A stretch of 64,000 nt of DNA from an uncultured Candidatus Binatia bacterium (GCA_965215605.1 OZ244070.1:2976001-3040000); one strand, 5' to 3'. Positions 1 through 64,000 are shown, counted from the first letter of the stretch. A program made the numbers and translations. Notes: generated by a model from the letters alone, not told the origin.

Positions 1-759
1 AACGACTGGCTCATCGAATACTGCCAGGTGGACCTGGACCGGCTGGTGGGCGTGCCGATGATCGCCACCTTCAACATCGACCATGCGGTGGCGGAGTTGG
101 AGCGTTGCAAGAAGGCGGGGCTCCGGGGAGCGCTGATATGGCAGGTGCCGCCGACGGAGTTGTCCTTCGCAACCGACCATTACGAGCGCTTCTGGGCCGC
201 CGCCCAGGAGATGGAGATGCCTGTCAGCGTCCACATCCTCACGGGCTTCGGCTATGTCAAGACGCGCTACGACCGCAAGGGCCTGGAACGCTACCGGGGC
301 AGCGTCAACCTCAAGCTGGCGGAAATCATCGACAGCCTGATGGACATCATCTTCTCGGGCGTGCTGGAACGCTACCCGCGCCTGAAGATGGTGCTGGTGG
401 AGAACGAGATCGGCTGGCTGCCCTACGTGCTGGAGCAGTGGGACTACTACTTCGACCGCCACCGCCCCACGGACCCGCTGACCATCGACAAGCTGCCCAC
501 CGAGTACTTCAACCGGCAGGTCTTCGCCACCTTCTTCAACGACGCCGTGGGCGCCCGCAACCTGGTCTGGTGGGGGCACGACAACTGCATGTGGTCCAAC
601 GACTTCCCCCACGCCAACTCCACCTGGCCGCACTCGCGGGACGTGGTGGCGCGGGACCTCGGCCACCTGCCGGACGACGTGCGCGCCAAGCTGCTGCGGG
701 ACAACGTCGCCCGGCTGTACAATATGCCGGTGCCCGCGGCCATGACCGTGGGGGTGTAA
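1..759 (+). CDS. Amidohydrolase family protein (amidohydro_2 type), 5' part outside window
   Basis: Frame open from base 1; motifs SVHILTG, GVLERYPRLKMVLVENEIGW, MWSNDFPH, DNVARLY. Confidence 0.85.
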   Translation, partial: NDWLIEYCQVDLDRLVGVPMIATFNIDHAVAELERCKKAGLRGALIWQVPPTELSFATDHYERFWAAAQEMEMPVSVHILTGFGYVKTRYDRKGLERYRGSVNLKLAEIIDSLMDIIFSGVLERYPRLKMVLVENEIGWLPYVLEQWDYYFDRHRPTDPLTIDKLPTEYFNRQVFATFFNDAVGARNLVWWGHDNCMWSNDFPHANSTWPHSRDVVARDLGHLPDDVRAKLLRDNVARLYNMPVPAAMTVGV

Positions 760-773
760 TCCCCCGCCGCCCC

Positions 774-820
774 TGGATTCCCGCTTTCACGGGAATGACG
801 GAAGGGGGGCGGGAATGACG
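774..820. repeat. REP-like palindromic element TGGATTCCCGCTTTCACGGGAATGACG plus a second half copy GCGGGAATGACG
   Basis: ATTCCCG-N6-CGGGAAT inverted repeat between convergent genes; 3' half repeated at 809-820. Confidence 0.7.
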
Positions 821-848
821 TTTTGGGGTTCGGCGGCGGCGCGCTGCG

Positions 849-2324
849 TCAGAGTGTATCCGAAGCGGCGTGAGTCTTGCGCAGGGCCAGCGAGAAGCCC
901 GGCTTGCGGATGTAGACTTGGGTGTACTCTTTCTGCTTCGTGAGTTCGTTGATGAGCCGCACCAGCGGCTGGCTCGCGCTCAGATACTCACGGGGCCGTC
1001 CGGCGTTCTGCAACTCCTCCACCGCCTCATCCCCCGCGAACACGCGTAGTATCAGCTCTTCATCGGAAATGGAGGAACTGCCGAGTTGCGCCCGCACCTC
1101 CGGCAGTGTCGGCTCCGGCTGCTGCCAGCCTTCCCAGTCCTTGGCCCGGGGCCGGCCGAGGATGCGGTCCTTGACGTCGGGGTCCATGAGCTCGGCGCCT
1201 TCCCGGCCCCAGATGCCCAGGGCGTACTGGATGGACTGGTCCGAGACCTGCTTGTAGCGTTCGCCGAGGATGATGTTGAAGGCCGCCTGGGTGCCGACGA
1301 ACTGGGACAGCGGCGTCACCATGATGGGATAGCCCCACTCGGCGCGTATCCGCGCGGCCTCCTCCAGCGCCGCCGGCAGCTTGTCCTCCATACCCACCAG
1401 GCGGAGCTGGTGCACGAAGTTGGAGATCATGCCGCCGGGCACCTGGTGGGCGTAGACGGACTGGTCGAAGGCCGCGGGCGCGCCCATCGGCAGCCGGTCC
1501 CGTTTGGCGACGAAGGTGAAGTGTTCCTTTACGGGCTTCAGCACCTCCTCGTCCACCGGCACCGTGTAACCCAGGGCCCGGAGGTTCTGCGCCATGTTGA
1601 AGACCGAAGGCTGGGCCGAGCCGTTGGCCAGAGGCGGCACGCCGGTGTGGATGGTGGTCATGCCGAGCTTGATGGCCTCGATGTAGTTGAGCGGCGCCAG
1701 TCCGTTGTTGCAGTGGGCGTGGAACTCCACCGGCGTGTCGCCGACGTTCTCCAGCACGATGGGCACCAGGGTCCGCGTGCGCTCTGGAGTGAGCAGGCCG
1801 CCCACGTCCTTGAAGCAGATGCGGTAGGGATTCATGGCCGCGGCCTCCCGGGCCTTCCGCGCGTAGTATTCGTCGGTGTGTCTGGGCGACTCCGAGTAGA
1901 TCAGGTTCACGACCGCGTCCACGCCCAGCCTGCCCAGCTCGTCCACGTCGTCCTTGAACACGGTGTAGTCGTTCCAGGGATTCGACGTGCGGGTCAGCCG
2001 GATGCCGCTGTCCACCACGTGCTGGACCACGAGCCGCGCCACCGCCGTGGGCTTCTTCTCCAGCCCGCCCTTCACGCCCCCGTGAAGCCGGAGCGGGGTG
2101 TTGCGCGCGCGCCGGGCACCCTCCCGCAGCCAGTGCCAAGGGTCCTCCTTGTGCTCGCGCACGTACTTCTTGATCATGGTGGCGCTGAAGAACTCCATGG
2201 ACTCGAAGCCCGCCTCGTCCATGCGCTCGATGGCTTCGAGCATGGCCGCGGTCTTCATGTTGAAAGCCCAGAGGCTCTGGTTGCCGTCGCGCAGCGTGGT
2301 GTCCACGAATCTAACGTCGCTCAT
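849..2324 (-). CDS. Pyruvate/oxaloacetate carboxyltransferase-like protein (OadA/PycB/transcarboxylase 5S type, no biotinyl domain), copy C
   Basis: True start MSDVRFVDTTLRDGNQSL at 2324 with GAGGAG RBS; DRE-TIM motif RDGNQS, ICFKDVGG, HAH metal ligands, HQVPGGMISN, GYPIMVTPLSQFVG. Confidence 0.88.
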   Translation of the reverse strand: MSDVRFVDTTLRDGNQSLWAFNMKTAAMLEAIERMDEAGFESMEFFSATMIKKYVREHKEDPWHWLREGARRARNTPLRLHGGVKGGLEKKPTAVARLVVQHVVDSGIRLTRTSNPWNDYTVFKDDVDELGRLGVDAVVNLIYSESPRHTDEYYARKAREAAAMNPYRICFKDVGGLLTPERTRTLVPIVLENVGDTPVEFHAHCNNGLAPLNYIEAIKLGMTTIHTGVPPLANGSAQPSVFNMAQNLRALGYTVPVDEEVLKPVKEHFTFVAKRDRLPMGAPAAFDQSVYAHQVPGGMISNFVHQLRLVGMEDKLPAALEEAARIRAEWGYPIMVTPLSQFVGTQAAFNIILGERYKQVSDQSIQYALGIWGREGAELMDPDVKDRILGRPRAKDWEGWQQPEPTLPEVRAQLGSSSISDEELILRVFAGDEAVEELQNAGRPREYLSASQPLVRLINELTKQKEYTQVYIRKPGFSLALRKTHAASDTL

Positions 2325-2332
2325 GGATCTCC

Positions 2333-3820
2333 TCAGGCGGCGGCCTCGTCCGCCGCGTCTCCGTCGGCGTTCCGTCCCAGGGTGAGGGAGAAGCCGGGCT
2401 TGCGGATGTAGACCTGGGTGTATTCCTGCTGCCGGGTGAGCTCGTTGACGAGCCGCACCAGCGGCTGGCTCGCGCTCAGGTACTCCCGGGGCCGGCCGGC
2501 GTTCTGCAGCGCCTCCACCGCCTCGTCCCCCGCGTACACCCGCATGATCAGTTCCTCGTCGGACATGGACGGGCCACCGAGCTGCGCCCGGACCTCCTCG
2601 AGCGACGGGTCGGGCTGCTCCCAGTTCTCCCAGGCCCTGGCCCGCGGCCGCCCCAGGATGCGGTCCTTCACGTCCGGGTCCATGTACTCGGCGCCCTGCC
2701 GGCCCCAGATGCCCAGGGCGTACTGGATGGACTGGTCGGTGACCTGCTTGTAGCGCTCGCCCATGATGACGTTGATGGCCGCCTGGGTGCCGACGAACTG
2801 GGACAGCGGCGTCACCATGATGGGATAGCCCCACTCGGCACGCACACGCGCGGCCTCCTCCAGCGCCGCCGGCAGCTTGTCCTCCATGCCCACCATGCGG
2901 AGCTGGTGCACGAAGTTGGAGATCATGCCGCCGGGCACCTGGTGGGCATAGACGGACTGGTCGAAGGCCGCGGGCGCGCCCATGGGCAGCCCGTCCCTTT
3001 TGGCCACGAAGGTGAAATGCTCCCGCACCGGCTTGAGCGCTTCCTCGTCCACCTCTACCGTGTGGCCCATGGCGCGCACGTTCCTGAGCATGTTGAAGAT
3101 CGAGGGCTGGGCCGAACCGTTGGCCAGGGGCGGCACGCTGGTGTGGATGGTGGTCATGCCGAGCTTGATGGCTTCCAGGTAGTTGAGCGGCGCCAGCCCG
3201 TTGTTGCAGTGGGCGTGGAACTCCACCGGGATGTCGCCGATGTTTTCCAGCACGATGGGCACCAGCGTGCGGGTGCGTTCCGGAGTCAGCATTCCGCCCA
3301 CGTCCTTGAAGCAGATGCGGTAGGGCTTCAGGGCGGCGGCTTCCCGGGCCTTCTGGGCGTAGTACTCGTCGGTGTGCCGCGGCGATACCGAGTAGATGAT
3401 GTTCGCCACGGCATCCATGCCGAGCTCGCGCAGGTCGTCCACCTCCTGCTTGAACACCGAGTAGTCGTTCCACGGGTTGGAGTTGCGCGTCAGACGGATG
3501 CCGTTGTCCACCAGGTGACTGACCACCAGCTTGGCCACCGACGTGGGCTTCTTCTCCAGCCCGCCCCGGATGCTGCCGTGCATCCGCAGCGGGGTGTTGC
3601 GGGCGCGCCGTGTGCCTTCCCGGATCCAGCGCCACGGGTTCTCCTTGTGCTCGCGCACGTACTTCTTGATCATGGTGGCGCTGAAGAACTCCATGGACTC
3701 GAAGCCCGCCCGGTCCATGCCCTCGATGGCCTCCAGCATGGCCCCGGTCCTCATGTTGTAGGCCCACAGGCTCTGGTTGCCGTCCCGCAGCGTGGTGTCC
3801 ACGAAAGTGACGTCGCTCAT
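2333..3820 (-). CDS. Pyruvate/oxaloacetate carboxyltransferase-like protein, copy B
   Basis: 495 aa; same motifs as copy C; no MKM biotinylation motif. Confidence 0.88.
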   Translation of the reverse strand: MSDVTFVDTTLRDGNQSLWAYNMRTGAMLEAIEGMDRAGFESMEFFSATMIKKYVREHKENPWRWIREGTRRARNTPLRMHGSIRGGLEKKPTSVAKLVVSHLVDNGIRLTRNSNPWNDYSVFKQEVDDLRELGMDAVANIIYSVSPRHTDEYYAQKAREAAALKPYRICFKDVGGMLTPERTRTLVPIVLENIGDIPVEFHAHCNNGLAPLNYLEAIKLGMTTIHTSVPPLANGSAQPSIFNMLRNVRAMGHTVEVDEEALKPVREHFTFVAKRDGLPMGAPAAFDQSVYAHQVPGGMISNFVHQLRMVGMEDKLPAALEEAARVRAEWGYPIMVTPLSQFVGTQAAINVIMGERYKQVTDQSIQYALGIWGRQGAEYMDPDVKDRILGRPRARAWENWEQPDPSLEEVRAQLGGPSMSDEELIMRVYAGDEAVEALQNAGRPREYLSASQPLVRLVNELTRQQEYTQVYIRKPGFSLTLGRNADGDAADEAAA

Positions 3821-3830
3821 GCGTTCGTCC

Positions 3831-5318
3831 TCAGACCGCGGCCCCGCCGGCCGTGTCTCCGTTGGCGCTCCGTCCCAGGGTGAGGGAGAACCCCGGCTTG
3901 CGGATGTACACCTGGGTGTATTCCTTCTGTTTGGTCAGCTCGTTGATGAGCCGCACCAGCGGCTGCCGCGCGCTCAGGTATTCCCGCGGCCGGCCGGACT
4001 CCATCATGGTCTTGACCTCGTCCACGCCGGCGTAGACCCGCAGTACCAGCTCCTCGTCCGAGATCGAGGGTCCGCCCAACTGGGACCGGAGCTCCGCCAG
4101 CGACGGCTCGGGCTGCTCCCATTCGGTCCACGCCTTGGCCCGGGGCCGGCCCAGGATCTTGTCCTTGACGTCGGGGTCCATGAGTTCGGCGCCCTCGCGG
4201 CCCCAGATGCCCAGGGCGTACTGGATGGACTGGTCCGCCACCTCCTTGTAGCGCTCTCCGAGGATGACGTTGAAGGCCGCTTGGGTGCCCACGAACTGGG
4301 ACAGGGGCGTCACCATGATGGGGTAGCCCCACTCGGCGCGCACCCGGGCGGCCTCCTCCAGGGCCGCCGGCAGCTTGTCCTCCATGCCCACGAGCTTGAG
4401 CTGGTGCACGAAGTTGGAGATCATGCCGCCGGGCACCTGGTGCAGGTACTGCCCGTGGTTGTATTCCACGGGCTTGCCGATGGGGAGCCCGTCGCGCTTG
4501 GCCACGTAGGTGAAGTGCTCCTCCACCGGCCGCAGCGCCTCCTCGTTCACCAGTGGCGTATGGCCCGTGGCGCGGATGTTCCGCACCATGTTGAAGATGG
4601 AGGGCTGCGCCGACGCGTTGGCCAGCGGCGGCACGCTGGTGTGGATGGTGGTCATGCCGAGTTCGATGGCCTCCAGGTAGTTGAGAGGCGCCAGGCCGTT
4701 GTTGCAGTGGGCGTGGAACTCCACCGGGGTGTCGCCGATGTTCTCAAGCACCAGCGGCACCAGGGAGCGGGTGCGCTCGGGGGTGAGCAGCCCGCCCACG
4801 TCCTTGAAGCAGATGCGGTAGGGCTTGATGGCCGCGGCTTCCCGCGCCTTCTGGGCATAGTACTCGTCGGTGTGACGCGGCGACACCGAGTAGATCAGGT
4901 TCGCCACCGTCTCCATCCCCAGCTCGCGCAACCCCTTCACCTCTTCGCCGAAGACCTCGTAGTCGTTCCAGGAGTTGGAGGTGCGCGTGAGCGTGATGCC
5001 GCTGTCCACCACCTTCTGGATGATGAGCTTCAGGATCGACGCCGGCTTCTTCTCAAGCCCTCCCTTGAGTCCGCCGTGGAGCCGCAGCTCGGTCTTGCGG
5101 AGCCGCTTGGTGCCCTCCCGCAGCCACTCCCAGGGGTTCTCCTTGTGCTCCCGGACGTACTTCTTGAACATGTTGGTAACGAAGAACTCCATGGACTCGA
5201 AGCCCGCCTGGTCCATCTGCTCGGCGGTCTCCACCATGGCCGCCGTCTTCATGTTGAGCGCCCAAAGGCTCTGGTTGCCGTCCCGGAGGGTCGTATCGAT
5301 GAATCGGATCTCGCTCAT
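3831..5318 (-). CDS. Pyruvate/oxaloacetate carboxyltransferase-like protein, copy A
   Basis: Start MSEIRFIDTTLRDGNQSL at 5318 (GGAGA RBS); same motifs as copies B and C. Confidence 0.88.
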   Translation of the reverse strand: MSEIRFIDTTLRDGNQSLWALNMKTAAMVETAEQMDQAGFESMEFFVTNMFKKYVREHKENPWEWLREGTKRLRKTELRLHGGLKGGLEKKPASILKLIIQKVVDSGITLTRTSNSWNDYEVFGEEVKGLRELGMETVANLIYSVSPRHTDEYYAQKAREAAAIKPYRICFKDVGGLLTPERTRSLVPLVLENIGDTPVEFHAHCNNGLAPLNYLEAIELGMTTIHTSVPPLANASAQPSIFNMVRNIRATGHTPLVNEEALRPVEEHFTYVAKRDGLPIGKPVEYNHGQYLHQVPGGMISNFVHQLKLVGMEDKLPAALEEAARVRAEWGYPIMVTPLSQFVGTQAAFNVILGERYKEVADQSIQYALGIWGREGAELMDPDVKDKILGRPRAKAWTEWEQPEPSLAELRSQLGGPSISDEELVLRVYAGVDEVKTMMESGRPREYLSARQPLVRLINELTKQKEYTQVYIRKPGFSLTLGRSANGDTAGGAAV

Positions 5319-5459
5319 GGGGTCTCCCGAATGAAAACTGGTGCGGTGTTCCATATTGGCCGGTGTTGTTGCATACCGGCCAGTGTCAACTGCTCATAGT
5401 GGCGTGAATGCGGAAACGGGTCAAGGCGGCCCTTGAACCCCCCAGGGAAGGAATACGCG

Positions 5460-6791
5460 GTGGCAACACAGGAAACTCTTCCGGTGGAGGAACGCCTCGT
5501 CGCGCTGCTTCGGCGCCTGGGCATCGGCAAGGCCCACGTAGCGGCCTACCTGCCCGGTGACTGGAGCGGGTTGCTGGAACGGCACCCGTCGACGGTGGCG
5601 TCGCTGACCCTGATATGCCCACGGGGCATGAGGACCGACGTGCTGCGTCCCCATGCCGGGCGGCTGCTCATCGTGTCGGGCGACGGGGGCAACGTCGTGG
5701 CCGACCTGATGCGTGCGGTGGACGGGCTTCCCGGCGCCGCCCTGACCATGTTGCGGGACTACTTCAGCCCCATGTGGGCCGACGTCATGGCGGACCGCAC
5801 CGGCGAGGTCGAGTCGGCCATGCTGGATTTCCTATCGCTGCGGGACAAGGAGGGTCCGCTTCCACGCGTGCAACTCCCCGAAGGGGAGGGAGAGGAGGCC
5901 GGCGTCTCCTACACGGTGCGGGGCTCGGGGCCGCCGCTGCTGCTGTTTCCGCTGGGGTTGGCAGCTTCGCAGTGGGACCCGGTGCTGCCGGCGCTCGCCG
6001 AGCGCTATACCACCATCACCCTGGGCGGCGCGTATCTGGGCATGGTGGCGTTCCTGGAAACCCGCGGCCCCGGATACCTCCGGGCGGTGCGGGGCGTGGT
6101 GGACGAGGTCGGCCTGGAGCCCGGTCAGACCGTCCTGGAGGTGGGCTGCGGTGCCGGCACGGTGGCGCGCTGGCTGGCCCGCTACACCGGGAAGCGCAAT
6201 CCCATCGTGGGTGCGGACATCAACCACTATCTGCTTCGCGAGGCCGCGAAGCTGGCGGCGGGCGAGGGACTCGATGGCGTCATCGAGTGGCAAAGCGCCA
6301 ACGGCGAGGAGTTGCCGTTTGCCGACGGGCGGTTCGACGCCACGCTGGCCTTCACGGTCATGGAAGAGGGGGCCGCCGACGCCATGCTGGCGCAGTTCGC
6401 GCGGGTCACCCGGCCCGGCGGCAAGGTGGCGGTGATCGTCCGCTCCCTGGACATGCCCTGGTGGGTCAACCTGCAGCTGCGGCCGGAGCTCAAGCACAAG
6501 GCCCAGACTGGCTACGGCGACGTGGTGGAGGGCGGCTGCGCGGACGCGAGCCTCTACGAACGCATGGAACGGGCCGGGCTCGTGGACGTGGTCATGCTGC
6601 CGCAGTATGCCACCTACGCGTCGGGGGAGCGGCTGCAACAGCAGCAGGAACGCATGGCCAGCCGGCTGACCCCCGAGGAAGCGGGGGAGTGGCGTGATGC
6701 CATCGCCGCCGCCGGCAACCAGTTCTTCATCTCTCAGCCGTTCCACTCGGCGGTGGGAAGGGTCAAGCCGGCATCTTCGCCGGGTGGTTGA
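5460..6791 (+). CDS. Class I SAM-dependent methyltransferase fused to a degenerate alpha/beta-hydrolase-like N-terminal region
   Basis: C-terminal VLEVGCGAG, GADIN, LPFADGRFDA, RVTRPGG; N-terminal LGIGKAHV..HPSTVASLTL and GSGPPLLLF..WDPVLPALAERY; probable GTG start at 5460 after AAGGA. Confidence 0.75.
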   Translation: MATQETLPVEERLVALLRRLGIGKAHVAAYLPGDWSGLLERHPSTVASLTLICPRGMRTDVLRPHAGRLLIVSGDGGNVVADLMRAVDGLPGAALTMLRDYFSPMWADVMADRTGEVESAMLDFLSLRDKEGPLPRVQLPEGEGEEAGVSYTVRGSGPPLLLFPLGLAASQWDPVLPALAERYTTITLGGAYLGMVAFLETRGPGYLRAVRGVVDEVGLEPGQTVLEVGCGAGTVARWLARYTGKRNPIVGADINHYLLREAAKLAAGEGLDGVIEWQSANGEELPFADGRFDATLAFTVMEEGAADAMLAQFARVTRPGGKVAVIVRSLDMPWWVNLQLRPELKHKAQTGYGDVVEGGCADASLYERMERAGLVDVVMLPQYATYASGERLQQQQERMASRLTPEEAGEWRDAIAAAGNQFFISQPFHSAVGRVKPASSPGG

Positions 6792-7726
6792 CAGGCGCGT
6801 CCGGATACACCATATGCTGTGGTCGTGTCGTTATTCACCACAATAGGAAGGACACGGCGCTGTTCGTGAGCGTGTCCGCGTCGCGAAGCCGCCGGGCGGC
6901 TACCTGGGCGGCGCTTGGTCTGTCGGCGCTTCTGGTCCTGCTGACGTCCGGCCCCACTTGGTCCGCGGAAGCCGCCGTTCATCTGGAGGGCCCGAAGATA
7001 CAGGGCGGCCTGGTGCGCGGACGCGTGGCGCCGGGTTCCACCGTGAAATTCGAGGGCGAGCGGGTTCGGGTCTCGAAGGACGGCTGGTTCCTCATCGGGT
7101 TCGGGCGCGACGCGCCGCCGAAAGCCGTGCTGTCGGTGACCTTTCCGGACGGCCGCAGCCAGCACTACGGTCTGGCGGTGAAGCCCCGCAAATACCGCAT
7201 CCAGCGTATCGATGGTCTGCCGTCGCGCAAGGTGACCCCCAATGAGGAAGACCTCAGGCGCATCCGCAAGGAGGTCGCCCTGGTGAGGCGGGCGCGCAAG
7301 GTGGACGACGCGCGGACGGACTTCCTCGGCGGCTTTCACTGGCCGGTGAAGGGCAGGATCAGCGGCGTCTACGGCTCCCAGCGCGTCCTGAACGGCGAGC
7401 CGCGCCGGCCCCACTACGGCATCGACATCGCCGCGCCCAAGGGCACCCGGGTGATGGCACCCGCCGCCGGCGTGGTCACCCTCGTCCACCGCGACATGTA
7501 CTTCTCCGGCGGCACCATGATCGTCGACCACGGCCACGGCCTCTCGTCCGCGTTCCTCCACCTGTCGCGCATCCTCGTGAAGAAAGGCCAGCGGGTGAAG
7601 CAGGGACAGCCCATCGCCGAGGTCGGCTCCACCGGCCGCTCCACCGGCCCTCATCTCGACTGGCGCATCAACCTGTTCGGCCGCCGCCTGGACGCGGCGC
7701 TACTGGTGGGGCCGATGCCCAAGTGA
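6788..7726 (+). CDS. M23 family metallopeptidase, exported (true start probably ~6860-6870)
   Basis: HYGIDIAA, DHGHG, STGPHLDW motifs; hydrophobic signal segment. Confidence 0.9.
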   Translation: MTGASGYTICCGRVVIHHNRKDTALFVSVSASRSRRAATWAALGLSALLVLLTSGPTWSAEAAVHLEGPKIQGGLVRGRVAPGSTVKFEGERVRVSKDGWFLIGFGRDAPPKAVLSVTFPDGRSQHYGLAVKPRKYRIQRIDGLPSRKVTPNEEDLRRIRKEVALVRRARKVDDARTDFLGGFHWPVKGRISGVYGSQRVLNGEPRRPHYGIDIAAPKGTRVMAPAAGVVTLVHRDMYFSGGTMIVDHGHGLSSAFLHLSRILVKKGQRVKQGQPIAEVGSTGRSTGPHLDWRINLFGRRLDAALLVGPMPK

Positions 7727-7765
7727 AATTTGGAAGGTGACGAGAGGAAGCAGTTGCGTTACACG

Positions 7766-8233
7766 CTATAAATGGAGCGCTTTGGTCAGCGGGTCTCCAC
7801 ACTTGATCAGCACGGTAACCTTTCGTTGTCCTCGCAGTTGGATTTTTCTGGAGCGAAGCACCTTGAGGTCGTTTCTGTGGATGGTCTTGCCGTGCGCCAG
7901 GACCGGCACGAAGTGGAACGATATTCCCTCCGGGAGCCAGTTGTGAGCCGAGTCCGTGCCCCCCTCAAGTTGTTCCAACACCTCAGCGGCTTTCAGTCCA
8001 CCGCTCTTCAACTCGATGGGCGCTATCCAGGTGGCGTCGCCTCTTTCTCCGAGGAAGAGGTAGTCACACCGTTTCTGTTGGCGCGGGAGTTCCAGCCCGT
8101 CGCAGTCCATGTCCACCAAGAGACGTGTCTCCGGTGCGCCCTTCAGGTCCACCCGGCATCTGTCCTTGTTGCAGTGAATGGCATGACAGCAACCGGGAAC
8201 GCGGCCGGCCACCGCCGCCACCGTTCCACTCAT
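7766..8233 (-). CDS. Hypothetical protein, possible PD-(D/E)xK nuclease fold
   Basis: 155 aa; KRCDYLF...APIELKSG resembles D..ExK; start overlaps the ATPase stop (ATGA). Confidence 0.55.
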   Translation of the reverse strand: MSGTVAAVAGRVPGCCHAIHCNKDRCRVDLKGAPETRLLVDMDCDGLELPRQQKRCDYLFLGERGDATWIAPIELKSGGLKAAEVLEQLEGGTDSAHNWLPEGISFHFVPVLAHGKTIHRNDLKVLRSRKIQLRGQRKVTVLIKCGDPLTKALHL

Positions 8234-9759
8234 CGGGGGTTACTGTCCTGGATGCGATTGAAAATGCTTGCGCTCTCGTTGTACAGCGCCTCACTGACAG
8301 CATCGTAGTCGGTTGGATAGAGGCCGGTTTCCTCGTCCAGTTTCACTTCTTCCACCACCGATCCCCTCGGGCGCCGCTTCGGCTTGAACATCCATGCCCC
8401 CACGTCCTCAGGGCGCAGGGCGACCTTGGCGTCGGCGGCTTTCTTGCCCCCCGCATCGGACAGTGCAGATCGCCGCACGATATTGGCGAGCTCCTCCAGC
8501 ACCCATTCGCTGTGCGTCGTAACGATCACGCGGACGCCTGCGCGGACCAGCAGCGCGAGTTGACGCGTGAACTCGACCTGCATGGCCGGATGCAAGTGAG
8601 ATTCCGGCTCCTCGATCATCAGCACGCTGTCGGGTCCGACCCTGTGGCGCAAGTACAGAACCACCGGTGCCAGTTCCGATACCATGGACGAAGTGTTCAT
8701 GAGGGGCAGGTCGTCTTTCCAACCTTTTGGACGATACGCGAAGTGCGGATAACCGGTGACTTCAGACCGGTTGACCAGTACATGACCGCCCAGGACTGCG
8801 TCTTCGATACTTTTCGCGAGATCTTGTCGAGGCGCGCGGGCCCAGTAAAGTCGCGACACATTCCGTCGCGACGGACGGTCGAGTTCGATCAACTGTTGCA
8901 GGAAATCCGCCAAGACACCTGAAAGCATGGGCGTGCGCGCGGCTGGACGCAAGCCTGTCATGGCTGCGCTTCCGATCGTGGCGCTTACCACCGCACTGTG
9001 GGCATGCATGACGCCCGTCCGGTCGGCAGGAAGGTAATAGCCGTCGAGATGCAGCGGACCAAGCACGTACGGGAGGATATGGTCGGTGAGATTGATGAGC
9101 AACTGAGTCAGTCGCCATTCCCGATCGGGTTCTCCTGGCTCGGCGACACGAGTCGGTTCGTTGCCAAAGGAGCCGAGATCGAGAGTGATTTCATCCCGTT
9201 CGGTTATCGGAATGGCCATGTCTTCGGATAGGGTCGCCGTATATTCCGCGTCTCGCCCGCCGAGCAACAACCGGTGTTCGGCCATCCCCGAATCATCGGG
9301 GAGCCGTTTTCGCAACACGACGTTCGCGAAGTCGTGGCTTCCCTTGCGGATCAGCCCGCGGAGATCGCGGATGCCGAAGCATCGGACGATCTCAAGGGCC
9401 AAGCGGTCACCGTGGGATTTGATTGCGGTACGAACAGCATCCGTGATTCCACCGGGTAGGACAACGCGTCCTCCGAAACCTGGCTTCGCCATGTCTTCAG
9501 CGGTCCGCTTTGCGAATGCGGCCAACGTGTTGACGGTTTTCCGAGGCAGTTCGGGACGCTCCTCGAATACTCGCCAATGGCGGAACCCGGCGCTGAAATG
9601 CCGGTGCAGCGCATATATCAGGATCGCCAGATAGGATTTGCCGGTGTTGCTCGGTCCGACGAATACGGTAAGCGGGCGCAGGTCCACTCTGGCTTCGACG
9701 ATAGGGCCGAAATCCGCTACTCTAACTTCGAGAGTGTCTCGTGGAGGTCGATCCTTCAT
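8230..9759 (-). CDS. ABC-type AAA ATPase (AAA_15/AAA_21 class)
   Basis: N-terminal DFGPI, Walker A GPSNTGKS, YLPADR, signature-like SSMVSE, Walker B/D-loop LMIEEPESHLHP, H-loop VTTHS. Confidence 0.88.
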   Translation of the reverse strand: MKDRPPRDTLEVRVADFGPIVEARVDLRPLTVFVGPSNTGKSYLAILIYALHRHFSAGFRHWRVFEERPELPRKTVNTLAAFAKRTAEDMAKPGFGGRVVLPGGITDAVRTAIKSHGDRLALEIVRCFGIRDLRGLIRKGSHDFANVVLRKRLPDDSGMAEHRLLLGGRDAEYTATLSEDMAIPITERDEITLDLGSFGNEPTRVAEPGEPDREWRLTQLLINLTDHILPYVLGPLHLDGYYLPADRTGVMHAHSAVVSATIGSAAMTGLRPAARTPMLSGVLADFLQQLIELDRPSRRNVSRLYWARAPRQDLAKSIEDAVLGGHVLVNRSEVTGYPHFAYRPKGWKDDLPLMNTSSMVSELAPVVLYLRHRVGPDSVLMIEEPESHLHPAMQVEFTRQLALLVRAGVRVIVTTHSEWVLEELANIVRRSALSDAGGKKAADAKVALRPEDVGAWMFKPKRRPRGSVVEEVKLDEETGLYPTDYDAVSEALYNESASIFNRIQDSNPR

Positions 9760-9902
9760 GCCTTGGCTACACTCTTCCAGCAATCACACGGGCTCATCGG
9801 ATGCCTTCCCTGATGGTAGATCACCGGAGCGGGAGCGCAAATCCAGCCCAATCTGCAGGGGGATGCGCGACCGCACCGGATCACGGGCGGCAGATGACGG
9901 AG

Positions 9903-11135
9903 CTAACCGGTAGCCTGCCGCTTCGGGTTTGCCTCCGCGGCAGCGTGGGCCTTCTGGAAATCTTCCTCGTCGAAGTTGTAGAGCCCGGCGCCGCCCATGA
10001 AGATGGCCGCGGCGGTCGCCCGTGACACGTTGTTCAGGAGGTTGTTGGAGACGTTGGGGAAGTTCGAGTCGAAGTGCGGGTAGTCGGTGGAGATGCACAT
10101 GCGGTCCGCGCCGATGAGCTCGGCGGTGCCGGCGATCTCGGGCTCGCTCCCTTCCACCGCGGCCCAGCAGTTCCGCTGGAAGTACTCCTTGGGGGTCAGC
10201 GACAGGTACGGCGCGTGGGAGTCGCGATAGTTGGCGTAGTCCCACTCGATGCGCGTCAGTATGCCCGGCACCCAGGAGTTCTGGGCTTCCAGGTAGCCCA
10301 CCCGCAGCTTGGGATGGAACTCGAAGACGCCGCCGATGATCATGGCGATGAGCGCCTGCTGCATCTCGATCCAGTGGCTGGCGACGTGGCGGTAGAACCG
10401 GTTCTCGCCGTACAGATCGTTCATGTGGGAGTTCCACGCGCCGGTGCCCTCATGGAAGCACCAGGACACGTCCAGCTCCTCGTGCAGGCTGTAGAGAGGG
10501 TCCCAGTAGTTGGAGTGCCAGAAGTGGCCGTTGATCATGTTGGGCCGGATGAACGACGCCACCGCCCCGAGCTCCTCCACCGCCCGCTTCAACTCGTGGC
10601 ACGCCAGGTTCACGTCGTGCAGCGGCAGCATGGCGGCGAACTTCATGCGGTCCGGGGAGTACTGGCAGAAGTCGTGGATCCAGTCGTTGTACGCACGACT
10701 CAGGGCGTGCGACATGTGCGGGTCCATGTCGTCCCGCGCCAGCAGCCCCAGCCCGCCGGTGGGGAAGAGCACGGCGATGTCGATGCCTTCCATCTCCATC
10801 CCCATGACCTGGGCTTCCTCGTCGTATCCCCGCTCGATGGCGAAGTCCAGGCGCCCTGTGTCGGCGATGCGGGAGGCGGACAATACCCCGGTGGCGGCCC
10901 CCATGACGGGCCCCGTGGCCTTGGACGACGCGGCCTTCTTGCGGTGTTGCTGCAGCTCCGAGTCCGCGCCGGTAGGCAGCCCGTCGATGGTCCAGGTGCG
11001 CCGGCTGATCTTTCCCTTGCCGTCCACCGCCCAGGTCACGCGGTGCTTGAAATCGGGGTCCAGGTATTTCTCCAGCAGGTCGCCGGGTTCCTGAATGTGC
11101 ATGTCGCTGTCAACGAAACGCAGGCCGTCTTTCAT
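9903..11135 (-). CDS. Amidohydrolase family protein
   Basis: MKDGLRFVDSDMH start with AGGAGG RBS; VLFPT, AYNDW, FHEG, STDYPH. Confidence 0.88.
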   Translation of the reverse strand: MKDGLRFVDSDMHIQEPGDLLEKYLDPDFKHRVTWAVDGKGKISRRTWTIDGLPTGADSELQQHRKKAASSKATGPVMGAATGVLSASRIADTGRLDFAIERGYDEEAQVMGMEMEGIDIAVLFPTGGLGLLARDDMDPHMSHALSRAYNDWIHDFCQYSPDRMKFAAMLPLHDVNLACHELKRAVEELGAVASFIRPNMINGHFWHSNYWDPLYSLHEELDVSWCFHEGTGAWNSHMNDLYGENRFYRHVASHWIEMQQALIAMIIGGVFEFHPKLRVGYLEAQNSWVPGILTRIEWDYANYRDSHAPYLSLTPKEYFQRNCWAAVEGSEPEIAGTAELIGADRMCISTDYPHFDSNFPNVSNNLLNNVSRATAAAIFMGGAGLYNFDEEDFQKAHAAAEANPKRQATG

Positions 11136-11601
11136 TTCGTTCCTCCTTGTCAGGGCGGGCCGGGGGCCAAGCGTATCCACGCGCCCTTTGCGCCGCATCG
11201 ATACGAACGACACTACCGGAAGTGGCGGCTCGCGGTCAACGACAGCCGGGCGCGGCGGTCTCTCCGTTGGCCACGCGTATGTCACGGTAGCAGACAGTGG
11301 CTACGACCGCCCAGCATGCTCTGATCGATCCGTTCACCAAGAGGATCGCCGGTGACAGCAAGCGAAGGACAGGCGCACGACGGGCCAGACCGCGATCTTG
11401 TCGTCGCCGGCAGGCGCGTTGAGTGAGCTTAGCTCGGGCTGGTCAGCTTCCAAGGTTCGGTTCTCCGGCTCTTTGTCCCTTTAGACTTTCCGCTGGCTCC
11501 GTGCAATAAGGAACGGTCAATTTATATATCGAGGGGCGGCGGCCCGGCACGGCGTGGCCGCCGGTCGTCGTTGCAACTTCACGAGTCTGAGGGACCTCAT
11601 T

Positions 11602-12531
11602 ATGAAGAACAGGGCTTTGCGAGCCTTTCAACTTCACGTCCATCGCGTCCGCCTGTTGCCTGTGTTGGTGCTGGGGCTCGCGGCTGCGGGTTGCGCCCTG
11701 TCCACGGATACGGCCCGCCTCGACGAGGTCGCCAGGGCGGGCATCGTCTATGCCGACAAGCTGCCGCGGTTGCTCGATCGGGCATTCGAGTTGGCGGCGG
11801 CGGTGGATTCGGGCGCGTTGGTGGAGGCGCGGCCGGGGCTCTCCGCGGAGCAACGCCGGGAAGCATTGCGGGAGTTCGACGCGGCCACTGCGGAACGCCT
11901 GGAGGGATACGTGGCGGCCAAAGGTCACAACGGCTTGTTGAGATCCTACTTCCTCGTGTTGCAGACCCTGGCCGAGCCCGAAGGACGGAAGGGCAGCGGC
12001 AATGCCGCGAAACGGCTCACCGCGGAGTTGGGCAGGCTGTCGCCAAGGATCAGGAAGGCCCGCATGGGCGATGTGTCGGTGGCCGGTTTCCTCGAGCCGG
12101 CGGTGGAGATCGCGGTGGCGTCATTCCGTTCCGCGGCGCTGCGGCTTGAGCTCGAAGCGCGCGGAGCGACCATCGAGCGCGAGTTGGCCGTGCAGCAAGC
12201 CCTGGTGAGCGCCCTGGCGCGTCAGGTCCGCGCGGACCAGGAGGTCCTGTCGGCCCGTTTTCGGGATGACGAGGTGGTGGAGCCGTACGTGAGCGCCGCC
12301 CGATTGCCCAAGGCCTGGCCGGCAAAGCGGCTAAGGAGCCTGCGGGACAGCGGCGATCTTGAAGCGGCGCGGGCGGCGCAACGGGCCATGCGTTCGTTGC
12401 GGCAGGCATACGTGGCCGCGCTGGAGGGACGCCTGGATTCCACCCGGGCAGCCGAGCTGGCCACCACCGTCGAGGGTTTCGTCGAACTGGTGTCGCGACT
12501 CGGTGCCGGAGCAAAAGGAGCCGTTCGATGA
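11602..12531 (+). CDS. Hypothetical lipoprotein, predicted all-helical
   Basis: Lipobox LAAAGC after a hydrophobic stretch; Ala/Leu/Arg-rich; GAGGG RBS. Confidence 0.6.
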   Translation: MKNRALRAFQLHVHRVRLLPVLVLGLAAAGCALSTDTARLDEVARAGIVYADKLPRLLDRAFELAAAVDSGALVEARPGLSAEQRREALREFDAATAERLEGYVAAKGHNGLLRSYFLVLQTLAEPEGRKGSGNAAKRLTAELGRLSPRIRKARMGDVSVAGFLEPAVEIAVASFRSAALRLELEARGATIERELAVQQALVSALARQVRADQEVLSARFRDDEVVEPYVSAARLPKAWPAKRLRSLRDSGDLEAARAAQRAMRSLRQAYVAALEGRLDSTRAAELATTVEGFVELVSRLGAGAKGAVR

Positions 12532-12863
12532 CGTCGGGAGAGATTCGAGGCAAGACGCTGTCGGAATTGCGCCGGGCGCGAAAAAACATGATGTCGGCGG
12601 AATGGCTCGCGGGATTGGAGAGTCTGTCCGCGGCCGAGCGCACGGTGGCGGCAACCACGCTGCTGGACGTCTGCATGGCCATCCGGCGACTCGAGAACGT
12701 CGGCGTCGCGGCCATCCGGCGCCAACTGGCCGATAACGAAAATGAGCTTGAACGGGGTATCCGCGGTCTTCAACGGGCTTCGGAGCGACTCCACCGGGTG
12801 AAGACGTACCTCAGGGCCGCGGCCGTGCTCGCGGCGACCGTGGGCAAGGTGGTCAAGCCTTGA
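12528..12863 (+). CDS. Hypothetical small coiled-coil protein coupled to the lipoprotein
   Basis: ATGA overlap, AAGGAG RBS, heptad-like LENVGVAAIRRQLADNENELERGIRGL. Confidence 0.6.
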   Translation: MTSGEIRGKTLSELRRARKNMMSAEWLAGLESLSAAERTVAATTLLDVCMAIRRLENVGVAAIRRQLADNENELERGIRGLQRASERLHRVKTYLRAAAVLAATVGKVVKP

Positions 12864-12962
12864 TCCATGTCGTCGGAGGATGGCGCGGTTCTCCAGGTAC
12901 TCCGCCGTGGTCTGTGGACCAGCGCGTCTTCGGTGCAGGACTGCGAGGCCATAGCCGTGGGA

Positions 12963-13355
12963 TCAAGCGGCCATGGTGGCTACGTCGTATCGCGGGATAT
13001 GGTGGTCGCGGGTGACGAGTATCAATCCCTCGGCTTGGGCCTGGGCGATCAGAAAACGGTCGAACGGGTCACGGTGGTGCATCGGCAGTTTGCCCGCCTG
13101 CTCGGCATGATGGAAGGTCAACGGCAGGTGGGTGAAGCGCTTTTCTTCAACCATCGCCGACAGGTTGTCCGGCGCGGTCATGGTCCCCTTCGCCCGCTTG
13201 ACGGTGACCTCCCAACCGGTAATGGCGCTGACGAAGACGTCGTTTCCGGAGTCGGCGATCGCCGAACGGGCCGCCTCGGTCAGCCGCGCGACATCGGTGA
13301 CCCACCATATGAATGCGTGGGTGTCCAGCAACAGCCGCACGACGTCAGTCCTCAT
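12963..13355 (-). CDS. vapC: PIN-domain (VapC) toxin
   Basis: LLLDTHAFIWW, VSAITGWE, HRDPFDRFLIAQA, LVTRD; start may be GTG at 13340. Confidence 0.9.
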   Translation of the reverse strand: MRTDVVRLLLDTHAFIWWVTDVARLTEAARSAIADSGNDVFVSAITGWEVTVKRAKGTMTAPDNLSAMVEEKRFTHLPLTFHHAEQAGKLPMHHRDPFDRFLIAQAQAEGLILVTRDHHIPRYDVATMAA

Positions 13356-13599
13356 CCGGGAAGATCTTCGAGTTCTCGATCAGGTCCATGAGTTCCTCGT
13401 CGGGCTCGTCAAAGTCGGGGGCCATCCATATATGCCCTTCCAGCCCACCAGGCTTTCGTTCCTCCGCCGGTCGTTTGTACGGCTTCAGCACAAGATACGG
13501 TTCGCCGGCCTTGGCGATCACGATCTCCTCGCCTCCCCAAGCCAACTTGCCCAACCTGGAAAGTTGGGACTTCGCCTCGTGCATGTTCACCTGTTTCAT
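13345..13599 (-). CDS. Phd/YefM family antitoxin
   Basis: VNMHEAKSQLSRL..GEEIVIAKAGEP, RKPGGLEGHIWMAPDFDEP. Confidence 0.88.
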   Translation of the reverse strand: MKQVNMHEAKSQLSRLGKLAWGGEEIVIAKAGEPYLVLKPYKRPAEERKPGGLEGHIWMAPDFDEPDEELMDLIENSKIFPDED

Positions 13600-13611
13600 T
13601 TGAGGACCTCA

Positions 13612-13659
13612 TTAGCTAAATTGAGCTAAATTTTATCAGGAGGTACCCATTCCCGTCAA
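13612..13659 (-). promoter_or_regulatory. Sigma70-like promoter and operator of the Phd-VapC module
   Basis: Minus strand TTGACG-N18-TAAAAT; inverted repeat TTAGCT-N6-AGCTAA at 13612-13629. Confidence 0.6.
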
Positions 13660-14042
13660 GATGGAGATCCGACGCGAGACACTTGGTGAGCCAGGCCAAG
13701 CCCGTCGGCTGCCGCTCTCAGACGTTTGTCTCGCGTCCACAGTCGCGCTGGGGGAGCGAGGGCCGTGGCCGCCAGCAAATGCATGTCAATGTAGCCGATG
13801 CCCCGTCCCATCAACCCGTTTCGCCCAATGAAATAAAGCACTTCGGAGTCTTCCGCGGCGGGGATGGCGGGCAGGTCCTGCAACATCGCCAGGATCTCTT
13901 GGCGTCGGGCAAGGTTGCCGCAGGCCAACTCGCCGATGACGAAGGGATGGACAAGCGCTTGATCGGCGTCGAGCATGTGCGCCAATGCGCGGCTTCCGGC
14001 GCGCAGATGCTCGATCCATACCGACGTATCGACCAGGATCAT
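13656..14042 (-). CDS. vapC: PIN-domain (VapC) toxin
   Basis: MILVDTSVWIEHLR, HPFVIGELACGNL, GIGYIDMHLLA, LWTRDKRL. Confidence 0.9.
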   Translation of the reverse strand: MILVDTSVWIEHLRAGSRALAHMLDADQALVHPFVIGELACGNLARRQEILAMLQDLPAIPAAEDSEVLYFIGRNGLMGRGIGYIDMHLLAATALAPPARLWTRDKRLRAAADGLGLAHQVSRVGSPS

Positions 14043-14251
14043 TGGCGGGACGGACCCTCGCCGGCGGAGCGGCGCCGTGGGACCGGTTGCAAATCAGCTT
14101 GACTGCCGCCGAGCTTGGCGAGCCGTCGTGCGCTTTCCCGCTCCACGAGGGCTCGAAGGGCTTCACGAATCAGCGCCGGTTTGGCGGTGATGTTGGTTAG
14201 CTCACGAGCGCGCGCCAGCAGATCGTCGTCTATGTTCAGGGTGGTTCTCAT
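14039..14251 (-). CDS. vapB: VapB family antitoxin (RHH type)
   Basis: MRTTLNIDDDLLARARELT..LIREALRALVERESARRLAKLGG; overlaps vapC start. Confidence 0.88.
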   Translation of the reverse strand: MRTTLNIDDDLLARARELTNITAKPALIREALRALVERESARRLAKLGGSQADLQPVPRRRSAGEGPSRQ

Positions 14252-14365
14252 AACGCTGCTTCGAAGCAAGACCGAACCAAAGGCCAATCGTATGAAGGCC
14301 GATAGTAGCATCAGTGATGTCAGAATCAATGTCAACGGTCCCGGCGGCAGGGTGTAAAATCCTGA

Positions 14366-15034
14366 TCCTGCCTGCGCTTCCTCTTCGCCCTCCCGCGCTA
14401 CTCGGAAGACCTGTACTTCGCCCTTGAAAGCGATACGGACCGCTATGATCTGCGTGCTTGGCTGAAGGCCATTCGCGCGGAGTTGTCCCGCGAAGGCTAC
14501 AGCGTCGGTCTCACCGTTCGGGACCACAATCCGGTTCATAGCGCGTTCGTGCGCTTCCCGGGGGTTTTGTACGACGCGGGCCTCTCACCCCATCGAGAAG
14601 AAAGCCTTGCCGTCAGGATCGAGGTCGATACGCGCGCTCCGGCCGGGGCCGTCCTGGAGACCCACCTCGTGCGGCGCCACGTGACGCTACGGCTGCGTCA
14701 CCACGACCGCGCGTCGCTGCTCGCCGGCAAGCTGCACGCGATCTTGCAGCGTCCCTATGCCAAGGGAAGGGACCTGTACGACCTGATCTGGTACATGAGC
14801 GATCCGACCTGGCCCGCGCCCAATCTCAGGCTGCTCAACGCGGCCTTGCGGCAGACTCATTGGTCGGGCGGAGTGCTGCGGGACAACACCTGGCGGGAGA
14901 CGATGATCCAGCGTCTCGACGCCTTGGCGTGGGACCGGGCGGCCGCGGATGCGCGCCCGTTCCTGGAGCGGGAAGAGGATGTGGAGTTGCTGACTCGGGA
15001 GAATGCCGTGCGGCTTTTGACCGAGCACCCGTGA
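14366..15034 (+). pseudogene. 5'-truncated AbiEii-type nucleotidyltransferase
   Basis: In-frame reading upstream of the ORF gives CLRFLFALPRYSEDLYF, preceded by TGA at 14363; C-terminal AGKLHAILQR..KGRDLYDL. Confidence 0.75.
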
Positions 15035-15170
15035 TAGTGGGTAGCGTGCGAGCAGCGTTGCTACCCAGTGTCAAGGGAAGATGAATTATGTCCACCGCTA
15101 TTGTATGATGGCCTATCCTGACCGCGGCTGACGCTCCGGCGGGACGATCCAACATGGAAGCAGGTTCCAC

Positions 15171-15788
15171 ATGAGCGGTGCCGATTCAGACGCTGTCCTC
15201 TCACAACACGATCGCGCCACCATCGAGGCGGCGGCCGCGCGCATCGTCCCCTCGGACAAGGATCCGGGCGCGCGAGAGGCCGGGGTCATCGACTACATCG
15301 AGGGCCTGCTGGCCTCGGATGACGACGTCGACACGGACATCAGCCCACGGGAGAAGAAGGAGTACGCCAACTTCCTCCTCGGGAGCATGGGGGGCCGCAC
15401 CGAGGAGCAGCAGGCGACTCTGTTCAAGCTCAACGGCTTGGGCAGCCGCCACCGGCAGGCCTACCGGGATGGGGTGGCGGAGCTGGACCGGCTGGCCGCG
15501 GAGCTGGAGTCGGGCAAGGACTTCCACGGGCTGGACGAGGCCGGGCAGGACCGGGTCCTGACCATCCTGGACGAGCGGAAAGACCCTTTCTTCACGCTCC
15601 TCCTGACCCACACCATGGAAGGCTTCTACGGCCACCCGCGCCACGGCGGCAACAAGGACCAGGTCGGGTGGCAGGTATTGGGATACCCCGGCCCGAGCTT
15701 TCCCCACGGTAACGAATCCCCCTATGGCTGGTATGACGCCAACGAGCCGGACGAGTTCCCGCACCCCAAGAAGGACCGCTCGTCCTAG
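15171..15788 (+). CDS. Gluconate 2-dehydrogenase subunit 3 family protein
   Basis: RIVPSD..PGAREAGVIDYIE, TMEGFYGHPRHGGNKDQVGWQVLGYPG. Confidence 0.85.
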   Translation: MSGADSDAVLSQHDRATIEAAAARIVPSDKDPGAREAGVIDYIEGLLASDDDVDTDISPREKKEYANFLLGSMGGRTEEQQATLFKLNGLGSRHRQAYRDGVAELDRLAAELESGKDFHGLDEAGQDRVLTILDERKDPFFTLLLTHTMEGFYGHPRHGGNKDQVGWQVLGYPGPSFPHGNESPYGWYDANEPDEFPHPKKDRSS

Positions 15789-15813
15789 GCCGGCACGGAG
15801 GCACGGGAAACAG

Positions 15814-17469
15814 ATGGCAAAGCGCGAAACAGTCGACGTCTGCATCGTAGGAGGCGGGGCATCGGGTCTGGTGGCGGCCAAGGAGCTCACCGAGACGGGC
15901 ATGACGGTGTGCGTGCTGGAGCGGGGCCCCTGGTACAAGCGCGAGGACTTCGCCCTGGGCGATGAGCTGATGTACAAGCGGCGCAACTTCTTCTGGCCCA
16001 CGGTGGAGTTGGAGCCGCGTACCTGGCGGCCCGACGCGGATACGCCCGCGGAGATCCTGTCCAACAAGACCCAGACCTTCTCCAACGCCATGTGCGTGGG
16101 CGGCGGGACCATCCACTACAGCGGGCTTTCCTGGCGGTTTCATGAGTCGGACTTCCGCGTGAAGTCCGAGGACGGTCCGGTAGCGGGCGCGACCATCGAG
16201 GATTGGCCCATCTCTTACGAGGACATGGAGCCCTTCTACGAAAAGGCGGAGTGGACCGTCGGCATCTCGGGCAAGGGCTGGTCGAACCCCTTCGATCCGC
16301 CGCGCAAGCGTGACTACCCGGTGGGGCCGGCGGCCCGCAACAGCCCCGGGGCCGCCCTGGAAAAGGGCGCCCGCAAGCTCGGCCTTCACCCGTTTCCCAC
16401 CCCCCTGGCGATCCTCACCGGCGACTACGACGGCCGTCCGGGCTGCATCGGCAAGGGCATGTGCTCGGCCTACGGCTGTCCGGTGGGAGCCAAGTCCAGC
16501 ACCCTGGAGTCGCTGTTGCCCAAGGCTCTGGCCACCGGCCGCCTGGAGATCCGGCCCCTCTGCCTGGCCCGGGAGATCACCCTGGACCGGGACGGGAAGG
16601 CCTCCGGCGTGACCTATTTCAACGGCGAGGGCGAGGAGGAGCACCAGCCGGCGCGCCTGGTGGTGATGGCGGCGGGCGGCGTGGAGACGGCGCGGCTGCT
16701 GCTCATGTCCGAGTCCGCGCGCTTCCCCCAGGGGTTGTCCAACCGCAGCGGCTTGGTGGGCAAGAACCTCATGTTCCATTCCCCGGGCGTGACCCTGGTG
16801 GTGACCTTCCCCGAGCCGCTGGACGGCCACAAGGGAACGTCGAGCACCCGGGTGCTCCAGGACTTCTACAAGACCGACACCAAACGGGGGTTCATCCGGG
16901 GCGGCTTCATGCATCCCCGGGCCCACGGCGGCGACCCCATCGAGCTGGCCCTCCGGCCCATCCACGGCAAGCGCTGGGGCCAGGAGCACAGGGACTCCAT
17001 GCGCGAGACCTGGAGCCACTACCTGCACAGCCACTGCACCGGCGAGAGCCTTCCGGTGGAGAGCAATGCCGTGGACCTCGACCCCGACGTGACCGACTGC
17101 TACGGCCTGCCGGTGGCCCGCGTCACCTACACCAGCCACGAGAACGACGTGCGGCTGGCCACCTACCTGGGCGAGCGCTCCCGGGAAATCTACGAGGCCG
17201 CGGGAGCCACCCGGATCATCGTGCCCAAGCCCGAGACCCGCAAGCTCCACAACCACCAGATGGGCTCCTGCCGCATGGGCGACGATCCCGAGTCGTCGGT
17301 GGTGGACAAGTGGTGCCGTTCCCACGACGTGTCCAACCTCTTCATCGTCGACGCCAGCGTGTTCGTGACCGCCGCCGGCCTCAACCCCACGCTCACCATC
17401 GAGGCCAACGCGTTTCGCGTCTGCGACTACATGGTGGCCGAGGCGCGCAAGGGAAGTCTCATCCACTGA
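15814..17469 (+). CDS. GMC family FAD oxidoreductase
   Basis: VCIVGGGASG, VGGGTIHY, DWPISYEDMEPFYEKAE, HQMGSCRMG, NPTLTIEA. Confidence 0.9.
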   Translation: MAKRETVDVCIVGGGASGLVAAKELTETGMTVCVLERGPWYKREDFALGDELMYKRRNFFWPTVELEPRTWRPDADTPAEILSNKTQTFSNAMCVGGGTIHYSGLSWRFHESDFRVKSEDGPVAGATIEDWPISYEDMEPFYEKAEWTVGISGKGWSNPFDPPRKRDYPVGPAARNSPGAALEKGARKLGLHPFPTPLAILTGDYDGRPGCIGKGMCSAYGCPVGAKSSTLESLLPKALATGRLEIRPLCLAREITLDRDGKASGVTYFNGEGEEEHQPARLVVMAAGGVETARLLLMSESARFPQGLSNRSGLVGKNLMFHSPGVTLVVTFPEPLDGHKGTSSTRVLQDFYKTDTKRGFIRGGFMHPRAHGGDPIELALRPIHGKRWGQEHRDSMRETWSHYLHSHCTGESLPVESNAVDLDPDVTDCYGLPVARVTYTSHENDVRLATYLGERSREIYEAAGATRIIVPKPETRKLHNHQMGSCRMGDDPESSVVDKWCRSHDVSNLFIVDASVFVTAAGLNPTLTIEANAFRVCDYMVAEARKGSLIH

Positions 17470-17563
17470 AGCGCGTGGTGGCTTTCCTTTTGCGCGCTTG
17501 TCCTGGCGGGCCTTCGGCCCGGCGCCGCCACCTCCGGTCGGCGGCGTGGCCAGGAAGGGACCG

Positions 17564-19393
<1,830 letters not shown>

Positions 19394-19453
19394 TCCCGGG
19401 ACTCACCGCGGATCCGTCCAGCCCGTTCTGTGCGCACTATCCTTTTTTGGCCC

Positions 19454-20289
19454 TTAGCGGTTCCGCGTCAGCTTGGGGTCGATGATGTCGCGCAGCCCGT
19501 CTCCCAGCAGGTTGATGCCGAGGACGGTGATGAAGATGGCGATGCCGGGGAAGATGGTAAGCCAGGGGGCGCGGTACATGTAGCTGCGGCCCTCACTCAG
19601 CATGGAGCCCCAGGTGGGGATGCTGGGCGGCACGCCGAGCCCCAGGAAGCTCAGGCTCGCCTCGGTGATGATCACCACGGCCATGGCGAAGGTGGCGATG
19701 ACCATGACGCTGGGCAGCGTGTTGGGGATCACGTGGCGCAGGATGATGTAGGGGTTGCTGGCTCCCAGCGCCCGGGCGGCCTGGACGAACTCGCGTTCCT
19801 TGAGCGACAGCACTTCTCCCCGGACCACCCTGCAGTACTGCACCCACCGGCTGAGCACCAGCGCGATGATGAGATTCACGAGGCCCTGTCCCAGGAAGGC
19901 CATGATGGCGATGGCCAGCAGCAGGAACGGGAAGGCGAGAAAGATCTCCGTGGTCTTGTTGATGGTCTCGTCGAGGAGCTCGCCGAAGTATCCTGCCACG
20001 GCGCCGAGAAAGCAGCCCAGGATGCCGGCCAGGAATACGGTGGCGGCTCCCACCATCAGCGAGATGCGTGAGCCGTAGATGACCCGGCTGAGAAGATCCC
20101 GGCCCAGATTGTCGGTGCCCATGACGTGGGGATTCTCGGCCAGGTCCATCGAGGGCGGGCGGAGCCGCTGCTCCAGGGCCTGCTCCTGGGGATCGAAGGG
20201 CGCCAGCCAGGGCGCCCCCAGCCCGCAGATGCACAGCAGCAGCACGATGGCCCCGCCGCTTGCGACCTTTGCGTAGCGCCGCCAGCCGA

Positions 20290-20293
<4 letters not shown>
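19454..20293 (-). CDS. ABC peptide/nickel transporter permease (DppC/OppC-like)
   Basis: GTDNLGRDLLSR, EFVQAARALGA, EASLSFLGLG, NLLGDGLRD. Confidence 0.92.
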
Positions 20294-21282
<989 letters not shown>

Positions 21283-21286
21283 GAAG

Positions 21287-22588
21287 CTACAGTCCCATCT
21301 GCGCCAGCGACCGGTCAAGCCGCTCCAGCGCTTCGTCCACGTGGTCCTTGGTGACCGTGAGCGCCGGCGTGATGCGGATCACGTTGCCCATGAGCCCGCC
21401 CTTGCCGATCAACAGCCCGTTTTGCCGGGTCAGCTCGAAAAGCCTGAGAACCGTTTCCGGGCTCGGGGTCTTGTCCGGCCCCACCATCTCGATGGCCTGC
21501 ATGAGCCCCATGCCGCGGATGTCGCCCATGAGGGGGTACTTCTCCCGGAGCGCTTCCAAACCGTCCCGTAGCTGCCGTCCGCGATCGGCGGCGTTGGCCA
21601 CGAGCCCTTCGTTCTCGATGACTTCGATGGTGGCCAGAGCCGCCGCGCTGGTCACCGGGTTGCCGCCGAAGGTCGATAGCGACAGCCCCTTGATGCTGTC
21701 GGCGATCTCCGGCCGGGTGATGGTGCCGCCGATGGGGACGCCGTTGGCCATGCCCTTGGCGAAGGTCATGATGTCCGGTTCCACGTCCCACTGCTCGATG
21801 CCGAACATCTTGCCGCCGGTCCGGCCCCATCCCGTCTGCACCTCGTCGCAGATGAACAGGCCGCCGTACTTGTGCACGATGTCGGCCACCTCCCGGAAGT
21901 ACTCCTTGGGCGGGGTAATGAACCCGCCGACCCCCTGGATGGGCTCCGCGATGAACGCGGCGACCTTGCCGGACGTGGCGGTCTGGATGGCGCCTTCCAG
22001 GTCCCTGGCGCATTTGAGGTCGCAGCTCGGATAGGTGAGCCCGAACGGGCAGCGGTAGCAGTAGGCATTGGGGATGTGATGGATGTTGGGGCTCGCGGTG
22101 GGATTGAGCCGCCACGTGTAGTGCCCGGTGAGGCTCATGGCGAGCTGGGAGCGCCCGCTGTAGCCGTGGCGCAGGGCGATGACGTCCTGGGAGCGGGTGT
22201 AGAGCTGGGCCACCAGCACCGCCGTCTCGTTGGCCTCGGTGCCGCTGTTGGTGAAGAAGGACTGCTTCAGCGCCCCGGGGGTGACGGCGGCGAGCTTCTC
22301 GGCCAGGCGGACGTGCGGCTCGTTGGGGTAGAGGGTCGAGGTGTGCTGGACCTTGCGGATCTGGTCCTGGATGGCGTCTACGACCTTGTCGTTGCAGTGG
22401 CCGACGCTGATGGTCACGATGCCGCCGAAGAAGTCCAGGTACTCCCGGCCCTCCACGTCGTAGACCAGGGAGTCCTTGGCCCGGTCCACCACCAGGGGCT
22501 CTTCGTAGTAGTTGGCGACGCAGGAGAAAAGGTACTCCTTGTGCTTGGCCAGTATCTCCTGCTGTTTGTGGGCTTCCATGCGACTCAT
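21287..22588 (-). CDS. Class III PLP aminotransferase (AGXT2/omega-amino acid type)
   Basis: YLDFFGGI, NSGTEANE, AEPIQGVGG, DEVQTGWGRTG, AKGMANG, TFGGNP. Confidence 0.92.
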   Translation of the reverse strand: MSRMEAHKQQEILAKHKEYLFSCVANYYEEPLVVDRAKDSLVYDVEGREYLDFFGGIVTISVGHCNDKVVDAIQDQIRKVQHTSTLYPNEPHVRLAEKLAAVTPGALKQSFFTNSGTEANETAVLVAQLYTRSQDVIALRHGYSGRSQLAMSLTGHYTWRLNPTASPNIHHIPNAYCYRCPFGLTYPSCDLKCARDLEGAIQTATSGKVAAFIAEPIQGVGGFITPPKEYFREVADIVHKYGGLFICDEVQTGWGRTGGKMFGIEQWDVEPDIMTFAKGMANGVPIGGTITRPEIADSIKGLSLSTFGGNPVTSAAALATIEVIENEGLVANAADRGRQLRDGLEALREKYPLMGDIRGMGLMQAIEMVGPDKTPSPETVLRLFELTRQNGLLIGKGGLMGNVIRITPALTVTKDHVDEALERLDRSLAQMGL

Positions 22589-22677
22589 CGGGAACGCCAA
22601 CCTAACACAAAGCCGGCGAAACGGTCAAAGTTGGCGCCTCCATTGGCGGCCTGCCGCGCGGGCATTGCGCGAGATCG

Positions 22678-23355
22678 CTAGCGGGCCTCGCTGTAGAGCC
22701 GCTTCAAGGCAGCCGGCGGCACGCCCGCGAGAAAGAGGATCTTCAACGCCCACATGAGCAGGATGGTCCGCACCGGGCCGTGCTGCTCCCACCGCCGGGC
22801 CGAGCTCACCACGCGAGACCGGAGACAGGCGATGCGGCCTTGCTTCTTGAGGGCGCGCGAGAACGCCACGTCCTCCATCAAGGGAATGTCGGGGAAACCG
22901 CCGAGGCGTTGGAAGACGGAGCGCCGGACGAAGATGGCCTGGTCCCCCGTGGCCACCCGGGTCAGGCGCGAACGCAGGCTGATCAGGCGGCCCACCAGCC
23001 GGAGCAGCGGACGCGCGCTGTCCAGGCGGATGTCGAACCGCCCGCCCACGCACTCCGGCTCGGCCATGCAGCCTTCGACGTCGGTCCTCGCGGTGGCGGG
23101 CAGGGCGGTGTCGGCGTGCAGGAACAGCAGCGTGTCGCCGCCGGCGTGCCGTGCGCCCTCGTTCATCTGCGCGGCGCGCCCCCGGGCGGATGTCACCAGC
23201 CGGGCGGCGCGGTCGCGCACGATTTCGGGCGTGCGGTCCGCGCTGCCGCCGTCGACGACGATGATCTCGAAAGGATCGATACGGCTCAGGTCTTCGATGG
23301 TGCCGCCGATGGTGCGTTCTTCGTTCAGGACGGGAATGATGACGGATAGCCGCAT
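22678..23355 (-). CDS. Family 2 glycosyltransferase (TIGR04283-like)
   Basis: MRLSVIIPVLNEE, VVDGGSAD, GRAAQMNEGA, LFLHADT, TGDQAIFV, PLMEDV, SARRW. Confidence 0.88.
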   Translation of the reverse strand: MRLSVIIPVLNEERTIGGTIEDLSRIDPFEIIVVDGGSADRTPEIVRDRAARLVTSARGRAAQMNEGARHAGGDTLLFLHADTALPATARTDVEGCMAEPECVGGRFDIRLDSARPLLRLVGRLISLRSRLTRVATGDQAIFVRRSVFQRLGGFPDIPLMEDVAFSRALKKQGRIACLRSRVVSSARRWEQHGPVRTILLMWALKILFLAGVPPAALKRLYSEAR

Positions 23356-23405
23356 GGACGGGTTGTCCGCGGGCCGGCGAGACGGGGACTCCGCGCCCCG
23401 TCCGG

Positions 23406-24365
23406 TCAGATCAACGCGCCTCCGCAACTGCTGCCGGTGCCGGCGGTGCAGGCGAAGCAATGATCGGCCGTGAGAATGGGGTGGTCCACGAAGTCCGCCG
23501 CCGAGAAGTCCCGGATGTGCGGCCGGCTGCCGTTCACCCGGCCCAGCGGCATGTCGAGCATCTGGTTGAAATCGCAGTCGTACACCGAGCCGTCCCATGC
23601 CACGCTCAGAAGGTCGCGGCACATGACCTTTTCCAACGTCTCCGCGTTGAAGTTGTCTTCCAGGAGCTGCAGGTAGTCGTCGTACTGACCCCGCTGCTTG
23701 AGAAACTTCTTGAAGCGGGTGATGGGCATGTTGGTCAGGCAATAGAGGTGGTTGAAGACGATCCCGAAGTCGTCCCCGAGCATGCGCCGGTAGTCCCCCT
23801 CGAGCTCTTCCTGCGGCGGCGGCAGGTAGTTGCCCATGGGGTTGTAGACCAGATTGAGCTCCAGCCCCGAATCCGGCCGGCCGTAGCCGAGCCGGTTCAA
23901 CTCCTGGAGCCCGCGCACGCTCAACTCGAAGGTGCCGTTGCCGCGCTGGCTGTCGACGTTCTCCCTGGTGTAGCAGGGCAGGGAGCAGATCACCTCGACC
24001 CGGTGTCGTTGGAAGAACTCGGGCAGGTACTCCTTGCCATCCTCGTAGAAGACCGTCAGGTTGCAACGGTCCATCACGTGGCGTCCCATGCCCCGGCAGG
24101 ACTCCACCAAGTGGTCGAAGTGGGGGTTCAGTTCCGGCGCGCCGCCGGTGATGTCGACGGTGCGGATGTCGGAGTTCTCGAGAAACCGGAGCACGTCGTC
24201 CACCGTGTTCCGGTCCATCATCTCCTTGCGGCCCGGCCCGGCCTCCACGTGGCAGTGGAAGCACGATTGGTTGCAGTACTTCCCCATGTTGACCTGGAGC
24301 ACCTGTAGTTTCTGCTTGCTCATGGCCCGGCCGCTTGCAGCGACCTTGTCGTCGAAGTTTACCGT
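23406..24365 (-). CDS. arsS: Radical SAM protein, ArsS/DUF3641 type; start uncertain
   Basis: QVNMGKYCNQSCFHCHVEAGP, DITGGAPE, DRCNLT, YDCDFNQML, C-terminal HCFACTAGTGSSCGG. Confidence 0.82.
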   Translation of the reverse strand, partial: TVNFDDKVAASGRAMSKQKLQVLQVNMGKYCNQSCFHCHVEAGPGRKEMMDRNTVDDVLRFLENSDIRTVDITGGAPELNPHFDHLVESCRGMGRHVMDRCNLTVFYEDGKEYLPEFFQRHRVEVICSLPCYTRENVDSQRGNGTFELSVRGLQELNRLGYGRPDSGLELNLVYNPMGNYLPPPQEELEGDYRRMLGDDFGIVFNHLYCLTNMPITRFKKFLKQRGQYDDYLQLLEDNFNAETLEKVMCRDLLSVAWDGSVYDCDFNQMLDMPLGRVNGSRPHIRDFSAADFVDHPILTADHCFACTAGTGSSCGGALI

Positions 24366-24528
24366 AACAACCTCCCGAGCACCGGATTGACCCGCGCCCC
24401 GCCGCAGTGTTGCAATTGGGCCTGTCTTGGTCAAGACTTGCAGCGATTTTTCTTGATATCCGGCACCGGTAACCGCTGCATCACGGAGGCTTCGGGGCCT
24501 TCATGACAGCCTGACTAACGGAGGCCTC

Positions 24529-25149
24529 GTGGACCCCCTTTCAAAAGAAATTCTGACCTTTTGGTTTTGCACCGTGGACCTGAGCGTCGAGATGGAGAAA
24601 CGCCAGGTATGGTTTCGGGCGACTCCGGAGTTCGACCGATATCTCGTCGAACATTACACGGAAATCCACGAACGGGCGGCCGCCGGCGAGTTGGACCATT
24701 TCAGGCGGACGCGGGAAGATTGCCTGACCCTGATCATGGCGCTGGATCAGTTCCCTCGGAACATCTACCGTGGTACTCCCCGCGCCTTCGCCACCGATGC
24801 CAAGGCCCGGGACATCGCCGCGTACGCTCTGGAGCAGGGTTACGACCAGGGTCTCGCCCGCTGGCCCCGGACCTTCTTCTACCTGCCCTTCGAGCACAGC
24901 GAGCGGCTGGCCGACCAGGAGCGGGCGCTGGTCCTCTACGGCAGCCTCGGCAACGAGGATTCCATGCGCGCCGCCGTCGGGCACCATGCCGCCATCAAGC
25001 GCTTTGGCCGTTTTCCCCATCGAAACGCCGTCCTGGGACGTCCCAACACCCCGGAAGAGGAAGAGTACCTCAAGGACCCGCCCCTTTGGGGCAAGACGGC
25101 GGCCGAGGCGGCGGAACTGGAGGAGCGGAAGGCGGCGGCAAAGGGATAG
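24529..25149 (+). CDS. DUF924 family protein
   Basis: ILTFWF, LDQFPRNIYRG, FFYLPFEHSE, RFGRFPHRNAVLGR. Confidence 0.9.
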   Translation: MDPLSKEILTFWFCTVDLSVEMEKRQVWFRATPEFDRYLVEHYTEIHERAAAGELDHFRRTREDCLTLIMALDQFPRNIYRGTPRAFATDAKARDIAAYALEQGYDQGLARWPRTFFYLPFEHSERLADQERALVLYGSLGNEDSMRAAVGHHAAIKRFGRFPHRNAVLGRPNTPEEEEYLKDPPLWGKTAAEAAELEERKAAAKG

Positions 25150-25155
25150 AAGCCG

Positions 25156-25336
25156 ATGATTCTGAACGGACAGCGGGGGCGTCAGCGCGGACACGGCTCT
25201 GCGTTTGGCGCGGTATTTCGGGACGACGCCGCAACTGTGGATGAACCTGCAAAAGACCTGGGAGCTTCGCCGGGCCGAGATCGAGGCAGGCCGCGAGATC
25301 GCCGAACGTGTCACTCCAAGACAGTCGGTGGCGTGA
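25156..25336 (+). pseudogene. higA: HigA-type (HTH XRE) antitoxin remnant with frameshift
   Basis: ILNGQRG then, after a shift in the G5 run at 25175-25179, VSADTALRLARYFGTTPQLWMNLQKTWEL...; N-terminus missing. Confidence 0.78.
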
Positions 25337-25350
25337 CGAGGTGGTGACCG

Positions 25351-26448
25351 ATGCCTATCGAGATTCCGGTCACACGAGCCCGGGACCCGAAACTCCAGCC
25401 GCGTGACGATCAGCTCGGCTTCGGCCAGGTGTTCACCGATCACATGTTCCTCATGGACTGGGCGGTGGATACGGGTTGGGCCTACCCGCGCATTGTGCCC
25501 TACGGCCCGCTGGCGCTGGAACCGGCCACCGTCACGCTGCACTACGCCCAGAGCGTTTTCGAGGGGCTCAAGGCCTACCGCGGGCACGATGACGCCATCC
25601 GGCTGTTCCGGCCTGAGCGGAACATCGCCCGGTTCAACCGCTCGGCGGAGCGGCTGTGCGTGCCGCCCGTCGACCCGGAGCTGTTTCTGGCGGCGCTCAA
25701 GCAGCTCGTGGCGCTGGACCGGGACTGGGTGCCGCGGGCGCCGGGGACCTCGTTGTACATCCGTCCGGTGGCATTCGCGAGCGATGCCGACCTGCATGTG
25801 CGGCCGTCCCGCACCTACGTGTTCTTCATCATCCTCTCGCCGGTGGCGGCCTACTATGCCGAAGGCTTCAACCCGCTGCGGATTCGTGTGGAGGACCGCT
25901 ACGTCCGGTCGGTGCGGGGCGGCACCGGCGCGGCCAAGACCGCCGGCAACTATGCCGGCAGCCTGCTGGCCGGAGAAGAAGCCCAAAAGGACGGCTTTGC
26001 CCAGGTGCTGTGGCTGGACGGCATCAACCAGGAGTACATCGAGGAAGTCGGCTCGATGAACATCGCGTTCGTGATCGGCGACGAGTTGGTGACCCCGCCG
26101 CTTGCCGGCACCCTGCTGGAAGGGGTGACCCGCGACTCGGTGTTGCAGCTTGCCAGGGACGAGGGGATGCGGGTTGCCGAACGGCCGGTGAGCATTGCGG
26201 AAGTCATGGCCGCCGCGCGGGGCGGCACGTTGCGCGAGGTCTTCGGCACCGGCACCGCAGCGGTCATCTCGCCGGTGGGCGAGCTGGCTTACAGGGGTGA
26301 GCGGATCCGTGTCCATGACGGTGAGGTGGGTCCGGTGGCCCGGCGCCTTTACGACGTTCTCTCGGACATTCAGCGGGGCCGTCTGCCGGACCGGCACGGT
26401 TGGATGGCGGCGGTCGAGGACGGACAAGCAGAAAGGGGAAGCGCGTGA
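25351..26448 (+). CDS. ilvE: Branched-chain amino acid aminotransferase
   Basis: [54 protein letters not shown]. Confidence 0.95.
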
Positions 26449-26987
26449 ACTACGATTGGATGGAAAGCCCGGTGGGGGATCTGCTGATCGCGGCGGACGA
26501 CGCCGCGCTGCGGATGATCAGCTTCCGCGGGGGCCGCTACCCCGGCAAGGTGCCGGAGGGCTGGCGCCGCGGCGGCGCGGTGGTGGCGGACGCGACCGCG
26601 CAGCTCGGCGAATACTTTGCGGGGCGCCGGCGACGGTTCGACCTGCCGCTGACCCCTCCGGGGACGCCGTTTCAGTTGCGCGTCTGGCAGGCGCTTCGGG
26701 AGATTCCCTACGGCGTCACCCGTTCCTACGGCGAGCAGGCCCGGGCCATGGGACAGCCCCGGGCGGTCCGCGCGGTGGGAGCGGCCAACGGTCGCAATCC
26801 GATTCCCATCGTCGTTCCCTGTCATCGGGTGATCGGCGGCGACGGGAGATTGACCGGCTACGCCGGCGGTCTCGACATCAAGAAGTTCCTGCTCGATCTG
26901 GAGAGTCGGTACACGGGCGCCGTCGGGCGGGCGGTCCCCCCGGCGGTTCCGGACCCGTTCAGCCGGGAAGACGGAGCACGGCCATGA
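26445..26987 (+). CDS. ogt: Methylated-DNA--protein-cysteine methyltransferase
   Basis: [28 protein letters not shown]. Confidence 0.93.
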
Positions 26988-27739
26988 GACTCGAGAATCG
27001 CGTTGCCCTCGTCACCGGCGCGGCCACGGGACTGGGTCGGGCCTATGCGGTGCGCCTGGCCGAGGAAGGCGCTCACGTGTGCGCCACGGACGTGAGTTTC
27101 GCCGGGGTCGAGGGCACCGCCCGGCTGGTTACGGCGGAGGGCCGCAAGGCCTTGGCTTTGGAGATGGACGTCACCTCCGAGAAGCAGACTCTCGAAGGCG
27201 CCAAAAGGGCCTTCGACCACTTCGGCCGCATCGATATCCTGGTGAACAACGCCGGCATCGTGCGCAACACGCCGCGGGTTCCCATCGAAGAGGCCGACGT
27301 GGCCGACTGGCACCGGATCATCGCGGTGAATCTCACCGGAACGTTTCTGGCGTCCCGGGCGGTGGTTCCCTACATGAAGCGGTCGCGCAAGGGCAAGATC
27401 ATCAACATCAGCTCCAGCGTGGCGCTTCACGGCCGCACTCTGAGCCATCAGTACGCGGCCTCCAAGATGGGGGTCATCGGGCTCACCCGGGCGCTGGCCG
27501 CGGACCTCGGCCCCTTCAACATCAACGTCAACGCCATCGCGCCGGGCGGGGTGGACACCTCGCAGGTGCGGGAGGCGCCGGAGACGCCGTCCGAGCACAT
27601 GCTGCGGCAGCGCTGCATCGAGCGTCACCTCTTGCCGGAAGACCTCGACGGCGTGGTGGTCTTCCTGGCCTCGGACGACAGCGACATGATCAGCGGTCAA
27701 CTGATCAACGTGGACGGCGGCCGGGTGTTCATCGCTTGA
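26984..27739 (+). CDS. SDR family oxidoreductase
   Basis: [29 protein letters not shown]. Confidence 0.92.
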
Positions 27740-27800
27740 CCCGCGCCGCCGCCGACCTTGGTTGAAGGAATTTCCGCGAGGACGACTCGCGGGCACGTGG

Positions 27801-29192
27801 CTAACCCGGGTAGGTGGCCTTCGCCTGACGGCCGTGGCCCTTCTTTCCCACCACCTTGCCGTCGCGGTACACGGTGGTGCCGCGCACGAACGTGCGCACG
27901 GGCCAGCCTTTCAGCGTGCGGCCGGCATAGGGCGACCAGCCGATGAGGCTCAGCACGTCCTCGTCCCGGATCTCCTTCTCGGCGTTGAGATCCACCAGCA
28001 CCAGGTCGGCGTCGTAGCCCACCTCGATGCGGCCCTTGTTGTGGACCCCGAAGATGCGGGCGGCCCCGGTGGAGGTGGCTTCCACCACCCGTTCCTGGGA
28101 GATCTTGCCCTTTGACGCGGCATCGAAGAGAAGACTCATGTAGTACTGCGCGGACGGCGTCCCGGTGTGGGCCTTCCAGCCGTCCTCCCAGCCGATCTCC
28201 TTTTCCTCGCGCGTGTGCGGCGCGTGGTCGGTGGCGACGATGTCGATGGTGCCGTCGCGCAGACCCTCCCACAGGGCCGGCGAGTTCTTCTCCGGGATCC
28301 AGTAGGAGAGGGCGTAGGAGCCCAGCCGCTCGATCTCGCTCCAGTCCGACCCCAGGAAGATCGCCCAGGGGTTGATCTCCGCGGTCACCCGCTGGCCGGC
28401 GTCCTTGGCCCGGCGGATCATCTCCACGGTGCCCTTGGTCTGGACGTGCAGTATGTGCAGGTGTACGCCGGTGGCCGCCTGCAGGCGGATGAGGAACTGG
28501 ATGGCGGTTTCCCAGATGACGCCGTCGTTTTCGGCATAGGCCTTGGCGTAGGCCAGGCAGTCGCGCTCCCCCCGGTCCCAGTACTTCTTTTCGATGTAGT
28601 CCATGAGGGGCTGATCGTGGGGATGCACCATGAGTGGCACGTTGGCCGCGGCGCACGTCTCCATGATCTCCATGAGCTTGCCGTGGTCGTGAACCCCGAT
28701 GCCGGGCATGTGCGGGTAGTCCCGCCCCGTGTCCACTACCATGAACACCTTGAATGCGCCGATGCCCATCTTGGCCAGCTTGGGGATCTCTTCCGGGATG
28801 GTCCCGGCCGGGTTGACGTTGAAGTCGATGATGGACTCCCGCTCATAGACTCCGAACAACTGCTCGAGGCGCGGCACCGTGTTGGGCGGCGGCGTCACGT
28901 TGGGCATGGCCACCGAGGTGGTGACCCCGCCGGCCGCGCACTGCATGGTGGCGGTGTGGATGTTCTCCTTGTAGTCGTAGCCGCCGGGCTCGCCCCCCTC
29001 GCGGTGATGCGAATGCATGTCCACGGCGCCGGGGATCAGCGCCAGATTCGAGGCGTCCACCACCTCCCCGGCCTCGGGCTCGGCGCCGGGCTGGTAGATG
29101 CCCGCGATGACACCGTCCTGGACGCCGACGGAGCCCTTGTGACGGTTGTTGGCGTAGATGATCTCGGCATTGGATATCAGCACGTCGAGCAT
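27801..29192 (-). CDS. Dihydroorotase/allantoinase-family cyclic amidohydrolase
   Basis: PGAVDMHSHHRE, GGVTT..MPN, FKVFM, ATDHAPH, GYDADLVLVD. Confidence 0.88.
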   Translation of the reverse strand: MLDVLISNAEIIYANNRHKGSVGVQDGVIAGIYQPGAEPEAGEVVDASNLALIPGAVDMHSHHREGGEPGGYDYKENIHTATMQCAAGGVTTSVAMPNVTPPPNTVPRLEQLFGVYERESIIDFNVNPAGTIPEEIPKLAKMGIGAFKVFMVVDTGRDYPHMPGIGVHDHGKLMEIMETCAAANVPLMVHPHDQPLMDYIEKKYWDRGERDCLAYAKAYAENDGVIWETAIQFLIRLQAATGVHLHILHVQTKGTVEMIRRAKDAGQRVTAEINPWAIFLGSDWSEIERLGSYALSYWIPEKNSPALWEGLRDGTIDIVATDHAPHTREEKEIGWEDGWKAHTGTPSAQYYMSLLFDAASKGKISQERVVEATSTGAARIFGVHNKGRIEVGYDADLVLVDLNAEKEIRDEDVLSLIGWSPYAGRTLKGWPVRTFVRGTTVYRDGKVVGKKGHGRQAKATYPG

Positions 29193-29207
29193 GGAAGTTC
29201 TCCTTGG

Positions 29208-29804
29208 TTATGGTTTCAGCAGCCGCGCCAGCGTTGGGTAGTCCCGCGCCACCGGAAAGGCGGGGTAGCGTTCGGCGATGGCGTCCGGCGGATTGAACAG
29301 CACGCCGCGGTCCGCGGTGCGAAGCATGCTCAGGTCGTTGTAGGAATCCCCCGCCGCCACCACGCCGAAGCCGATTCCCTTGAACGCCTTGACCGCCTTG
29401 CGCTTGCCGTCCTTCTGGCGCAGCACGTAGCCCGAGATGTACCCGGACCGGCTCACCGTGAGCCAGTTGCAAAGCAGCGTCGGGTTCCCGAGCTTTCGGA
29501 TCAGCGGCATGGCGAACTCGTAGTAGGTGTCCGACAGCAGCACTACCGCCGGAAAGTCCCGCCGGAGGTCGTCCAGGAAGGCTTTGGCGCCGGGCAGCGG
29601 CTTCATGCCCTCGATGACGCCCTGGATGTCGGCGAGCCGGATCCGGTTCTTCCTGAGGATCTTCAGCCGGTACTGCATGAGTTGGTCGTAGTCGGAGATG
29701 TCCCGGGTGGTCAGCCTGAGGTCGTCGTTGTGGAAGTGGTCGGCAACGGCGATCCAGATTTCCGGCAGGAGGACCCCCTCCAGGTCTAGGCAGCAGATTT
29801 GCAT
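29208..29804 (-). CDS. thrH: Phosphoserine phosphatase / homoserine phosphotransferase ThrH
   Basis: CLDLEGVLLPEIW, TTRDISDYDQLM, LSDTYYEF, AAGDSYND. Confidence 0.92.
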   Translation of the reverse strand: MQICCLDLEGVLLPEIWIAVADHFHNDDLRLTTRDISDYDQLMQYRLKILRKNRIRLADIQGVIEGMKPLPGAKAFLDDLRRDFPAVVLLSDTYYEFAMPLIRKLGNPTLLCNWLTVSRSGYISGYVLRQKDGKRKAVKAFKGIGFGVVAAGDSYNDLSMLRTADRGVLFNPPDAIAERYPAFPVARDYPTLARLLKP

Positions 29805-29986
29805 GATATCGATACGTCCGGATTTGGGCCGCGGGCGGGCGATTCCGCGTACCGGAGTCAAGGCGTTTCTAGCACAGGACCGGACCGGAGCAAAACCTGG
29901 AGCGGAGACCGGCCGTCCTTGACAGTTTCGGGAACCCCGTGTCAATGAGAACACTTCACCGACCCATACGAAACAGGAGGAAAGCG

Positions 29987-30727
29987 ATGAGCATCAATAC
30001 CGGAACGGTGGATATCGCCGCCGAAGACGGCAAGTCCATGGGCCTTTACGTGGCCGCGCCCGAGGGCGGCGGCAAGAAGCCGGTGCTGCTGGTGATCATG
30101 GAGATCTTTGGCGTGAACGCCCACATGAAGGAAGTCACCGAGCGTTTCGCGGGTGAGGGCTACGTGGCCATCTCCCCGGATCTCTACTATCGGCTGGACG
30201 AGCGGATCATTCCCAACACCGACCGGGACGGCGCCTTTGCCGCCCGCGGCACCCTCTATGACACCAAGGTCATCGAGGACCTGAACCGCGCCATCGCCTA
30301 CGCCAAGGGACGCGACGACGTGGATCCGGACCGGGTGGGGATCATCGGCTACTGCTTCGGCGGCCGGGTGTCGTGGATGGCGGCGTGCAACTGCCCGGGC
30401 CTGGCGGCCAGCAGCCTGTACTACGGCGGCCAGATCGCCGGCGGCCAGCGGGGCGAGAAGAGCCCGGTGGAGCCGGTGACCCAGGGGAAGAACATCAAGA
30501 TACCGATGCAGTGCGTCTGGGGCGGGCAGGACCAGGGCATCCCGCAGGAGGCGCGCGACAGCATCGAGGGGACGCTGAAAGCCAACAACGTGGACTACGA
30601 GTGGCACCTCTACGAGGAGGCGGGCCACGCCTTCTTCTGCGACGACCGCCCGAGCTATCACGAGGCCTCGGCCAAGGATGTCTGGCCCAAGACCCTGGCA
30701 TTCCTGGGCAGGCACCTGAAAGCGTAA
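29987..30727 (+). CDS. Dienelactone hydrolase family protein
   Basis: MEIFGVN, GYCFGG nucleophile, AGHAFF; AGGAGG RBS. Confidence 0.92.
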   Translation: MSINTGTVDIAAEDGKSMGLYVAAPEGGGKKPVLLVIMEIFGVNAHMKEVTERFAGEGYVAISPDLYYRLDERIIPNTDRDGAFAARGTLYDTKVIEDLNRAIAYAKGRDDVDPDRVGIIGYCFGGRVSWMAACNCPGLAASSLYYGGQIAGGQRGEKSPVEPVTQGKNIKIPMQCVWGGQDQGIPQEARDSIEGTLKANNVDYEWHLYEEAGHAFFCDDRPSYHEASAKDVWPKTLAFLGRHLKA

Positions 30728-30755
30728 GAGACCACCGTTTCAAGGAGGCACGTCA

Positions 30756-31592
30756 ATGGCAACCAAAGAATACCAGACGGTCCTGGTGGAGAAGGAGGAC
30801 GGCATCACCTGGGTGATCCTGAACCGTCCGGAAAAGCGGAACGCCATGAGCCCGCAGCTCCACTTCGACATGTACGACGCGGTCACCGAAGCCGAGGGAG
30901 ATCCCGAGACCCAGGTGATGGTCATCACCGGCGCCGGCAATAGCTGGTGCGCCGGCATGGATCTCAAGGAATTCTTCCGCGAGGGCGACAAGAACCCCGA
31001 GTTTCAGCGGAAGGTGGGCTGGGCCAGCCAGGAATGGCGCTGGCGCAAGCTCTTCACCTTTCCGAAGCCCACCATCGCCATGGTGAACGGCTTCTGCTTC
31101 GGCGGCGCCTTCACCCCGATGATCGCCTGCGACTTCGCCATCGCGTCGGAGGACGCGCTCTTCGGCCTGTCCGAGGTGAACTGGGGCATCCTGCCCGGCG
31201 GCCTGGTGAGCCGGGTGGTGACCGACATGATGACGCTCCGCGACGGCCTGTACCATGCCATGACCGGCGACCCGTTCGACGGCAAGAAGGCGGCGGAGAT
31301 GAGGCTCGTCACCTACGCGGTGCCGGCGGACCAACTCCGGGACGAGACCGTGAAGCTTGCGAAGAAGCTCATGGAGAAGAACCCCTGGGCGCTGCGGGCC
31401 ACCAAGCAGGCCTACAAGCTGGTGCGCGGCATGGACTACTCCCAGGCCGAGGACTATCTGGCCGCCAAGGAAGCCCAGATAAAGATGCAGGACCGGGAGA
31501 GCGGCTACGACGAGGGCATCAAGCAGTTCATCGACGACAAGACCTACAAGCCGGGTTTCGGTCCCATGGCCCGGGTCAACAAGGATTCCTAG
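30756..31592 (+). CDS. p-hydroxycinnamoyl-CoA hydratase/lyase, copy 1
   Basis: NRPEKRNAMSP, AGMDLKEFFRE, GFCFGGAFTP, LSEVNWGILPGG, EDYL, YKPG. Confidence 0.88.
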   Translation: MATKEYQTVLVEKEDGITWVILNRPEKRNAMSPQLHFDMYDAVTEAEGDPETQVMVITGAGNSWCAGMDLKEFFREGDKNPEFQRKVGWASQEWRWRKLFTFPKPTIAMVNGFCFGGAFTPMIACDFAIASEDALFGLSEVNWGILPGGLVSRVVTDMMTLRDGLYHAMTGDPFDGKKAAEMRLVTYAVPADQLRDETVKLAKKLMEKNPWALRATKQAYKLVRGMDYSQAEDYLAAKEAQIKMQDRESGYDEGIKQFIDDKTYKPGFGPMARVNKDS

Positions 31593-31615
31593 CCGGATGC
31601 GGCGGAACTTGCGCC

Positions 31616-31644
31616 TTGACTCCGCCGACGCGACTGCATAGAGT
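31616..31644 (+). promoter_or_regulatory. Sigma70-like promoter upstream of hydratase/lyase copy 2
   Basis: TTGACT-N17-TAGAGT, then AAGGAGG RBS. Confidence 0.5.
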
Positions 31645-31690
31645 TGGCAGAATTTCAATCACCTGAAGGTTCCAAGGAGGTATCGTTTTA

Positions 31691-32527
31691 ATGGCGACGA
31701 AAGAATACAAGACAGTGCTGGTGGAGAAGGAGGACGGCATCACTTGGGTCATCCTCAACCGTCCGGAAAAGCGGAACGCCATGAGTCCGCAGCTCCACTT
31801 CGACATGTATGACGCGGTGACGGAATGCGAGGGGGATCCGGAAACGCAGGTCATGGTCATCACCGGCGCGGGCAATAGCTGGTGCGCCGGCCAGGACCTC
31901 CGGGAATACTTCCGCGAAGGCGACAAGAACCCGGCGCTCCGCCGGCAGGCGAGCTGGTGCAGCCAGGAATGGCGCTGGCGCAAGCTCTTCACCTTTTCCA
32001 AGCCCACCATCGCCATGGTGAACGGCTTCTGCTTCGGCGGCGCCTTCACCCCGCTGGTGGCCTGTGACTTCGCCATCGCCTCCGAGGACGCGATCTTCGG
32101 GCTGTCCGAGGTCAACTGGGGCATTCTGCCCGGCGGACTCGTGAGCCGGGTGGTCACCGACATGCTGAGCCTGCGGGACGGCCTGTACCATGCCATGACC
32201 GGCGATCCGTTCGATGGCAAGAAGGCGGCGGAGATGCGGCTGGTGAACTACGCGGTGCCGGCGGACCAGCTCCGGGACGAGACCGTGAAGCTGGCGAAGA
32301 AGCTCATGGAGAAGAACCCCTGGGCGCTGCGGGCCACCAAGCAAGCCTACAAGCTGGTGCGCAGCATGGACTATTCCCAGGCCGAGGATTATCTCGCGGC
32401 CAAGGGCGCCCAGATCAAGCTGCAGGACCGGGAGAGCGGCTACGACGAGGGGATCAAGCAGTTCATCGACGACAAGACCTACAAGCCGGGCCTGGGCCCC
32501 ATGGCCCGGGTCAACAAGGCTTCCTAG
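31691..32527 (+). CDS. p-hydroxycinnamoyl-CoA hydratase/lyase, copy 2
   Basis: Same 278-aa length and motifs as copy 1; AGQDLREYFRE. Confidence 0.88.
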   Translation: MATKEYKTVLVEKEDGITWVILNRPEKRNAMSPQLHFDMYDAVTECEGDPETQVMVITGAGNSWCAGQDLREYFREGDKNPALRRQASWCSQEWRWRKLFTFSKPTIAMVNGFCFGGAFTPLVACDFAIASEDAIFGLSEVNWGILPGGLVSRVVTDMLSLRDGLYHAMTGDPFDGKKAAEMRLVNYAVPADQLRDETVKLAKKLMEKNPWALRATKQAYKLVRSMDYSQAEDYLAAKGAQIKLQDRESGYDEGIKQFIDDKTYKPGLGPMARVNKAS

Positions 32528-32559
32528 CTCTATAGGGATACCGACGAGTGTCACGTGGA

Positions 32560-32595
32560 GGGGCTCCGGTCCGGACGGTCCCGGACCGGAGCCCC
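32560..32595. other. Perfect 15-bp GC-rich hairpin upstream of tctC
   Basis: GGGGCTCCGGTCCGG-ACGGTC-CCGGACCGGAGCCCC, no U tract. Confidence 0.7.
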
Positions 32596-32640
32596 CAACG
32601 CCGGACGACGGCAATCACTGACCCAAGGAGGGAGCAAGCG

Positions 32641-33732
32641 ATGAAGTCCACATTACAGAAAGCCGTGCTATCCATTATTGCCGTGCTCGTGTTTGGGCTT
32701 TTGCTGGGGACCCAGGCGTCCGCGGCGGACAAGCCCTTCTACCAGGGCAAGACGCTGAAGCTCATCGTCGACTACTCGGCGGGTGGACCCACCGACATCG
32801 AGTGCCGGATCTACGCCCGTCATCTCAAGAAGCACTTGGCGGGCGACCCCACCATCGTGATCCAGAACCGCGCGGGAGGCGGCGGCAACCTGGCCATGAA
32901 CTGGCTTTACGAGCGGGCGCGGCGAAACGGCACCATAATGGGTTGCCAGACCGCCAGCGGCCGGTACCAGGAATGGTACGTGGGCGATCCCAAAAAGGCC
33001 GGTCTCCGGGCCAACATGGAGGAGATCATTCCGGTCATGTTCACGCCCGTCGTGAGTGTCGGCGTGGCCAGGAAGGACCTCGATCCGCCGCTCAACAATT
33101 TGGACGATCTCAAGAAAGCCAAGAGCTTCAACGTCGGTGGATTCCGCGCGGACAGCAGCAAGGACCTCAAGTTCCGCACACTGTTCGACCTCGCGGGCAT
33201 CAAGTTCAACTATGTCACGGGGTACCAGGGCTCGTCGGACCTGCTGGCGGCGTTCCTGCGCAAGGAGCTCGACTACGTGGACGGCAGCACGCCGTTCTAT
33301 ATCCCGCGGGTGAAGCCCATCGCCGTGGACAAGGGGACCGCCGTTCCGCTGTGGTACGGCAGCGACGCCCAGATCCCGGCCATCGCGCCGGGCGTGCCCG
33401 CGCGTGAGTTCGTCAAGCGGCTCTCGGGCAAGGAACCCGCCGGCCCGCTGTGGCAGCTCTTTCAGATCCTGACGAGCTACCGTCAGATCCTGGCGCCTCC
33501 GGAGACCCCGAAGGCAGCGGTGGAAGCGGTGCGTACCGCCTTCATCGCCATGAACAAGGATCCCGCGTTCCGCGCCGAGTACAAGAAGTCCGTCGGTATC
33601 GAGCCGCACATGTTGACCTCGGCCAAGGACCTCGAGAAGTCCATGGTGCCGTGGAAGACGGCCGGCGAGGAGATGAAGAAGTTCCGCGCCAACTACGTGG
33701 AAGAAGGGCGTAAGCTCGCGGCCAAGAAGTAG
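32641..33732 (+). CDS. tctC: Tripartite tricarboxylate transporter substrate-binding protein (TctC/Bug)
   Basis: Signal peptide; FYQGKTLKLIVDYSAGGPTD, NRAGGGG, GYQGS, APPETPK. Confidence 0.85.
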   Translation: MKSTLQKAVLSIIAVLVFGLLLGTQASAADKPFYQGKTLKLIVDYSAGGPTDIECRIYARHLKKHLAGDPTIVIQNRAGGGGNLAMNWLYERARRNGTIMGCQTASGRYQEWYVGDPKKAGLRANMEEIIPVMFTPVVSVGVARKDLDPPLNNLDDLKKAKSFNVGGFRADSSKDLKFRTLFDLAGIKFNYVTGYQGSSDLLAAFLRKELDYVDGSTPFYIPRVKPIAVDKGTAVPLWYGSDAQIPAIAPGVPAREFVKRLSGKEPAGPLWQLFQILTSYRQILAPPETPKAAVEAVRTAFIAMNKDPAFRAEYKKSVGIEPHMLTSAKDLEKSMVPWKTAGEEMKKFRANYVEEGRKLAAKK

Positions 33733-33746
33733 GCCATCAACCGTGT

Positions 33747-33780
33747 CCCGTTGCCGGCCGCCTCGTGGGCCGGCAACGGG
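33747..33780. other. Perfect 13-bp hairpin between tctC and tctA
   Basis: CCCGTTGCCGGCC-N8-GGCCGGCAACGGG. Confidence 0.7.
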
Positions 33781-33810
33781 TACTCCCAACCAGCTTAACG
33801 CCCACGCAGC

Positions 33811-35283
33811 ATGCTAGAAGCAGCCCAACTGGGACTTCAGGGTGTCCTCTCCTGGCCGGCCTTCGGCTATCTGTTGCTGGGTATCACTCTGGGTGTCTTT
33901 TTCGGAATGGTTCCAGGCCTCTCGGGACTCTCCGGGATGGCCATCCTGCTGCCGTTCACTTTTGATCTTCAACCCTACGAGGCCATGGCGCTGCTCATGG
34001 GCATGTACGCCATTACCTCGACGTCGGACACCATATCGTCGGTTCTGTTGGGCGTCCCCGGCACCGCCGGCTCCCAAGCCACCATCATGGATGGCTACCC
34101 GTTGGCGAAGAAGGGGGAGGCGGCGCGGGCGTTCGGCGCCGCCTACACGGTGTCGGGCTTCGGCGGCGTGGTGGGCGCCATCCTGCTGGTCTTCTCGATA
34201 CCGATCCTGAGCCCCTTGGTGCTCTCTTTCGGCGCCCCGGAGTTCTTCCTCCTGGGCGTGCTGGGCATGGCCATGGTGGGGGCCTTGAGCGGCAACGCTC
34301 CGGCCAAGGGCATCCTGGTGGGCCTGTTGGCGTTGCAGCTCTCCATGATCGGCTATTCGCCCCAGGACGGCATCCCGCGCTTCTGGTTCGGCGCGCCCTA
34401 TCTCCTGGAAGGGCTTCCCATCGTCCCGTGCGTGCTGGGTCTGTTCTCGCTTCCCGAGGTGGTGGAGCTGGCGGTACGTCGCGGCACCCTGTCGGAAGTG
34501 CCGGAGATGGGGAAGGGGCTCTGGGACGGGGTGCGCGACGCCGCGCGTAACTGGTGGCTGGCGCTCCGGTGCGCGGTCATCGGCGCCTACATCGGTTTCA
34601 TCCCCGGTCTCGGGGCCAGCATCGTCGACTGGGTGGCCTACGGCCACGCGGTCCAGTCCAACAAGGACCCGAAGGCGGAATTCGGCAAGGGCGAGATACG
34701 GGGCGTCATCGCGCCGGAGGCCGCCAACAACGCCATGAAGGGCGGCTCGCTGATCCCCACCATCGCGTTCGGTATCCCCGGAAGCGCCACCATGGCCATC
34801 CTGCTGGGCGCCTTCCTGATCCACGGCATCTACCCGGGCCCCGAGCTTCTCAGCACCCGTCTCGACGTCACGTTCTCGGTGATCTGGGCGCTGGTCATCG
34901 CCAACGTCCTGACCGCCATCCTGCTGATGGGGTGCACGAACCAACTCGCCAAGGTCACCACCATACGCGGCAGCATTCTCATCCCCATCATCGTGGTTCT
35001 CGTGTTCATGGGTTCCTGGATGGCGACGCAGGAGCTTGGAGACTGGCTCGTGTTGATCGGCCTGGGAGCCTTGGGTTATCTCATGAAGCGGTGGGGCTGG
35101 CCGAGGCCGCCCATTGCCTTGGGCATCGTCCTGGGTCCGATCATGGAACGTTACCTCGATATCAGCGTCAGCCGTTATGGCTGGGCGTGGCTGTGGACCC
35201 GGCCCATCGCCATCATCCTGATCCTGATGACCCTGGCGACGCTCTACTATGCGATGCGAGCCCAGGCGCGCAAGAAGGCGTGA
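33811..35283 (+). CDS. tctA: Tripartite tricarboxylate transporter permease TctA
   Basis: GMVPGL, VPGTAGSQATIMDGYPLAKKG, APEAANNA, IPTIAFGIPGS. Confidence 0.92.
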   Translation: MLEAAQLGLQGVLSWPAFGYLLLGITLGVFFGMVPGLSGLSGMAILLPFTFDLQPYEAMALLMGMYAITSTSDTISSVLLGVPGTAGSQATIMDGYPLAKKGEAARAFGAAYTVSGFGGVVGAILLVFSIPILSPLVLSFGAPEFFLLGVLGMAMVGALSGNAPAKGILVGLLALQLSMIGYSPQDGIPRFWFGAPYLLEGLPIVPCVLGLFSLPEVVELAVRRGTLSEVPEMGKGLWDGVRDAARNWWLALRCAVIGAYIGFIPGLGASIVDWVAYGHAVQSNKDPKAEFGKGEIRGVIAPEAANNAMKGGSLIPTIAFGIPGSATMAILLGAFLIHGIYPGPELLSTRLDVTFSVIWALVIANVLTAILLMGCTNQLAKVTTIRGSILIPIIVVLVFMGSWMATQELGDWLVLIGLGALGYLMKRWGWPRPPIALGIVLGPIMERYLDISVSRYGWAWLWTRPIAIILILMTLATLYYAMRAQARKKA

Positions 35284-35328
35284 CACACGCCGTATGACAA
35301 TCGGCGAATCGAGAGCCTGTCGAGGTTT

Positions 35329-35847
35329 GTGATGGTACGACGGATCCGCGAGCACTACATTGAAAGCCTGTTCATACTCGCCTTGGCGGTGATGTTCGCC
35401 GCCGGCGTGGTCACGGCCAGGGAGTGGCCGGGGAAGACGGCATTGTTTCCCACGCTGATCGGAACTGCCGGCTGTGTCATCGCCGTGATCCTTTCGCTGT
35501 GGACGGGGATCCGGGGCGGGGAGGAGAAGGCCCCGGACGGGCCCGGGGGAGCCGCGGACATTTTCCTCGACGTGAACCTACGCAGCGGCGAGGCACTGAA
35601 ACGGACCATCTTCATCTGCTTTTGGCTGATGGGGATATTCGCAGGCACTTGGCTCCTGGGACAGCTCATCGCGTTGCCGTTGTTCGTCTTTCTCTACCTG
35701 AAGGTTGGATCGGATGAAGGATGGCTCCTGTCCCTGGGCCTCACGGCGGGCGCCATCGCCTTCCTGTACGGGGTGTTCGATCAGGTGATCCACGCCTCGT
35801 GGTACGAGGGGGAGTTGTTCCGCTTCCTGGGTATCGAGCTGTTCTAG
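35329..35847 (+). CDS. tctB: TctB family small membrane subunit
   Basis: 4-5 hydrophobic segments; LFPTLIG; position after tctA. Confidence 0.75.
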   Translation: MMVRRIREHYIESLFILALAVMFAAGVVTAREWPGKTALFPTLIGTAGCVIAVILSLWTGIRGGEEKAPDGPGGAADIFLDVNLRSGEALKRTIFICFWLMGIFAGTWLLGQLIALPLFVFLYLKVGSDEGWLLSLGLTAGAIAFLYGVFDQVIHASWYEGELFRFLGIELF

Positions 35848-35960
35848 AAAAGAAGGTTCGAGTAAAGAAACCACTCGCCAACACCATCCGGCAATGACAA
35901 CCAAGACGTGACCGGCGCGGACCTCTGCCCGCCGGCACCTTCATCGAAAGAAGAAGAGAC

Positions 35961-38036
35961 ATGACCGAAACGACGGAAAGAACCACCATTCTCCCGGCAG
36001 CCAACCTGCTCCACGCCAAGAGCGTGGCCATCGTCGGCGCCTCCCCCAAGGGCAACTGGCCCAACCTGCTCTTTCACAGCCTCAAGGCGGCAGAGTTTCC
36101 GGGAAACGTCTTCCTGATCAATCCCAACTACGAGGAGCTCTGGGACGCGCCCTGCTACCCGAGCCTGGAGGCGCTTCCGGAGCCGCCCGAGCACCTGTTG
36201 ATGCTGGTGCCGAGCCGCGCGGTGATCCCGACCCTCAAAACGGCCGCGCCGCTGGGGGTCAAGGCGGCCACCATCTACAGCGCGGGCTTCGGCGAGGGCA
36301 CCGATCCCACGAGCCACGAGCGTGGCCGGGAGCTGGCGGAGTTCTGCGAAGAGAGCGGCATCGTCTGTTGCGGCCCCAACTGCATGGGCGCGGCGTCGGT
36401 GAACCAGCGCATGATGACCTATGCCCAGCGCCAGCCGTTGCTCAAGCCCGGCCCCGTGGCCGCGGTGTTCCAGAGCGGCGGCTCCCTGGGCAACTGGATG
36501 AAGGGCGCGGCGGAGCGCGGCGTCGGCTTCAGCTACGCCATTTCCAGCGGCAACGAGGTGAGCCTGGACGTGGTCGACTACATGTCCTTTCTCATCGACA
36601 ACGAGGAGACCAAGGTCATCCTGCTGATGGTGGAGGGCATACGGCGCCCGAACACGTTCCTGGAGACCGCCGCCCGTGCGCTGGAGAAGGACAAGCCCGT
36701 CATCGTGGTGAAGCTCGGCCGCTCGGAGATGGGGAAACGCCAGGCCATCTCCCACACCGGCTCCCTGGCGGGCGACGACGAGGTCTTCTCGGCGGCGTGT
36801 GACCGCTACGGCATGGTGCGCTGTCACAGCCTGGAGGATCTGACGGAGATGACACTGGCGTTCCTGCCGGGCCGGCGCCCCCGGGGCGGGCGCGCGGCCA
36901 TCGTGGTGAACTCCGGCGGCATGAAGGGGATCCTGCTGGACCACATCGAGGAGGTGGGCATCGAGCTGGCCACCTTGAGTGATGCCTCCAACGCGGCCCT
37001 GCGGCCGCTCATCCCCGACGACCTGATGGTGGAGAACCCCCTGGAGTGCGGCGTCGCCGGCTTCGGCAACGAGAACACCTTCGCCGAGATCGTGCGCATC
37101 CACGCCGAGGACGACGGCGTGGACCTGCTGGCCATTCACGGCGAGCTGCCGCGGTTCGGCGAGAAACGCAACCCGGAGTTGCTCAAGAACATCTCCCGGA
37201 GCATCGACAAGCCCATCGTGGCCCACGCCCGCTCCACTTACAGCCTCATGGACGAGAGCCGCGCCTTTCAGGAGGCCTCGGAGATACCCCACCTCCAGGG
37301 CATCAGGGCGACGCTGCGGGCACTCAACGGACTGGGGGCCTACGGCCATCGCCGGCGCGTGGGTATCCCGGAACTCCCGGCGGCCGACGGCAAACCTCAA
37401 GACCTGGAGGGTGCTGTCTGGCAGGAGCGGTTGGCCGCCTGCGGCATCACACCGCCCAGGGAAGCGGTGGTCGATACTCCCGGGGACGCGGCCGCGAGGG
37501 CAGGGGAGATGGGCTTCCCCGTGGTGCTGAAGCTCCAGTCCCCGGAGGTGGTGCACAAGACCGAAGTGGGCGGCGTGGTGCTGGGGCTGGAATCCGCAGC
37601 CGCCGTGGAGCGGGCAGGGTCGGAGCTGCTGGCCAAGGGGCCGTCCGGGTCGAAGCTGCTGGTGCAGGAAATGGTGAGCGGCACCGAGGTCATCCTCGGA
37701 GCGCGGGTCGACCCCCAGTACGGCCCGTTCGTCATGGTGGGTCTGGGCGGAATCTTCGTGGAGGTGCTGAAGGACGTGGCGCTGCGGCTTATCCCGGTCA
37801 CCACCGAGGACGCGCAAGCGATGTTGCGGGATCTCAAGGGCTACGGGATTCTCGAAGGGGTCCGCGGACAGAAGCCCCGGGATGTCGGCGCGCTGACACG
37901 GGCGATCGTCGGCCTGTCCGGACTGTTTGCGGCGCATCGCGCCCACCTGAGCGATCTGGAGATCAATCCGCTGATGGTCAAGGAGGCGGGCTCGGGCGTG
38001 GCGGCCGTGGACGTGAGGATCGTCAGATACCCATAA
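35961..38036 (+). CDS. ADP-forming acyl-CoA synthetase (acetate--CoA ligase family)
   Basis: VAIVGAS, GPNCMG, QSGG, SHTGSLAG, NPLE, HKTEVGGV, EINPL. Confidence 0.9.
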   Translation: MTETTERTTILPAANLLHAKSVAIVGASPKGNWPNLLFHSLKAAEFPGNVFLINPNYEELWDAPCYPSLEALPEPPEHLLMLVPSRAVIPTLKTAAPLGVKAATIYSAGFGEGTDPTSHERGRELAEFCEESGIVCCGPNCMGAASVNQRMMTYAQRQPLLKPGPVAAVFQSGGSLGNWMKGAAERGVGFSYAISSGNEVSLDVVDYMSFLIDNEETKVILLMVEGIRRPNTFLETAARALEKDKPVIVVKLGRSEMGKRQAISHTGSLAGDDEVFSAACDRYGMVRCHSLEDLTEMTLAFLPGRRPRGGRAAIVVNSGGMKGILLDHIEEVGIELATLSDASNAALRPLIPDDLMVENPLECGVAGFGNENTFAEIVRIHAEDDGVDLLAIHGELPRFGEKRNPELLKNISRSIDKPIVAHARSTYSLMDESRAFQEASEIPHLQGIRATLRALNGLGAYGHRRRVGIPELPAADGKPQDLEGAVWQERLAACGITPPREAVVDTPGDAAARAGEMGFPVVLKLQSPEVVHKTEVGGVVLGLESAAAVERAGSELLAKGPSGSKLLVQEMVSGTEVILGARVDPQYGPFVMVGLGGIFVEVLKDVALRLIPVTTEDAQAMLRDLKGYGILEGVRGQKPRDVGALTRAIVGLSGLFAAHRAHLSDLEINPLMVKEAGSGVAAVDVRIVRYP

Positions 38037-38176
38037 GACCGCGGCGCCGGACCCCGCTCATCAGGCTCTCCGGGCCAACGGGCGGGTTCCAACAAACCTG
38101 AAGCAGTGGTGGATTCGACCCCGGCGCCGCACTACCGGTGCAGCCATGGCGCCGCACCGGTTCGACGCACGTCTGC

Positions 38177-38422
38177 ATGACCGTTCTTGAGAAGACCGCC
38201 GTGGTGCTGATAGCAGGGTCCTGGGTGGTGACCGCGGGGATCATGCTGCTGCCGTTCCTGGACATGGAGCATAACCTGCTGGTGGCGGCGGCTGTCGTCT
38301 ACTTCGTCAGCCAGGTAATCTTCTGGGCCGGTTGCCTGATCGGCGGGCGAGAGTTGGTCAGACGCTACCGTGAGCGGTTTCCGTGGCTTTCGTGGGTCAA
38401 CCGTTTGTGGCGAAAGGGGTGA
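38177..38422 (+). CDS. Small membrane protein (transporter-suffix-domain-like)
   Basis: Two TM helices ending SQVIFWAGCLIGGRELVRRYR. Confidence 0.55.
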   Translation: MTVLEKTAVVLIAGSWVVTAGIMLLPFLDMEHNLLVAAAVVYFVSQVIFWAGCLIGGRELVRRYRERFPWLSWVNRLWRKG

Positions 38423-38432
38423 ATGAGGCCGC

Positions 38433-38744
38433 TCAGGTCTCGAAATCGGGATAGCCTGCCGCGGCCGCCTTGGCCTTGTAGTCCTTCACCAGCTCTTCCC
38501 GGTCGACCTCTCTACGCCAGATGGCCTCGGTGAAGCTCCACAACAGGAACGGGTGCGCGCCCATGGCGTAGAGACTGCCGTAGTCGCGCCGCTCCAGGGC
38601 GCGCCGCTCTTCCGCGGTGAACTTGAGCCGTTCCCCCTTTTCCCATTCGGCCACGAAGCCCGGCGGGTTCTCCACGTAGGCGTCCTCCGCGGCCTCGTTC
38701 ATGTTCACCACGTGCATGAATTTGTTGACCAGGTACTTGCTCAC
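38433..38744 (-). CDS. LigA-like small subunit of a class III extradiol dioxygenase
   Basis: SKYLVNKF, EERRALERRDYGSLYAMGAHPFLL; overlaps the LigB-like gene. Confidence 0.75.
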   Translation of the reverse strand: MSKYLVNKFMHVVNMNEAAEDAYVENPPGFVAEWEKGERLKFTAEERRALERRDYGSLYAMGAHPFLLWSFTEAIWRREVDREELVKDYKAKAAAAGYPDFET

Positions 38745-39601
38745 AGGCCCGCTCCCTCTTCTTTTTGCTCCCAGGCGAAGAACGGAACCGCCGGGAACCC
38801 CGCGTCAAGCCCCTCGGCGTGCGTGGGGGATGCTCCCTTGGCCACCCCCATGGCCATCAGGAAGTTCAGGAATCCCATGGTCATGTTGCCCGAGGGGATC
38901 ATCTGCTCCAGGTTGCAGTCGCGAGCGGCGGCGTCGATGTCGCCGGTGGTGATCCATCCCACGGCCCGGGCGTCGAAGTCGGCGTCCATCAGACGCCGCT
39001 CGAACTGTCTGGGACCGCCCACCTCCAGGGACAAGTGACCGCTCACCAGGACGCCGACGCGCTTGTCGTCCGGCAGGCTGTCGATCACCGAGCGGATCGC
39101 CCGTCCCACCTCGTAGAAGCGCCGGGCGGCGGGCAGGGGCGGCGCGATGCAGTTGGTCAGGATGGGAACGATGGGAATGTCCATCTCCGGTCTGACGAAG
39201 AGCATGGGCACCACGATGGAGTGGTCCACGGTGAGTTCGCTGGAGTAGGCGAAGTCCACGCCCCGGTCGTACGCGCCTTCCAGAAGGCGATTGCAGAACT
39301 CCAGATCCCCGGGCAGGTCGCACTCCGGCAGCCCGAACTCCCGCACCTCGTCGTAAAAGGTGCCGTGGAAGCGGTCCATCTTGCCGATCATGAAGGCCGG
39401 CATGTTGTCCATGAAGAACTGATGCAGATGGTCGTTGCCGATGGTGATCAGCACGTCCGGCCTGTGCTGCGCCAGCTTGGCGCGCATCATCGCGATGCGT
39501 TCCTGGACCTTGGCCGCGCCTGGCGGCTGTTGGGCCATCTTGAACAGCTTGGGCATGAAGGGATTGTGGGTGATGCCGAGCATGGTGACGAGTTGTGCCA
39601 T
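38741..39601 (-). CDS. LigB-like class III extradiol dioxygenase subunit
   Basis: ITHNP, PDVLITIGNDH..QFF, VDHSIVVP, DADFD. Confidence 0.8.
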   Translation of the reverse strand: MAQLVTMLGITHNPFMPKLFKMAQQPPGAAKVQERIAMMRAKLAQHRPDVLITIGNDHLHQFFMDNMPAFMIGKMDRFHGTFYDEVREFGLPECDLPGDLEFCNRLLEGAYDRGVDFAYSSELTVDHSIVVPMLFVRPEMDIPIVPILTNCIAPPLPAARRFYEVGRAIRSVIDSLPDDKRVGVLVSGHLSLEVGGPRQFERRLMDADFDARAVGWITTGDIDAAARDCNLEQMIPSGNMTMGFLNFLMAMGVAKGASPTHAEGLDAGFPAVPFFAWEQKEEGAGL

Positions 39602-39666
39602 CGATTCGCCTCCTTGGTCTCCTTGATCTCATCCGGACCCCGTCGCGCCTGCCTCCAGGGAAAAGC

Positions 39667-40710
39667 CTAGCCCAGCGTGGGGTCGAGGACAATCTTGCCG
39701 ATGATGCCGCCCCGCTCAAGCAGTTCGTGCGCCTTCTTGACCTCCTCCAGGGGCAGGGTGCGGTCGATAATGGCTCGGACCGCGCCCTGGCCGGCCAGCG
39801 ACAGGGCCAGCTCCACATCCTTGCGGGTCGCTCCAGGCTGCCCGGTGATGCGGATGCGCCTGAGGTAGAGGCGTTTCACGTCCAAGGGCACGGTGCCGCC
39901 GCCGTGGGCCCCCGCGGTGACCAGACGGCCGGCGAAAGCGATGCTGTTGAAGGCCCCCGGCCACAGCGTCGGGTCGGCGATGTTCTCGAACAGCACGTCG
40001 ACGCCGTGGCCGTCGGTGATGCGGAGCACTTCCCGTTCCAGATCCTGCTCCCGGTAGTTGACCATGAACTCGGCGCCGTACTCCCGGGCGGCCTCCGCCC
40101 GCGAATCGGCGCCGGCGGCGGCGATGACCCGGGCGCCCTGGTGCCGGGCGATCTGCACCCCGCAACTGCCCAGGGCTCCTGCCGCCCCCATGATCAGCGC
40201 CCATTCGCCCTTTTCGAGCTTCGCGTGGCTGAGCAGCAGGTTGATGGCCGTGGGAAAGTGCCGCGTGACCACCGAGGCTTCACCAAAGGAGAGGTTGTCC
40301 GGGATGGGGAAGACGTTCTCCACCGGCACGGTTACGTACTCCGCGTAGCCGCCCCAGCGGTCGAGCCCGAGATGCTTGCTCCGAGGGCACGAGTCTTCCC
40401 GGCCCATCCGGCAGAAGCGGCAGTCGCCGCAGCGCATCGACGCCACCACGGACACGCGCTCGCCGCGGCGCGTTGGCGGCACCCCGTCGCCCGTGGCCAC
40501 GATCACCCCCGCCGGGTCGGTGCCGAGCACCAGCGGGAACCGCAGGTCGGTGCGGTACCCGCCTTGCCGTACCGCGATATCCAGCGTCTGATTGACCGAG
40601 ACGGAATGCACCTCGATCAACACCTCGCCGGCGGCGGGCGACGGGGTGGGAAGCTGCTCCATCCGCAGCACCTCCGCGTCGCCGAACTCCCTCAAGGTGA
40701 CGGCTTTCAT
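39667..40710 (-). CDS. Zinc-binding MDR dehydrogenase/reductase
   Basis: MKAVTLREFG, structural Zn CGDCRFC..C, GAAGALG, GKIVL. Confidence 0.88.
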   Translation of the reverse strand: MKAVTLREFGDAEVLRMEQLPTPSPAAGEVLIEVHSVSVNQTLDIAVRQGGYRTDLRFPLVLGTDPAGVIVATGDGVPPTRRGERVSVVASMRCGDCRFCRMGREDSCPRSKHLGLDRWGGYAEYVTVPVENVFPIPDNLSFGEASVVTRHFPTAINLLLSHAKLEKGEWALIMGAAGALGSCGVQIARHQGARVIAAAGADSRAEAAREYGAEFMVNYREQDLEREVLRITDGHGVDVLFENIADPTLWPGAFNSIAFAGRLVTAGAHGGGTVPLDVKRLYLRRIRITGQPGATRKDVELALSLAGQGAVRAIIDRTLPLEEVKKAHELLERGGIIGKIVLDPTLG

Positions 40711-40860
40711 GGAAGATCGCATCAGCGTGCCCTGGAATCCTGCATGTCGGTTTCTCCTTGGCGGTAGGGCGCCGCGAAGGAATCTACTACGAAACCGCGG
40801 GCGGTTGAACTGCGCCCCCTCGTTGACCCGATGGTCGATGCTGTAGTATCCCGGCACCCC

Positions 40861-42048
40861 ATGAACACTCGAAGCGGAACCATTGAAGCGATTCTGGCGG
40901 CGTTGGGGTCCACCGAGCTCCTGCTGAAAATGGACTGGGAAGGCTGGCTGGCCATGCCCGCGCCCTACGGTGAAACCGCGTTCGCCAGCCGCGAGGTGAC
41001 GGCGCGGTACGAGCGCAACGGTTATGCGTGGGACATTCACGGCACCCTCTACACGCCGGACCGGGAAGCGGACCCCGGCCGCGCCGTGGTGGTGTTCCAC
41101 GGCGGCGCCGGCAGCGAGCGCATCATGGACACGACCCCGGACGGCCGCCCGGGACTGGCGCGGGTGCTGGCCTCGCAGGGATTCATGACCCTGGCCGTAA
41201 CCTACCCGGGCCACTATCCGCCGGGCGGCGCGTGGACCGAACCCGTGCCGGAGCGTATGCCGGTGTACCTGCTGGACCGGGAGCTGCCCGTGAAGGAGAT
41301 CCTGGACCGCAACCTCAAGTGCACGTTCAACACGATTCTGCAGGGTGCCGGGCTGCTCGCGGACACGCACCTGCCGGACCGGGAGGTGCTCGCCTTCGGC
41401 CATTCCACGGGCGGACCGATGGCGGCGCACCTGCACCGCTTCGTGCGGCGCGCCCGCGTGACCGGGCTCCCGGGTTTCGGCTCCGGCGGTCCCGACGGCT
41501 GGCGCAAGGAATGGCGCGAGCGCACCGGCGCGGAGGAGTACAGCGAGATTCCGGTGGAGCAAATCTCCCGCCGGTCGCCCGAGAGCTTTCGCGCGGCGCG
41601 GTACGAGGACCCGGAGGACCTCACCCCTTGGGGCGGGCCCGAGGAGTACATGGCGTGGGCCAACCCGAGGCGCTCACAGATGAAGACCAGCCTCTGCGAC
41701 AACCAGCACAACGGCGCCGTGGGCATCCTGGACCGTTACGTGGAGCTCACCGGCCTCCCGCGGGAAGAGTACTACGATCACCTCCAGGATCCCGACCCCG
41801 AGTGGCTCCGGAACATCGGCGTGCTGCTGGTGGTGGGAGAGAACGACAGGGGCCACTGGATCCGGGGTGATCGTCTGGAGGACAAGCGCGAGATGTTCAT
41901 GGGCGCGAAGTACGCCGCCGCCGCCACCGGTGGCGCCCACGTGGTCCTCATTCCCCGCTACGGCCACGTGGGTTACGCGGAACTGCACAACGAGAAGATC
42001 GCCCACCTGTGGCTGTGGGCGGCGAAGGAGGGGTTCTTCGACGGATAA
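40861..42048 (+). CDS. Uncharacterised alpha/beta-hydrolase fold protein
   Basis: VVFHGG, GHSTGG nucleophile elbow, VGEND, YGHVG. Confidence 0.65.
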   Translation: MNTRSGTIEAILAALGSTELLLKMDWEGWLAMPAPYGETAFASREVTARYERNGYAWDIHGTLYTPDREADPGRAVVVFHGGAGSERIMDTTPDGRPGLARVLASQGFMTLAVTYPGHYPPGGAWTEPVPERMPVYLLDRELPVKEILDRNLKCTFNTILQGAGLLADTHLPDREVLAFGHSTGGPMAAHLHRFVRRARVTGLPGFGSGGPDGWRKEWRERTGAEEYSEIPVEQISRRSPESFRAARYEDPEDLTPWGGPEEYMAWANPRRSQMKTSLCDNQHNGAVGILDRYVELTGLPREEYYDHLQDPDPEWLRNIGVLLVVGENDRGHWIRGDRLEDKREMFMGAKYAAAATGGAHVVLIPRYGHVGYAELHNEKIAHLWLWAAKEGFFDG

Positions 42049-42058
42049 CGGCCTCTGC

Positions 42059-43189
42059 TTACGCGGTGAGCTTCCGGTGCAGCCACTGAGTCAGGACGTT
42101 CAGCGCCGGCTCGTTGGACTTGCCCGGGACCCGGCCCATGTGCCCTCCGTCCGGAAAGATGCAGACCTCCTTGGGACTGCCGTGCTCGAGCAGCAGGTAG
42201 AAGTCGTCGATGGGATGCTGGTCGTCGAGCTTGCCGTTGATGAGCAGCAGCGGGGCGCAGGGCTGGTCGATGAGGCTCTGGGTCACCAGGGAGAGTTGCG
42301 GCGCCAGCCTCAGGATCTCGTCGAGGTCACGGGTGCGGAAGATGTAGCCGCGGGCGTCCAGCAGGCTGGCCGGTCCCATGAGATATTGCTCCGCCCGGGT
42401 GGTCAGCGCGGGCCGCAGCCACTCTTCCTGGAACGTGAGATGCACGCCGCCGCCCCAATCCACCGCGCCTTTCAGCCGTTTGGCTTCCACGTGGGCCACC
42501 TTGGCGGCCCAGTAGCCGCCGAAGCTTCCTCCCATGACACCGAGGCGTGAACCGTCCACGTCGGCGCGTGTCTCCAGGTAGTCGAGGGCGGCGGAGAAGG
42601 TGCGCTCCGCCGTCGGATCGGACCCCAGGACGGGGCTCTCGCCGACCCCGGGCATGTCGATGGCCATGGTGGCGAGGCCCAGCCGGTGGAGCGCCTCGCT
42701 GGGCCTCCGCCGGTCCTCCTTCCAGCCGTCGACGCCGCCCCAGTGGAGCACCACCGGCGGCCGGTCCGCTTCGCGGGGGATCTGCAGATAGCAGACGATG
42801 GACTTCCCCTCGAAGGGGATTTCCACCCGCTCCACGGGCGGGTCCATGTGCGGCGCCGCCTTGAGGAAGTTCCGCAGCGATGCCTGGTAGCAGGCTTTCT
42901 TCCCGGGCGTCGAGGCCACCGGGTAGCGGCCGATGCGGTAGTAGTCGTAGGCGAGATAGTAGGACTCGCCGCACGGCTCCCCGTTCTTCTCCTGCCTTTG
43001 CCCCAACGTCTCGTAGCGCTCCCCCATGCGGCCCCAGACCTCCGCCCAGTGGTCGTCCTCGGTGGATTGGAGCCATCCCACCACTTCCTCCGCGTCATCC
43101 GGCCTGACCCATTCAAAGGGGTTGGCGCGACCGGCGCGGCGCAGGATCTCGGGTTTCAGTTCTTCAAGGGAACGCATTCCTGATTTCAT
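42059..43189 (-). CDS. FrsA / 2,6-dihydroxypseudooxynicotine hydrolase-like alpha/beta hydrolase
   Basis: ERVEIPFEG, GGVDGWKE, DMPGVGES, GGSFGGYWA, GGHMG. Confidence 0.8.
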   Translation of the reverse strand: MKSGMRSLEELKPEILRRAGRANPFEWVRPDDAEEVVGWLQSTEDDHWAEVWGRMGERYETLGQRQEKNGEPCGESYYLAYDYYRIGRYPVASTPGKKACYQASLRNFLKAAPHMDPPVERVEIPFEGKSIVCYLQIPREADRPPVVLHWGGVDGWKEDRRRPSEALHRLGLATMAIDMPGVGESPVLGSDPTAERTFSAALDYLETRADVDGSRLGVMGGSFGGYWAAKVAHVEAKRLKGAVDWGGGVHLTFQEEWLRPALTTRAEQYLMGPASLLDARGYIFRTRDLDEILRLAPQLSLVTQSLIDQPCAPLLLINGKLDDQHPIDDFYLLLEHGSPKEVCIFPDGGHMGRVPGKSNEPALNVLTQWLHRKLTA

Positions 43190-43230
43190 CGCGGCCTCCG
43201 TGCGTGTTTTCCCTACGTCTAATGCAGGGG

Positions 43231-43244
43231 TTGACCGCCGTCAA
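43231..43244. promoter_or_regulatory. TTGAC-N4-GTCAA palindrome (FNR/CRP-family-like box)
   Basis: TTGACCGCCGTCAA in the spacer between divergent genes. Confidence 0.45.
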
Positions 43245-43317
43245 TGAGACGGGCTATAGCCCAAGCGGCGCGCGACAGGCCGCGTCGCGCGGAACGGCAG
43301 GATCCGGGAGGCATACC

Positions 43318-44289
43318 ATGACGGAACGAAGAGTCGGCGTCGAGATTCCCGGGTCCGATGTCCATGGGGTGCTCGAAGACATCCGCCAGGCTGAAACCCT
43401 GGGCATCCAGGCCGCGTGGCTGACCACCGGCGGCCCCAGGACCGCCGACAACAACATCCGCCGAGACACTCCGAGTATCCTGGCCGCGGCGGCCATGTCC
43501 ACCCGGACCATCCAACTGGGCACCGCCATCGTCCTGACCTGGCCCCGCCACCCCCTTTCCTTCGTCGAATACTGCGAGGCCATGGCCCAGCTCGCTCCGG
43601 GCCGGTTCCGCCTGGGCGTGGGTCCGGGCAACAAGGCGCCCATCGAACGCACCTACGGGTTCGCGTTCGAGCGTCCGTTGGCCCACCTGACCGAGTACGT
43701 GCGGATCGTGCGGGCGGTGCTGCGTGAGGGGGCGGTGGATTTCGAGGGGCGCTACTACCGCGCGCAGACGGCGGACAACGAGCCGGTGGACGTGCCGGTC
43801 ATGATCTCGGCCGTGCGGCCGAAGTCCTTCGAGCTGGCCGGCCGCTTCACGGACGGCGCCATAAGCTGGTTGTGTCCCGGCAGCTACCTGCGGGACGTGG
43901 CCTTGCCGGCCATGGCCGCCGGGGCGGAGAAGGGGGGGCAGCCGCCGCCGCCGCTTATTGCGCACGTGGGACTCAGCGTCCACGGGGACTGGGACGAAGT
44001 CGAGGCGGTGGCAAGGGAGCGTTTCGACTCGTACATGCGGCGGGATCCCTACGTGGAGATGTACCGCCTCGCCGGCTTCAGGGAAGCGGAGAAGCGCGCC
44101 TGGAGCACTCCGATGTTGAAGGCGCTGGTGATATCCGGCGACGAAGCGGACGCGGAGAGGCGGTTGCGGGAGCTCTTTTCCTTCGGCGCCGCCGAGATCA
44201 TGGTCAGCGTGATTCCCGCCGGCAGCGACCCGGACGCCAGCCGGCAACGGACCCTGCGGTTCCTCGGCGAGTTCGCGCGGACCCCGTGA
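43318..44289 (+). CDS. LLM class flavin/F420-dependent oxidoreductase
   Basis: IQLGTAIV..PRHP, GRFRLGVG, FEGRYY, ELAGRFTDG. Confidence 0.88.
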   Translation: MTERRVGVEIPGSDVHGVLEDIRQAETLGIQAAWLTTGGPRTADNNIRRDTPSILAAAAMSTRTIQLGTAIVLTWPRHPLSFVEYCEAMAQLAPGRFRLGVGPGNKAPIERTYGFAFERPLAHLTEYVRIVRAVLREGAVDFEGRYYRAQTADNEPVDVPVMISAVRPKSFELAGRFTDGAISWLCPGSYLRDVALPAMAAGAEKGGQPPPPLIAHVGLSVHGDWDEVEAVARERFDSYMRRDPYVEMYRLAGFREAEKRAWSTPMLKALVISGDEADAERRLRELFSFGAAEIMVSVIPAGSDPDASRQRTLRFLGEFARTP

Positions 44290-44310
44290 ACCGAACGCGC
44301 GAATATCCTC

Positions 44311-45150
44311 TTACACCCCCGGACAAGTGGCGGTGACGCCGCCGTCCACCGGCAGCATCACGCCGGTGATGTATTCAGCGTCGTCCGAGGCCAGGAACAG
44401 CGCGGCCTTCGCCACGTCCCATGCGGTGCCGCCCCGGCCCAACGGGACGACGGCGTCGCGGGCCTGGCGGTATTCCTCCGCCGAAGTGAAACCCTTGTGC
44501 TCGTAACTGGGTTTCCCCGCCACCAGCCGCCGTGTGAACGGCGTGTCGATGTAGCCGGGAAGCACGCAATTGGCGCGGATGTGCCTGTCGGCGTATTGCA
44601 GCGCCAGATTCTGCGTGAGCAGGTTGACGGCGCCCTTGGCCGCGGAGTAGGAGGCCGTGGGCACGTTGACGTGGCGCATGCTGGCGATGGACGAGATGTT
44701 GACGATGGCGCCGCCGCCCTGCCGGATCATGATGGGGATGACCGCCTTGCACGTAAGCAGCACGGAAGTCACGTTGCGGGCCAGCACCGCGTCCCAGTCG
44801 TCGCGCTCGATGTCCAGGACCCAGCGTCCGGGGCCCTGGCCGCCCACGTTGTTGTGAAGGATGTCGATGCGTCCGAAGGCGTCCATGCAGGCGTCGACCA
44901 TGGCCTTGACCTCCGTCTCCGAGGTCACGTCCGCGGCGAACGCGGCGCACACGCCGCCCTCTTCCTCGATGATGGCCTTGGTTTCCTCCGCCGCTTCCGG
45001 ACGGTAGTCCACGGCGAACACCTTGGCCCCCTCCCGGGCGTAAAGCACGGCCGCGGCCTTGCCGTTGCCCCATCCGGACTCGATGGACCCGGCGCCGGCC
45101 ACCAGCGCCACCTTGCCCTTCACCCGCTCCCCTCTCTCGATTGCTTCCAT
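44311..45150 (-). CDS. SDR family oxidoreductase
   Basis: VALVAGAG..GNG, LHNNVG, YSAAK, LPVDGG. Confidence 0.92.
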   Translation of the reverse strand: MEAIERGERVKGKVALVAGAGSIESGWGNGKAAAVLYAREGAKVFAVDYRPEAAEETKAIIEEEGGVCAAFAADVTSETEVKAMVDACMDAFGRIDILHNNVGGQGPGRWVLDIERDDWDAVLARNVTSVLLTCKAVIPIMIRQGGGAIVNISSIASMRHVNVPTASYSAAKGAVNLLTQNLALQYADRHIRANCVLPGYIDTPFTRRLVAGKPSYEHKGFTSAEEYRQARDAVVPLGRGGTAWDVAKAALFLASDDAEYITGVMLPVDGGVTATCPGV

Positions 45151-45232
45151 GGTGTCTTGCCTCCGGTCGTTTCGATTGGTGGAGCTTCCGGGGGTGCCGA
45201 GGCCCTGCCTCGGCGAGTTCCGGAGCCGGAAG

Positions 45233-45667
45233 TCAGATGTAATACATGTGCGGCCGGTCTTCCGGCTCGCAGATATCGGCGAGGGTGATCCCGTCGATGA
45301 CCTCTTCCATGGCGGCGTTGGCCTTCCGCCAGGTCTCCAGCACCTTCCGGGCCGCCACCGAATCGGCCGTGTACTTGCGCAGGTTTTCCTCCGGTGCGGT
45401 CACCGGGCCGCTCAGGACCTCCAGCACGTCCCTCAGCGGGATCTGATCCGGCGCCCGGGTGAGATAGTATCCACCGCCGGGTCCCCGGTTGGCGCGCACG
45501 AGGTCCGCCTGCTTCAGCGAGATCATGATCTGGCCCAGAAACTCCTCGGGAATCGCCTTCCTCGCCGCGATCTCCTTCACCTGAATCGGCGTCTTCGCGT
45601 CCCACAACCGCACCAGTTCCTCCAGCGCCAGAATGCCGTAAGTGCCGCGAGAGCTAATCTTCATCAT
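45233..45667 (-). CDS. Rrf2 family transcriptional regulator (CymR-like, lacking the three-Cys Fe-S motif)
   Basis: ISSRGTYG, FLGQI, RGPGGGYYL, ITLADI. Confidence 0.88.
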   Translation of the reverse strand: MMKISSRGTYGILALEELVRLWDAKTPIQVKEIAARKAIPEEFLGQIMISLKQADLVRANRGPGGGYYLTRAPDQIPLRDVLEVLSGPVTAPEENLRKYTADSVAARKVLETWRKANAAMEEVIDGITLADICEPEDRPHMYYI

Positions 45668-45685
45668 CGCACCGTTGGGTCATAC

Positions 45686-47611
45686 CTACGCCGGAACCTC
45701 GATTTCGTCCAGGGCCTCCGGGTTGGCCAACGCTTCGCGGTTCCGGACCGGCCGGCGGTTGAGGATGGCCGACACGGCGTTCTCCACCTTTTTCCCGTTG
45801 CGTGTAACCGGCACCTGGCTGATCCGCTGCACCATGGCCGGCACGTGGCGGGGTGTGGCCTGGGCCCGGATGGCCGAACGGATGGCGTCGGCGGTTTCCG
45901 CGTCCAGGGCCTGGTTGAGCACCACGAACAGCGCCACCCGGGTCTCGCCCTCCCGCCGGTAGCTGGCGACAATGCTGTCCTGGACGAACGGCAGCCGGTC
46001 GACGATGCGGTAGATCTCGGCGGTGCCGAACCGGATTCCGGCTGGGTTGAGCGTCGTGTCGCTGCGTCCGTATATCACGAAACCCCGCTCCGGCGTGACC
46101 TCGACGTAGTCGCCGTGACGCCAGACGTCCAGATAGGTGTCGAAGTAGGTCTCGCGGTACCGGGCGTCCCCGGGGTCGTTCCAGAAGCCCAACGGCATGG
46201 AGGGGAAGGGTTTCCGGCACACCAGCTCGCCCTGCTCGCCCGCCACCGGCCGCCCCTGCTCGTCGAAGACGGCGACGTCCACGCCGAGGGCTGGGCCCTG
46301 GATCTGGCCGGGGTATACCGGTGACAACGGGTTCCCGAGGACGAAGCACCCGACGATGTCCGTGCCGCCCGAAATGGAGCAGAGCTGCACGCCGGGCCGG
46401 ATAGCCCCGTCGACGTAATGGAACTGGGAGGCCTCCAGCGGCGCGCCGGTGGAGAGCACCGTGCGCATGTCGGCGAGCCCGTACTTGCCGGCGGCCCGGA
46501 ACCCAGCCTTCTCCAGCGTGGCGAGAAGCTTCGGGCTGGTGCCGAACACGGTGATGCCGTGGTCTTCGGCGAGCCGGAACAGCCTGTCTTCCCGCGGGTA
46601 GGCAGGGCTGCCGTCGTACAGGACCACGGTGGCGCCCTGGGCCAGTGCGCTCACCAGCCAGTGCCACATCATCCAGCCGCAGGTGGTGAAGAAGAAGACG
46701 GTGTCGTGCCGGTCGACGTCGGTATGAAGCTTGTGCTCCGCGTGGTGCTTGAGGGCGGTGCCGCCGGCGCCGTGGACGATGCACTTGGGCAGTCCCGTGG
46801 TGCCGGAGGTGTAAAGGATATAGACCGGGTGGTCGAAGGGAAGATCGGCGAACGTGAGCTCCCCGGCGTCGCCGGCGAGAAACGAGTCCCACGCCACCGC
46901 GCCCGCGGGCAGGGTCTGCTGCGTGCCCGGGACGACGACCCACCGCTCCAGGCCCGGCAGCGAGTCCGCCAGCCGCCGGGATTTCTCCATGCAGTCGTGG
47001 CGCCGGCCATTGTAGGAGTAGCCGTCGACGGACAGCAGCACCTTGGGGTCGATCTGTCTGAACCGATCGAATGCGCCCTGGTAGCCGAAGTCCGGCGAGG
47101 TAGCGCTCCACACGCCGCCCAACGAGGTGGTCGCCAGCATCGCCACCACGGCTTCGAGAGCGTTGGGCAGATACCCCGCGACGCGGTCGCCGGGCTTGAT
47201 GCCCACGCGCCGAAGGGCGGCCTGGCAGCGGGCCGTGAGCGCACGCAGTTCCCGGAAGGTCACCGCGCGGCATTGCCCACTCTCGTTCTCTTCGATGATG
47301 GCGACGCGGTCGTCGCGGTGCCGGAGAAGCTGCCGGGCGAAGTTGAACCGGGTGCCGGGGAACCACACTTCGCGGCCCAGCCGCCCGGCCGGGGGCATGG
47401 AGCGGTCCGCCAGCACCGCCCCGGCCTGCCGCCGTCCCGTGGCGTCCAGCCACGCCGCTTCCCAGAAGGCCTCCAGTTGCGACACGCTCCATTGATGCAG
47501 CGAGTGGAAGGAGTCGCCGGCGATATCGTGGTCGGCGCGCAACCGTTCACGGAACCGGTAAAGGTGGGATTCCCGGATCTGTCGTTCCGTGGGCGACCAG
47601 AGGGGCGTCAT
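45686..47611 (-). CDS. Acetoacetate--CoA ligase
   Basis: PLWSP, WFPGTRFNFA, SPDFG, YTSGTTGLPKCIVH, TTCGWMMW, SISGGTD, GRSDTTLNP, GKKVE. Confidence 0.92.
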   Translation of the reverse strand: MTPLWSPTERQIRESHLYRFRERLRADHDIAGDSFHSLHQWSVSQLEAFWEAAWLDATGRRQAGAVLADRSMPPAGRLGREVWFPGTRFNFARQLLRHRDDRVAIIEENESGQCRAVTFRELRALTARCQAALRRVGIKPGDRVAGYLPNALEAVVAMLATTSLGGVWSATSPDFGYQGAFDRFRQIDPKVLLSVDGYSYNGRRHDCMEKSRRLADSLPGLERWVVVPGTQQTLPAGAVAWDSFLAGDAGELTFADLPFDHPVYILYTSGTTGLPKCIVHGAGGTALKHHAEHKLHTDVDRHDTVFFFTTCGWMMWHWLVSALAQGATVVLYDGSPAYPREDRLFRLAEDHGITVFGTSPKLLATLEKAGFRAAGKYGLADMRTVLSTGAPLEASQFHYVDGAIRPGVQLCSISGGTDIVGCFVLGNPLSPVYPGQIQGPALGVDVAVFDEQGRPVAGEQGELVCRKPFPSMPLGFWNDPGDARYRETYFDTYLDVWRHGDYVEVTPERGFVIYGRSDTTLNPAGIRFGTAEIYRIVDRLPFVQDSIVASYRREGETRVALFVVLNQALDAETADAIRSAIRAQATPRHVPAMVQRISQVPVTRNGKKVENAVSAILNRRPVRNREALANPEALDEIEVPA

Positions 47612-47635
47612 GCTGCACCTCCCGTGCGGGGCCGG

Positions 47636-48325
47636 TCAGGACCCCGGGCGAGGCTCCCGTTTCCCGGCGGCATGGTCGGGCTCGGCGAACGGACAGAGGC
47701 GGTTCTTCATGACGACGGCCCGGTTGGACGCGTCGAAGCCGGTCCTGAGCTCGAAATCGAGGTGCATCACCGATTCGGGATCGTCGGTGTGGACGGCTCC
47801 CAGGAGGTGTCCCATTTCATGAATCAACGCCAGCGCGTCGTGGTTCAGCTCGTCCCCGTGGGTAAAGGTCTCGCCGACGTGGCTCACGATGTAGTTTCCC
47901 AGTCCCTCGGTGCAGTTGCCCAGGCGGTCCGCGCGGGCGCGGCCGCCGCGGTAGAAGTTGAGCGGCTGCTGGGTCAACCCGATGACGACGTCATGGGGCT
48001 GGTTGCCGCCCGCCCTGGGATAGGAGAGCTTGAGGCGTTTCATCAAGGTGACCGAGGAGGCCGTGGTCCTATCGACGCGCCAGGGTTCCGTGGCCTGTCG
48101 CACCAGCCGGATACCGAACCGTTCCTCGTAGTAGTCCGACGCCGCCCGCAGCAGGTCCTTGGCCGTGTCGCGCCAGAGCGGTTCGTGTCGTCGCAATATC
48201 GGACCGGCCACCAGCTTGACCCGGACCACCCGGAGCGGGCGGGTGGTCCCGTCCGGCGGCCGGGCGGTGCAGCCCGCCAGCACGAGGCCGCTAAAGACGA
48301 ACCAGATTATCAGGCGGCGCGTCAT
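47636..48325 (-). CDS. Metzincin-type zinc metalloprotease lipoprotein
   Basis: Lipobox LAGC; HEMGHLLGAVH; Met-turn SVMH. Confidence 0.8.
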   Translation of the reverse strand: MTRRLIIWFVFSGLVLAGCTARPPDGTTRPLRVVRVKLVAGPILRRHEPLWRDTAKDLLRAASDYYEERFGIRLVRQATEPWRVDRTTASSVTLMKRLKLSYPRAGGNQPHDVVIGLTQQPLNFYRGGRARADRLGNCTEGLGNYIVSHVGETFTHGDELNHDALALIHEMGHLLGAVHTDDPESVMHLDFELRTGFDASNRAVVMKNRLCPFAEPDHAAGKREPRPGS

Positions 48326-49247
48326 CGTCGGTAAGAGGCTCGACATCGTCCTGGTCCAGGGCGCCCGCGTAGTAGCACCTCCGGATCTTGCTGGCCGGGT
48401 CGGGGAAGAGGTCCCGGCCGAGGCGGATCGCCCGCCGTTCCATCTCCTTCAGGCTCATGCGTTCCCGCGCCTTGCTGGCCAGGACCACGATGTTCTGAAT
48501 TTCGCCCAGGACGTGGCCGCGGTTGCCGAACGTGGGGAAGGTGTAGACTTGCGGGAACAGGCCCGCGAGGGTCTTGATGGCGGCACGGATGAGCTTGCTG
48601 TCGGGTCCGCGCAGCGCGCCGATGAGATTGATCACGAGCACGCCCTCCGGCGTCATCCTGCGGTGGGCGGCGTCAAAGAACTCGCGCGTGGCCAGGTGGA
48701 AGGGCATGTTGTCGGCGTAGTAGGCGTCCAGCAGGATCAGGTCGAAACGGTCCTCGGTACGCGCCAGGTACTCCCGGCCGTCGCCGCTGTGCACCCGCTG
48801 GCGCGCATCCTCCCGGAAGTGGAAGAACTCCCGCGCGACCTCCACCACGTCGGGGTCGATCTCGATGGAGTCGATCTCCATCTCGGGGAACTCCTGGTGG
48901 TACTTCTTGGCCATGGATGCGCCGCCGAGCCCGATGATCAACGCCTTGGCGGCGTCCGGCCTGAGCACCAGCCCCAGGGAGGCGAAGCGGGAGTAGAGCA
49001 GTTCCAGGGCGGAAGGGTCGCGCCGGTCCATGGAGCTCTGCAGGGTGCCGTCGAAATAGAGGTAGCGGCGTTCCCGGGTTTCTTCCACCCGGATCCGGTG
49101 GTGGCCGGTATCCTTCTCGTACAGGGTCTTGGCCCATGCGCGCCCCAGCACGGCGGATTTCATGGCTCCCGGCAGCGCCGCCACGGACTGCCGGAGCCTG
49201 CCCCCGCCGTCCACGAGCCAGTCCGCGAGGCGTTGCACGGAGTTCAT
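48291..49247 (-). CDS. Spermidine-synthase-like SAM-binding protein
   Basis: LIIGLGGAS, IEIDPDVV, GDGREYL, DLILLDAY, TREFF. Confidence 0.8.
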   Translation of the reverse strand: MNSVQRLADWLVDGGGRLRQSVAALPGAMKSAVLGRAWAKTLYEKDTGHHRIRVEETRERRYLYFDGTLQSSMDRRDPSALELLYSRFASLGLVLRPDAAKALIIGLGGASMAKKYHQEFPEMEIDSIEIDPDVVEVAREFFHFREDARQRVHSGDGREYLARTEDRFDLILLDAYYADNMPFHLATREFFDAAHRRMTPEGVLVINLIGALRGPDSKLIRAAIKTLAGLFPQVYTFPTFGNRGHVLGEIQNIVVLASKARERMSLKEMERRAIRLGRDLFPDPASKIRRCYYAGALDQDDVEPLTDDDAPPDNLVRL

Positions 49248-49271
49248 GCGCCCCGCCTGCCGGCAGCGGCG

Positions 49272-51269
49272 CTACAATTGACTGTAGTACCAGTCTTCAT
49301 GGACCAGCGACATGGGCTCCAGGAGATCCTCGGAGATCCCGTCGATGAACTGTGAGGGACGCGAGAACACCATCCCCAGGGAACGGTCGTACACGCGCGC
49401 GGGATAGGCGAAGAACAGGTTTTCCTTGGCGCGGGTGGCGGCCACGTAGAGCAGCCGGCGCTCTTCCTCCAGCTCCTCCAGGCTGTTGGTGTTGTAGTAC
49501 GACGGGAACCGGCCTTCCAGTGCCCAGATGACGAACACCGAATGCCACTCCAGCCCCTTGGCGGAGTGGACGGTGGAGAGCACCAGGGGGCCTTCGTCGG
49601 GGTCCACCGGCAGGGCCTCGTCGACGCTGGCGGAGGGCGGATCCAGCGCCATGTCGCTCAACAGGCGCTCGATGCTCTGGTAGCGTTCGGTGATCTCCTG
49701 GAAGTGCTCCAGGTCCCGCAGCCGCTTGGGATAGTCGTCGGCGTGTTTCCGCTTGAGGATCGGAAGATAGTACTGCATCAGGTAATGGGCCATGTCGGCG
49801 GGGCGGGTTCGTTCCGCGCACTCGCCCATAACCTGGGCCAGGGTCTTGAGCCCCTGCTTCGTCCGGCCCCGCGTTTCCATCCGCTTCAAGGCTTGGCCGG
49901 GATCCGCCTCGGCCAGCATCTGGTCGATGAGCTTGCGGCTCATCTGGGGGCCGATGCCCTCCAGCAGCATCAGCACCCGGCTCCAGGACACCGCGTCCCG
50001 CGGGTTGCTCACCACCCGCAGATGCGCCAGCAGGTCCTTCACATGGGCCGTTTCCATGAACTGGAAGCCGCCGCGCTTCACGAAGGGGATGTCGTGGCGG
50101 GCGAGCTCGATCTCGAGGTCGAATGAATGGAAGCTCGAGCGGAACAGCACCGCCATGTCCCACAGCGGCACTCCCTCTTCCCGCAGTTCCAGCACGCGCT
50201 GGCACACGAAGCGCGACTGGGCCTGCTCGCTCTCCGCCTGGACCAGCACCGGGACATCGCCTTCGCTCTTGCTGCTGAACAGGGTTTTCTCGTAGCGCTC
50301 CGAGGCCCGGGTGATGATCTCGTTGGTGAGCCGCAGGATGGGCTGGGTGCTGCGGTAGTTTTCCTCCAGCGCGATGATCGTTGTTCCCGGAAACTCGTTC
50401 GGGAAGTCCATGATGTTACGGAAGTTGGCGCCGCGGAAGGAGTAGATGCTCTGGGCGTCGTCGCCCACCGCCATGACGTTGTCGTGGGTGAAGGCCAGCC
50501 GGCGGACGATGTCCGATTGAAGGCGGTTGGTGTCCTGATATTCGTCCACCATGATGAAGCGAAAGCGCTCCGACAACCGGCGCCGCAAGTCCTCGTGCGA
50601 GTCCAGGAGGTCCCGGAGGCAGGTGAGCAGATCGTCGTAGTCCAGCAGGGACTTCTCGCGTTTGTAGACCTGGTAGCGTTCCGCGATGGTCGACAGTTCC
50701 TCCAGGAAATCCGCCAGGTGCGGGTAATCGCGCGCCACGATGTCGGGGAGAGGCACCTGCTTGTTGCGCGCCAGGCTGTGGATCTCGGCGATGGTCTGTT
50801 TCCGCGGAAAGCGCTTCTCCCGGCTGTCCAGACCCATCTGCGAGCGCAGGAGCTGGATCACGTCCTCGCTGTCGGAGCGGTCCATGATGGTGAAGCTCGG
50901 CGCCAGGCCCAGGAGTTGGCCGTATTGCCGCAGCACCATGTTGCCGAAGGAGTGGAACGTTCCCCCGGCCACGCGCTCGCAACGGGAGTCGGTCAGAAGG
51001 CTCGCCCGCCGCAGCATCTCTTCGGAGGCACGGCGGGTGAAGGTAAGCAGCAGGATCGATCGCGGGTCGATGCCCCTTTCAATGAGCCGGGCCACCCGGT
51101 AGACCAACGTACGGGTCTTTCCGGTGCCGGCGCCGGCGACGACCAGGAGCGGACCCTCGAGGAAGGTCGCGGCTTGCCGCTGCGCCTCGTTGAGCTCATC
51201 CTCATAGGCGATGGGGGATCCGGTGCGCGACGGTGCCGTGTCGCTCCTTAGGACGTATTTGCGCGCCAA
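49272..51269 (-). CDS. UvrD/PcrA-family (SF1) ATP-dependent helicase
   Basis: AGAGTGKT, TFHS, VDEYQDTN, VGDDAQSIYSFRGA, ENYRS, HSAKGLEW, EEERRLLYVAATRA; TTG start at 51269 inferred. Confidence 0.92.
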   Translation of the reverse strand: MARKYVLRSDTAPSRTGSPIAYEDELNEAQRQAATFLEGPLLVVAGAGTGKTRTLVYRVARLIERGIDPRSILLLTFTRRASEEMLRRASLLTDSRCERVAGGTFHSFGNMVLRQYGQLLGLAPSFTIMDRSDSEDVIQLLRSQMGLDSREKRFPRKQTIAEIHSLARNKQVPLPDIVARDYPHLADFLEELSTIAERYQVYKREKSLLDYDDLLTCLRDLLDSHEDLRRRLSERFRFIMVDEYQDTNRLQSDIVRRLAFTHDNVMAVGDDAQSIYSFRGANFRNIMDFPNEFPGTTIIALEENYRSTQPILRLTNEIITRASERYEKTLFSSKSEGDVPVLVQAESEQAQSRFVCQRVLELREEGVPLWDMAVLFRSSFHSFDLEIELARHDIPFVKRGGFQFMETAHVKDLLAHLRVVSNPRDAVSWSRVLMLLEGIGPQMSRKLIDQMLAEADPGQALKRMETRGRTKQGLKTLAQVMGECAERTRPADMAHYLMQYYLPILKRKHADDYPKRLRDLEHFQEITERYQSIERLLSDMALDPPSASVDEALPVDPDEGPLVLSTVHSAKGLEWHSVFVIWALEGRFPSYYNTNSLEELEEERRLLYVAATRAKENLFFAYPARVYDRSLGMVFSRPSQFIDGISEDLLEPMSLVHEDWYYSQL

Positions 51270-51460
51270 GCCTGATCTCCAGTGATCTCCAGACGGTTGC
51301 CGGCGCGGGAGGCCGGCCTCGAGGCGTCCCGGAACCGCGGCGCCGGGACAGACCGGAAGGTTATCACAACGCGCCTTCCGCGGAAAGATTGGTTGTTGTA
51401 AACCCAAGGGTGAGGAACGCAATACTAGACAGGGCAGAAACACTCGATTGGATGGAATCC

Positions 51461-53125
51461 ATGGTGGCAGTCCGGTTCCGTCGCTTTTTCACGATCTTCG
51501 TATTTGCATCCGCACTCCTTTCGGGGGGGGCGCTTGCGCAGACCCGTCTCGACGGTGTGGTGGTCACGGACCACCACGCGGCGGTGAGGGCGGGAATGGA
51601 GATCCTGGAACAGGGCGGCAACGCCGTGGACGCCGCGGTGGCGGCGGCCTTTGCGCTGGCGGTGGTGGATCCGGCCTCGTCCGGCCTCGGCGGCGGCGGT
51701 GTCATGGTGGTCTACCAGTCCAGGGAGAAGAAGGCCCACGCGCTGGACTTCACCACGGTTTCGCCGGCGGTGGCCCCGGCGCTCTACCGAAGTGGAGCCG
51801 ACGTCCGCGTGAATCCGCCGGAGAGCGGCGCCCTGGCCGTGGCCGTTCCCGGAACGGTGGCCGGGCTCGCCGAGGGCTTGAAGAGGTTTGGCCGTCTGCC
51901 GTTGGAAACGGTGCTGGCGCCGGCCATTCGCTACGCCACGGAGGGGTCGCGGGTAACCCCCAGCCTTCGCCGTGCCATTGAGGACAATCTGCCCGCGCTG
52001 CGCCAACGGCCCAATTTCTCGCGCATCTTTCTCGATGCCGCCGGAGCGCCCCACGAGGTGGGAGGCCTCATCCGCCAACCGGAACTGGCGGAGACCCTCA
52101 GGACCATCGCCAGGGAGGGCGCGCCCGCTTTCTACGAGGGCGCCATCGCCCGGTCCATCGCGGCCCGGATCAAGAAGGACGGCGGCGCCGTGACGCTGGA
52201 GGACCTCAACAGCTACAGACCCGTGTGGCGTTCGCCCGTCATCGGCAAATACCGGGGCAGGACCGTGATCACGGCGCCGGCCCCGAGCGCGGGCGGGTTG
52301 GCGCTGGTGGGACTCCTGAACGCCATGGAGGGCTACGGCCCGGACCAGTTCCGCCACAACTCCGGGGCCTACCTGCACTTGGTGGCGGAGACCACCAAGG
52401 CGGGCACGGCCGACCTGCTGGAGTTGCTGGGAGACCCGGACTCCAACGAGGTTCCGGTTCAACGCATCACCTCCAGTGAGCGAGCCGCGGCAGTCCGCAA
52501 GCGGGTGTCCCTGGAGCAGGCCGCGCGCGGGCCCGTGGCCTCGCCGATGTACCGGTCGACAGATGACGACGGCACCAACCACATCGACGTGCTGGACGGC
52601 GACGGCAACGCGGTGTCCATGAGCGTTGCCCTCGGCAGCTCCTTCGGCGCCAAGGTGCTGGTACGGGAGACCGGCACCGTTCTCAACAACCAGATGCGGA
52701 ACTTTTCGCCCGGAGGCGGGTCTGACGAGGCGGAGAGCGCGCCCAACATGCTCAAGCCGCGGAAGCGTCCGGTGAACGGGATGACCCCGGCCATCCTGCT
52801 CGAGGACGATAGGCCGGTGCTGATCGTCGGCGCTTCCGGCGGCGCGCGGATCACCGGCGCGGTGCTTCAGACCATCCTCAACGTGCTGGACTTCCGCATG
52901 CCAGTGACCACGGCCTTGGCGGCGGCGCGAATTCATGTGCCCGCGGGCGAGCGGCAAACGGTGGAGGTGGAGACTGCCGTGAGCGAGGAGGCCGTAAAGG
53001 CTTTGGAGGACAAGGGGCACACGGTCCGCAGGACATCCCGGTTGGGAGCGGTTCAAGCCATCCGGGTCGAGGGGAAACGCATCACCGGGGCCTCCGACCC
53101 GCGCCAGACGGACCTGGCACGCTGA
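51461..53125 (+). CDS. Gamma-glutamyltransferase-family Ntn hydrolase with signal peptide; binding residues atypical
   Basis: GGNAVDAAVA, SGLGGGG, VAVPGTV, QPELAETL, GTNH, GASGGARI, GASDPR. Confidence 0.85.
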   Translation: MVAVRFRRFFTIFVFASALLSGGALAQTRLDGVVVTDHHAAVRAGMEILEQGGNAVDAAVAAAFALAVVDPASSGLGGGGVMVVYQSREKKAHALDFTTVSPAVAPALYRSGADVRVNPPESGALAVAVPGTVAGLAEGLKRFGRLPLETVLAPAIRYATEGSRVTPSLRRAIEDNLPALRQRPNFSRIFLDAAGAPHEVGGLIRQPELAETLRTIAREGAPAFYEGAIARSIAARIKKDGGAVTLEDLNSYRPVWRSPVIGKYRGRTVITAPAPSAGGLALVGLLNAMEGYGPDQFRHNSGAYLHLVAETTKAGTADLLELLGDPDSNEVPVQRITSSERAAAVRKRVSLEQAARGPVASPMYRSTDDDGTNHIDVLDGDGNAVSMSVALGSSFGAKVLVRETGTVLNNQMRNFSPGGGSDEAESAPNMLKPRKRPVNGMTPAILLEDDRPVLIVGASGGARITGAVLQTILNVLDFRMPVTTALAAARIHVPAGERQTVEVETAVSEEAVKALEDKGHTVRRTSRLGAVQAIRVEGKRITGASDPRQTDLAR

Positions 53126-53141
53126 CGGAGACTCGCGCCGG

Positions 53142-56037
<2,896 letters not shown>

Positions 56038-56132
56038 GTTGCCGTCACTCCTGGTCTGTTCCGCCACCATGGGCGTCTTGGTCAGGCTCCAATAAAGGGG
56101 CGCCTCGTCCACACGCTCTCCCGGTTCTTCCA

Positions 56133-57278
56133 TCAATCGAGGGCCTCCATGAGGATCTCCTGGGCCGCGGCCACACCCTTGCCGAGGGTGACCGGAAGAT
56201 CGAACTTGCGAAACGCCATTTCCAGCGCGCTGATGGCCACGATCACGTCGAAGGCGCCCATGTGGCCCACGTGGGCGATGCGGATGACTTTGCCTTGAAG
56301 ATGGTCCTGTCCTTCCGCCAGGGTGATGCCCATGCGCACCCGCAGAAATTCGAGCAGCGCGTCGCCGTCGGAGCCGTCAGGCACATAGAAACCGGTGGCC
56401 GCGGGACTGGGAGTACCCGGGGACAGAAGCTTGAGTCCCAGGGCGGTGGCCGCCGCGCGGGTGGCCCGGGCCATGCGGTCGTGCCGCGCGTAGACCCGTT
56501 CCAGGCCCTCGTCGCGCATGAGCTTCAGGGCGGCGCACAGCCCGAACACCAGCGACACCGCCGGCGTGTAAGCGGTGGAGCCCTTGGCCTGGCCCTTGCG
56601 CTCGCTCTCCAGGTCGAAGTAGAAGCGCGGCGAAGCGCTCTCCCGGGTGCGCTGCCACGCGCGGTCGCTCAAGCCGATGAAGGCCAGGCCCGGCGGCAGC
56701 ATCATCGCCTTCTGGGAGCCCGTCACCAGGACGTCGATGCCCCACTCGTCCATGGGCACGGACAGCACGCCCACCGCGGTCACGCCGTCCACCAGCAGGA
56801 GCGGCCCGTTGTCGCGCGTGAGGGCCGCGATTTCGCGCACTGGATGGAGGGTCGTGGTGGATGTCTCGCTGGCCTGGATCAGCACGCCCCTGGTGTCTGG
56901 ATTGGCCCGGAGCGCCTGTTCCACGGCGCTCACCTCCACGGCCTTGCCCCACTCCACCGGGATCTCCGCCACGTCGAGCCCGTAGGCGCGGCAGATGCGC
57001 AGCCAGCGCTCGCCGAACTTGCCGCCGTTGACCACCACGACCTTGTCGCCGCGTGAGAACAGGTTGGCCACCGCCGCCTCCATGGCGCCGGTGCCGGACG
57101 AGGCGAAAAGGATCACGTCGTTGGCGGTGCCGAACAGAGGCTTGAGCCCTTGGCGAGCCTCTTCCAGGACCGCCGCGAACTCCGGCGTCCGATGGTGGAT
57201 CATGGTCCGGGCCATGGCCAGTTGCACTTCGTTGGGAATGGGCGTCGGCCCGGGCGACAGCAGGTATTGCTTGATCAT
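56133..57278 (-). CDS. Class V PLP aminotransferase (alanine-glyoxylate/serine-pyruvate type), probable phosphoserine aminotransferase by context
   Basis: LSPGPTP, HHRTPEF, SSGTGAME, GKFGERW, GSQKAMMLPPG, RIAHVG; directly upstream of serA. Confidence 0.9.
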   Translation of the reverse strand: MIKQYLLSPGPTPIPNEVQLAMARTMIHHRTPEFAAVLEEARQGLKPLFGTANDVILFASSGTGAMEAAVANLFSRGDKVVVVNGGKFGERWLRICRAYGLDVAEIPVEWGKAVEVSAVEQALRANPDTRGVLIQASETSTTTLHPVREIAALTRDNGPLLLVDGVTAVGVLSVPMDEWGIDVLVTGSQKAMMLPPGLAFIGLSDRAWQRTRESASPRFYFDLESERKGQAKGSTAYTPAVSLVFGLCAALKLMRDEGLERVYARHDRMARATRAAATALGLKLLSPGTPSPAATGFYVPDGSDGDALLEFLRVRMGITLAEGQDHLQGKVIRIAHVGHMGAFDVIVAISALEMAFRKFDLPVTLGKGVAAAQEILMEALD

Positions 57279-57324
57279 GGCGTCACATCCGATGTGTGAA
57301 GTTGTCTGAATGGCGCAAAATCGG

Positions 57325-57365
57325 CTGGATCGAAGTTGACTGGATCGAAACAGGCTGGATGAATC
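57325..57365. repeat. Three direct repeats CTGGAT(C)GAA at 15-bp spacing
   Basis: CTGGATCGAAGTTGA / CTGGATCGAAACAGG / CTGGATGAATC. Confidence 0.6.
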
Positions 57366-57439
57366 GTGTCGAAGGACTGTCTCGATGTTCGTTCCGATGT
57401 TGCTTTCGGCGGGACATGGGCAAGACGGAATTTGCGCAC

Positions 57440-57476
57440 AAAAAAGCCTGAACCTCCCTCGCATAGAGACCCAGGC
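57440..57476 (-). terminator. Intrinsic terminator of the riboswitch expression platform
   Basis: Minus strand GCCTGGGTCTCT..GGGAGGTTCAGGC followed by TTTTTT; 5' arm overlaps the aptamer 3' end. Confidence 0.75.
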
Positions 57477-57560
57477 GTTCGGCCGTCCAGCAGTCAGGCG
57501 CGGCCAAGGCCGCGCTTGCACTCCCTCGTGGTAAGCTCCACATACACGCCAGTTGTGCGA
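57468..57560 (-). ncRNA. ZMP/ZTP (pfl) riboswitch aptamer
   Basis: Minus strand GCAC-AACTGGCG..GTGG-AGCTTA-CCAC-GAGGGA-GTGC, linker hairpin, then GCCGAACGCCTGGG; matches the pfl pattern with GGCG/CGCC pseudoknot. Confidence 0.85.
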
Positions 57561-57565
57561 CGTTC

Positions 57566-57594
57566 TTCGTAGCCCGGCAGGGCGGCTTTGTCAA
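57566..57594 (-). promoter_or_regulatory. Sigma70 promoter feeding the riboswitch
   Basis: TTGACA-N17-TACGAA; predicted TSS ~57560 coincides with the aptamer 5' end. Confidence 0.65.
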
Positions 57595-57670
57595 TCAGAC
57601 GGTGGCCATCGGGCGCCGCGCGACGGTCTCTTTCCATGTCCGCCGCGAGCGTATAAGTTTCCAATCCGTC

Positions 57671-58381
57671 ATGGCCAACGAACCCAAGATCATCTTCTTC
57701 GACATCGACGGTACCCTGGTGCGGTCCCGGAACGGGCACCTTGCCTTCAACGACGCCATTTTCAAGACCTTCGGCGTCCCAGGCGATATCCGTACCATTC
57801 GCCCGGACGGCAAGACCGATCCGATAATCCTGCAGGAGATCTTCGACGCTGGCGGCCACAAGGTGAAATGGCGTCCGGCCGACGCAGCCCGCTTCAGCCA
57901 GAGCCTGCAGGAATGCTACACCCGCGCCATCTCCGGAGGCTCGACGGTGATGTATGCGTTGCCCGGCGTCTTGGAGTTGGTGGGGGCGCTGAGCCGCCGG
58001 AGGGACCTCTGCCTCGGCGTCGTTACCGGCAACATGGAAGTTACCGCCCGCCTGAAGCTCCAGGCCGCCGGCGTCGGCGAGCACATCGGCCTTGGCGCCT
58101 TTGCCAGCGACTCCGCCAACCGCAACGACCTGCCGCGCATCGCCATGGAGCGATGGCGCGCGCATCTGAACCTCCCCGTGGAGCCGCGCCACTGCGTTAT
58201 CGTCGGCGACACTCCCCGGGACCTCGAAGCCGCCCGAACCAACGGCATGAAATGCCTCCTCGTGGCCACGGGCCGCTACCACCCCATGGAAGAGCTCCGC
58301 CACATCGAGCCCGACGAACTGCTGCCCGACTTCTCGGACACGCGGGCGGCGGTGGATGCGTTGATGGGGTTGTTCGGGTAG
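57671..58381 (+). CDS. HAD superfamily hydrolase
   Basis: FFDIDGTL, GKTD, VTGN, VGDTPRD. Confidence 0.9.
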   Translation: MANEPKIIFFDIDGTLVRSRNGHLAFNDAIFKTFGVPGDIRTIRPDGKTDPIILQEIFDAGGHKVKWRPADAARFSQSLQECYTRAISGGSTVMYALPGVLELVGALSRRRDLCLGVVTGNMEVTARLKLQAAGVGEHIGLGAFASDSANRNDLPRIAMERWRAHLNLPVEPRHCVIVGDTPRDLEAARTNGMKCLLVATGRYHPMEELRHIEPDELLPDFSDTRAAVDALMGLFG

Positions 58382-58410
58382 GGGAGGGGAGGAATTGCAG
58401 CGAGCTTAGG

Positions 58411-58462
58411 AAGTTTAGTAAGTTTATCGATTCTTTATAAACTAGGCTAAACTTGCTATAAG
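58411..58462 (+). promoter_or_regulatory. AT-rich nested inverted repeats with extended -10 upstream of the island ATPase
   Basis: AAGTTTAG(58411)...CTAAACTT(58454) enclosing AGTTTAT...ATAAACT; TGCTATAAG at 58454-58462. Confidence 0.55.
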
Positions 58463-58471
58463 TCTTCTTCA

Positions 58472-59659
58472 GTGGACCCGATACGTAACCCTTATGCCCC
58501 AGGGGCAGGCACGCAACCGCCTGAGTTGGCCGGTCGCGACGAAGTTCGGGAGTCGGCAAGAATCGCGCTGCAGCGCACCCGAAGGGGACGCCCGACCAAG
58601 AGCATCATCATGGTGGGCCTCCGTGGTGTCGGCAAGACCGTGCTGCTGGATGTTATACGGGAGCAGGCCGAGTCCAGCGGAATCTGCGCGCTTCGAATGG
58701 AAGCGCCTGAAAATCGGTCTCTTCCCTCGATTCTTGCCCCTCAACTGCGTGTGGCACTGCTACGGCTCTCGAACAAGGAGACAGCGAAGCACCTTGCGCA
58801 AAGGGCTCTGCGAGGGCTTGCGGGATTCGTGCGAGCATTGAAAGTGAAGTATCAGGACATTGAGGTCGGACTGGACGTCGACCCCGAGCCCGGGCTGGCG
58901 GACAACGGAGACCTGGAAAGCGATCTGCAGGACTTGTTCGAGGTTGTCGGCTCCGTGGCCAAGGCGGACGGGAACTGTTTGGCTCTTTTTGTCGACGAGC
59001 TTCAATACGTGAAAGAGGACCAGTTGGCGGCATTGATCACCGCATTGCACCGCACATCTCAGCGACGGCTCCCCGTTGTGATGCTTGGCGCTGGACTCCC
59101 GCAGGTGCGGGGGCACATGGGAAAGGCGAAGTCATACGCCGAACGGCTCTTCGAGTTTCCCGAAATCGGACCGCTGTCACGTGAAGATGCCAAGGTCGCC
59201 ATCGCCAAGCCGGCGAAGGACGAAGGGGTTGAAATAGAACCGGCCGCTCTCGACGCGGTCGTTGATCGAACGGAATGCTACCCGTATTTCTTGCAGGAGT
59301 GGGGAAAACACCTGTGGAATGTGGCGGAGCAGTCCCCTGTCACGTTTTCCAGTGTCGAGATCGCCTCCCGGCAAGCCATTGCCGCCCTCGACGAGAGCTT
59401 CTTTCTGGTGAGGTTTGAAAGGTTGACGCCGACGGAGAAGGAATATCTGCGCGCCATGGCACAACTTGGTCCCGGATCGCATCGCTCCGGCGACATCGCC
59501 AACACATTGGGCCGGCCGGTTACTTCCTTGGCGCCCATCCGGAGCCAACTGATCAACAAGGGCGTGATCTGGAGTCCAAGCTACGGAGACACGGCCTTCA
59601 CGGTGCCCATGCTTGACGAATTCATGCGGCGCATCATGCCTGGCGAACCGTGGCGTTAG
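58472..59659 (+). CDS. P-loop AAA ATPase with probable C-terminal winged helix
   Basis: NPYAPGAG.QPPELAGR, GLRGVGKT, LFVDELQ, YPYFLQEWG, C-terminal IANTLG..RSQLINKGVIWSP. Confidence 0.85.
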   Translation: MDPIRNPYAPGAGTQPPELAGRDEVRESARIALQRTRRGRPTKSIIMVGLRGVGKTVLLDVIREQAESSGICALRMEAPENRSLPSILAPQLRVALLRLSNKETAKHLAQRALRGLAGFVRALKVKYQDIEVGLDVDPEPGLADNGDLESDLQDLFEVVGSVAKADGNCLALFVDELQYVKEDQLAALITALHRTSQRRLPVVMLGAGLPQVRGHMGKAKSYAERLFEFPEIGPLSREDAKVAIAKPAKDEGVEIEPAALDAVVDRTECYPYFLQEWGKHLWNVAEQSPVTFSSVEIASRQAIAALDESFFLVRFERLTPTEKEYLRAMAQLGPGSHRSGDIANTLGRPVTSLAPIRSQLINKGVIWSPSYGDTAFTVPMLDEFMRRIMPGEPWR

Positions 59660-59794
59660 TCCCGAAATCACTTGCGGCCATTCAAGGACGTGCGCAAGGG
59701 GAGAATACGTGCGAGAAAGGGAAGCCCCATGGCAAAAAAAGAGAGTCCGGATTCCAAAAAGGGTAAGTGACGTACGACGCAAGGGTGAAGTGTC

Positions 59795-62700
59795 ATGTCC
59801 AATCCATTCTTCGAGCAGCCCGTCCTGAACTCGCCGTACGAGTACCCGAATCGCCATTGGGAACTGGACGACACCGGGCAACCGACCCAGAAGATCATCG
59901 ACCGCCGGAGGCCGGCGCAGTTCATCACGCCCATCCCGACGCCGAAGAAACGCCGCGGCTCTTCCGCCGATCAGGGCGCGATGCGTTTCGGCGACGGCAA
60001 CGACATTTCCACGGAGAACCAGCAGTACGAGCTCACCGCCATCATCAACAGCGTGCGCCAGCAGGTCGAGCGTTGGCGCAGCATACCGAACCCGCATCAG
60101 TGGCAGGTAACCCCTGAAACGGCCCGGCTACTTCAACACTGGCGCCATCACCGCTTCAGCGGCATTCGTCCCTTTTTCTGCCAGGTCGAGGCGGCGGAGA
60201 CGGTCATCTGGCTGACCGAGGTCGCTCCTCGGGCCGGTCGTACGGGCAGGCGGTTTCTCGACCACTTGGCAGACGCCAATCAAGAGGCCAATCCCGAGTT
60301 GCAGCGGTTGGCGCTCAAGCTGGCCACCGGCGCGGGCAAGACCACGGTGATGGCGATGCTTATCGCTTGGCAGACCGTCAACGCGGTGCGACACCCGCAG
60401 AGCCGCCGGTTCACGCGCGGTTTTCTGGTCGTGACGCCCGGCATCACCATCAAGGACCGCTTGAGGGTGCTCCAGCCCAACGATCCCGACAGCTACTATC
60501 AGAGCCGCGAACTGGTCCCGAACGACATGCTGCCGGACCTCCAGAAGGCGCGGATCGTCATCACCAACTACCACGCCTTCAAGCTGCGCGACCGCATGGC
60601 TCTTTCTAAAGGCGGCCGCTTGCTGCTCCAGGGCCGTGGTGAGGCGCTCGCCACCCTGGAGACCGATGGGCAGATGCTTCAGCGGGTCATGCCCGAGCTC
60701 ATGGGCATCAAGAACGTACTGGTGCTGAACGACGAGGCGCACCACTGCTACCGCGAGAAGCCGGAAAAGGACGAAGAAGGCGCGCTCAAGGGGGACGACA
60801 AGAAGGAGGCGGACAAGAACACCGAGGCCGCCCGGTTGTGGATATCGGGGCTCGAAGCGGTGGTGCGAAAGCTTGGCGTCAACCGGGTGTTGGATCTCTC
60901 GGCCACGCCGTTCTTTCTTCGAGGTTCAGGGTACGCCGAGGGGACGTTGTTTCCTTGGACCATGAACGACTTCTCCCTCATGGACGCCATCGAATGCGGC
61001 ATCGTCAAGCTTCCACGGGTGCCGGTGGCTGACAACCTCCCCGGCGATGAAATGCCCAAGTTCCGCAACCTTTGGGAGAACATCCGTAGCGAAATGCCGA
61101 AGAAGGGGAGGGGCAAAGGCGACACCCTCGACCCGCTGAATCTGCCGATCCTCCTCATGACCGCGTTGGAGGCACTGTACGGACACTACAAGAAGACCTA
61201 CGAAGCCATGGCAAGCGCGGGTATCGAAGTGCCGCCATGCTTCATCGTGGTGTGCAATAACACCTCCACCTCCAAGCTCGTCTACGACTACATCTCGGGG
61301 TTTCACCGTGAGAACCCCGATGGTTCAACCACGCTACAGAACGGGTGCCTGGAGTTGTTCCGCAACTTTGACGAGCACGGCAACCGTTACCCGCGACCCC
61401 GTACTCTGTTGATCGACAGTGAGCAACTGGAGTCGGGCGACACCCTGGACAAGGACTTCCGCAAGATGGCCGCCGAAGAGATCGAGCGTTTCCGGCGGGA
61501 GATCACGGAGCGCACCGGAGATCGCCAGAAGGCAGAGAACATCAGTGATCAGGACCTTCTTCGGGAGGTGATGAACACCGTCGGCAAGCCGGGACGCTTG
61601 GGGGATTCGATTCGCTGCGTGGTGTCCGTGTCCATGCTGACCGAGGGCTGGGACGCGAACACGGTGAGCCACGTGCTTGGCGTGCGGGCATTCGGGACCC
61701 AGTTGCTGTGCGAACAGGTCGTTGGGCGGGCGTTGCGCCGCCAGTCGTACGATCTCAATGACGACGATCTGTTCGACGTTGAATACGCCGATGTGCTGGG
61801 CATACCTTTCGACTTTACCGCAAGGCCCGTGGTGGTCCCGACCAAGCCACCGCGAGAGACGGTTCAGGTCAACGCCGTGCGGCCCGAACGCGATGCGCTC
61901 GAAATCCGCTTTCCCCGCGTCGCCGGGTACCGCGTGGAGTTGCCCGAGGAGAGGCTGACCGCCGACTTCAACGAAGACTCCGTGCTGGATCTGACGCCGG
62001 CCCTCGTGGGACCTTCCATCACGCGGAACCAAGGCATTATCGGCGAGGCCGTCGACCTCAATCTGGTTCATACGGGAGATATGCGGCCGTCGACACTGCT
62101 TTTTCACCTGACACAACGGCTTCTCTACACCAAGTGGCGTGATCCGGGTGAAGAGCCCAAGCTCCATCTCTTCGGACAACTCAAACGTCTGACCAAGCAG
62201 TGGCTTGACCGCTGTCTTGTCTGCAATGGCAACACCTACCCCGCCCAGCTCATGTACCAGGAGCTGGCCGATATGGCGTGCGAACGCATCACCGCCGCCA
62301 TCACCCGCGCCGAGATGGACAGTAGCCGACCCGTAAAGGCGGTGCTGGACCCCTACAACCCCGTGGGTTCCACAGCCCACGTGAACTTCACCACCACCAA
62401 GACAAGCCGTTGGAACACGGACGCCAATCGCTGCCACATCAACTGGGTGGTCCTGGACAGCGACTGGGAGGCCGAATTTTGCCGTGTGGCTGAATCCCAC
62501 CCGCGGGTAAGGGCATACGTCAAGAACCATAGTCTCGGTTTCGAGGTTCCTTACCGCTACGCGTCCGAAGCGCGGACCTACATCCCGGATTTCATTGTTC
62601 TCGTAGACGACGGTCACGGGGACGACGATCTCCTGCGCCTCGTCGTCGAGATCAAGGGCTATCGCGGGGAGGATGCCAAGGAGAAGAAGGCCACCATGGA

Positions 62701-62872
62701 TACCTACTGGGTGCCGGGAGTCAACCGTCACGGCTCCTTTGGCCGCTGGGCGTTCGCCGAGTTTACCGAGGTGTACGAAATTCAGGGAGACTTCGAGGCG
62801 AGAGTAGAGGAAGCGTTCAACGACGTGATCAAACAATGTCTTCCGGAGGCGGCAGTCGAAGTTGCGCAGTGA
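59795..62872 (+). CDS. Type III restriction enzyme Res subunit (BPTD_3080-like)
   Basis: PFFCQVEA, KLATGAGKT, NDEAHHCY, SATPF, MLTEGWD, EQVVGRALRR, YIPDF..VEIKG. Confidence 0.9.
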   Translation: MSNPFFEQPVLNSPYEYPNRHWELDDTGQPTQKIIDRRRPAQFITPIPTPKKRRGSSADQGAMRFGDGNDISTENQQYELTAIINSVRQQVERWRSIPNPHQWQVTPETARLLQHWRHHRFSGIRPFFCQVEAAETVIWLTEVAPRAGRTGRRFLDHLADANQEANPELQRLALKLATGAGKTTVMAMLIAWQTVNAVRHPQSRRFTRGFLVVTPGITIKDRLRVLQPNDPDSYYQSRELVPNDMLPDLQKARIVITNYHAFKLRDRMALSKGGRLLLQGRGEALATLETDGQMLQRVMPELMGIKNVLVLNDEAHHCYREKPEKDEEGALKGDDKKEADKNTEAARLWISGLEAVVRKLGVNRVLDLSATPFFLRGSGYAEGTLFPWTMNDFSLMDAIECGIVKLPRVPVADNLPGDEMPKFRNLWENIRSEMPKKGRGKGDTLDPLNLPILLMTALEALYGHYKKTYEAMASAGIEVPPCFIVVCNNTSTSKLVYDYISGFHRENPDGSTTLQNGCLELFRNFDEHGNRYPRPRTLLIDSEQLESGDTLDKDFRKMAAEEIERFRREITERTGDRQKAENISDQDLLREVMNTVGKPGRLGDSIRCVVSVSMLTEGWDANTVSHVLGVRAFGTQLLCEQVVGRALRRQSYDLNDDDLFDVEYADVLGIPFDFTARPVVVPTKPPRETVQVNAVRPERDALEIRFPRVAGYRVELPEERLTADFNEDSVLDLTPALVGPSITRNQGIIGEAVDLNLVHTGDMRPSTLLFHLTQRLLYTKWRDPGEEPKLHLFGQLKRLTKQWLDRCLVCNGNTYPAQLMYQELADMACERITAAITRAEMDSSRPVKAVLDPYNPVGSTAHVNFTTTKTSRWNTDANRCHINWVVLDSDWEAEFCRVAESHPRVRAYVKNHSLGFEVPYRYASEARTYIPDFIVLVDDGHGDDDLLRLVVEIKGYRGEDAKEKKATMDTYWVPGVNRHGSFGRWAFAEFTEVYEIQGDFEARVEEAFNDVIKQCLPEAAVEVAQ

Positions 62873-63066
62873 CTCGCCGCGACGGTTGACCGTGACACAA
62901 CCGTGGCGTCGATGGCGCACAGGAATCCTTTGGGCAATTGGCCGAGGCGCTGGCCGAGATAATCGAGTATAATCCACGGGATGCATCGGAACCCGAGGGC
63001 GACAACAGACGCAACGAGAAGATCGTCTTGCAGTGACGGACGAGAACATCGACCAACGAGGACGCC

Positions 63067-63270
63067 ATGAAGCTGAAAGTCGTGATCCATCAAGCTGACG
63101 AAGGCGGTTATTGGGCGGAAGTGCCTTCCATCCCCGGCTGTGCGACGCAGGGGGATTCATTCGAAGAGTTGTTGACGAATCTCTACGAAGCCGTCGAAGG
63201 TTGTCTGTCCGTCGACGTTCGTGATCTGCCCGTCTCGGGGAAGGCAAGGGTGATCGAGATTGCGATATGA
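63067..63270 (+). CDS. hicB: HicB family antitoxin (short form)
   Basis: [30 protein letters not shown]. Confidence 0.9.
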
Positions 63271-63473
63271 GGGCGGTCAGCGGCAGGCAGTTCTCCAGGC
63301 TTCTTGAATCCAAGGGATGGCGGTTGAAGCGCATAAACGGGAGCCATTTCATCTATGTGAAGTCAGGATCTGCCGTTCGCCTCTCAGTACCGGTCCACGG
63401 AGACACATCGCTGAAAGCCGGGCTCCAGAGACACCTGATGAAGTTGGCAGGCATCCACGAGTCGGATCTGTAA
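63267..63473 (+). CDS. hicA: HicA family toxin
   Basis: [28 protein letters not shown]. Confidence 0.9.
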
Positions 63474-63513
63474 CCAGACAACCCCGACGTTACAGGCGAG
63501 CAAGGTCGCAAAT

Positions 63514-64000
63514 ATGGCGAAGCGAAAATCGAGCAAGACGGTCGAGATCCTTCAGCACTCGAAGGCTTCACGAAAGAACATCCCCACCGCCGAATATCAA
63601 CCGCTCATGACCGACAAGGATCAGAGTTCGGTTCAGGTGGCCTACGAGCGCCGAAACCGTGATCTTGACCCACAACTCGTCTGGCGGGGCAAGGATGTGC
63701 AGGACTGGTCCGACCTCGTCGTCCAGGCGCCGCCGCTCTTCATTCAGGAAAAGGTCCACCCGAAGGCTCTGATCGAGGATATGCTGCGCAGGAGTAAGCA
63801 GGGGGAGGAGGCCAGCGACGAGCCCGGCTTCCAGGCCGACCTTTTCGCCGATTTCAACGGCCTTCCTTCCGAGGATGCCAGGACCGAGTTCTACCAGCAC
63901 GATGCCAACTGGTCGAACCGGATGATCCTGGGCGACAGCTTGCAGGTGATGGCGTCGCTGGCGGAGCGGGAGGGACTGCGCGGCAAGGTGCAGTGCATCT
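63514..64000 (+). CDS. Type III R-M DNA methyltransferase (Mod), runs off the window
   Basis: Read directly from sequence: MAKRKSSK..RKNIPTAE..DLDPQLVWRGKD..WSNRMILGDSLQVMASLAEREGLRGKVQCI. Confidence 0.85.
   Translation, partial: MAKRKSSKTVEILQHSKASRKNIPTAEYQPLMTDKDQSSVQVAYERRNRDLDPQLVWRGKDVQDWSDLVVQAPPLFIQEKVHPKALIEDMLRRSKQGEEASDEPGFQADLFADFNGLPSEDARTEFYQHDANWSNRMILGDSLQVMASLAEREGLRGKVQCI

Follow-up and report, generated by a model that had tools for sequence, protein, structure and literature searches.

The window, meaning the whole 64,000-nucleotide stretch of DNA from an uncultured Candidatus Binatia bacterium that was analysed, contains a tandem operon of three carboxyltransferase (CT)-like genes with Amidohydro_2 genes on either side (Table 1). 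The sequence-only reading had described three intact paralogues of about 495 residues with 8-10 bp spacers, and the translations bear this out: the intervals at 3821-3830 and 2325-2332 are 10 and 8 bp long, and a ribosome site of the GGAG/GGA type lies in each. Paralogues 2 and 3 are 84% identical as proteins and paralogue 1 shares 77-78% with both, while DNA identity among the three copies ranges from 66 to 97% per 40-codon window (3-34% of bases differ). The dN/dS ratio among the copies, which the same reading had named as a check, was 0.23-0.34 with dS of 0.42-0.56, and the three tandem copies are under purifying selection.

Table 1. Features of the CT-like array and its flanks, in window coordinates
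Feature	Coordinates	Strand	Description
Convergent Amidohydro_2 gene, 3' part	1..759	+	Pfam; whole gene is L009:15599-16759, preceded by an M20 peptidase gene
Gap from operon end to convergent Amidohydro_2 gene	760..848	.	89 bp; REP-like hairpin ATTCCCG-N6-CGGGAAT at 777-796
CT-like paralogue 3 (P0003)	849..2324	-	491 aa, last in operon; FFSATMIKK, LRLHGG; ORF translation, Pfam HMGL-like and PYC_OADA
CT-like paralogue 2 (P0001)	2333..3820	-	495 aa, middle; FFSATMIKK, LRMHGS; ORF translation, Pfam HMGL-like and PYC_OADA, AlphaFold model
CT-like paralogue 1 (P0002)	3831..5318	-	495 aa, first in operon; FFVTNMFKK, LRLHGG; ORF translation, Pfam HMGL-like and PYC_OADA
Divergent intergenic region upstream of operon	5319..5432	.	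114 bp; presumed promoter location; GGGAGA ribosome site before ATG at 5318
Second Amidohydro_2 gene	9903..11285	-	Pfam; 4.6 kb upstream of operon; association uncertain

Repeats can mis-assemble, and short-read contigs do fragment across the array, so that a single gene wrongly expanded to three had to be considered, the collapse of the copies into one gene having been raised at the outset. We rejected misassembly on the basis of the divergence of the copies, the recurrence of the array in independent chromosome-level assemblies and the contigs that bridge its junctions, and regard it as hardly conceivable. Four further Binatia chromosome assemblies carry all three genes as an array, a fifth (L017) carries an array of two, and in a relative (G029) one match at E <= 1e-120 lies near the top-scoring place. 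In the tree the array copies group by position, each of the three having a positional orthologue in other Binatia genomes, and paralogue 1 in 5 of them. Both inter-copy junctions are bridged with at most one mismatch by short metagenome contigs from runs X1 and X2, which may be the source sample.

Regarding the flanks, a scan of positions 600-5600 did not find a sigma-70-like promoter consensus, and the 4 terminator-like sites found in the same interval are no excess over shuffled sequence (2.7 +/- 1.7), none of them lying after the operon. The REP-like hairpin of the downstream gap has about 40 copies in the genome, and metagenome contigs at 700-860 show a depth spike with many loose ends. 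Over the array, coverage gaps in runs X1, X2 and X5 were uninformative. In RNA run X17, parts of the array are matched at 90-99% by contigs that come from a relative and cannot show transcription of this locus.

All three proteins exceeded the Pfam cut-offs for HMGL-like (54-60 bits against 29) and PYC_OADA (83-92 bits against 27), and none carries a Biotin_lipoyl domain. Their sequence matches in the PDB ranged from E 9e-60 to 2e-48, the best being PycB of Methylobacillus flagellatus (5KS8). The AlphaFold model of P0001 (pLDDT 86.8) aligned in VIA-align with 5ks8_D, 2nx9_A and 1rqh at Z 39.7, 39.3 and 38.7 (rmsd 3.2 over 435-444 residues), PycB again being the best match (437 residues, 28% identity); the alignment to the 5S subunit, another check named beforehand, recovered the CT fold. 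The array proteins share this fold with 5S (1RQB) and OadA (2NX9) at Z 38-39, but fall far below the cut-offs of all NCBIfam PycB/OadA/5S models: PRK09282 312-323 bits vs 402, PRK14041 288-302 vs 734, TIGR01108 269-284 vs 756.5 and PRK12330 195-201 vs 827. The three proteins are members of an uncharacterised subfamily of PycB/OadA/5S-type carboxyltransferases, here called the KK subfamily. Literature searches yielded papers on Hpe and on the M. flagellatus and Lactococcus lactis pyruvate carboxylases (MfPC and LlPC) and none on this subfamily. Stand-alone CTs of about 470-500 residues with no biotinyl domain are ordinary in the superfamily, as NCBIfam models of 465-467 positions indicate, and a canonical 475-aa CT of the source genome (C1:476916, L008) likewise has no such domain. 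The 5S chain 1rqb_A has 539 residues, and its match to P0001 covers the carboxyltransferase region only (chain 25-405).

The catalytic motifs expected of this group (RDxxQS, HxH, KD and VTPxS) are retained, reading RDGNQS, FHAHC, FKD and VTPLS in the array copies. All of 53 subfamily sequences share D13, K172, H202, H204 and T337, and conservation of S340 among them is at least 90%. With offsets computed from the aligned ranges of the structural alignment, these residues correspond to Asp534, carboxylysine 703, His732, His734, Thr867 and Ser870 of LlPC, K172 being the predicted carbamylated lysine among the metal ligands. The HQVPGGM and MVTPxSQ funnel motifs, which serve in biotin chemistry, are strictly kept in the subfamily. 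In contrast, both segments associated with pyruvate are replaced, as the sequence-only reading had noticed: WGGATFD has become FF(S/V)xxM(I/F)KK, with an invariant KK (K52-K53) where its Asp stood, and QMLLRG has become TPLR(L/M)H-G with a two-residue deletion, its Arg being R79. In pyruvate carboxylase the Asp of WGGATFD lines the biotin pocket. The upstream copy does differ from the two others in the first segment, and the differences among the copies fall in residues 46-51, 80-85 and 113-116, which are pocket-lining loops. In LlPC, Thr867 and Ser870 touch biotin and the methyl group of pyruvate (PMC9581989). PycB has the same metal ligands and Thr/Ser pair as the array proteins and binds pyruvate via WGGATFD and QMLLRG (PMC5059739); 5S and OadA, which act on pyruvate or oxaloacetate, also keep these motifs.

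A further difference lies at the C-terminus. PycB has a BT-like domain of four strands as well as a biotinyl domain at its C-terminus (PMC5059739) and OadA also ends in a biotinyl domain, whereas the array proteins end after a helix-hairpin tail. In hhalign this tail (residues 441-485) matched the segment at the N-terminus of AccB-type carriers (probability 76.5%, E 2e-5, 28 columns), which gives modest support to a segment resembling the AccB N-terminus rather than a BT-like domain. MfPC's BT-like domain was considered and rejected as a counterpart: Foldseek aligned 500 columns to 5ks8, but VIA-align covered residues 2-447 only, so that the fold of the tail is unmatched to that domain.

The array is only part of the subfamily complement of the source genome, which has 10 copies at 8 loci. 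An Amidohydro_2 gene lies within 1 kb of five of these eight loci (binomial P about 3e-4), so the two gene types are next to each other non-randomly. As had been noted beforehand, domains of biotin carriers, biotin carboxylases and OAD_beta are absent from the 45 window ORFs scanned, and all genome matches to these families lie outside the window. The genome search for carrier and carboxylase genes found exactly one AccB of matching type, adjoining AccC, at G000:C1:1978240-1980125 (L010:10240-12125), with no CoA-type transferase beside the pair. AccA and AccD are absent from the source genome. Its only two Carboxyl_trans genes each stand beside another biotin component: one adjoins a biotin carboxylase and a biotinyl domain, and the other (L011) adjoins OadB (OAD_beta, 489 bits), which lies 1.2 Mb away from the array, and a 71-aa carrier (BCCP) with the motif EAMKME.

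Further evidence links the subfamily to such partners. P0126, a 674-aa protein scoring 669 bits to the subfamily profile, combines the KK, TPLR and tail hallmarks with an AccB-like segment and a Biotin_lipoyl domain (EVMKLFN). This fused form is rare, being one cluster of 3 sequences on 5 contigs. Additionally, accB-accC-CT-like operons were found at L075, in the relatives G002 and G038 and on a Sulfitobacter faviae plasmid (OXR-9), where the operon adjoins a TRAP transporter and the 485-aa CT is 55% identical. Operons of the L075 type (accB-accC-CT-AH) encode a 284-aa Amidohydro_2 protein as well. A metagenome scan seeded with the AccB of the source genome gave 80 loci, of which 32 were informative, having 700 bp or more beyond accC; in 18 of these 32 the start of a CT-like gene is at most 500 bp from the accC end, and the remaining 14 have no CT-like gene directly downstream. 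By contrast, accB-accC genes stand beside none of the eight CT-like loci of the source genome and within 7 kb of CT-like genes at only 1 of the 74 genome loci fetched. A complex prediction of AccC and AccB with the CT tail (380-495) scored 0.08 and 0.05 against a mark of 0.32 and was used neither way.

The closest characterised system is HpeCBA/XccBCA. According to PMC9618137, HpeCBA is a three-component biotin-dependent carboxylase of the 4-phospho-acetophenone/4-hydroxyacetophenone pathway, and the system is built from a separate AccB-like BCCP of about 17 kDa, an AccC-like biotin carboxylase and a stand-alone TIM-barrel CT of about 500 residues. A homologous Hpe-like cluster (L167) lies on a Rhodococcus oxybenzonivorans plasmid; its CT is 38% identical over residues 4-481 (tblastn) and shares with the array proteins the loss of WGGATFD, a T-x-R segment whose loop is shortened and the helix-hairpin tail, the tail-bearing clade comprising the Hpe/Xcc/Acv types and the KK subfamily. 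The Hpe-type CT has EV in place of the KK of the array proteins, and the phenol dikinase and phosphatase of the Hpe pathway occur in the Rhodococcus cluster together with an OB-fold/thiolase pair, none of which stands beside the array genes (no dikinase family member was found among the 45 window ORFs scanned). Furthermore, the CT genes of the Binatia genome have multiplied to ten and stand apart from accB-accC. Because HpeCBA/XccBCA has the same three parts, the architecture is already described, contrary to the initial proposal of an undescribed system. Likewise, nothing specific points to the 2-oxo acid substrates first suggested, since the nearest characterised relatives carboxylate aryl methyl ketone phosphates.

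On balance we favour, as the probable explanation, a three-component carboxylase that depends on biotin and is driven by ATP, for which the three genes supply alternative CT subunits and whose AccB and AccC are encoded once elsewhere. The idea of substrate variants sharing a carrier encoded elsewhere, one of the options of the sequence-only reading, fits the BCCP fusion, the accB-accC-CT operons of relatives and the lone accB-accC pair. The CT-like enzymes are probably biotin-dependent, and the AccB-AccC pair is probably common to all ten paralogues. AccC would load CO2 onto the biotin of AccB with ATP and bicarbonate, and carboxybiotin would pass into the CT funnel, where the metal site of the TIM barrel (D13, carbamylated K172, H202, H204) may steady the enolate that a carbonyl substrate forms, while T337/S340 may transfer the carboxyl group and the proton. 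With KK52-53 and with TPLR79 plus the two-residue deletion, the remodelled pocket would pick non-pyruvate substrates, probably enolisable ketones or oxo compounds bearing an anionic group, with the three tandem copies tuned to related ones. What is formed is probably processed by the Amidohydro_2 enzymes encoded nearby, which are decarboxylase/hydratase-like. A comparable arrangement is that of the mycobacterial acyl-CoA carboxylases, where, according to PMC4347857, one AccA3 (BC-BCCP) serves several AccD carboxyltransferases. By analogy one biotin-loading module would serve many alternative CT subunits in the Binatia genome, with the difference that AccD proteins have a crotonase fold and act on acyl-CoA, whereas the array CTs are TIM-barrel PycB-type. 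Standing against a shared module are the unlinked position of accB-accC at all 8 and at all but one of 74 loci, the 14/32 metagenome loci with no CT directly downstream, the Lys that replaces the residue aligned to the Asp of WGGATFD, the NCBIfam scores far below cut-off and the rarity of the fused form. Alternatively, or in addition, the accB-accC pair could work with the canonical CT of L008.

Several other readings were weighed against the shared carboxylase. The proteins might be biotin-independent metallo-lyases or decarboxylases that have lost the carrier, the metal site alone decarboxylating beta-keto or oxo acids or cleaving C-C bonds made by Amidohydro_2 enzymes. Aldolases and lyases occur in the DRE-TIM superfamily, and there is a match to aldolases of the DmpG type, which have a TIM barrel plus a communication domain and no carboxylase funnel (1nvm_G, Z 29.4), though it is weaker and covers fewer residues (323) than the matches to the CTs, TIGR03217 giving 37-48 bits vs 286. 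The absent biotinyl domain, the scarcity of linked BC/BCCP genes, the two replaced pyruvate segments and the ratio of ten CT copies to one matching AccB all agree with such a loss. Nevertheless, the whole PYC_OADA funnel, the biotin-contacting Thr/Ser and the HQVPGGM loop are strictly conserved, which a plain lyase would not need, and the AccB-like tail is kept; because the BCCP fusion and frequent accB-accC-CT operons were found, this reading was downgraded and we consider it quite improbable. Even less probable is that the array supplies alternative alpha subunits of a sodium-pumping decarboxylase, which would move CO2 from beta-keto or oxo acids to the 71-aa carrier for OadB of L011 to decarboxylate carboxybiotin and export Na+. 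CT reactions run both ways, the best NCBIfam matches include OadA models, and the small BCCP, OAD_beta and Carboxyl_trans genes are clustered in the genome, but that cluster has its own CoA-type transferase, the TIGR01108 scores are far too low and OadB was not found in the 74 genome or 80 metagenome loci. Neither the 1.3S/12S partners of 5S nor the OadB/OadG partners of OadA are linked to the KK subfamily; its fusion and operon partners are AccB/AccC-type, and therefore ATP-driven carboxylation is implied.

As to how the three products work together, an obligate hetero-oligomeric CT core in place of separate substrate variants seems unlikely. It would agree with the tight co-transcription suggested by the short spacers, the retention of all three copies with positional orthology in four further genomes and the CT-CT dimers of solved PycB/PC entries (e.g. 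7zz6, titled 'CT-CT dimer'). Against it, relatives differ in how many copies stand at the locus (three in four genomes, two in L017, a single match in G029), most other fetched loci, accB-accC-CT operons included, hold a single CT gene, and the copy differences sit in the pocket-lining loops.

The shared carboxylase can be extended, tentatively and with rather less confidence than we would place in an even chance, to a hub-and-spoke system in which one AccB-AccC module serves up to ten diversified TIM-barrel CTs of a single Binatia genome, each in its own catabolic neighbourhood, where an ACMSD/LigW-like Amidohydro_2 enzyme is often present. ATP-driven carboxylation could then be a general first activation step for many otherwise inert carbonyl compounds, the KK subfamily acting on substrates new to biotin enzymes. 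If the proteins are indeed exchangeable CT subunits of a single ATP-driven carboxylase, the known substrates of biotin enzymes would no longer be limited to pyruvate, 2-oxoglutarate and aryl methyl ketone phosphates, and the wealth of Amidohydro_2 genes in these bacteria would be explained in part.

Lastly, a pattern scan of species-representative genomes confirmed at least 585 relatives. Those listed cluster in uncultured Binatia and 'Deltaproteobacteria' MAGs, and further carriers include SAR202 Chloroflexi and cultured Marinobacter (Marinobacter azerbaijanicus TBZ242) and Sulfitobacter, the two cultured carriers making the idea testable. Public databases label members of the family 'oxaloacetate decarboxylase alpha subunit', 'biotin carboxyl carrier protein' or, as for the Sulfitobacter faviae CT, 'hypothetical protein', and none of the three labels suits it.

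The three tandem genes belong to an uncharacterised, mis-annotated carboxyltransferase (CT) subfamily that is multiplied and unlinked from its probable biotin carboxylase-biotin carrier (BC-BCCP) module. As the sequence-only reading had described, they are complete paralogues with spacers of 10 and 8 bp. They are co-oriented, each spacer has a purine-rich ribosome site, and their products carry every motif that had been quoted from them. All three proteins contain HMGL-like and PYC_OADA domains, share 77-84% pairwise identity and lack a biotinyl domain in the domain search. Upstream, 114 bp separate the first CT-like gene from a divergent methyltransferase-fusion gene, and downstream an 89-bp gap with a REP-like hairpin precedes a convergent Amidohydro_2 gene; the operon therefore consists of the three CT-like genes only. 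Related genomes have this UbiE-like fusion gene next to the array too (at 5 loci, in 3 of them within 300 bp). The hairpin (ATTCCCG-N6-CGGGAAT, window 777-796, gap 760-848) has about 40 counterparts in the genome, and metagenome contigs pile up over this gap, with a word depth of 700-8500 versus 5-80 over genes and many loose ends.

Features of the CT-like array and the crotonase-type transferases of the same genome
Feature	Position	Strand	Description
CT-like ORF, first in operon	3831-5318	minus	complete, 495 aa
CT-like ORF, middle	2333-3820	minus	complete, 495 aa
CT-like ORF, last	849-2324	minus	complete, 491 aa
Divergent neighbour	5433-6791	plus	452 aa; N-terminal ~200 aa without assignment, then UbiE-like methyltransferase domain
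Crotonase-type transferase 1	C1:2.37 Mb		beside biotin carboxylase and biotinyl domain
Crotonase-type transferase 2	L011		beside OadB and 71-aa BCCP

The array is no artefact and has been maintained. Between copies, identity at DNA level is 66-97% per 40-codon window, with dS of 0.42-0.56 and dN/dS of 0.23-0.34 for all copy pairs, and both inter-copy junctions are bridged by short contigs from two runs with at most one mismatch, these runs possibly being the source sample. The three-gene array is also found in four other Binatia chromosome assemblies, and two genes in a fifth. In a maximum-likelihood tree, array copies cluster by position and not by genome (support 100/99 for the middle copies and 99/97 for middle plus third copies without the first); the duplications are therefore older than these species.

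By fold and domains, the tandem proteins are CT subunits of the pyruvate carboxylase/oxaloacetate decarboxylase/transcarboxylase-5S group. Searches of the PDB with phmmer gave E-values of 9e-60 for PycB (5KS8), 5e-54 for OadA (2NX9) and 2e-48 for 5S (1RQB), and the AlphaFold model (pLDDT 86.8) aligned with these structures at Z 38-40 over about 440 residues, versus only Z 29 over about 320 residues for DmpG-type aldolases. Judged by their sequences, they are nevertheless not ordinary members of this group: the NCBIfam PycB, OadA and 5S models all scored far under cut-off (best PRK09282, 312-323 bits against 402). The pyruvate-site motif WGGATFD is replaced by FF(S/V)xxM(I/F)KK, and QMLLRG by TPLR(L/M)H-G with a two-residue deletion, in agreement with the earlier proposal. 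Among 53 subfamily sequences K53, R79, D13, K172, H202, H204 and T337 are invariant, and S340 and the HQVPGGM loop nearly so. In the aligned ranges of the structural comparison, D13, K172, H202, H204, T337 and S340 match Asp534, carboxylysine 703, His732, His734, Thr867 and Ser870 of Lactococcus pyruvate carboxylase; in that enzyme (PMC9581989) Thr867 and Ser870 are placed between biotin and the methyl group of pyruvate, which is bound by Arg606. The position aligned with Arg606, the pyruvate-binding arginine, lacks conservation in the subfamily, being H, M, I or T among the ten copies of this genome.

A C-terminal tail (residues ~441-485), specific to the CT-like clade, is predicted as a helix and beta-hairpin with low to moderate confidence (block-mean pLDDT 53-68 over 441-490). 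In PycB-type proteins that have AccB-like carriers, its counterpart in alignments is the segment ahead of linker and biotinyl domain; in profile-profile comparison it also aligns with AccB N-termini (probability 76.5%, E 2e-5, 28 columns). On these alignments, the subfamily looks like a PycB-type subunit that has lost the linker and biotinyl domain and kept the AccB-N-like segment. In E. coli, the AccB N-terminal segment mediates AccB-AccC contacts.

Our initial working reading was that the tandem CTs are biotin-independent, and accB-accC (carrier and carboxylase genes) is indeed nearby in only 1 of 74 genome loci fetched around CT-like genes. Such rarity would be expected if there are more CT genes than carrier pairs, yet it also shows that this linkage is not universal. 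The evidence turned against biotin independence on several counts. In a 50%-identity representative library, one high-scoring subfamily member, P0126 (674 aa, 669 bits; a 90% cluster of 3 sequences on 5 contigs), has the KK, TPLR and tail hallmarks and is fused to a Biotin_lipoyl domain with EVMKLFN, together with a second AccB-like N-segment and an Ala/Pro linker; P0143 (589 aa), of intermediate form, has a biotinyl domain too. An operon elsewhere, L075, reads accB-accC-CT-like-Amidohydro_2 (284 aa) with spacers of 7-30 bp, and the genome under study holds exactly one AccB of this type, beside an AccC at its locus L010 (AccB, with EVMKVFN, 60% and AccC 68% identical to those of L075). A metagenome scan seeded with the L010 AccB yielded 80 loci, 46 with accC after accB; in 18 of the 32 of these that reach at least 700 bp past accC, a CT-like gene begins no more than 500 bp from the accC end (anywhere in the locus, 27 of 80). 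Furthermore, two relatives' genomes (G002, G038) each have one such AccB, then accC and one CT-like gene, with a second CT-like gene elsewhere, and the gene after accB-accC on a plasmid of the cultured Sulfitobacter faviae encodes a 'hypothetical protein' of 485 aa with 55% identity to the middle tandem protein.

The canonical CT at L008 could use the L010 pair too. AccA and AccD are absent from this genome, and its only two crotonase-type transferases each adjoin another biotin component; thus no CoA-type transferase adjoins the L010 pair. In one of these clusters, L011:7082-10320 (G000:C1:1761082-1764320), a biotin carrier of 71 aa (EAMKME) is encoded with the membrane subunit OAD_beta (489 bits) and a Carboxyl_trans protein of 542 aa; the set resembles a sodium-pumping acyl-CoA decarboxylase, here in a Binatia genome.

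With tblastn we found ten subfamily genes in this genome, three tandem and seven dispersed at 49-69% identity, besides one canonical CT (475 aa, 30% identical). The distribution is patchy: at E <= 1e-120 there are 10 members here, 5, 2, 4, 2 and 0 in the five nearest sampled genomes, and none in a further 35 genomes of the class that were searched. Of the 8 CT-like loci of this genome, 5 have an Amidohydro_2 gene at a distance of up to 1 kb (binomial P ~3e-4, the 101 genomic matches giving 9% for a random 1.45-kb segment). Those 101 matches (PF04909) in the 4.06-Mb genome, about one per 40 kb, represent a very large expansion paralleling the CT-like family. Other neighbours here are MmgE/PrpD, CN-hydrolase, FAD oxidoreductase, bicupin, alpha/beta-hydrolase, luciferase-like monooxygenase and transporters, and at the 74 loci of other genomes Amidohydro_2, NMT1-like binding proteins, M20 peptidase, UbiD, MmgE/PrpD, UPF0047 and DUF423 recur. 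In the predicted library protein P0176 (481 aa), residues 10-122 are an Amidohydro_2 fragment, joined to the N-terminal ~290 residues of a CT-like sequence; the protein is either a true fusion, which would tie the two families together, or two neighbouring genes read as one.

The closest known system is the Hpe-type three-component carboxylase. HpeCBA, a biotin enzyme homologous to XccBCA, carboxylates 4-phospho-acetophenone, converting one ATP to ADP (PMC9618137). Plasmid tblastn found CTs 35-40% identical, tail covered, in Rhodococcus, Sphingobium, Sphingomonas bisphenolicum, Novosphingobium, Pseudomonas, Burkholderia and others, and the Rhodococcus oxybenzonivorans cluster (dikinase, biotin/lipoyl protein, biotin carboxylase, carboxyltransferase, OB-fold protein, thiolase, phosphatase) has the Hpe pathway layout. 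Its CT, like those of the window, has lost WGGATFD and has a T-x-R segment and the tail, but carries EV where they have KK. The earlier interpretation is borne out in part: the pyruvate motifs are replaced and a carrier encoded elsewhere (probably that of the L010 accB-accC pair) fits the findings, whereas the probable three-component architecture is that of HpeCBA/XccBCA and not the undescribed system that had been proposed. Metagenome loci L162 and L163 resemble the Rhodococcus layout (UbiD, accB-accC-CT-like, DUF35/thiolase-like pair). At L164:750-3624, a CT-like gene comes immediately after accB and is itself followed by one resembling arylmalonate decarboxylase; TctC and a luciferase-like monooxygenase are encoded there as well. 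Five others (L126, L140, L141, L144, L148) combine a divergent M19 dipeptidase, a family-5 solute-binding protein, accB, accC and CT-like, with two ABC permeases added in L126 and L148 only; from this gene content, some members might use a substrate that is peptide-like or derived from amino acids.

In the mechanism we propose, AccC would load CO2 onto AccB-biotin and each CT paralogue would have a carbonyl substrate of its own, whose enolate would receive the CO2 at the metal site; the substrate class, the reaction direction and a single shared carrier pair are what we infer. To judge from the KK/R79 pocket, the substrate may carry an anionic group. The carboxylated product is probably acted on by the Amidohydro_2 partners. 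Among solved structures, these are nearest to BB4693, which is uncharacterised, followed by the gamma-resorcylate, LigW and ACMSD decarboxylases. The three tandem products may form a hetero-oligomer, one of the two options put forward earlier, but the copies, which diverge mainly in pocket-lining loops, are most simply read as substrate variants.

Elsewhere in the window, 29873-39628 is a catabolic cluster with a dienelactone hydrolase, two enoyl-CoA hydratases, TctC/TctA/TctB, an NDP-forming acyl-CoA synthetase and a LigB-type ring-cleavage dioxygenase; the first of these enzymes, dienelactone hydrolase, is likewise encoded next to accB at L010 and next to the Marinobacter CT-like gene (L081). 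A 517-aa AAA_15/AAA_21 ATPase and a 155-aa partner of no known family (7766-9783, minus strand, lower-GC stretch of 61%), together with PIN-domain and AbiEii-type nucleotidyltransferase genes (12963-13379 and 14366-15034), look like a small defence/toxin-antitoxin islet. Lastly, 59789-62872, in the lowest-GC part of the window (59-62%), may be foreign DNA; the sole match of the 1027-aa protein encoded there is a weak one to ResIII helicase.
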